DNA of 46,662 nt, counting the filler, from Sphacelaria rigidula (lineage: Eukaryota), in the NCBI GenBank assembly GCA_964200075.2. It is 2 parts of 2 records of this genome, joined end to end, with 100 filler letters (N's around TTAATTAATTAA, not from the genome) between each part and the next. Parts side by side here need not be neighbours in the genome. Positions count along the whole stretch, not along the records: positions 23,385 to 46,662 come from CAXNAA020000270.1; 1 more part is not named here. One strand, 5' to 3'. Both the position numbers and the translations under genes were made by a program. Position 1 is the first letter of the stretch. Every line of letters begins with the position of its first letter. The notes below the pieces were generated by a model. It ran no database searches. It saw only the letters and a program-made list of their open reading frames with translations, and was not told the DNA's origin. This document shows, in pieces, positions 1-46,662 of the stretch.

Positions 1-113
1 CGTCCATGTTACCCCTCCGCAGGCACGGCCCAATATGCTGCCCCTCCCCCGCCCCCGACCCCCCCCCCCCCCCCCATACACATGGCAGCAAGCAAGGCGA
101 GTCGTATGCTCAC

Positions 114-200
114 CTCTCCAGTGTTCTTGATGTAAAAGAGTTTTTCAGAAACGTCGTCCGCTTGGCAGTATCCAAAATCAAGCCCTTCAGGAATGCTGAC
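114..200 (-). CDS. CFAP65: CFAP65 coding exon 4 (gene continues beyond window start)
   Basis: ctacag|GTC acceptor, GAG|gtgagc donor, phase 0/0. VSIPEGLDFGYCQADDVSEKLFYIKNTGE is a typical ASH/PapD-like start (P..LDFG.C......F.I.N.G). Confidence 0.85.
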
Positions 201-721
201 CTGTAGAGTAACACAAAGGGTAAGTGCCGAAGAGTCGTGCTTGGTAATCTGTCACGGTTCTCTGCCAGTATAGCTCATGCTACCTACCTTATACGGGCAC
301 GTGGCGTTTCCGCGCTATCCAAGCTAGCAGGGTATGAATATCGCACTCTGTCTTGTCTCTGAATCAGAAAGGCAGCAAAACGGGCTAGGGCATGTCATGG
401 TAAAACATGTGTAGTGTTGGTAAAGTGCCGTTAACCTGACACGTGGGAAGTGAGGCGCGAGTGACAACAGTGAAGCCCCCATCAACGAGTCTTCTTTGCT
501 GTGTTGGTAAAAGCGTTACGAACTACGATATCCAAATATCGTCCGGAAACCGAGCGAGAAAACGATTTTACAGCGAAATATGCTTAGTGGCAAATCCACC
601 ATTCAGCCAACGTCGTACATATTTCACAATATAAATCTGCACATGAATTGAGCACAATCGCCAATCGCAATGTTTTTCTCGTCCTGATGAAAAGCAAGCG
701 GCAAAATCGCCATTGTGTCAC

Positions 722-850
722 CTGCAAGGTGGGAAGCAAGGCTCGAACGGGGACGTTGAAGCCACCAGCATTCGGTCCGTCCAACACCTTGAAGAATATC
801 ACATCATCGTACACCTCGCTCGACTTGGGTCGGAATACCACGTTGATTTC
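722..850 (-). CDS. CFAP65: CFAP65 coding exon 3
   Basis: gggcag|GAA acceptor, CAG|gtgaca donor, phase 0/0. EINVVFRPKSSEVYDDVIFF...FNVPVRALLP matches the CFAP65 motif VFRP....Y.D...F......F.V..RA.LP. Confidence 0.88.
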
Positions 851-1806
851 CTGCCCGTCCGCGAACATATACATGGAAATTGACACGATGAAGGATGACA
901 ATGGGATCCCTGACGCTACCGGTTCACTGGACGGGGGATGACCAATAGCAGCCATCCGAATACGGCCCGTCCAGGGTATTGCTCGAATCGGGTCATCACA
1001 TCGTCCTGGATCTTCTCGCGCCGACTGGGATCGGAATACTACTGCCAAGCTCCCACAAAGCAACAAAACAAAATCGCTGATGAAAATACGATCATGACAC
1101 GTCGGAAGATGAAAAAGCAAAGGATGAGGGACAAAGTTGGCAGCATGTAGCCCGGTGAATGTGGTTGATTGACAATCGTGATAAAATCGATGACCTTGCT
1201 CGACGTAGACCGTCGAAACACTATGTTGATATTTTTCAGACCACATCACAACATAACGCACCAAAATGCCCGCCGCCCATATACCCCGACAAGGATACCT
1301 ATCTTGGCCTACGCCAAAACTGATGTCGACATCGTGTCGGATACAGGAAACAAAAAGGCACAAGCAGAGTACATACGTATTGACTAACGGTGTTCGGCGT
1401 GTGATGGTTACAACACCAAGCTCTTCACCACAAAAACGCGCTGGCAATGAGGACTACCAAGTTAATACCTAAATAAGCAACATCCTGAACAATATATTGT
1501 ATTGTCAAAAAGTGTACCGCGTACAGTATCGACTATGACGTCTACTGTATTTTAATTGACCATACGCAGTATTTCTTTTGGCAGCGGAATCTCTTGACCA
1601 GGGTGTGAAACAAGCGGCCGATGGGATATTACCCCGACGTTGACTTGGGAATACTGCACGAGCGAGAGGTTCACTTTTGTGGGATTTTTCTGTATAAATT
1701 GGATATCCAGCGCAGAAAGCTATCGGTGCTTTGTTCAAGTGGCGGCTCTTGCTCTAATATCATATACTGGATCAGTGTCATGGGCTCAAAGGTGCAGTGT
1801 GCTGAC

Positions 1807-2013
1807 CTGCATGGTTCCTGGGCTGAGCGAAATGGCCTCGGGGTAAGCCATAGAGAAGTACTTGGTGGTGGGAAGGCGGTATTTGAGTTTCTTCAGCTTT
1901 GGAGACAGGTTCTTCACGCGCAACCGCTGCACGTACTCGCCGCCTGGCACCCATTCTCCCCCCTTGAAGAGAATGCCGTCTCCGAACGGACCGATGCAAT
2001 CAATGCCGAACAC
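1807..2013 (-). CDS. CFAP65: CFAP65 coding exon 2
   Basis: ccggcag|GTG acceptor and CAG|gtcagc donor. VFGIDC...WVPGGEYVQRLRVKNLSPKLKKLKYRLPTTKYFSMAYPEAISLSPG matches the CFAP65 N-terminal Ig-like/ASH region as I recall it (W..G.E..R.L.LKN.S.KL.K.KYR.P.TK.F....P..I.LSPG). Confidence 0.88.
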
Positions 2014-2538
2014 CTGCCGGTCATAGAGGCCAAATGATATACGTGGTAGGCTGCTTTTGTTACTCGAAGCCGCGTTGCTCTCTGAGTGTCTACGAATAGG
2101 AGGGGGGTTTACAGTCATGAAAATGCAGGACGGTACCTGAAGCGCTAGTGCTACAGCGTGTATTAACCATGACATATTTGTCATGGCGGTTGTCATGCCC
2201 GTTGATTCAGAGACTTCCGGCCTACTGACAACAGCACAGTGAGGTACCGTAGAGAACGAACAGACAGTACAGCACAGTAGTATTTCCGTACACACATCCT
2301 CAAAGCATCGGGAACGTTATGAGATCTTCTTTATTATTATAGTTGTACTGCGCTGTACGTGTAATACGGTGGAACTATGCACTGCTCGTACTGCACTGCA
2401 TACCGCACGATACTTTGCCGCATCTCCAAAACGTAAACGTCAAATTTGAATTCCGCCCGTGTGGTGCTGGTGCGTACATACACGGCCCTGTCCTGTAGGT
2501 ACACGCTGAACATACATAGCACAGCTTGACCCACGTGC

Positions 2539-2745
2539 CTGCAATCGATCTTTCTGAGACAGCACCGTGCCGGTGTACCCCAAGCTCCTCGCCCCTCCGG
2601 AAGATCCTAGCGTTCCAAGGCTCTCGTTCGTTGGGGCGTCAAGCCCGCCGCCATCCCATGGATCTTCACCGGCGGCGGCTGGCCCTTGAGCATTGCTTGT
2701 GGCCTGTATTGCCCTCGTCGTCCGTGCTCCAGGATCAGCAGGCAT
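2539..2745 (-). CDS. CFAP65: CFAP65 (CCDC108) cilia/flagella-associated protein, coding exon 1 (putative ATG 2745)
   Basis: 69 codons MPADPGA...SQKDRLQ ending at CAG|gcacgt (GC donor, phase 0), which joins in frame to VFGIDC of the next exon. The N-terminal part is low-complexity, so the start codon is less certain. Confidence 0.7.
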
Positions 2746-4618
2746 GTTGCCACCTCGGGCACCTGAGCAGAGGCGTGAGCAGAATCTTTGTCCCTTGACT
2801 TGCTGCCGGGAGTATTGCAGGAGGATCAGACCCCGGTGAGACGAATAGTCAATGGATCGGCGCCATTTCTTCGTATCTTATTGCATCCACCCTGCGGAGA
2901 TTCGAACAGGCGGCAAGGGAATGTCGGGAGAACGTAAACCCGCCGCATTTTGCGGACAAGATTTGAAACGGCCATCGTGGCTCCCATCTTCCGCATGCGC
3001 AGTCCGTTACGCCGTACGCCGGACGCTTCGGGACAACACGCGAGGATATGCTGGCCAAGAGGACGATGGTAGCGCCGGCATTGCTGGCTCATTTACATAT
3101 ACCGCGCCATACGTACTGCAGGGTAGCCCGACGGTGTATCCAGGATGTTCGGGGAACTTTTCCACTCGCTTGTTCAGCTGCGAGCATGTCATCGGCTGAT
3201 GTCGTTGTAAGGACCATGGGTGACCTACACGGGTTGCACGGGGCAGGTACTACTCCAGTACAGAGGTCTAAGCGACATGTCGGAAAGCTGCATCGCACTA
3301 TACGTTGTAATTTTCTACACTTTTGCATTGTAGTGTGGTGCTGTGTTGTACAATGTGGCGTAGTAGTGTACCACTTTTGCCACGCGTTCCTCATGGTGTA
3401 AGTCGTAGTGTCCGGCGTGACAGCGCAGGGTGGTAGGAACTGTCGGATGACTCAATTTGCAACCGCCTTTCCTCGAGCATGAAGATCTCGCACTGCAGAA
3501 AGATTGCTCTCATCGATGGCTTCTGATCGAAGCGTTTTAACCAAGACAGTTTCGGTGCCGCTAGTACCATGAACTATCCCAAAATTGTACTTGGACAAGT
3601 CACCCACGGGGGTGGTATATACCGTAATCGACAGTACCAGGAAAGGCCATTGTACGGGGGATAACACCCTTTTACTTTGCGCTGCCGCATTGAACGCACT
3701 ACGTTGATGAGCAAAATGGCTACACAAAACCGTGTTTTATCTAGTGCCATTCTCAGTTTAGACTGCCAGAGTGTGCCAACGATAGTTACGTGACAGAGGT
3801 GAATCATGGGGCTGTACTGTGCGGTACAATCTATCTCTTGTGCTGCAGATCACGCTGTACAGTATTTCAACCGCTCAACCTCGAGTTTCGCCGTCGTACC
3901 GAGGAGCAAACCTTTGCCCTGCGCTCATGATGAATCCTAGCTATTGAACCTTGTCGGCAAGATCATCACAGTGACGCAACCTTCTCCAGACGCTTCCAGC
4001 TTACTTGCGCTGTATGGCTCTGGTCTGTGCCGCAGATGACGGAGTATAGCACCCCCGCTACTGTAGCCTCTATATTATTTATGGAGAAGGAAGGATCGGC
4101 ATCTACGATTGACTGTAGTCAACGAATGATGCGCGCAAAATTATGACAGAGGTAAAGAATTCGGCGGCACTTGATTGCCATACTTACGAAGGAAATCAAT
4201 TAAATATCATGTTGGGCGGGGGTGAAATATGCAGTCCAGCACGACACCCAAAGCATGTTTGTACAAATCAGAAAGCCAGGCCGGAATATTGACCGTGGAG
4301 CCCATTACATGAATAGCTCTTCGATATTCAGCCTCGTCTCGGAACCTTATCGTGAGCTGAAATCCAGGGATATGGTATTTTTCTTGGAGGGGGGGGGGGG
4401 GGGATCCGACGGTGTTCCAAAAAGCCTTCCCAAATAAACCATCCGTACTTCCAGGACATCTTTGAATCGGGCAACACGCTTCAGGAGGGTTGCGTAACTA
4501 TATTGGTAGTTCTGACAGGTCAAATGATCCATCATTTTTTCGTACAAGCGACCTCATACTGTCGGCTTGGCGGTCAAGATAGATTTGACGATTTTTACTT
4601 CCGTCATTCAAGAACAAC

Positions 4619-6710
4619 TAGAGATGTGCTCCGCTCCGTCCACTCCGGATATCCGCTCCGTTTGAAAAAAAAATCGCGGATTAATCCGGCCTTTAGCCGG
4701 ATAACGTGTGACGTGAGAAATCCGAAATCCGTCCACTCCTGCAGCTCACAATCCGGATAAAGGCATCCCAAAAGCCCCGCCGAGCCTCAACTCTCGTGGC
4801 CACCATCCAGGATAGTCGTTGTGTAGGCGTTCCCGCTAGAGCCTAGTGTAGGTATACTCCTGGAATATATATACCCCCCTATACCATATGATATTTCATA
4901 TTCCTTAATCATGTTTTTTCGGGGGGTATATGATATAAAATTATGTTTTTTATGACTACGTATCATATTTCCTATATATATGGAGCTTTTGTAGCAAAAC
5001 GTGACTCGGAGGGCATATATGATATAAAAACCTGCGTTGGCTGATATATAGGCCTATATAAGGTCGCTCCTTATAATAGACAAACATGAAATTCTCGACG
5101 AGTGCCTTTTTGGAGCTTTTAAGTCATTCTACGCTCCCAAAGAGAGCTAGGCGGAGTTTGACACCTTGGGATGACTTGCTCTACTAGTTGAGGCGGTTCC
5201 AGGATATCTTCTCGTTTTCTGGTGGCCGCAGTTTTTATTTTGGCCAAACAAGAGTTTTTGTCCAGGAATGGTAAAAAACAGTCAAACCCAGAAAAAAAGG
5301 GAATATAAATGAAGGAAACGAAATATGAAGGATTTTTTTTTTTTCTGGATTTTACTGTTTTTTACCATTCTTGGACAAATATTCTTGTTTGGCCGAAATG
5401 AAAACTGCTGCCACCGGGAAACGGGAAGATGTCCTGGAATCGCCTCAACTAGTAGAGCAAGTCATTCGAAGGTGTCAAACTCCGCCTAGCTCTCTTTTGG
5501 CGCGTGAAACGACGTAAAAGCTCCAATAAGGCACTTTTCCAGATTTTTTTTTGTCTGTTATAAGGAGCGGCCCAAGGTTATATATATGCTTATATCAGGT
5601 GATATTGAACGGTTTGTTGCCCTTATCAGGTGATCTACCGCGGAATATATATTGCATTACCTGATGCATGTGAAATATCGGCATATATCGGTGCAATACG
5701 CAATTAAACAAATTAATTAAAATCAAATTACATTACAACAAGAAGTAATAGATAATTATTTCATAACTGTATGAATATTAAGATTGGGTCGGGGTTTGGA
5801 TTATTGTTTTTTGAACAAGGGGAAGACAATTATATCATATTATATTATATTATATAATTAATTACCTAATGTTTGCTTGAGAAGGGAATGGGAATGTTTG
5901 TTGGGATGGGAACTGATTTTTTGGTTTCGACAGGAAAACAATATGCCATACAGTGCGCGATATCTTTGACGCCTGCTTATTGCCTGCACAAAGGGAACAC
6001 GAGGTATGTCAGACTTTTTTCACCGGGGTGAGGTTTTCACGCGATGAGCGATGCCCAGGCACCTTTATCGCCGGCAGTGTTATTGCAAAAAAAGTAGCGC
6101 AATAACGGTAGAGAATATCGGATCAGGATCGGCACGTGCTTCTCGTAACGAGTGGGGGGTGGGAGGTCGCTAGCGGGTGGCGTGAAAATTATTTTTCATT
6201 CCGTGTGTTTTTTTTTTGTGTCCATCACTGGCGTGTGCTTACAGCTAAACGTCGATATCCTACTCGGGGATATCAAGGGCCTCTACTACAGAAATCATAT
6301 TGGGCCTCGTGGAGGGGCATTTCGGAACTGGAACGATTCATTCACTAATCAACCTTAATTTTACGGGAACATTGTTATTAGCCGTGCAAAATGTGTTCAT
6401 TCTTGCATATCGCTAGTACAATGCGTGGGTAACGACGACAACCTTTCTCATTTCAATGCTCATTTGATTTGTGCATCTGGCTCGTGATATGTGACCTAAG
6501 GCTCCACTGCCCCTTTTAGGCATGCGCAGCATGCATGTGGGGAGATTTGAGGAGTGTCCATCGCTCGTTTTCCTCGAAATCCGTTTGCAAATCGGATATC
6601 CGGATATCCGGATATCTGCCACTTTTTTCAATCCGCGGGTTGATCCGGATAAAATTGCCCGAAATCCGAAATCCGCTCCGTTTGAAAAATTCAAATAGAG
6701 CACAACTCTA
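4619..6710. mobile_element. Non-autonomous hAT-superfamily DNA transposon (~2.1 kb)
   Basis: 13-bp terminal inverted repeats TAGAGATGTGCTC (4619-4631) and GAGCACAACTCTA (6698-6710), one mismatch. 8-bp target-site duplication AGAACAAC (4611-4618) / ACAACAAC (6711-6718), one mismatch. Clustered subterminal ATCCG/CGGAT/CCGTTT motifs at both ends. No transposase ORF. Confidence 0.82.
5062..5572. repeat. Long inverted repeat / fold-back (MITE-like) nested in the hAT element
   Basis: Arms ~5062-5298 and ~5334-5572 are reverse complements, e.g. GAGAGCTAGGCGGAGTTTGACACCTT vs AAGGTGTCAAACTCCGCCTAGCTCTC and TGACTTGCTCTACTAGTTGAGGCG vs CGCCTCAACTAGTAGAGCAAGTCA, with a ~35-bp A-rich spacer. Confidence 0.9.
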
Positions 6711-8936
6711 ACAACAACAACGAAACACGAAATAGGTGCTTTTTACTTTGGGCGCAGTCTTCGTGACTCGCCCTCCATTGCGATGCCAAGATAGCTGAAC
6801 ACTCCGTTGTTGTTGTACAATACTGTGCACATATAGGAACAGCGTACGGTATACTGTTTGCAATGGAGAGCGATGGCACACGCTGTTTTGTACCGTTGTA
6901 TATAGGCCTCCTTGCAAGGTCGATAAAAAATGTTTCATGTACAGTACAGCCGCGGCAGTGCAGAGAGTACAGGACAGTTGAGGAGATGTGGCATCCATGC
7001 CTGCATTATCAAAACATGCTCGAGGTGTGCCAGCATTGCCCCCCGAGAACCAAAAGTGAGTAGACTGCTAGCGCGCATCGCTCGCCACGTATAAAAGCAT
7101 GTGCTCGAAGAAAGTGGCTCTGCAAAGACGCACATGAAGCTGACTTGGCTCAAAGCCAGTCGTGAGTCTTAATGCGCTACTGCGGCTTCTTCACGAATGC
7201 TCAATATCCACGTTTTGTGGAAATTGGCGTACTGTGTCACTTGAAAACGATGATTGCGAACCGACGTTGACCATGGACAATTTTGAGCAACCAGGATGGA
7301 GGTCGTTTGTCGAAGTATCGTCCGAACATATGTGTGCGGGACGCTCGTATGTTTTGTGTTGACTGGCCGATTATATTGGAAACGACATGTTTCGTGTGGT
7401 GGCGACGCTCTCCGCTGGATCTTGGGCCAGCGAAACCCAATACGAGAGCGTTGCACTAGAAACGATCAGAATGCACAATTATTTCCAAAACCCAGTTGGA
7501 CAACAACTGGAAGAAAAAAAGGCAATAATTTGTTTTTTGGTGCTTTGTCAGATTACTCTGTTCTTTCCCTTCTAGTCTAACCTTGAGAGCGTTATTCGGA
7601 AAGTACCGGTGCAGAACGCTAGCCCCGGCCGCCGGGACCGTACCTCGGGTAAGACGACGCGCAATTTGTGTGCACCAAATTGTATACCAATATGCAGAGC
7701 ACCGCTTGTGAGGCCGCTGTTGTCCCGGGTACCATCCCACCGTAGCACCGAACTGAACTGCGACTGCGGACCCCAGAAGGCTGGCAATCAAATATCGCGA
7801 TGTCCGCACGGTTTGCGGTGTGCGGTACCCGTCAAGTGACGTACGGTGCCGGTGGGTGCTTTGTCATGTTGGTATCGCTCAGAACCACGATATTAGGTTC
7901 CCGCGAGCGCGTTATGAAACGGTACGGAATAGTGCGGAGTGATAAGGGGCCGGGCTGCTGGGGCGCCTACGCGGTAATATCAATGTATTGCTGTTTCTGC
8001 GGTGACGGCAGCCTTGGTACGTACGGAAAGTGGCGGTTGTCGGCATGCCCTTCGCACAAGTGCACGGTGCTGTGCTGTGCTGTATGTATCATTGTACGCG
8101 TTATAAATTACTGCGTCGAGTGCGATCCCGGTAGTCTTCTGATTGACCCAGAAAAGAACCTGGAAAGAACATGTGACAAGATGCAGGCCTGATTTCCAAG
8201 CTATGCCCAACAGTGCCGGTAGTATTGCACTTGAATCTAGCAGAGGGAAAAAGGTGGAATCAAGCAAATAGTTAACCACGCCAGCATCCATTTTGTGCTG
8301 CGGAATAAACTACGAATTGCTAATCTCAATCGTCAACGAGTTGCATAAAGGCGGGACACGAAAAAAACGGGAAAACGACAGTGGAAAATAATTTGAAATT
8401 AGGGGTCACTGGTGTATAACATGGCTTGATACACAAATGGACAAGTGCACCAACCAACACACATGGCACAAATTAACAAACACATGACAACACGTCCAGG
8501 TTACCTAGCTCAGGACATCAAGCACGACACCGTAGACTCCTCTCCTATCGCGCCAGGCTACCATGGCTTCCAGTGCGGGACAATCACCACATTGAACCAC
8601 ACCCTCGAACAAGATTTCACCCGTTTCTGTCGAGTATAAGTTTCTGTGCTGGACAAGCTCTAAGTCAGAGGACGACCTCCCCATCTACGTATTCCTGCAT
8701 GTCCGCGGTTTCTCCGCGCGTTTAACTGCCCTAGTTTGTCTCGCCGTAGCAGGCTTCACATGCGCCCGAACCCCCGAGATGATGTCGCCCATTGAGCCGA
8801 ATGAACATCAACTCCTCGCCTTGGCGGGGAAATATGGAGTTACATAGGTTTCCCATTTCTGCAAGGCGGGTGGTGGACTATATATATGGTGCGATCGAGC
8901 GATGAGGCCCGATAGCGATTACCACCGGCTCGGCGG

Positions 8937-8984
8937 CAACCTCGCCTCTATCCATGCAGATCAACCTCGCCTCTATCCATGCAG
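8937..8984. repeat. Short direct tandem duplication (25-bp period)
   Basis: CAACCTCGCCTCTATCCATGCAG occurs twice, separated by AT. Confidence 0.85.
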
Positions 8985-10065
8985 GTCGTGGCGGTGTTCC
9001 TTCGTCGCCAGAATTGAGGCGCGAAAAGTCCTCCACGTCCGCCTCAAAGTCCAGATACATCCATGCTGTCTTCAAAGGAGAGCGCTGTGTGGTTTTCCCA
9101 CTCCAAACCCGTACCCCGGAGTGATGGTGTAGTGTCGTACCCTGGCAAGCTTCTTTGCCCGCATCCTCTTGACTGCGAATGACCGTGACCTTTGCACTTT
9201 TCTCGGCCAATTCGATCGATTTCGGCGCCCCCCGCTACGCCCCACATTATGGCAGAATCGGCAGCTGGGCCAGCAGCACCAGCCGATGAGCTTGCTGACT
9301 CACTTACTCGTATCGGCAATGGGACTACTAATATGACACCCCAGTGCAACTGACCGTGAAATTGTTTGAAGTGCAATAATCGGCACATCAGCACTCCAGA
9401 TCATTTTTGGTTTTTATGTCTTTGTGCGACCGCGACATATTCGCGTAATATTTCTCACACCAGCGGTCACAAGAGAAAGATTCTGCAAACAAAACAACAC
9501 CGAACACACGCACACACGCACATATTACAAAACAGACACCTGCGTCCTAACGCTCGAGCCGCACGTGACGCACTACAGTACTACGCGATTCTCCATGGTG
9601 TGGGGGCGGTACAACCGTTTCACGGCACTTGCACGGTGCGGTGTTTGCGATTCACGGTGATCGTACTTCGCATGTGTGATCTACGGTATAAAACGGTCTG
9701 CGGTAAATGGGAGGTACGACCTTGCGATACCGTGGTTGGGTAGGGTGGTGATATTTGCCATTTCACGGGGAATCACGGCAACATTCCATTTACCGCAACC
9801 TACGTACAACATTTTTTGAGGCGTTGTGCGGCGAGCTGCATGGCATTTGCCGTTCCAATTCACCGGTCTCTCGTCGCTCCATGGTTCAGGGAGACGAAGC
9901 ATGTACTGTATAGCATACAGGATGGCAGAGCTCCAGGTACGGGCCAAATATGTAGTAAACACAATTTTTAAGCAACTTATTTCACACGTTTTGACAAGCT
10001 CCGCTTGTTTTGTAGAATTCAGTAGAGATGAGAAACATAAACTGGGTTTCGAGGCGATCCGTACT

Positions 10066-10086
10066 TATATATATATATATATATAT
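10066..10086. repeat. (TA)n microsatellite
   Basis: Direct reading. Confidence 0.85.
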
Positions 10087-10558
10087 CGGATATGTATTCA
10101 ACAGCGTGACTGACCGCCTAAGTAGTGCCCACATGGCTTCATCAAAGAGCATGCCACCCGCGCAAAACAAGCCGACCAATCTGAGGTCGTTCCTTGACCA
10201 GCCGATTGATTGGGTCAGACAAATAATGGTCGAAGAGATGGAGAAGATAAGATTCAACTTTCACGGGAGACACGGGCCTTAGACCTCGTACTGGAAAATC
10301 GTCTGGCTCAAGGAAGCTATCGACGGAATGACGCTTCTGACGGCGTCGTGCTTTCCTAGAACTGCCTACGTTAAGACAGGCAAAAAAACGAAGACCGCTG
10401 CGGTTCTTGGTGTGGATAACTCTACATGTTTGTGGCAACTGCGTAGTGCAGCACAGTCAAGCACCTGGTCTACGCCTACTGGGGAGCACCTTGGGGTACC
10501 ATGTCTTCTCTAGTGACACCCGCTATCTCGCGCGCACGCACATGCAGGTTGCAGCACG

Positions 10559-10764
10559 ATGCGCGTGCCTCCGGGGCTCGTGGGCATGACCCGTCGGAGG
10601 TTAACCAGCAGACAAACAGGAGCAGCTGACGTCAGGGCAAGCGATCATGCTGCCACTGTTATGGGTGGTGTGCGACATGTATCTGCCGCGAACAGAGCGT
10701 TGAGGCGGAGGGTGAAGCTGCCAGATGGTGATGTGGCCGAGATACCGTCGTTTATTGCCATCAG
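10559..10764 (+). CDS. infB: Translation initiation factor IF2-like GTPase (probably mitochondrial), coding exon 1
   Basis: Arg-rich, acid-poor N-terminus (MRVPPGLVGMTRRRLTSRQ) resembling a presequence. Ends ...EIPSFIAI-AG|gtgggc (phase 2) and joins to give IPSFIAIRDLAAMF, an IF2_N-type motif. Confidence 0.72.
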
Positions 10765-11667
10765 GTGGGCAGCTGTACAGTGTGGATGGTTGTACCATCT
10801 ACGACATGCGCTGCGCTACCATGTGGGACGTGTGATGAATAACGGTTTACTTCTCTTACAAGCAGGCCAATGTGAAAATCGCTGCTGAGTGGCACTAGCT
10901 GTGTTGCACACCTCCCGCACATTGCCGAGCGGATGCGATAGAAATTTTACCCAATGTATGCTGCAGCCGTGCTATGTGGGCATCATCCATGGTAGATGTC
11001 AAAATATTTCCTTCATCAGGCGGAATTATTCGGTCGATATGTCGGCAGTTGAGTGTGAAGAGCGTACGCCCTGGATACGACCGTGAAAAGGATTTGGGTG
11101 AATATCTTTAGACCGTATAAAAGCAAAGCGCCGAACGCTAATGCCTGGCCCTTGAAATGTGCGGGCTAAGTTCTGAGTATCACTGTGTTGGCCGACCATT
11201 CAATTATTTTGAAGTTCGGTGGCTATGTCGTAGTGATCTTGTCGGGGACCTGTGACGTCGTATGTGCAGTGCATTTTATGATATGGTACGATTGGAGGTG
11301 AAGGGCCTTCTTCATGACCGACGAAATATGCCCTTGCGATAATTGATTGATAATCCGATTGTCTCACGTCAGCCGATTGCAACAAACCTAGCCCGTGGTC
11401 AGGAGCAGCATATAATCTAACCAGGATGATTTCTCCCTGGACTATTTGGTCACTTCTAGCTTCGTTGGAAAAAAGATTGTTGCCCCCTTGCAAGTGTGAT
11501 TATTCGGATGCCAAAATGCTAACCAAACCTTGAACTGTTCATGTACGTGGTACTACTCTGCGGTAACAACTGCGACGCATACGGTCCCACTCTTGAGGAA
11601 AGGGGCCGGAAATCTGCTGCTTATGTGCACGCGCAAGTTGACCCTTGAAATTTTCGTCCGCGAGCAG

Positions 11668-11812
11668 GGATCTGGCAGCTATGTTTCGAATGAACCCGAA
11701 AACCCTCTTCAAGCAGATGAGGGGCATTTTGTCGGGAAAGAAGTTCAGGATCGTGCTGAGCGGAGTCCCGTACGCCTTCAGCTCCTTGGGGCATGTCATT
11801 GTGCCTTTCCAG
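11668..11812 (+). CDS. infB: IF2-like exon 2 (IF2 N-terminal domain-like)
   Basis: gagcag|G acceptor (phase 2). DLAAMFRMNPKTLFKQMRG...HVIVPFQ. Donor CAG|gcaagc (GC, phase 0) matches the phase of the next acceptor. Confidence 0.75.
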
Positions 11813-11852
11813 GCAAGCATTCGTTTCTGTTCTCATGTTGCTACTGCTGCTA

Positions 11853-11879
11853 CTGTTGTTGTTGTTGTTGTTGTTGTTT
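11853..11879. repeat. (GTT)n microsatellite at start of intron 2
   Basis: Direct reading; explains the poly-V/L/C runs in the ORF track. Confidence 0.85.
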
Positions 11880-13522
11880 GTATGTTACCATTGTCATTTT
11901 ATCATGGTTGCGGTCACGGCTCTTACTTTCGCGTTCATATTCATTTTGATTGTTTTTCTTCCCATCAGCAGGTCATGTCCAGCCGGAAAACGATTCAGTT
12001 GTTCCTGTCTTATCCGCATGGAATGTTTGACTGTGCATTTTCCCCGAAATTGGAAGTATCACCGCCACCTCTCTTCGTCTTCGGCACAAGAGTGTATGCG
12101 CTATCCCACTCAGAGGAGTCTAGCCCCTTCACCCATTCGCTAGCAAGAGTGTTACAACCAGTATTACCATTTCCACCATTGAATTGACGAGTGAAACCGA
12201 TCGTGTGGCCTCGTGCCAAGATACATATATTTTCATGCGCAAAATTAACGGCATATTAGCGATTTGATGTGGCAGTCAAAAATAAATACCCGCTCGTTAG
12301 ACGGGCGGGGTTTGGTATGGACGTAAAAAGAGCACTGCACACTTCGTCGTGTTGCATTCCTCTTCCGATGCAAACGTTTGGTTTCCGAGACATCAGCATG
12401 GGAACATGCGTCCCGAGTGTGCTTAGGGAAGCGCGACCCGTCATCAAATACGGACCTATTTGGCCCTGCTTCGACCAACAGTACAGATTGTCGTCGATGT
12501 GGAGTGTTGGAGAACGCCAACTTTGCAGATGTTACCCCAAGGTTTCTGGAAATGCAGGCGTTTTTTCCAAGTGCGGGCGGTACAGCTGCTAACCTTGCAT
12601 AACCGAACACGCCTCACCTTGACGTGGTACCTTGGCTTGATTTTAGGGTGAGGGTTGAGAGTTAGAATTGGCGATGAGGTTGGGGTAAGGGTGAAATAAT
12701 GTACACCCTGGTACAGTATTGTAGATACTCGTATGGCGCCGAAAATAGACAAGCACTCATCACCCGGCGGCTGTTACTCATGGTGGGGCGTAGTACACAG
12801 CTCACAGGTAATGCATCGTACCCCACGGCACACTGCGTGTGGCTAATGCTGGAATACGAAATGCTCCAACCCTTTCCAGTCCATCGGCCTTCACTACAAC
12901 GGAACGGTACAAACGCCGGCATTTTACCCGTTTATCTTCGAAAGTGAATGTGAAACGTACCACAGGTGACACGATAACCATTGAGGGCAGGGTATGTACG
13001 GTATCGGCGTAGATGCAGCTGTGAGGTCAACACCGTCTATCTTCGCGACGTGTGCTGCTGCAGCATGGGTCTGATGCACTAAAGGCAGGGTGCAGTACTC
13101 TGCTGGCGCAGCGTCGTGTTCTTCCTTCGCACTCTCGCCCTCTCCTTCGTTCGGCAGCTTCTGCTTTCCCGTTTCTAGGCAGTAGCATCCTGGTCTGTGT
13201 TGTGAACGTTCGTTTACTTTCCTTTGTTATCTTTCTCCTGTCTCGAGTTTCCCTCTGCGAGTGTTTATGTTTTTATTCACCTCGTGCACGTCTATTTTGT
13301 GACCACGATCAGCTAGTGTGCGACAATCAATCAATTGATTGATCAATCAAGCAAAAAGGGAATGTGATATGCTAAGACTGTTCGTGACTCTTCTTGTCTT
13401 TACATCACTCTCGCATAAATGTATGCCCTTCCTTGCCGGTGTCTCTCCCTCTGTCTGCTCGTCTATTTACTTCTCCACCTCTCCGTATCACTACTCCCCT
13501 TCTTCCGTCCACACCACTCCAG

Positions 13523-13806
13523 GATGCGAAAGCATTTGCGCTTTCCACAGGAAGAAATGTGAGGTTTTTGGACGTGGACAAGAGGCCAGAGCGCGCAGCA
13601 CTGGCCGCAGCTCACAAAGGGCAGACCGTGATATCCGCCGGCGACACATGTACGGATATCGTTCCGGGCATCATCACGGGCAGCCCCCGGGGTGTTCGCG
13701 CGGAAGCTATCGGCCGAAGGCCCGTCGTGGTGCTGTTGGGACATTTTAATCACGGGAAAACTACTATTCTTGACGCGCTGTTGGGGCCGGACAGTGGTAT
13801 TGCAAA
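13523..13806 (+). CDS. infB: IF2-like exon 3 (G1/P-loop)
   Basis: ctccag|GAT acceptor, AA|gtgaga donor (phase 2). RRPVVVLLGHFNHGKTTILDAL corresponds to IF2 RPPVV.IMGHVDHGKT.LLD. Confidence 0.92.
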
Positions 13807-15674
13807 GTGAGACCATTATGCTTGTGTTCAGTTTTAAGGCTTGTTGACGGGAGTTCAGTGCATGTGGTTTTTCATCGCCGATGGTATTCAGAGGTAGGAT
13901 CTTTGCGACGCCACGAAGGTTTGTTTACAGTTACTAGAATGGGTACGAGCTAATCCTAGTCTTTTCGTCGTTGCGAGCGGGCTTTTGTCACGGTGATCCC
14001 ACCCGTTGTCTGCTTGACCATCGATCATTTTCTTGAACCTCTCATTCTCGTCTGCGTGGAACAAGACACGAGTAGGGGAAACATCGTAGTCTTCCAGGAA
14101 GTGTAAGCGCGAGCAATATTGCTACCTCGACTGGCAGAACACCAGAAGGACCATGCATAACGTACTTCCTGCTGCCACCCATCATATATTTTCCCCAACG
14201 TGTTCTTGTCCCTATCCTCGAGTCTAACTCTGCCATATATCCTGATGCGAACGCTTTGGGAGCGATGCTACGGTAGGGGTGCACAGATATTTTCCGAGGT
14301 TGAAATTGTTAGCAGCCCTTTATCTCATCCAAAACACGACTTATGAAATATGTGAGAGTGCGCCGGGAATTCTCTTCCAATGTGCGAAGGATATCCCGAA
14401 TGAAATTGCAGACGGGGTTGCCCTGACCCACATTCTTGTGCATCTAGAATGGTTAGGAGCCCCTGAACCAGACAAGATCTTGCGCAAAACGTGCACCCCT
14501 ATACCGTGGCATTGCTCTTGGGCAGAAGCATGCATTGCCTCGGAATCTCGGGTGCGAACAACTGCGCGACCACCGGCCCAGAACCGAGAGAGTTCAATAC
14601 AGCCTTCCTCCGATCTCGTACTCTTCCTGCCAGAAGTCACAACCACTCTAGGGAACGTTTTTGTTGGTGCCAGTCGTGCAGAAACCGAAGACTGATAGAA
14701 TCGGGGCGTACCGCAACCGTCTTCCCACCTCCCGCCAGCCGTTCGTTTGTTTCGGAGCAAAATATGCATCCGTCATATTCAGTTTGAAGCAAAGTGATTT
14801 TGAACACTACCTGCATCGATTGTACCCTTGCACGGGAAATCAGGGACGATGGCCATGGTTTCTCTGTTTCTCCCATGTCGCACAAGGCCATGTCTACATC
14901 AGGGGCTCATCATCTCTGATTTACAACAGCTCGGTTCGACTAAAATGCATTGGATAACAGCACAGTATATGATGGGTCCAACTGGCCAATCAACGGCTAA
15001 CTCGGACGGCTTCCATAGCTTCGAATCCCGGCAGAACTAGTTGTGCTCAACAAAGTCTGCTTTCCGTCGTCGGCAACATCAGGACGTGTGTTGAAAATCG
15101 ACAAAATAGATATCCTCGACGGACTGCGGGTATGGTAATTCAATGCTAGAGGATAAATTGTCGGGCACCTACTGGGGGAGAGATGAGCCTTACTCTTCGA
15201 GAGAGCGAGCTGGCCACAAGAACGGGGGATTCAGATGTACAAAATTAAAAGAAAAAAAACAAGAAGCAAGAACGGGAAACATTCCTCGTTCCCGCCGCCT
15301 CACCCCAAAATATGAACTCCGGAGTACGACTTCATGGTACAGGTTCATCACGCTCACGGCAAAATATGCTCGAACGACGACGCCACTGTTTTTTCGGCAA
15401 GAGGAAGCTTCATGAATGCTGTGTTTGTTTCACTAGAAGTGCTCTACGTGTTCGGCTAGGAATTTAGCAGGGATGATACGAAGGGTTTTGTGTCCCACAT
15501 CGAGCACTCCACCACATTGCAAAGATTCGACCTGAAGGACGTGTGAAAATCATATGCATTTGGCCTCTCTTGCCTTCTCAAGAACCCTATCCCTTCGCGC
15601 ATGCGTTCATCTGAACTTGAACCAAATCCTGACCCCGACATCAATAAACATATCCCTCTGATTCCGGCACACAG

Positions 15675-15970
15675 GAGAGAAGCCGGCGGAATAACTCAAG
15701 AAATTCGGGCGCGAACAATATCGCTACTGCCGACCCAGCAAGCAGAAGGCGGCGGAGGCAACGACGGCTGCGGAGAGGGAGTGGCAAAGGAAGCAGCAGC
15801 GATAGATGGAGATCAGCCATGGCTATTGCCCGAGAACAGATTCGTTGCGAAGGCGAGCAATGTGGATCCATTTTCGGCGACGTTTTTGGATACGCCCGGG
15901 CAAGAGATCTTTTACCGCATGAGGACCAACGGCGCTAGAGTGGCGGACGCTGTCGTGTTGGTTATCTCAG
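15675..15970 (+). CDS. infB: IF2-like exon 4 (G2 and G3/switch II)
   Basis: acacag|G acceptor, G|gtgagt donor (phase 1). REAGGITQ and TFLDTPGQEIFYRMRTNGARVADAVVLVIS correspond to IF2 EAGGITQ and TFLDTPGH.AF..MR.RGA...D...LVV. Confidence 0.93.
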
Positions 15971-16715
15971 GTGAGTGACGACGGCTGCATCATGTACATT
16001 TTAGGGGCTCTTCACCATCAAACCAATTCCTCACTTCACCGCAGTTGAAGTTGGCACAAGTCCTGTACGGTAGTCATCGAATTGGACCGCGCAAGTAAAA
16101 ATATCACATGACCTCCTCTGCAGGTAGCACCACTCCTGCCTGACCATCCGTGAACCGACCAGCAAAGCTGGAAATCTCAAAGTTGGAAATCTCACAGACT
16201 TTCAGCCGGCTTGTTTCACTATCGTCATTCGAGGACCCTTGTTGTATTTGAACACACATCTGATGCTATCGTTGTCGCAAAACCAAAGCATAGTTTCCCC
16301 ATGGAAACCTGGCTACCGCGAAGGCTGTATCCGCGCTCAGATTGTCAGGGTTTAGCCCCTCGGGTGCCAAGCGCCCTGACCCGGAGAGAAGCATATGAAG
16401 ATAAACTGCTTTGGTTTGACAAAGCAGAAGTATCGGTGGTTGAAAAGCACGGAATATACGTGATCCTTTTATCGTTTGAGGCCGTGCTCGCGAGCAGGGA
16501 GGAACCAGCGTTCCCCCCAGGGTTTCTGGCGTTGAAGGTCAGCGTTTCATAGTATTCTGCCGGGCTGCACAGACCAACCACGTACCGCACGCACTGTTTT
16601 GCATTTTGCACATAGGTATATGCATGTCGTGGGGGGTCATCGAGTCTGACTCGTGCAATTTTGCAGTCTCACCTCTTGAGTATCCCTGCTGAGGTTCTCG
16701 TCATATACTCGGCAG

Positions 16716-17285
16716 TAACCGCTCGCCCCGGTGGCTCAGTTGGTAACCTCAAAACCTTCGGATGGTTGGGTCGTGTGTTAGAATCTCGGTGCAGTCACAT
16801 GATCTGATATTTGTTTCTCACACCATGCCCAACAGTGGAGAGCGACTGTGTCGTGGATGCACAATTGTCGACTTCACGGTCGACGAGGGTAGGAGACTGC
16901 TGAACCCCTTTCGCGATGAAAAATAAGGCAAAAGGCAAGCACCGCAGGAGGAAGGTGGGGAACAAAAATAAGTAAGTGAAAAGAACTCCTGCGTTAACCT
17001 TCCTCCTGTGTGACCCCGGCTGAATCACCCACATATGCCGAAAGGCGTAGACTGGCGTCCAGAACAATTGAGATGACAACACGTAACACACACGCACATA
17101 CAGTCGGTCGGCGGTGTGGCATTTTGTGTGGAGCTTCTGATAATGCTGTAGTGTTTGATATAGTGGTACCTTCATTCCTTCATTTTTTCTCTTCTTTTGA
17201 GATTCTTTCAGGGACGATTTCCGTTTTGTTGACCTCCACACCTTGAGCACTGGACACGCCTATGTTGTGACCACGGTTGAGATTT
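16716..17285 (+). mobile_element. tRNA-derived SINE in IF2 intron 4
   Basis: Pol III A-box TGGCTCAGTTGG (16732-16743) and degenerate B-box GTTAGAATC (16777-16785) at tRNA-like spacing, followed by a non-tRNA body. No complete cloverleaf. The 3' boundary is approximate. Confidence 0.6.
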
Positions 17286-17836
17286 GTCGGCGATCAGCTA
17301 ATGTGCAAAACTAACGAAACCAAGTTATCATGCGAGTATATAACGGATTTTTGTTTTGTAGTATATGTGGTATCTCTTGTAACTCTTGTTTTCTGAACTC
17401 CACGATGCCAACAAGGGCACAGTAGATCTTGACGACGCACGGTACATTCTGCCAGGGTGGGTTCTCTCACCCGGGGCGATGAGAAACCCAAAGTCGACTC
17501 TCTCTATAGCCAAGGCCCTGTGTCATTGCAAACAAAGCTAACAGCTTATAAGATGACGAGGAGATGTTTCGCATGAAAACAGCGTTCGGGGGTGCGGCCG
17601 TTTTACTTGGAAAACATGTGGAGCTCAGGTTCCCTTGCTCTCCCTTGAGGATATGCTGCGGAGTCGTCGGCGTACTCGTGCGAACCCTTTGCTAACCACA
17701 ATCTGTTAGTGACCCTTCTTAGCGACGAGGTATGGGCCAGTTTTTGTTCGAACGAGTCCCATGCACGCGTTTCAGTTTGTGCGAATCGGGAAACGTGCAC
17801 GGAAACATGCATGGTTACCTCTCCCACGTGTTCTCC

Positions 17837-17872
17837 GTTTCCGTTTCCATTTCCATTTCCATTTCCATTTCC
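17837..17872. repeat. (TTTCC[A/G])n hexamer microsatellite
   Basis: gtttccgtttccatttccatttccatttccatttcc read directly. Confidence 0.9.
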
Positions 17873-18964
17873 AGATTGGGACGTGGGATCCCTCGAAAAC
17901 CAGCACAACCCTAGCACTGCACACAGCATGACTACACCGCATGAAGACATGACTTTGCGATTTCTTGGGGTGGTCATGATGTTGCTGGAAGCTGGCATTG
18001 CCGGCATGACACCGTGTGATGGGGTGTGGAATGCTTGCGTGGAACTCACACCATTTTGCATGAACCTGCCGTTGTTCGTTTCTACAGATACGAAGTATAC
18101 AAGTGGACGGGATTTTCCAGCAGTGCACGTATTATTCAGGACGGCCCTACCATCCGCTGTTTTCTGCAGCGTTCCTCAGTGAGCACATCCGTTTATTTGT
18201 CTTATAAACGTTTGTCGTGTGACCACGGGTGAATCCGGAGCAGATCCTAAATTGCTTGTCAATCACGCAATCAAGCAAACACTCAGGCAACCTATCGATA
18301 GGCGGCCTATGGTGAATAGATACATTCCGTGTATATGTCAGTGACATACCTTTGTACCGGATAGCTGTCTTGACCACTTCCCGCGGCCAACCGCCACAGC
18401 AGCACAGTCTCATGTGTCTCATGGAACCGTCAAACTCCAGAACCCAAAGTAGCACGTATTGACAACCGAGAGCCCTGAAAAGTTGCTGTTTGTCGTCCTC
18501 GAGGTACGTCGCCCTAGAGGTAAACACATACGTACCCTGAAAAGATTTGAAGTAGCATATGCTGGTCAGTTTGGACAGAGCTGGCACTGCGCATGCGCTG
18601 AGCTCCGGACCCTACGAATCCTTCGGGCTCCCAACAGGACCGTCTGTTCAATCGAGGTCGTTTGTTATTGATATGTCAAAGCCCGTCACACCTGTCCACC
18701 TGCAGGCGCTTTTCCCTACATTTGTTGCTCCTCCGTGTTGCGTGCATTTTCCGCTGGAGTCTGCTTCAGCAAGTCTTTTCCGTTTCTCACCGCAAGCACG
18801 GCTATCTTGCGACCGCAGCTAAGTTGATGGCGGATAAAAGGATGTGAGGCAATCAATCCAGTCATTGCAGCCGAACGGTTACGTGTAGCGGGCTGCACAT
18901 TCCTCACCGCGTGAAACCCTCGAACGGTTTTGCCTTTTCGTTTGTCTGTTTTTTTCGATCACAG

Positions 18965-19083
18965 CTGTGGATGGAATATGCCTTCAGACGTCTGAGAGCA
19001 TCGGTTGTGCGGAGCAGCTCGGGTTGCCTACTGTGGTGGCTATCAACAAAGTGGACCTGTTGCCTGAAGACCAAGCGGCGGAG
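18965..19083 (+). CDS. infB: IF2-like exon 5 (G4)
   Basis: tcacag|CT acceptor (phase 1), GAG|gtgaga donor (phase 0). AVDGICLQTSESIGCAEQLGLPTVVAINKVD corresponds to IF2 A.DG...QT.E.I..A.....P..VAINKID. Confidence 0.93.
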
Positions 19084-19449
19084 GTGAGATGATGTGCCCG
19101 TGTGTATCGTTCGTGACAGGGAGTGTCACGACTCTCCCCCCACCGACCTCCGGACAAGGTTTTCGTCGCCTTCGATTGTCTCGTACAGTGTGGTGGCGAC
19201 GCCGCAACAGATCGTGCCGATGAAAATGTCGAAACGTGGTTCGGGCAGAACGGGATACATGATGTTGCGGTTTGGAGTATTCATGGCCTCGGGACCCTGC
19301 GCGGCTGAGCCTCTTCATCAGTACCTTGCGTACTCTAACAAAAGCGATGATGTGGAGCATTCGCTATCCCTGAGACCATCGACCACTGCTTGAATTATTG
19401 GTTTTCGCTCATCGAGTGACCCGCTGCGGAACCAGCCGTCGTCACAAGC

Positions 19450-19940
19450 TCGAGTGATCCCGTTGTTTTATCCCGGCAATTGTCAGCTTCTTCCCTTGGC
19501 GGACAGCTCTGCTGGTTTCCTTTTCATGCCCTTCTCTGTTCCGGGATCCCTTTTACTTCATTTTTGAGTTGCTTCCTCTTTTTCGCTTCCCTCTTGGGCG
19601 TCTTGTTTTTTTGAAGCCGTGTTGATTTTAGTCCCTCGCCCCTGCAGATCTGACGGATAGGAAATGTCGAAGTAGTGCGTTCCACCGTCGAGTGACACCG
19701 CTGTCTTATCCCCGCGAGTGTCGACTTCTTCCCTTGGCTGACAACTCTGCTGATTTCCTTTCCTTGCCCTTCTCTGTTCCAGCATCCCTTCTCTTTCTTT
19801 CTTACACTGCGGTTGTCTTTCTTCATTTCCCTCTTTTCTTCTGTCCTTTTTTGCTTCTTAAGTCATGTTGGATTTAGTGCCTCGCCCCTGCAGATCTGAA
19901 AAATGGGAATTCCGGTCGGAATAGTGCGGTCCTTCGCTCA
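19450..19940. repeat. Diverged two-copy tandem duplication (~240-bp unit), pyrimidine-rich
   Basis: Shared blocks TCGAGTGA, CTTCTTCCCTTGGC, TGCCCTTCTCTGTTCC and CCTCGCCCCTGCAGATCTGA recur about 240-255 bp apart. Confidence 0.8.
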
Positions 19941-20469
19941 TTTCCGCACGATCTGACCTCGCGTCCTGAAGGACTTGCGGTCATCTTCAGCTGACCACTT
20001 TGCAGACCAGAAAGTTGGAATTCGGGGGGACTTTTACGCCCGTGTGTTGAGGGAAGATGACAATCTCTAGGGTGCGAAACGTAGAGAGGTCCTGTCAAGG
20101 TAGGTCTAATGTCGTGCCCAATTCCGGTTCTCACAGAGGAGCTTGCCCTAGTCGCTGTACCGCGCGTTGGCGGGTCTAGCGGATACTGAAATTGGTGCGG
20201 GACGTCCGGTTACACGTGGTCATGTACGATTGAAGAAACACTATCATATTATGGCTCGCTTCTCATAACCGGGGGGAGGGCTGTAGCTGAATAAGCGGTA
20301 TTCATAGGCAGCAGCAGACCCATTACAAGATGTGCGGTTTCCTGAACGAAATGACAAAGCACAGCAACACAAACACAAATACTGATACCCGTCGACTAAC
20401 ATTTATGGTGTACCGTACAATACCGCAAGTTCAAAATTGACGATTTAGGCATCCCCGTTTCCCGATGCG

Positions 20470-22260
20470 CACGCTACGAGGTGTTGGTTACCCAGGTTTC
20501 TCCAACCCAGGCCGCGCTCATATTTGAATTGCTTCCCCCCCCTGATGAGAAAGTGTCGTCCTTGGCGTTGTCACCGTCGTGGTATTCCTCACCCCGCGAC
20601 ACTGTTTCCACGAGGCTGGAGGACTCCTCCTTCCCTGGGATGCCCTGAGTCTCCAGCCCAGCAATCGCTGCATACCTGATTGCTTCAGGGTCACTGGGCG
20701 ACGTTGTGGGTACACCTCCTGTTCGTTGGGTCACAATGTGTTCACGTGAAGCTCCTTTGTTGGTCGTGCTCTCGAAGCTCGCCCAGACTACCCTGGCGCC
20801 ACCAGCTCGCGTCAATACTTACAGTCACCGCTGCAATCATATTTGAACACATACTGATTGGGTCCGATATGACCCCAGGTATGTCTGACAAACTGGGTGT
20901 TGGAGGTGTGGGGCCCATGGTGAGCACGCTTGCCAAAACAGCGAGCGAGGTATCGCACTCGTGACCTGTGGAGCCTCACGATCCCGTGGGGAGAAAGATG
21001 ATCGAGAGAGGTTATGCGATGCGAGGGTTGGTTGCAGAGTTTGTGAGCACACTGTCAGCACGTAACGTCGATTGCTTGAGATCAACCAGTCAGGCGACAT
21101 CACGTGTCGCAGCGGTGACACGAATGAAGTCAACCTCAGTCGAGTCACTTCAACTGCCAAATGAGGTGTGTGAACTCATTCACCGATGACGAAGAAGTTC
21201 TAAATGTCCGAAACACAGGTCGAGATGTTGCAGGCCGATAGAGGGCAAGCCATTACACCGTTCGCCTGGGGGTCCAATACGGCGTTTCAATCGTTCCCTT
21301 GCGCATGTCCCAGCCACCATCCACATCAATGTGTAGTTGCACACAGTGCAGATCTCTCTCAACACTCTTGGCCAACGCAGTCTCACGCTCGTCACCTTTC
21401 ATCGTAGTCTGGATCGTTCGATATTTCATGCACATTCCATTGCTGCCTAGAGGTCACTGGAGCCCCGTCTACGCTGTGCACGATTTCCATCAACGGTCAT
21501 GCTCGTCGAAGTTCATGCATGTGCTTTAGGTGATCAAACTTCATTAACAGCTCGTTTTCTCTCGGGATGTTCTCAAGATACTTCGACTGCCTTCCATAGA
21601 GGTCTGGCATAATGTTACTTTTTTTGTCCCTCGATGTTCTCGGAAGCCAGATAGTTCATTCGAGCACCATCAGCTCTTGGTCACGTATTGTGGTCACGCA
21701 CAGAGAAAACGCGGCAAACGAATGCACGGCACGTCGTCTATCGAAACTCAGCAGGCACGTGAAAGCACGACCATCGCAGACGACGTACACCGCACAGCGA
21801 CACGCAGCGCCCAAGCAACCACAGCGACGCAGAGTGCACACCACTCGCGGGAAACGTTCCGTCGACAAAGCGCATGGCTGTACATTTCTTCTGGTTTGCA
21901 AGCATACCGTGCCTAAGCGCTCCGAACGTTTCTCATATCTCGAACACTTGACGTTGCACTGCTGTATCACGCTGTCGCTGCTTGCAGACCTTCAGCATCG
22001 TGTAGAACGTTTAAACAATCAAGCGCAGGCTGGCACATAGTTTTTGCATGCGGTCGGATCGGTCACCATGTTGCGGAGAGCGACAGAAGGTCCGACCTTC
22101 GGGACACACCAACTCATGGGCCGCAGCATCAACCCACCTGGCACACCACAGTGGGGTCGGAACAAATCACTTCCATCAAATACATGCATACTCTTCTGTG
22201 GTTTCCTCGTCATTAGCCCTCCACTGACTCTTGGGCCGGGCTCCTATCTCTGCATGTGAC
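20470..22260 (-). mobile_element. Heavily decayed Ty1/Copia-like LTR retrotransposon remnant in IF2 intron 5
   Basis: Broken minus-strand motifs in Copia order: protease-like SVALRNMVTDPTACKNY (~22035-22090; cf. DSGA.RHMT.D....NY), then integrase-like RTIQT (~21410) and DPQANGV (~21255-21275; cf. PQQNGVAER). Many stops and frameshifts; no LTRs found. Confidence 0.45.
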
Positions 22261-23024
22261 CTCTCACGTTACCGCACTCTAGAACTCTTTTCCGAATCTG
22301 TACCATAACACTAGATGTAGGCGGAGTTCCGCTCAAATACAGACTGTCAAGTTTTGAGGATGTAGGCAACGACTGACCCCCGAAGGTGAACCTATCGCAT
22401 TCTGTAGTCTCCTTACACTCCTGGTCATCACCATCCTCCCTCCTACCTACTGGGAAAGGTGCCATCTCCCAAACGTGATGAGCCTATCCCAGACCGCAAC
22501 CTTACTGCGTGTCCCGTAGGGCTTACTGATATTCGTTCGCGATACTTATGCGAATTGAGGGGCGCTGGGCTTTGACGCCATAATTTGGCATAACCTACTG
22601 GATGAGGCCACGGATGGAGTTGGTTTCGTCTACAAAGGTACTAGAACAGGCCTGAAGCAGTTTGGCAATACGTTTGTTCGTTCGTTCGCTTTCCGTGTGA
22701 TAGTTGGCTTTGTCAGAGTTCTTCCTAACAAAAGTCGAATGGACATGATGCATCCAACCACCAATCGACCAAAATTTCTCATGCCAGCTTCTCAAGCAAT
22801 TCTCAAACAGTCCATTTTATTTTTTCGTTCTTTCATGAGTCTTCCCCGTAAAAACTAATACAGTCTAATGAAAACCATGCATCCAGTGGACAGGCAGCCA
22901 GCTACCACTCGAGTCGTCAGGTCCTTGCTCTCCATTTACGGATTATGTTCTTTTCACACCCTACTGACACTTCCTGCGTATTTGGTTCCTTGTATCCTTT
23001 ACTCTATCGCCCATCGTCCTTCAG

Positions 23025-23167
23025 AAGCTGAAATCTCTGTCTGAAGAAGTGCGAGAATTCGTGGCGACGTCGAACGCGCAAGTGGTGCCCATCTCCGCCA
23101 AAACCGGCCACGGTTTGGACCAGCTTCGGCAGGCGGTTGCTACGGCCCTTGCTGGAGATTCCTCCAG
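23025..23167 (+). CDS. infB: IF2-like exon 6 (G5); downstream exons absent from window
   Basis: cttcag|AAG acceptor (phase 0), AG|gtaacg donor (phase 2). VVPISAKTGHGLDQL corresponds to IF2 VP.SA..G.G...L. The six exons join in frame into 1193 nt (~397 codons) with no stop. Confidence 0.92.
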
Positions 23168-23284
23168 GTAACGCCGCGACCAAATGAAATGCAGATTCGT
23201 GTTTGTCCTCTTGTTGTTGCTACGTTTTTTTTTTTCGTACTTTTTTGCATTTATTTACTACTTGTTGTTTTTTTTTTTGTTGTT

Positions 23285-23384
23285 NNNNNNNNNNNNNNNN
23301 NNNNNNNNNNNNNNNNNNNNNNNNNNNNTTAATTAATTAANNNNNNNNNNNNNNNNNNNNNNNNNNNNNNNNNNNNNNNNNNNN
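23285..23384. other. Artificial 100-bp scaffolding linker (N44-TTAATTAATTAA-N44)
   Basis: Exactly symmetric N runs around a 12-mer that gives stop codons in all six frames; total 100 bp. Confidence 0.92.
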
Positions 23385-23676
23385 TGACGTTCTCTTTCAA
23401 GAGTACAGGGAGGAGGGAACGAATCTGACGAATGATGACATGTGTCAATGGCAGGTTGTTAATTTCCGTGTTCAGCTCACGGAATATTTTGTTCCTAAGC
23501 CTACGGCGTCGAGCCTTACGTTTCACAGTCAGTCTCGTGCTTTTTTCCTGCTTCCACTTCTTCACCTTAAGTGTACGCTTGTACCCTATGTTCCTATCTC
23601 TCAGTCCTCCAACGAGTGTGGAAGAGAGCCCACGCCGATAGATACTCGTTACCTCTACCAGGGGATCTAAAAATCC
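23385..23676 (-). CDS. ORF2 N-terminus in the -1 frame of ORF1, open to the gap (putative pol/RT ORF)
   Basis: Opens immediately after a TAA at the slippery site and has no ATG. 97 stop-free codons: GFLDPLVEVTSIYRRGLSS...KVKKWKQEKSTRLTVKRKARRRRLRNKIFRELNTEINNLPLTHVIIRQIRSLLPVLLKENV. Confidence 0.6.
23610..23676 (-). promoter_or_regulatory. Programmed -1 ribosomal frameshift element (slippery heptamer plus three-stem pseudoknot)
   Basis: G_GAU_UUU (23676-23670) in ORF1 frame directly before UAG. 8-nt spacer. S1 CUGGUAGA/UCUAUCGG, S2 UAACGAGU/ACUCGUUG, S3 GUGGG/UCCAC. Confidence 0.8.
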
Positions 23677-24551
23677 TTACGGACTTTCTTCCGGGGGGCT
23701 GCGCGACCTGATTCGGTAGTACGCTTGGAAACGTTGGCCTGTTTCTCCTGTGTGACAGAAGAGTTACGTCTAGCAGTATTCCTACCCTGCAGGGGGGGTC
23801 CTTCATCTGCTGTCTGCTTGGGCTTCGGTTTACCTTTGCCTTTACTCTGCTGCTTATTGTTACTGGAAGTGGATGCGCGAACGTTGTGTCCCTTTTGGAA
23901 AGGGGTTTTACCCTTGGGAGGTTTACCAGGGCGTTTTTGGTGTTGTACAACGTTCTGGGAGTTGTTTCCCGGAGTGGTCTTGTTTCTGCCTCTTTTCAAG
24001 TTGCCTATGCTTTTCGATAGGGTTACTATTGAAGCATGCAGACACTCCGAGGACAACCCGCTATCCGTAGCAGCTACAGCCGCTTTGGCTCGTTTGTCAG
24101 CTTTAGCGGCAGCAGTTTTCTCCGTTCGAATGTGAAAATCCTCCTCTATCAAGAGTTTGACATCTTTCAATGTTTTTTGGATTTCCGCTATTTTCGGAGG
24201 GACTGCAGAGGGTGCAAACTCCGCCGGAGCGGCGGGCTGTGCAGGGGGTTGCGCAAGGGGTATGTTCTCCAACCCATCGGTGTGTGGGAGGTTCAATTGA
24301 AGTGAACCTGAGTCCACACTAGAATTTGCATCTTCTTCTACGTTCATAGCAGCTCCGCCGCCTTCATTAGATTGCGGTGAATCTGTCGGGGGTTCGGAGG
24401 GAGATGCAGTCGAACTATCTATTCCCAGGTACTGTTGTCTCCATTGTCTATACACACTGAGGTATTTCGAGCCGAATATGCCAACAGCTGTATCTACACG
24501 ACGTTGTTCAAGTAGGTTGATAAGAAAGGAGGGTGAGCTTCTGTATTTCAT
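23667..24551 (-). CDS. ORF1 of the element: basic, low-complexity gag-like/nucleic-acid-binding protein, C-terminal ~280 aa
   Basis: Stop-free 294 codons with a Pro/Ser-rich segment, a predicted helical segment (KIAEIQKTLKDVKLLIEE...AAAKADKRAKAA) and a Lys/Arg/Asn/Gln-rich tail. The first ~13 codons, including the ATG, come from the satellite. Confidence 0.65.
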   Translation of the reverse strand: MKYRSSPSFLINLLEQRRVDTAVGIFGSKYLSVYRQWRQQYLGIDSSTASPSEPPTDSPQSNEGGGAAMNVEEDANSSVDSGSLQLNLPHTDGLENIPLAQPPAQPAAPAEFAPSAVPPKIAEIQKTLKDVKLLIEEDFHIRTEKTAAAKADKRAKAAVAATDSGLSSECLHASIVTLSKSIGNLKRGRNKTTPGNNSQNVVQHQKRPGKPPKGKTPFQKGHNVRASTSSNNKQQSKGKGKPKPKQTADEGPPLQGRNTARRNSSVTQEKQANVSKRTTESGRAAPRKKVRKDF

Positions 24552-27500
24552 GTCTATATCCTGGCTGTGTTATAGTAGGTTGAATAAAAAGGAGGGTTAG
24601 CTTCTCTATTCCATGTCTTCAGCCGGACTGCGTTATAGTAGGTTGATAAGGAAGGAGGGTGAGCTTCTCTATTTCATGTCTATATCCGGGCTGTGTTTTG
24701 GTAGGTTGAATAAAAAGTCCGGTTAGATCCTCTATTCCATATTTTCATCCGGACTGCGTTACAGTAGGTTGATCAGGAAGGAGGGTGAGCTTCTTTATTT
24801 CATGTCTATATCCGGGCTGTGTTAGAGTAGGTTGAAAAAGTGGAGGGTGAGCTGCTCTATTCCATGTTAATATCCGGGCTGTGTTCTAGTAGGTTGAATA
24901 AACAGGAGGGTGAGCTTCTCTATTTCATGTCTATGTCCGGGCTGTGTTATAGTAGGTTGAATGAAAAGGAGGGTTACCTTCTCTATTTCAGGTCAATGTC
25001 TGGACTGTGTTATAGTAGGTTCAATGCAGAGGAGGATGAGCTTCTCTATTTCATGTCTATGTCCGGGCTGTGCTATAGTAGGTTGAATAAAATGGAGGGT
25101 GAGCTGCTCTATTCCATGTCTATCTCCGGGCTGTGTTAGAGTAGGTCCAAGAGGAAGTACGGTTAGCTGATCTATCTCGTGTCTATGTCCGGGCTGTGTT
25201 AGAGTAGGTGAAATAGAAAGCAGAGATAGCTACTCCATTTCATGTCTATCTTCGGGCTGTGTTATGGTAGGGTAAATATGAAGGAGGGTTAGCTTCTGTA
25301 TTTCATGTTTTCATCCGGACTGCGTTATAGTAGGTTGATAAGGAAGGAAGGTGAGCGTCTCTATTTCATGTCTATATCCGGGCTGTGTTATAGTAGGTGA
25401 AATAAAAAGTACGGTTAGCTTCTCTATTACATGTCCATATCCGGACTGCGTTACTGTAGGTTGATCAGGAAGGAGGGTCAGCTTCTCTATTTCATGTCTA
25501 TATCCGGGCTGTGTTATGGTAGGTTGGAAAAAAAGAAGGGTTAGCTGCTCTATTCCATGTATATATCCGGGCTGTGTTAGCGTAGGTCCAAAAGAAAGTA
25601 CGATTAGCTGCTCTATCTCGTGTCTATGTCCGGGCTGTGTTAGAGAAGGTGAAATATAAAGGAGAGGTAGCTACTCCATTTCATGTCTATGTCCGGGCTG
25701 TGTTATCGTAAGGCAAATAAAGATGAGGGTTAGCTTCTGCATTTCATGTTTTCATCCGGACTGCGTTATAGTAGGTTGATATGGAAGGAGGGTGAGCTTC
25801 TCTATTTCATGTCTATATCCGGGCTGTGTTATAGTAGGTTGAATAAAAAGGAGAGTTAGCTTTTCTATTCCAAATTCATATCCGGGCTGTTTGATAGTAG
25901 GTTGAATAAAGAGGAGAGTTAGCTTCTCTATTCCATATTTTCATCCGGACTGCGTTATAGCAGGTTGATGAGAAAGGAGGGTCAGCTTCTCTATTTCATG
26001 TCTATATCCGGACTGTGTTAGAGTAGGTTGGAAAAAAAAGAAGGGTTAGCTGCTACATTCCATGTATATATCCGGGCTGTGTTAGCGTAGGTCCAAAAGA
26101 AAGTACGATTAGCTGCTCTATCTCGTATCTATGTCCGGGCTGTGTTAGCGTAGGTGAAATATAAAGGAGAGGTAGCTACTCCATGTCATGTCTATGTCCG
26201 GGCTGTGTTATCGTAAGGCAAATAAAGATGAGGGTTAGCTTCTGTATCTCATGTTTTCATCCGGACTGCGTTATAGTAGGTTGATAAGGAAGGAGGGTGA
26301 GCTTCTCTATTTCATGTCTATATCCGGGCTGTGTTATAGTAGGTTGAATAAAAAGGAGAGTTAGCTTTTCTATTCCAAATTCATATCTGGGCTGTTTGAT
26401 AGTAGGTTGAATAAAGAGGAGAGTTAGCTTCTCTGTTCCATGTTTATATCCAAGCTGTTTGATAGTAGGTTGAATAAAAAGGAGGGTAAGCTTCTCTCCT
26501 TCATGTCTGTGTCCTGGCTGTGTTATAGTAGGTTGAATAAAATGGAGGGTGAGCTGCTCTATTCCATGTTATATCCAATCTATTTGATAGTAGGTTGAAT
26601 AAAAAGGAGGGTAAGCTTCTCTCCTTCATGTCTGTGTCCTGGCTGTGTTATAGTAGGTTAAATAAAAGGGAGGGTGAGCTGCTCTATTCCATGTCTATCT
26701 CCAGGCTGTGTTAGCGTAGGTCCAAGAAAATGTACGGTTAGCCGATCTATCTCGTGTCTATGTCCGGGCTGTGTTAGAGTAGGTGAAATAGAAAGGAGAG
26801 ATGGCTTCTTCATTCCATGTCTATCTCCGGGCTGTGTTATAGTAGGGTAAATAAAAAGGAGGGCTAGCTTCTGTATTTCATGTTTTCATCCGGACTGCGT
26901 TATAGTAGGTTGATAAGGAAGGAGGGTGAGCTTCTCTATTTCATGTCTATATCCGGGCTGTGTTATAGTAGTTTGAATGAAAAGTAGGGTTAGCTTCTCT
27001 ATTCCATATTTTCATCCGGACTGCGTTATAATAGGTTGAATAAAGAGGAGAGTTAGCTTCTCTATTCCATGTTTATATCCAAGCTGTTTGATGGTAGGTT
27101 GAATGAAAAGGAGGGTAAGCTTCTCTTTTTCATGTCCGTGTCCTGGCTGTGTCATAGTAGGTTGAATAAAGGGGAGGGTGAGCTGCTCCATTCCATGTCT
27201 ATCTCCGGGATGTGTTAGAGTGGGTCCAAAAAGATGTACGGTTAGCTGCTCTATCTCGTGTCTATGTCCGGGCTGTGTTAGAGTAGGTGAAATAGAAAGG
27301 AGAGATGGCTACTTCATTTCATGTCTATCTCCGGGCTGTGTTATCGTAGGGTAAATAAAAAGGAGGGTTAGCTTCTGTATTTCATGTTTTCATCCGGACT
27401 GCGTTATAATAGGTTTATAAGGAAGGAGGGTGAGCTTCTCTATTTCATGTCTATATCCGGGCTGTGCTATAGTAGTTTGAATGAAAAGGAGGGCTAGCTT

Positions 27501-30500
27501 CTCTATTCCATATTTTCATCCGGACTGCGTTATAGTAGGTTGATCAGAAAGGAGGGTGAGCATTTTTGTTTCATGTCTATGTCTGAGCTGTGTTTTAGAA
27601 GGGCAAAAAAGATGGTTAGCTTCTGTATTTCATGTGTTCATCCGGACTGCGTTATGGTAGGTTGATCAGGAAGGAGGGTGAGCTTCTTTATCTCATGTTT
27701 ATGTCCTGGCTGTGTTATAGTGGGTTGAATAAAAAGGAGGGTTAGCTTCTCTATTCCATGTCTTCAGCCGGACTGCGTTATAGTAGGTTGATAAGGAAGG
27801 AGGGTGAGCTTCTCTATTTCATGTCTATCTCCGGGCTGTGTTTTGGTAGGTTGAATAAAAAGTCCGGTTAGACCCTCTATTCCATGTTTTCATCCGGACT
27901 GCGTTATGGTAGGTTGATAAGGAAGGAGGGTGAGCTTCTTCATTTCATGTCGATATCCAGGCTGTGTTAGAGTAGGTTGAAAAAAGTGGAGGGTGAGCTG
28001 CTCTATTCCATGTTTATATCCGGGCTGTGTTCTAGTAGGTTGAATGAAAAGGGGGTTCAGCTTCTCTATCCCATGTTCATTTCTGGGCTGTGTTATAGTA
28101 GGTTCAATGCAGAGGAGGATGAGCTTCTCTATTTCATGTCTATGTCCGGGCTGTGCTACAGTAGGTTGAATAAAAGGGAGGGTGAGCTGCTCTATTCCAT
28201 NNNNNNNNNNNNNNNNNNNNNNNNNNNNNNNNNNNNNNNNNNNNNNNNNNNNNNNNNNNNNNNNNNNNNNNNNNNNNNNNNNNNNNNNNNNNNNNNNNNN
28301 NNNNNNNNNNNNNNNNNNNNNNNNNNNNNNNNNNNNNNNNNNNNNNNNNNNNNNNNNNNNNNNNNNNNNNNNNNNNNNNNNNNNNNNNNNNNNNNNNNNN
28401 NNNNNNNNNNNNNNNNNNNNNTATAGAAAGGAGAGATAGCTACTCCATTTCATGTCTATCTTCGGGCTGTGTTATAGTAGGGTAAATATGAAGGAGGGTT
28501 AGCTTCTGTATTTCATGTTTTCATCCGGACTGCGTTATAGTAGGTTGATAAGGAAGGAGGGTGAGCATTTTTGTTTCATGTCTATATCCGGGCTGTGTTA
28601 TAGCGGGTTGATTAAAAAAGAGGGTAAGCTTCTCTATTCCATGTCTAAATCCGGACTGTTTGATAGTAGGTTGAATAAAAAGGAGGGTAAGCTTCTGTAT
28701 TTCATGTCTGTGTCCTGGCTGTTTTATTGTAGGTTGAATATAATGAAGGGTGAGCTGCTCTATTCCATGTCTATCTCCGGGCTGCGCTTGAGTAGGTCCA
28801 AGAAAATGTACGGTTAGCTGATCTATCTCGTGTCTATGTCCGGGCTGTGTTAGAGTAGGTGATATAGAAAGGAGAGATGGCTACTTCATTTCATGTCTAT
28901 CTCCAGGCTGGGTTATAGTAGGGTAAGAAAAAAGAGGGTGAGCTTCTGTATTTCATGCTTTCATGCGGACTGAGTTATAGTAGGTTGGTAAGAAAGGAGG
29001 GTGAGCTTCTCTATTTCATGTCTATCTCCGGGCTGTGTTATAGTAGGTTGATCAGAAAGGAGGGTTAGCTTCTCTATTCCATGTGTTCATCCGGACTGTG
29101 TTATAGTAGGTTGATCAGAAGGGAGGGTGAGCATTTTTGTTTCATGTCTATGTCTGAGCTGTGTTTTAGTAGGGTAAAAAGGAGGGTTAGCTTCTGTATT
29201 TCATGTGTTCATCCGGACTGCGTTATAGTAGGTTGATAAGGAAGGAAGGTGAGCTTCTCTATTTCACGTCTATTTCTCTATTCCATGTTTTCATCCGGAC
29301 TGCGTTATAGTAGGTTGATCAGGAAGGAGGGTGAGCTTCTTTATTTCATGTCTATGTCCGGGCGGTGTTATAGTAGGTTGAATTACAAGGGGGTTCAACT
29401 TCTCTTTTCCATGTTTATACCCGGGCTGTGTTATAGTAGGTTGATCAGGAAGGAGGGTGAGCTTTTCTATTTCATGTCTATGTCCGGGCTGTGTTATGGT
29501 AGGTTGGAAAAAACGAAGGGTTAGCTGCTTTATTCCATGTATATACCCGGGCTGTGTTAGCGTAGGTTCAAGAGAAAGTACTGTTAGCCGCTCTATTTCG
29601 TGTCTATGTCCGGGCTGTGTTAGAGTAGGTGAAATAAAGAGGAGAGGTAGCTACTTAATTTCATGTCTATGTCCGGGCTGTGTTATCGTAAGGTAAATAA
29701 AGATGAGGGTTAGCTTCTGTATTTCATGTATTCATCCGGACTGCGTTGAAGTAGGTCGATAGGGAAGGAGGGCCAGCTTATTTATTTCATGTCTTTGTCC
29801 GGGCTGTGTTTTAGAGGGTTGAATGAAAAGGGGGTTCAGCTTCTCTATTCCATGTTTATATCCGGGCTGTTTGATGGTAAGTTGAATGAAGAGGAGGGTG
29901 AGCTTCTCTATTTCATGTCTGTGTCCTGGCAGTGTTATAGTTGGTTGAAAAAAACGAAGGGTGAGCTGCTCTATTTCATGTCTATCTCCGGGCTGTGTTA
30001 GCGTAGGTCCAAGAAAAAGTACGGGTAGCCGCTCTATCTCGTGTCTATGTCCGGGCTGTGTTAGAGTAGGTGATAAAAAAAGGAGAGGTAGCTACTCCAT
30101 TTCATGTCTATGTCCGGGCTGTGTTATCGTATGGTTGATAGAAAGGAAGGTTAGCTTCTGTATTTCATGTTTTCATCCGGACTGCGTTAAAGTAGGTTGA
30201 TAAGGAAGGAGGGTGAGCTTATTTATTCCGTCTATATCCGGGCTGTGTTTAAGTAGGTGAAATGAAAAGTACGGTTATCTTCTCTATTCCATGTCTATAT
30301 CCGGACTGCGTTATAGTAGATTGATCAGGAAGGAGGGTGAGCTTCTTCATTTCATGTCTATGTCCGGGCTGTGTTTTGGTAGGTTAAAAAAAAAGAAGGG
30401 TTAGCTGCTGCATTCCATGTATATACCCGGGCTGTGTTAGCGTCGGTTGGATTTAAAGTACGGTTAGCTGCTCTCTCTCGTGTGTATGTCCGGGCTGTGT

Positions 30501-33500
30501 TAGAGTAGGTGGAATAAAGAGGAGAGGTAGCTACTCCATTTCATGTCTATGTCCGGGCTGTGTTATGGTAGGGTAAAAAAGATGAGGGTTAGCTTCTGTA
30601 TTTCATGTTTTCATCCGGACTGCGTTAAAGTGGGTTGATAAGGAAGGAGGGCCACCTTATTTATTTCATGTCTATATCCGGGCTGTGTTATAGAAGGTTG
30701 AATGAAAAGGGGGTTCAGCTTCTCTATTCCATGTTCATATCCGGGCTGTTTGATGGTAAGTTGAATAAAGAGGAGGGTAAGCTTCTCTATTCCATGTCTG
30801 TGTCCTGGCAGTGTTATAGTAGGTTGAATAAAATGAAGGGTGAGCTACTCTATTTCATGTCTATCTCCGGGCTGTGTTGGAGTAGGTCCAAGAAAAAGTA
30901 CGGGTAGCTGCTTTATCTCATGTCTATGTCCGGGCTGTGTTAGAGTAGGTGAAAAAGAAAGGAGAGATAGCTACTCCATTTGATGTCTATAACCGGGCTG
31001 TGTGATGGTAGGTTTGATAGAAAGAAGGGTTAGCTTCTGTATTTCATGTTTTCATCCGGACTGCGTTACAGTAGGTTGTTAAGGAAGGAGGGTGAGCTTA
31101 TGTATTCCATGTGTATATCCGGGCCGTGTTAAAGTAGGTGAAATAAAAAGTACGGTTAGCTTCTCTATTTCATGTATATATCCGGGCTGTGTTAGCGTAG
31201 GTCCAAGAGAAAGAATGATCAGCTGCTCTCTCTCGTGTCTATGTCCGGGCTGTGTTAGAGTAGGTGAAATAGAAAGGAGAGGTAGCTACTCCATTTCATG
31301 TCTATGTCCGGGCTGTGTTATCGTAAGGTAAATATAGATGAGGGTTAGCTTCTGTATTTCATGTTTTTATCCGGACTGCGTTATAGTAAGTTGATAAGGA
31401 AGGAGGGTGAGCTTCTCTATTTCATGTTTATATCCGGGCTGTGTTATAGTAGGTTGAATGAAAAGAAGGGTTAGCTTCTCTTTTCCATTTGTTCATTCGG
31501 ACTGCGTTATAGAAGGTTGATCAGGAAGGAGGGTCAGCATTTTTGTTTCATGTCTATGTCTGAGCTGTGTTTTAGTAGGGAAAAAAGGAGGGTTAGCTTC
31601 TGTATTTCATGTGTTCATCCGGAATGCGTTATAGTAGGTTGATGAGGAAGGAGAGATAGCAACTTGATTTCATGTCTATATCCGGGCTGTGTTATAGTAG
31701 GTGAAATCAAAAGTACGGTAAGTTTCTTCATTTCATGTTTTCATCCGGACTGCGTTATAGTAGGTTGATCAGGAAGGAGGGTGAGCTTCTCTATTTCATG
31801 TCTATGTCCGGGCTGTGTTATGGTAGTTTCAAAAAAAAGAAGGGTTAGCTGCTCTCTTCCATGTATAGATCCGGGCTGTGTAAGAGTAGGTCCAAGACAA
31901 AGTACGAATAGCTGCTTTATCTCGTTTTTATGTCCGGGCTGCGTTAGAGTAGGTGAAATATAAAGGAGAGGTAGCTACTACATTTCATGTCTATGTCCGG
32001 GCTGTGTTATCGTAAGGTAAATATAGATGAGGGTTAGCTTCTGTATTTCATGTTTTCATCCGGACTGCGTTATAGTAGGTTGATAGGTAAGGAGGGTGTG
32101 CTTATTTTTTTCATGTCTTTATCCGGGCTGTGTTATAGTAGGTTGAATAAAAAGGAGGGTGAGCTTCTCTATTTCATGTCTATACCCGGGCTGTGTTATA
32201 GTAGGTTGATCGGGAAGGAGGGTCAGCATTTTCGTTTCATGTCTATGTCTGAGCTGTGTTTTAGTAGGGTAAATGGGAGGGTTAGCTTCTGTATTTCATA
32301 TGTTCATCCGGACTGCGTTATTGTAGGTTATTGAGAAAAGAGAGATAGCAACTTTATTTCATGCCTATATCCGGGCTGTGTTATGGTAGGTTCAAAAAAA
32401 AGAAGGGTTAGCTGCTCTCTTCCATGTATAGATCCGGGCTGTGTAAGAGTAGGTCCAAGACAAAGTACGAATAGCTGCTTTATCTTGTTTCTATGTCCGG
32501 GCTGCGTTAGAGTAGGTGAAATATAAAGGAGAGGTAGCTACTACATTTCATGTCTATGTCCGGGCTTTGTTATCGTAAGGTAAATATAGATGAGGGTTAG
32601 CTTCTGTATTTCATGTTTTCATCCGGACTGCGTTAGAGTAGGTTGATAGGTAAGGAGGGTGTGCTTATTTTTTTCATGTCTATATCCGGGCTGTGTTATA
32701 GTAGGTTGAATAAAAAGGAGGGTGAGCTTCTCTATTTCATGTCTATATCCGGGCTGTGTTATAGTAGGTTGATCGGGAAGGAGGGTGAGCATTTTCGTTT
32801 CATGTCTATGTCTGAGCTGTGTTTTAGTAGGGTAGAAGGGAGGGTTTGCTTCTGTATTTCATATGTTCATCCGGACTGCGTTATTGTAGGTTATTGAGAA
32901 GAGAGAGATAGCAACTTTATTTCATGTCTATATCCGGGCTGTGTTATGGTAGGTTCAAAAAAAAGAAGGGTGATCTTCTCTATTTCATGTCTATATCCGG
33001 GCTGTGTTATAGTAGGTTGATCGGGAAGGAGGGTGAGCATTTTCGTTTCATGTCTATGTCTGAGCTGTGTTTTAGTAGGGGTTAGCTTCTGTATTTCATG
33101 TTTTCATGCGGACTGCGTTATTGTAGGTTAATAGGGAAGGAGGATGAGCTTCTCTATTTCATGCCTATCTCCGGGCTGTGTTATAGTAGGTTGAATAAAA
33201 AGGAGGGTTAACTTCTCTATTCCATTTGTTCATCCGGACTGCGTTATAGTAGGTTGATCAGGAAGGAGGGTCAGCATTTTTGTTTCATGTCTATGTCTGA
33301 GCTGTGTTTTAGTAGGGTAAAAGGGAGGGTTAGCTTCTGTATTTCATGTGTTCATCCGGACTGCGTTATTGTAGGTTAATAGGGAAGGAGGATGAGCTTC
33401 TCTATTTCATGTCTATATCCGGGCTGTGTTATAGTAGGTTGAATGAAAAGGAGGGTTAGCTTCTCTATTCCATTTGTTCATCCGGACTGCGTTATAGTGG

Positions 33501-36500
33501 GTTGATCAGGAAGGAGGGTCAGCATTTTTGTTTCATGTCTATGTCTGAGCTGTGTTTTAGTAGGGAAAAAAGGAGGATTAGCTTCTGTATTTCATGTGTT
33601 CATCCGGAATGCGTTATAGTAGGTTGATGAGGAAGGAGAGATAGCAACTTCATTTCATGTCTATATCCGGGCTGGGTTATAGTAGGTGAAATCAAAAGTA
33701 CGGTAAGTTTCTCTATTCCATGTTTTCATCCGGACTGCGTTATAGTAGGTTGATGAGGAAGGAGGGTGAGCTTCTCTATTTCATGTCTATGTCCGGGCTG
33801 TGTTATGGTAGGTTCAAAAACAAGAAGGGTTAGCTGCTCTCTTCCATGTATAAATCCGGGCTGTGTAGGAGTGGGTCCAAGACAAAGTACGAATAGCTGC
33901 TCTATCTCGTTTCTATGTCCGGGCTGCGTTAGAGTAGGTGAAATATATAGGAGAGGTAGCTACTCCATTTCATGTCTATGTCCGGGCTGTGTTATCGTAA
34001 GGTAAATATAGATGAGGGTTAGCTTCTGTATTTCATGTCTATATCCGGGCTGTGTTATAGTAGGTTGAATAAACAGGAGGGTGAGCTTCTCTATTTCATG
34101 TCTATATCCGGGCTGTGTTATAGTAGGTTGCATAAAAAGGGAGATGAGCTTCTCTATTCCATGTGTTCATCCGGACTGCGTTATAGTAGGTTGATCAAGA
34201 AGGAGGGTGAGCATTTTTGTTTCATGTCTATGTCTGAGCTGTGTTATAGTAGGGTAAAAAGGAGGGTTAGCTTCTGTATTTCATGTGTTCATCCGGACTG
34301 CGTTATTGTAGGTTAATGAGAAAAGAGAGATAGCAACTTTATTTCATGTCTATATCCGGGCTGTGTTATAGTAGGTGAGACAAAACGTCCGGGTAGATTC
34401 TCTATTCCATGTCTATATCCGGACTGCGTCATTGTAGGTTGATCAGGAGGGACCGTGAGCTTATCTATTTCATGTCTATGTCCGGGCTGTGTTATGGTAG
34501 GTTGAAAAAATACAAGGGTTAGCTGCTCTATTCCATGTATATATCCGGGCTGTGTTAGCGTAGGTCCAAAAGAAAGTACGATTAGCTGCTTCATCTCGTG
34601 TCTATGTCCGGGCTGTGTTAGAGTAGGTGAGATAGAAAGGAGAGGTAGCTCCTCCACTTCATGTCTATGTCCGGGCTGTGTTATCGTAAGGTAAATATAG
34701 ATGAGGGTTAGCTTCTGTATTTCATGTTTTCATCCGGACTGCGTTATAGTAGGTTGATAGGGATGGAGGGTGAGCTTATTTATTTCATGTCTATATCCGG
34801 GCTGTGTTATAGTAGGTTGAATAAAAAATACGGTTAGCTTATCTATTCCATGTTTATATCCGGGCTGTTCGATAGTAAGTTGAATAAAGAGGAGGGTAAG
34901 CTTCTCTTTTTTATGTCTGTGCCCTGGCTGTGTCATGGTAGGTTGAATATAATGGAGGGTGAGCTGCTCTATTCCATGTCTATCTCCAGGCTGCGCTAGA
35001 GTAGGTCCAACAAAAAGGACGGTTAGCTGCTCTATCTCGTGTCTAAGTCCGGGCTGTGTTGAAGTAGGTGATAAAAAAAGGAGAGATGGCTACTTCATTT
35101 CATGTTTATCTCCGGGCTGTGTTACAGTAGGGTGAAAAAAAAGGAGGGTTAGCTTCTGCATTTCATGTTTTTATCCGAACTGCGTTGTAGTAGGTTGATA
35201 AGAAAGGAGGGCGAGCTTCTGTATTTTATGTCTAAATCTGGGCTGTGTTTTATTTGGGTGAAAAAAATAGAGGGTAAGCTCCTGTATTTCATGTATTCAT
35301 CCGGACTGCGATATAGTAGGTTGATAAGAAAGGAGGGTGAGCTTCTCTATTTCATGTCTATATCCGGGCTGTGTTATAGTAGGTTGAATAAAAAGTCCGG
35401 GTAGATTCTCTATTCCATGTTTTCATCCGGACTGCGTTATAGTACGTTGATCAGGAAGGAGGGTGAGCTTCTCTATTTCATGTCTATATAAAAGCTGTGT
35501 TAGAGTAGGTTATAAACAGTCGAGGGTGAGCTGCTCTATTCCATGTCAATATCCGGGCTGTGTTCTAGTAGGTTGAATAAAGAGGAGGGTGAGCTTCTCT
35601 ATCACATGTCTATGTCCGGGCGGTGTTATGGTAGGTTGAATGAGGAGGAGGTTCATCTTCTCTATTCCATAGTTATACCCGGGCTGTGTTACAGTAGGTT
35701 GATCAGGAAGGAGGGTGAGCTTCTCTATTTCATGTCTATGTCCGGGCTGTGGTATAGTAGGTTGAATAAAAGTGAGGGTGAGCTGCTCTATTCCATGTCT
35801 ATCTCCGGGCTGTGTTAGAGAATGTCCAAGAGAAAGTACGGTTAGCTGCTCTATCTCGTGTCTATGTCCGGGCTGTGTTAGAGGAGGTGAAATAGAAAGG
35901 AGAGATAGCTACTCCATTTCATGTCTATAACCGGGCTGTGTTATAGTAGGGTCAATATGAAGGAGGGTTAGCTTCTGTATTTCATGTTTTCATCCGGACT
36001 GCGTTGAAGTAGGTTGATAAGAAAGGAGGGTGAGCTTTTGTATATCATGTCTGTATCCGGGCTGTGTTATAAGAGGTTGAATAAAAAGTACGGTTAGCTT
36101 CTTTATTTCTTGTCTATATCCGGGCTGTGTTATGGTAGGTTGAAAAAAAAGAAGGGTTAGCTGCTCTATTCCATGTATATATCCGGGCTGTGTTAGCGTA
36201 GGTCCAAGAGAAAGTACGATTAGCTGGTCTATCTTGTGTCTATGTCCGGGCTGTGTTAGAGTAGGTGAAAAAGAAAGGGGAGATGGCTACTCCATTCCAT
36301 GTTTATAACAGGGCTGTGTTTCAGTAGGGTAAATATGAAGGAGGGTTAGCTTCTGTATTTCATGTTTTATCCGGACTGCGTTATAGTAGGTTGATAAGAA
36401 AGGAGGGTGAGCTTATATATTTCAAGTCTACATCCGGGCTGTGTTAAAGTAGGTTGAAATAAAAGTACGGTTAGCTTCTCTATTCTATGTTTATATCCGG

Positions 36501-39500
36501 ACTGCGTTATAGTAGGTTGATCAGGGAGGAGGGTGAGCTTCTCTATTTCATGTTGATATCCGGGCTGTGTTATGGTAGGTTGAAAAATAAAAAGGGCTAG
36601 CTGCTCTTTTCCATGTATATATCCGGGCTGTGTTAGCGTAGGTCCAAGAGAAAGTACGATTAGCTGCTCTATCTCGTGTTTATGTCCGGGCTGTGTTAGA
36701 GTAGGTGAAATAGAAAGGAGAGGTAGCTCCTCCACTTCATGTTTATGTCCGGGCTGTGTCATCGTAAAGTAAATATAGATGAGGGTTAGTTTCTGTATTT
36801 CATGTTTTCATCCGGACTGGGTTAAAGTAGGTGGATAAGGAAGGAGGGTGAGCTTATTTACTTCATGTCTATATCCGGGCTGTGTTATAGTAGGTTGAAT
36901 GAAAAGTACAGTGAGCTTATCTATTCCATCTTTATATCCGGGCTGTTTGATAGTAAGTTGAATAGAGACGAGGGTAAGCTTCTCTATTTCGTGTCTGTGT
37001 CCTGGCTGTGTTATAATAGCTTGAATAAAGAGGAGGGTGAGCTTCTCTATGTCATGTCTATGTCCGGGCGGTGTTTTAGTAGAATGAATTAAAAGAAGGT
37101 TCAGCTTCTCTATTCCATGTTTATACCCCGGCTGTATTATAGTAGGTTGATCAGGAAGGAGGGTGAGCTTCTCTATTTCATGTCTATATCCGGGCTGTGG
37201 TATAGTAGGTTGAATAAAAGGGAGGGTTAGCGTCTCTATTCCATGTATATATCCGGGCTGTGTTACCGTAGGTCCGAGAGAAAGTACGATTAGCTGCTCT
37301 ATCTCGTGTCTATGTCCGGGCTGTGTTAGAGTAGGTGAAATAGAAAGGAGAGGTAGCTACTCCATTTAATGTCTATCTCCGGGTTGTGTTATAGTAGGGT
37401 GAAAAAAAAGGAGGGTTAGCTTCTGTATTCCATGTTTTCATACGAACTGCCTTATAGTAGGTTGATAAGAAAGGAGGGTGAGCTTCTCTATTTCATGTCT
37501 ATATCCGGGCTGTGTTATAGTAGGGTGAGAAAAAGGAGGGTAAGCTTCTGTATTTCATGTTTTCTTCCGGGCTGCGATAGAGTAGGCTGATAAGAAAGGA
37601 GGGTGAGCTTCTGTATTTCATGTCTACATCCGGGCTGTGTTATAGTAGGTTGAATGAAAAGTCCGGGTAGATTCTCTATTCCATGTTTTCATCCGGACTG
37701 CGTTATAGTAGGTTAATGAGGAAGGAGGGTGAGCTTTTATATTTCATGTCTATATCCGGGCTGTGTTTTAGTACGTTGAATAAAGAGGAGGGTGAGCTTC
37801 TCTATTTCATGTCTATGTCCGGGCGGTGTTATAGTAGGTTGAATGAAGAGGAGGTTCAGCTTCTCTATTCCATGTTTATACCCGGGCGGTGTTATAGTAG
37901 GTTGATCAAGAAGGAGGGTGAGCTTCTCTATTTCATGTCTATGTCTGGGCTGTGGTATAGTAGGTTGAATAAAAGGGAGGGTGAGCTGCTCTATTTCATG
38001 TCTATTTCCGGGCTGTGTTAGAGTATGTCCAAGGGAAAGTACGGTTAGCTGCTTTATCTCGTGTCTATGTCCGGGCTGTGTTAGAATAGGTGAAATAAAA
38101 AGGAGAGATAGCTACTCCATTTCAGGTCTACAATCGGGCTGTGTTATAGTAGGGTAAATATGAAGGAGGGTTAGCTCGTGTATTTCATGTTTTCATCCGG
38201 GCTGTGTGATCAGAGGTGAAATAAAAAGTACGGTTAGCTTCATTATTTCATGTCTATATCCGGGCTGTGTTATAGTAGGTTGAATCAAAAGGAAGGTTAG
38301 CTTTTCTGTTCCATGTTTTCATCGGGACTGCTTTATAGTAGATTGATCAGGAAGGAGGGTGAGCTTCTCTATTTCATGTCTATATCCGGGCTGTGTTGTG
38401 GTAGGATGAAAAAAAAAAGGGTGAGCTGCTCAAATCCATGTCCATCTCCGGGCTGTGTTAAAGTAGGTCCAAGAGAAAGTACGGTTAGCTGCTCTATCTC
38501 GTGTCTATGTCCGGGGCTGTGTTAGAGTAGGTGAAATAGAAAGGAGAGATAGCTACTCCATTTCAAGTCTATAACCGGGCTGTGTTATAGTAGGGTAAAT
38601 ATGAAGGAGGGTTAGCTTTTGTATCTCATGTTTTCATCAGGACTGCGTTATAGTAGGTTGATAAGAAAGGAGGGTGAGCTTATTTATTTCATGCCTATAT
38701 CCGGGATGTGTTATAGTAGATGAAAAGAAAGGGAGGGTTATCTTCTCTATTTCATGTCTATATCCGGGCTGTGTTATAGTAGGTTGAATAAAAAGTACGG
38801 TTAGCTTCTCTATTCCATGTTTTCATCCGGGCTGCTTTATAGTAGGTTGATCAGGAAGGAGGGTTAGCATTTTTGTTTCTTGTCTATATCCGGGCTGTGT
38901 TATGGCAGGTTGAAAAAAAAAAGGGTTAGCTGCTCTATTCCATGTATATTTCCGGGCTGTGTCAGCGTAGGTCCAAGAGAAAATACGATTAGCTGCTCTA
39001 TCTCGTGTCTATGTCCGGGCTGTGTTAGAGTAGGTGAAATAGAATTTAGAGGTAGCTACTCCATTTCATGTCTATGTCCGGGCGGTGTTATTGTAAGTTG
39101 AATATAGATGAGGGTTAGCTTCTGTATTTCATGTTTTCATCCGGACTGCGTTATAATAGGTTGATAAGGGAGGAGGGTGAGCTTATTTATTTCATGCCTA
39201 TATCCGGGATGTGTTATAGTAGGTTGAATGAAAAGTACGGTTAGCTTATCTATTCCATGTTTATATCCGGGCTGTTTGATAGTAAGTTGGATAGAGACGA
39301 GGGAAAGCTTCTCTATTTCATGTCTGTGTTCTGGCTGTGTTATAGTAGGTTGAATATCATGGAGGGTAAGCTTCTCTATTCCATGTCTATCTCCAGGTTG
39401 CGCTACAGTAGGTCCAAGAAAAAAGACGGTTAGCTGCTCTATCTCGTGTCTATGTCCGGGCTGTGTTAGAGTAGGTGATATAAAAAGGGGGGATGGCTAC

Positions 39501-42500
39501 TTCATTTCATTTCCATCTCCAGGCTGGGTTATAGTAGGGTGAATGAAGAGGAGGGTTAGCTTCTGTATTTCATGTTTTCATCCGGACTACGGTAATGGTA
39601 GGTTGATGAGAAAGGAGGGTGAGCTTCTCTTTTTCATGTCTATATCCGGGCTGTGTTATAGTAGGTTGAATACAAAGGAGGGTTAGGTTCTTTATTCCAT
39701 GTGTTCTTCCGGACTGCGTTTAAGTAGGTTGATCAGGAAGGAGGGTGAGCATTTTTGTTTCATGTCTATGTCTGAGCTCTGTATCAGTAGGGTAAAAGGA
39801 GGGTTAGCTCCTGTATTTTATGTTTTCATCCGGACTGCGATATAGTAGGTTGATAACAAAGGAGGGTGAGCTTCTATATTCCATGTCTATATCCGGGCTG
39901 TGTTATAGTAGGTTGAATAAAGAGGAGGGTAAGCTTCTCTATTTCATGTCTATGTCCGGGCGGTGTTATAGTAGGTTGAATGAAAAGGGAGTTCGGCTTC
40001 TCTATTCCATGTATATACCCGGGCTGTGTTATAGTAGGTTCAATGCAGAGGAGGGTGAAGTTCTCTATTCCATGTCTATGTCCGGGCTGTGGTATAGTAG
40101 GTTGAATCAAAGGGAGGGTGAGCTGCTCTATTCCATGTCTATCTCCGGGCTGTGTTAGAGTATGTCCAAGAGAAAGTACGGTTAACTGCTCTATCTTGTG
40201 TCTATGTTCGGGCTGTGTTAGAGTAGGTGACATAAAAAGAAGAGATAGCTACTCCATTTCATGTCTATCTCCGGGCTGTGTTATAGTAGGTGAAATAGAA
40301 AGTACGGTTAGCTTCTTTATTGCATGTCTATATCCGGGCTGTTTGATAGTAGGTTCAATAAAGAGGAGGGTAAGCTTCTCTATTTCATGTCTGTGTTCTG
40401 GCTGTGTCATAGTAGGTGGAATATAATGGAGGGTGAGCTGCTCTGTTCCAAGTCTATCTCCGGGCTGTGTTAGAGTATGTCCAAGAGAAAGTACGGTTAA
40501 CTGCTCTATCTTGTGTATATGTTCGGGCTGTGTTAGAGTAGGTGAAATAAAAAGAAGAGATAGCTACTCCATTTCATGTCTATAACCGGGCTGTGTTATA
40601 GTAGGGTAAATATGAAGGAGGGTTGGCTTCTGTATGTTATGTTTTCTTCCGGACTGCGTTATAGTAGGTTAATAAGGAAGGAGAGATAGCAACTTCATTT
40701 CATGTCTATATCCGGGCTGTGTTATACTAGGTGAAATAGGAAGTACGGGTAGCTTCTTTATTGCATGTTCATATCCGGGCTGTGTTATGAAAGGTTGATC
40801 AGGAAGGAGAGTGAGCTTCTCTATTTCATGTCTATATCCGGGCTGTGTTATGGTAGGTTGAAAAAAAAAAAGGGTTAGCTGCTCTATTCCATGTATATAT
40901 CCGGGCTGGGTTGTAGTAGGTGAAATAGAAAGGAGAGGTAGCTACTTTATTTCATGTCTATGTCCGGGCTGTGTGATCGTAAGGTAAATATAGATGAGGG
41001 TTTGCTTCTGTGTTTCATGTTTTCATCCAGACTGCGGTAAAGTAGGTTGATAAGGAAGGAGGGTGAGCTTCTCTATTTCATGTCTATATCCGGGCTGTGC
41101 TATAGTAGGTTGAGTAAAAAGGAGGGTTAGCTTCTCTATTCCATGTTTATCTCAGGGCTATTTGATAGTGAGTTGAGAACAGACGAGGGTAAGCTTACCT
41201 ATTTCATGTCTGTGTCCTGGCTGTGTTATGGTAGGTTGAATATAATGGAGGGTGAGCTGCTCTGTTCCATGTCTACCTCCGGGCTGCGCTAGAGTAGGTC
41301 CAAGAAAAGAGACGGTTAGCTGCTTTTTCTCGTGTCTATGTCCGGGCTGTGTTAGAGTAGGTGATATAAAAAGGAGAGATGGCTACTTCATTTCATGTCT
41401 ATCTCCGGGCTGTGTTATAGTAGGGGAAATAAAACGCAGGGTTACTTCTGTATTTCATGTTTTCATCCGGACTGCGTTGTAGTAGGCTGATCAGGAAGGA
41501 GGGTGACCTTCTCTATTTCATGTCTATATCCGGGCTGTGTTAGAGTAGGTTGAATAAAAAGGAGGGTTAACTTCTCTATTCCATGTTTATATCCGGGCTG
41601 TGTTAGAGTAGGTCCAAGAGAAAGTACGATGAGCTGCTCTATCTCGTGTCTATGTCCGGGCTGTGTTAGAGTAGGTGAAATAGAACGGAGAGATAGCTAC
41701 TCGATTCCATGTCTATGTCCGGGCTGTGTTATCGTAAGGTAAATACAGATGAGCGTTAGCTTCTGTATTTCATGTTTTCAATCGGACTGCGTTATAGTAG
41801 GTTGATAAGGAAGGAGGGTGAGCTTCTCTATTTCATGTCTATATCCGGTCTGTGTTATAGTAGGTGAAATAAAAAGTACGGTTAGCTTCTCCATTTCATG
41901 TCTATATCCGGACTGCGTTATAGTTGGTTGATCAGGAAGGAGGGTGAGCTTCTCGATTTCATCTCTATGTCCGGGCTATGTTATGGTAGGTTGAAAAAAA
42001 CGAAGGGTTAGCTGCTCTATTCCATGTACATATTCGGGCTGTGTTAGCGTAGGTCCAAGAGAAAGTACGATTAGCTGGTCTATCTCGTGTCTATGTCCGG
42101 GCTGTGTTAGAGTAGGTGAAATGAAGAGGAGAGGTAGCTAATCTATGTCATGTCTATGTCCGGGCTGTGTTATCGTAAGGTAAATATGAAGGAGGGTTAG
42201 CTTCTGTATTTCATGTTTTCATCCGGACTGCGTTAAAGTAGGTTGATAAGGAAGGAGGGCCAGCTTATTTATTTCATGTCTATATCCGGGCTTTGTTATA
42301 GTAGGTTGAATGAAAAGGGTTAGCGTCTCTATTCCATGTTTATATCCGGGCTGTTTGATAGTGAGTTGAATAAAGAGGAGGGTAAGCTTCTCTATTTCAT
42401 GTCTGCGTTCTGGCTGTGTTATAGTAGGATGAATAAAATGGAGGGTGAGCTGCTCTATTTCATGTCTGTCTCCGGGCTGTGCTAGAGTAGGTCCAAGAAA

Positions 42501-45500
42501 AAGTACGGTTAGCTGCTCTATCTCGTGTCTATGTCCGGGCTGTGTTAGAGTAGGTGAAATAGAAAGGAGAGATAGCTACTCCATTTCATGTCTATCTCCG
42601 GGCTGTGTTATAGTAGGGAAAATAAGAAGGAGGGTTAGCTTCTGTATTTCATATTTTCATCCGGACTGCGTTATAGGAGGTTGATCAGGAAGGAGGGTGA
42701 GCTCTATTGTTTCATGTCTATGTCTGAGCTGTGTTTTAGTAGGGTAAAAAGGAGCGTTAGCTTCTGTATTTCATGTATTCATCCGGACTGCGTTATAGTA
42801 GGTTAATGAAGAAGGGTGAGCTTCTCTATTTCATGTTTATGTCCGGGCTGTTTGATAGTAGGTTATATGAAAAGTCCGGTTAGATTCTCTATTCTACTTT
42901 TTCATCCGGACTGCGTTATAGTAGGTTGATCAGGAAGGAGGGCGAGCTTTTTTTTTCATGTTTATATCCGGGCTGTATTAGAGTAGGTTGAAAAAAATGG
43001 AGGGTGAGCTGCTCTATTCCATGATTATATCCGGGCGGTGTTATGGTAGGTTGAAAAAAAAGGAGGTTGAGCTTCTTCATTTCATGTCTATGTCCGGGCT
43101 GTGCTATAGTAGGTTGAATGAAAAGGGGGTTCAGCTTCTCTATTCCATGTTTATATCCGGGCTGTGTTATAGTAGGTTCAATGCAGAGGAGGGTGAGCTT
43201 CTCTATTTCATGTCTATGTCCTGGCTGTGTTATCGTAGGTTGAATGAAAGGGAGGGTGAGCTGCTCTTTTCCATGTCTACTCCGGGCTGTGTTAGAGTAG
43301 GTCCAAAAAAAAGTACGGTTGGCTGCTCTATCTCGTGTCTATGTCCGGGCTGTGTTAGAGTAGGTGAAATACAAAGGAGAGATAGCTACTTCATTTCATG
43401 TCTATAACCGGGCTGTGTTATGGTAGGGTTAATATAAAGGAGGGTTAGCTTCTGTATTTCATATTTTCATCCGGACTGCGTTGAAGCAGGTTGATAAGAA
43501 AGGGGGGTGCGCTTCTCTATTTCATGTCTATGTCTGGGCTGTGATATAGTAGGTTGAAAAAAAAGGAGGGTTTGCTTCTCTATTTCATGTTCATATCCGG
43601 ACTGCGTTATAGTAGGTTGATCAGGAAGGAGGGTAAGCATTTTTGTTCCATGTCTATGTCTGAGCTGTGTCTTAGTAGGGTAAAAGGGAGGGTTAGCTTT
43701 TGTATTTCATGTGTTCATCCGGACTGCGTTATAGTAGGTTGATAAGGAAGGAGGGTCAGCTTCTCTATTTCATGTCTATATCCGGGCTGTGTTATAGTAG
43801 GTTGAATAAAAGGTGGGGTTAGCTTCTCTATTCCATGTTTTCATCCGAACTTCGTTATTGTAGGTTGATCAGGAAAGAGGGTGAGCATTTTTGTTTCATG
43901 TCTATGTCTGAGCTGTGTCTTAGTAGGGTAAAAAGGAGGGTTAGCTTCTGTATTTCATGGGTTCATCCGGACTGCGTTATAGTAGGTTGATAAGGAAAGA
44001 GGGTGAGCTTCTCTATTCCATGTCTATATCCGGGCTGTGCTATCGTAAGGTTAGTATAGATGAGGGTTAGCTTCTGTATTCCATGTTTTCATCCGGACTG
44101 CGTTGAAGTAGGTTGATAAGAAAGGAGGGTGAGCTTCTCTGTTTCATGTCTATATCCGGGGTATGTTATAGTAGGTTCAAAAAAAAGTACGGTTAGCTCC
44201 TCTATTCCATGTTTTCATCCGGACTGCGTTATAGTGATTGATCAGGAAGGAGGGTGAGCATTCTTGTTTCATGTCTATGTTTGGGCTGTGTTATAGTAGG
44301 TTGAATCAAAAGTCCGGGTAGATTCTCTATTCCATGTTTATATCCGGATTGCGTTACAGTAGGTTGATCAGGAAGAAGGGTGAGCTTCTATATTTCATGT
44401 TTTTATCCGGGCTGTGTTAAAGTAGGTTAAAAAAAAAGGAGGGTGTGCTGCTCTATTCCATGTTCACATCCGGGCTGTGTTATAGAAGGTTGAATAAAGA
44501 GGAGGGTGAGCTTCTATATTTCATGTCTATGTTCGGGCTTTGTTATAGTAGGATGAATGACAAAGGGGTTCAGCTTCTCTATTCCATGTTTATATCCGGG
44601 CTGTGTTATAGTAGTTTGAATAAAAGGGACGGTGAGCTGCTCTTTTCAATGTTTATATCCGGGCTGTATTAGAGTAGGTCCAAGAGAAAGTACGGTTAGC
44701 TGCTCTTTCTCGTGTCTATGTCCGGGCTGTGTTAAAGTAGATGAAATAGAAAGGAGAGATGGCTACTTCATTTCATGTCTAAAAGCGGGCTGTGTTATGG
44801 TAGAGTAAATATAAAGGAGGGTAAGCAACTGTATTTCATGTTTTCATCCGGACTGCGTTATAGTAGGTTGATAAGAAAGGAGGGTGAGCTTCTCTATTTC
44901 ATGTCTATATCCGGGCTATGTTATAGTAGGTAACAAAAAAAGGACGGTTAGCTTCTCTATTCCATGTTTATATCCGGACTGCGTTATAGTAGGTTGATCA
45001 CGAAGGAGGGTGAGCTTCTCTATTTCATGTCTATATCCGGGCTATGTTATAGTAGGTTAAAAAAAAAAGTACGGTTAGCTCCTCTATTCCATGTTTATAT
45101 CCGGACTGCGTTATAGTAGATTGATACGGAAGGGGGGTGAGCTTCTCCATTTCATGTCTATATCCGGGCTGTGTTATAGTAGGTTGAATGAAAAGTAGGG
45201 TTAGCTTCTCTATTCCATGTTTTCATCCGGACTGCGTTAGTGTAGGTTGATCACGAAGGAGGGTGAGCTTATTCATTTCAGGTCTATATCCTGGCTATGT
45301 TATAGTAGGTTGAATAAAAAGGAGGGTTAACTTCTCTATTCCATGTTTTCATCCGGATTGCGTTATAGTAGGTTGATCAGGAAGGAGGGTGAGCATTCTT
45401 GTTTCATGCCTATGTCTGGGCTGTGTTATAGTAGGTTGAATCAAAAGTCCGGGTAGATTCTCTATACCATGTTTTCATCCGGATTGCGTTACAGTAGGTT

Positions 45501-46662
45501 GATCAGGAAGGAGGGTGAGCTTTTCTATTTCATGTTTATATCCGGGCTGTGTTAGAGTAGGTTGAAAAAAATGGAGGGTGTGCTGCTCTATTCCATGTTC
45601 ATATCCGGGCTGTGTTATAGAAGGTTGAATAAAGAGGAGGGTGAGCTTCTATATTTCATGTCTATGTCCGGGCTTTGTTATAGTAGGTTGAATAAAAAGG
45701 GGTTCAGCTTCTCTATTTCATGTGTATATCCGGGCTGTGTTATAGTAGGTTCAATGCAGAGGAGGGTGAGCTTCTCTATTTCATGTCTATGTCCGAGCTG
45801 TGTTATAGTAGTTTGAATAAAAGGGAGGGTGAGCTGCTCTTTTCAATGTCTATCTCCGGGCTGTGTTAGAGTAGGTCCAAGAGAAAGTACGGTTAGCTGC
45901 TCTATCTCGTGTCTATGTCCGGGCTGTGTTAAAGTAGATGAAATAGAAAGGAGAGATGGCTACTTCATTTCATGTCTAAAACCGGGCTGTGTTATGGTAG
46001 AGTAAATATAAAGGAGGGTTAGCAACTGTATTTCATGTTTTCATCCGGACTGCGTTGAAGTAGGTTGATGAGAAAGGAGGGTGAGCTTCTCTATTTCATG
46101 TCTATATCCGGGCTATGTTATAGTAGGTAAAAAAAAGGTACGGTTAGCTTCTCTATTTCCATGTTTTAATCCGGACTGCGTTATTGTAGGTTGATCACGA
46201 AGGAGGGTGAGGTCATTTATTTCATGTCTATATCCTGGCTATGTTATAGTAGGTTGAATATAATGGAGGGTTAGCTTCTCTATTCCATGTTTATATCCGG
46301 ACTGCGTTATAGTAGATTGATACGGAAGGAGGGTGAGCTTCTCTATTTCATGTCTATATCCGGGCTGTCTTAGAGTAGGTAAAATAAAAAGTACCGTTAG
46401 CTTCTCTATTCCATGTTTATATCCGGACTGCGTTATAGTAGGTTGATCAGGAAGGAGGGTGGGCTTTTTTTTTTCATGTCCATATCCGGGCTGTGTTATA
46501 GTAGGTTGAAAAAAATGAAGGTTTAGCGGCTTTATTCGATGTTTACATCCGGGCTGTGTTATAGTAGGTTGAATAAAGAGGAGGGTGAGTTTCTCTATTT
46601 CATGTCTATGTCCTGGCTGTGTTATGGTAGGTTGAATAAAAGGGAGGGTGAGCTGCTCTATT
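24511..46662 (+). repeat. 63-bp tandem satellite array (>22 kb, ~350 monomers) with higher-order structure; extends beyond window
   Basis: Representative monomer TAGTAGGTTGATAAGGAAGGAGGGTGAGCTTCTCTATTTCATGTCTATATCCGGGCTGTGTTA (63 bp), head-to-tail in one orientation, with several recurring subtypes and one ~59-bp subtype. Confidence 0.97.
28201..28421. other. Assembly gap (221 N) inside the satellite
   Basis: N run flanked by satellite monomers on both sides. Confidence 0.97.

Follow-up and report, generated by a model that had tools for sequence, protein, structure and literature searches.

On the minus strand of a contig from the Sphacelaria rigidula assembly GCA_964200075.2, a long open reading frame (ORF1) ends at a UAG codon that directly follows the heptamer G_GAU_UUU, and a second frame (ORF2) opens at the same heptamer in the -1 register. 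This arrangement raises the question of whether the two frames are joined by programmed -1 ribosomal frameshifting, as an earlier sequence-only reading had proposed, or by some other route. The window (the whole stretch of DNA analysed, 46,662 nucleotides) consists of contig A (1-23284) and contig B (23385-46662; CAXNAA020000270.1) joined by an artificial linker, which has a six-frame-stop design and lies between two unrelated contigs. Any reading across 23285-23384 is an assembly artefact, and contigs A and B need not adjoin in the genome; as the apparent gap is an artificial joint, the truncation of ORF2 there is a matter of assembly and not of biology.

Contig A has about 50% G+C and resembles ordinary eukaryotic DNA. 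Exons of an IF2-like translational GTPase were recognized on its plus strand at 13388-15978 (GHFNHGKTTILDAL..., AGGITQ... and FLDTPGQE...). Their boundaries are of the GT-AG type, the donors reading GTGAG and an acceptor CAG, and one of the introns spans about 1.87 kb; these exons and their boundaries indicate that the assembly derives from an intron-rich eukaryote. Contig B, followed along its minus strand, begins with a satellite array that extends past the window edge and carries an N gap at 28201-28421, and then continues as 1.1 kb of unique sequence, which holds the slip site and reaches the contig end. Satellite units show 72% matches and a strong strand asymmetry, with a GC skew of about +0.3 on the plus strand. 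On the minus strand most units read ATGAAATAG, while the last reads ATGAAATAC, which opens ORF1 into the array. The first ATG of ORF1 sits in this last unit and the next in-frame ATG is codon 69. Within the window no further copies of the element were found, only satellite, of which the last repeat alone overlaps the start of ORF1, and no tRNAs were found. Coordinates of all features are collected in Table 1.

Table 1. Positions of observed, predicted and candidate features in the window.
Feature	Position	Strand	Basis
Artificial contig joint, N44 + TTAATTAATTAA + N44	23285..23384	.	N runs
-1 frame (ORF2), 97 open codons, no AUG	23386..23676	-	ends at contig end
Candidate 74-nt GT-AG intron, TCC/GTAAGG ... 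CUCUCUUCCACACUCGUUGGAG/GAC	23607..23680	-	donor/acceptor scan
Predicted S2, 3' arm	23610..23617	-	stem finder, energies
Predicted S3 hairpin, GUGGG-CUCUCU-UCCAC	23618..23633	-	energies; closing G-C becomes G-U in one other copy
Predicted S1, 3' arm	23635..23642	-	stem finder, energies
Predicted S2, 5' arm, within the S1 loop	23644..23651	-	stem finder, energies
Predicted S1, 5' arm	23654..23661	-	stem finder, energies
ORF1 stop UAG, directly after the heptamer	23667..23669	-	sequence
ORF1, 294 codons, ends KDF-UAG	23667..24551	-	0 stops in 278 unique codons
Slip heptamer G_GAU_UUU, ORF1 frame	23670..23676	-	sequence; same heptamer functional in PEMV RNA2 (PMC4737148)
UAA stop of the -1 frame, just ahead of the heptamer; replaced by UGA in a single other copy	23677..23679	-	sequence; contigs
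Hyper-abundant module inside ORF1 (helical part)	23988..24220	-	depth in public runs; similarity to P0002
63-bp satellite array, about 352 copies	24511..46662	.	Tandem Repeats Finder; immediately precedes ORF1 when the minus strand is read

The exchange of frames at the end of ORF1 is clean. ORF1 ends AAG GAU UUU UAG, and the -1 frame reads CCG UAA GGA UUU UUA GAU across the same bases. Having run without a stop through its unique codons, the ORF1 frame contains 11 stops in the following 97; the -1 frame contains 20 stops upstream of the slip site and none downstream. Overlap of the two ORFs is therefore restricted to the heptamer. The earlier description of the ORF1 end, of the UAA in the -1 frame and of the 97 open, AUG-less codons was correct to the base. 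The heptamer as such is not over-represented: GGATTTT occurs seven times in the window against 8.0 expected. Two further explanations were considered and dropped, namely reassignment of UAG, since all three stop codons are present in the 0 frame downstream, and transcriptional slippage, for which a run of five T's is short.

Downstream of the heptamer, a stem finder returned the S1, S2 and S3 pairings that had been described from the sequence, all with valid energies. S1 comprises 8 bp, two of them G-U, and follows an 8-nt spacer; L1 is GG, S2 has 8 bp with one G-U pair, and L2 is a single nucleotide. S3 (23633-23629 with 23622-23618) has 5 bp, with one nucleotide before it and none after. The base of S1 is weak if left as drawn, and three further G-C pairs can be added to it (CCC 23664-23662 with GGG 23631-23629), which would shorten the spacer to 5 nt. 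This extension takes the G's of S3 and so excludes it. Because such nested alternatives exist, the three-stem, coronavirus-type structure proposed earlier is one of two equally plausible drawings. The likeness to the coronavirus pseudoknot is one of topology, the long loop holding a third stem beside S1 and S2; here, in contrast, S3 is only 5 bp and optional, competing with the 3-bp extension of S1, and the slip site, stem lengths and sequence all differ.

We searched for pseudoknots made of two contiguous stems of at least 5 bp in H-type order, allowing a spacer of 5-9 nt, an L1 of 1-8, an L2 of 0-3 and an L3 of at least 2. When the 80 nt downstream were shuffled with dinucleotides preserved, 7 of 1000 sequences contained a structure at least as stable as the S1+S2 pseudoknot; of 4220 natural 80-nt windows taken from contig A, 12 contained one with a spacer of 5-9 nt. 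Among the seven GGATTTT sites in the window, only the one at the end of ORF1 is followed by a qualifying pseudoknot. The nested fold of the 101-nt region, on the other hand, is ordinary (z = -0.57). A rough pseudoknot energy of about -19 kcal/mol, obtained from the stem energies and a penalty of 9 kcal/mol, is better than what these 52 nt reach in a nested fold (-12.6) but only ties with nested folds that recruit flanking bases (-15.8 to -19.2). A competing hairpin is also found downstream. In a minimum-free-energy fold, GAAAGUCC pairs with GGAUUUUU (23667-23688, minus strand), so that the 3' arm of a small upstream hairpin would contain the slip site; modulation of frameshifting by hairpins upstream of the site is described for BYDV, PEMV and SARS-CoV (PMC5009743, PMC4737148). 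Rfam returned no frameshift element for the whole window at the gathering threshold, nor for 23385-23800 at E values up to 10, where three rows at chance level were the only output.

Other copies of the element were sought in public sequencing runs by aligning Logan contigs of runs X1, X2, X6 and X8 to 23385-24520 at a likeness of at least 85%. X2 repeats X1 number for number. Differences were tabulated from 5% of depth upwards, so that copies with six T's below 5% would go unlisted. Four distinct contigs, from three studies (P1, P2 and P3), span the slip site: records 2 and 3 of X1, record 17 of X6 and record 26 of X8, differing from the window at 3, 15, 8 and 3 letters, respectively. A 497-nt contig of X6 extends 165 nt past the contig end. 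The run of five T's is present without an indel in all four listed spanning contigs (share of at least 5%), and since these come from three studies the five-T state is not a private indel of the window copy. A search for copies with both ORFs in one frame, which the earlier reading had named as a check on itself, found none at this share. Of the features of the -1 frameshift class, an in-frame slippery heptamer, a -1 frame open without AUG up to the contig end and conservation of this arrangement in other copies are present.

Substitutions were scored for 40 of the 87 reported differences, 33 of them in ORF1 and 7 in ORF2. Among the differences listed, those in ORF1 comprise 14 synonymous and 19 non-synonymous changes, compared with 4 and 29 or 11 and 22 when the other two frames are read; none of the 33 creates a stop codon, and many replacements are conservative. 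Base composition predicts about 4.7% stops per codon, and their complete absence from the unique codons indicates that ORF1 is not a chance reading frame. ORF1 behaves as coding sequence. Its product has a low-complexity N-terminal part, helices at about residues 119-188 and a Lys/Arg-rich tail; a single-sequence AF2 model is mostly disordered with two helices (pLDDT 52). Only one listed substitution falls within the 52-nt structure, at 23618, where it converts the closing G-C pair of S3 to G-U, and another, at 23678, changes the UAA of the -1 frame to UGA. Both are compatible with a frameshift signal and neither is compensatory.

It is also possible, although rather unlikely in our estimate, that the locus is a decayed element: an ancestral single ORF would have lost one T (TTTTTT to TTTTT), and the damaged copy would have been multiplied passively, for example together with the satellite, with no recoding involved. 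The T run is the only place where a 1-nt deletion yields the observed frame pattern, the region is rich in satellite, and one copy carries a further 2-nt deletion. This deletion, at 23602 in the most diverged contig, breaks the ORF2 frame and is the sole row of the indel table, which is not exhaustive, as pieces outside the junction show alignment gaps that have no row. Decay would also fit with ORF2 lacking a coding signature, both in its seven listed substitutions and in a codon-position score, and with the middle of ORF1 being a hyper-abundant module with different flanks in other copies (see below). Against decay, no contig with six T's occurs at a share of at least 5% in four runs from three studies, a copy that is about 8% diverged included; the 391 codons of the window copy contain no other stops or shifts; and the pseudoknot would have to be a coincidence. 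As for the earlier suggestion of a recently active element, the intact frames and copies that are 92-98% alike are compatible with it, and go no further than that.

The proposal that ORF1 and ORF2 are expressed as a fusion by recoding holds up insofar as every sequence feature of a -1 cassette is present, with a pseudoknot rarer than chance, but it had overlooked a GT-AG intron that could join the same frames. By that account a short spliceosomal intron would connect ORF1 to ORF2, and the slip site and apparent pseudoknot would be intron sequence. The candidate donor, TCC/GTAAGG at 23680, matches the consensus, contains the UAA of the -1 frame and shares bases with the slip site; no other GTRAG donor lies close to the end of ORF1. 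In-phase AG acceptors lie 14, 26 and 74 nt downstream, and all three junctions are free of stops. The acceptors at 14 and 26 nt are less plausible, and introns this short would be smaller than introns usually get; the 74-nt version has its in-phase acceptor at 23607/23606, preceded by a good pyrimidine tract, CUCUCUUCCACACUC. An in-frame stop comes soon after the donor, as it commonly does in introns, and contig A has introns of canonical type (donors GTGAG, acceptor CAG). The variants in other copies are likewise tolerated, as the change at 23678 gives GTGAGG, still a consensus donor, and that at 23618 leaves the tract pyrimidine. Splicing, however, would leave as coincidences an in-frame heptamer of proven function, a pseudoknot as rare as the one described above (7 in 1000 shuffled sequences, 12 in 4220 natural windows), and the openness of the -1 frame across the entire intron. 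The one contig A intron mapped at both ends is, at about 1.87 kb, 25 times longer than 74 nt. A spliced joint was absent from the aligned contigs, a weak argument given that the type of run is not on record; no RNA run was listed as containing the stretch, and the unspliced contigs of X1 and X2 were left out of the evidence. In addition, an efficiently spliced intron would be lost by a retroelement. We regard the intron as unlikely.

A third possibility, which we consider quite unlikely, is that ORF1 simply ends at its UAG, the open frame downstream being due to chance or translated separately without frameshifting, for example by termination-reinitiation, as at LINE-1 ORF2. In contig A about 4% of positions (1901 of 45982) have at least 97 open codons ahead, and 65 of 1584 stop-to-stop ORFs reach this length. 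The chance-level frequency of the heptamer in the window would fit as well, and so would ORF2 itself, for which we found neither a homologue nor a coding signature. Its listed substitutions comprise three synonymous and four non-synonymous changes (seven among the differences listed). A codon-position model trained on ORF1 gave ORF2 a log-likelihood ratio of -9.8, equal to the null mean, and its codon-position composition is unlike that of ORF1; a single-sequence AF2 model of the 97 residues shows two long basic helices (pLDDT 83) and is uninformative for assigning a fold. Set against a plain end of ORF1 is the coincidence of three independent rare features, namely the open frame (about 0.01-0.04), a proven heptamer, in frame, that coincides with the final two sense codons, and the pseudoknot (about 0.003-0.007), together with the lack of any AUG in 97 codons.

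Searches for relatives of the two proteins returned a single match. ORF2, in its 97 codons up to the contig end, had none among 1.84 billion representatives. In a 5.8-billion word index, ORF1 gave nothing at near and longer lengths and only P0002, a 144-aa metagenomic fragment, at shorter lengths. Scans for the ORF1 + ORF2 locus in metagenome_contigs, viral_contigs and genome_contigs gave no confirmed relatives, and neither protein was matched in the ESM Atlas or in PDB sequences. Pfam at E values up to 1 assigned no family to ORF1 or to the 97 aa of ORF2, and was equally empty for plus-strand ORFs and for P0002. ORF1 showed no similarity to viral accessory proteins, as judged by Pfam, by the lack of a relative in viral_contigs and by P0002 being its sole match.

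P0002 bears on what kind of sequence ORF1 is. It is 82% identical to ORF1 over residues 133-188 and diverges from ORF1 after aa 188; its tail has no match in the window. In the public runs, uncalibrated depth over positions 23988-24220 is 100-500 times that of the flanks, with a summed k-mer depth of about 1e5 (X6) and 6e5 (X8) as compared with 2e2 to 1e3 over the slip site and ORF2. Loose ends are found at 23941 and 24147-24154, and most copies of the abundant segment have other flanks than here. Because the P0002 match coincides with the jump in depth, the middle of ORF1 is best described as a hyper-abundant module that has other flanks elsewhere. The ORF1 tail, slip site and ORF2 belong to a much rarer variant. 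The module could be either a satellite in its own right or a derivative that is non-autonomous. The repeated element as a whole is unclassified; a mobile element and an insert of viral origin are both possible.

Within this module, ORF1 contains another in-frame G_GAU_UUU (24135-24141, minus strand; E-D-F of LIEEDFHI). It has no qualifying pseudoknot downstream and is lost in the abundant family, where CTA replaces TTT, and it offers a useful internal negative control. This second heptamer, a chance occurrence, was counted among the points against frameshifting, along with the lack of an ORF2 homologue and the codon-position composition of ORF2, which is unlike that of ORF1.

Taking these points together, we put at about even the chance that the junction is a programmed -1 frameshift cassette in the style of dianthoviruses, umbraviruses and unirnaviruses, lodged in an unclassified repeat. 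On arrival at G_GAU_UUU, ribosomes translating ORF1 would hold tRNA-Asp in the P site and tRNA-Phe in the A site, and an RNA structure beginning 5-8 nt downstream would resist unwinding; in the predicted form, S1 and the loop pairing S2 would make up an H-type pseudoknot carrying either S3 or the G-C extension of S1. Some ribosomes would then slip back by one base. In the A site re-pairing would be perfect, from UUU to UUU, while the P site would shift from GAU to GGA with one Watson-Crick pair retained. Slipped ribosomes would continue through UUA GAU CCC to give an ORF1-ORF2 fusion (...RKDF-LDPLVE...), whereas most ribosomes, not having slipped, would stop translation at the UAG that follows. 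Observation covers the sequence pattern, how seldom it arises by chance and five T's as the majority state of other copies; beyond this we infer a coding ORF2, a folded RNA structure and ribosomal slippage.

The closest parallels are found in the Tombusviridae and luteoviruses (RCNMV, PEMV RNA2 and BYDV), which use an identical G_GAU_UUU heptamer (PMC4737148, PMC5009743); the statement that dianthoviruses employ this slip site is confirmed by the same sources. In PEMV RNA2 it induces eukaryotic ribosomes to shift into the -1 frame, and perfect re-pairing is limited to the A-site tRNA (PMC4737148). RCNMV, BYDV and GRV have a stop directly after the heptamer and a stimulator starting about 5 nt downstream (PMC4737148). 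Here, too, the amber stop follows directly, as it does in RCNMV, BYDV and GRV, the interval in PEMV being 3 nt (PMC4737148); the predicted structure would likewise begin about 5 nt downstream if S1 is extended, and only the A site would re-pair perfectly. The stimulators of these viruses, in contrast, are described as bulged stem-loops that depend on pairing with a site in the 3' end about 4 kb away (PMC4737148, PMC5009743), whereas the pseudoknot predicted here is local. Their downstream ORF encodes an RdRp, unlike the 97 codons found here, which have no match and are cut at the contig end. They are, moreover, RNA viruses, whereas this element is assembled, multi-copy DNA beside a satellite, with no sequence similarity to them found.

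The dsRNA mycoviruses grouped as 'Unirnaviridae' resemble the locus in layout. They have an ORF1 of about 300 aa, in their case of unknown function with a predicted coiled coil, and two ORFs termed 'non-overlapping', of which ORF2 has no independent expression (PMC7290986). In Fusarium culmorum virus 1 (FcV1), ORF1 encodes 314 aa, with G_GAU_UUU at 950-956 and the end of ORF1 at 959, and an endogenous copy of a unirnavirus ORF1 is known in a yeast (PMC7290986). Unlike these viruses, the present element has an ORF1 similar to one metagenomic fragment only, is multi-copy and contains a helical module that is hyper-abundant.

In the gag-pol arrangement of retroviruses and LTR retrotransposons, a basic upstream protein is followed by a -1 shift into a long frame without AUG. 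The basic ORF1 product, the AUG-less -1 frame and a predicted H-type pseudoknot 5-8 nt after the heptamer all conform to it (PMC5009743). The label 'gag-pol-like', which the sequence-only reading had attached to the element, is nevertheless unsupported, as no family or homologue was found for ORF1 or for the 97 codons of ORF2. The ORF1 translation contains no Cys-His knuckles; Pfam, the translation and the AF2 model revealed no gag-like capsid or zinc-knuckle domain in ORF1, and Pfam detected neither a gag or zinc-knuckle nor a protease or RT signature in ORF1 or the 97-aa part of ORF2. Also unlike gag-pol, the heptamer does not conform to X_XXY_YYZ, we see no LTR or other terminal structure, and 22 kb of satellite occupy the 5' side.

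Tombus-, luteo- and unirna-like viruses express their polymerase from G_GAU_UUU-UAG (PMC4737148, PMC7290986). The cassette might belong to an endogenous, multiplied descendant of an RNA virus of one of these kinds, or to a mobile element of an entirely new class, encoding orphan proteins, that took up a virus-style cassette. In either case it would reside in the nuclear DNA of an alga-associated eukaryote, beside a satellite derived from its own 5' end. We consider such an origin improbable.

That viruses and mobile elements link two ORFs by -1 frameshifting is textbook knowledge, so no new principle is involved, and everything beyond the sequence pattern is inferred. If real, the compact 52-nt pseudoknot would offer itself for mechanistic work. 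Within the literature cited, the G_GAU_UUU-stop cassette is described for RNA viruses only (PMC5009743, PMC4737148, PMC7290986), and a limited full-text literature search found no report of a G_GAU_UUU cassette in a retrotransposon or transposable element. If the proposed frameshifting is true, a multi-copy element of a cellular genome, with orphan proteins, would join the users of this non-canonical cassette.
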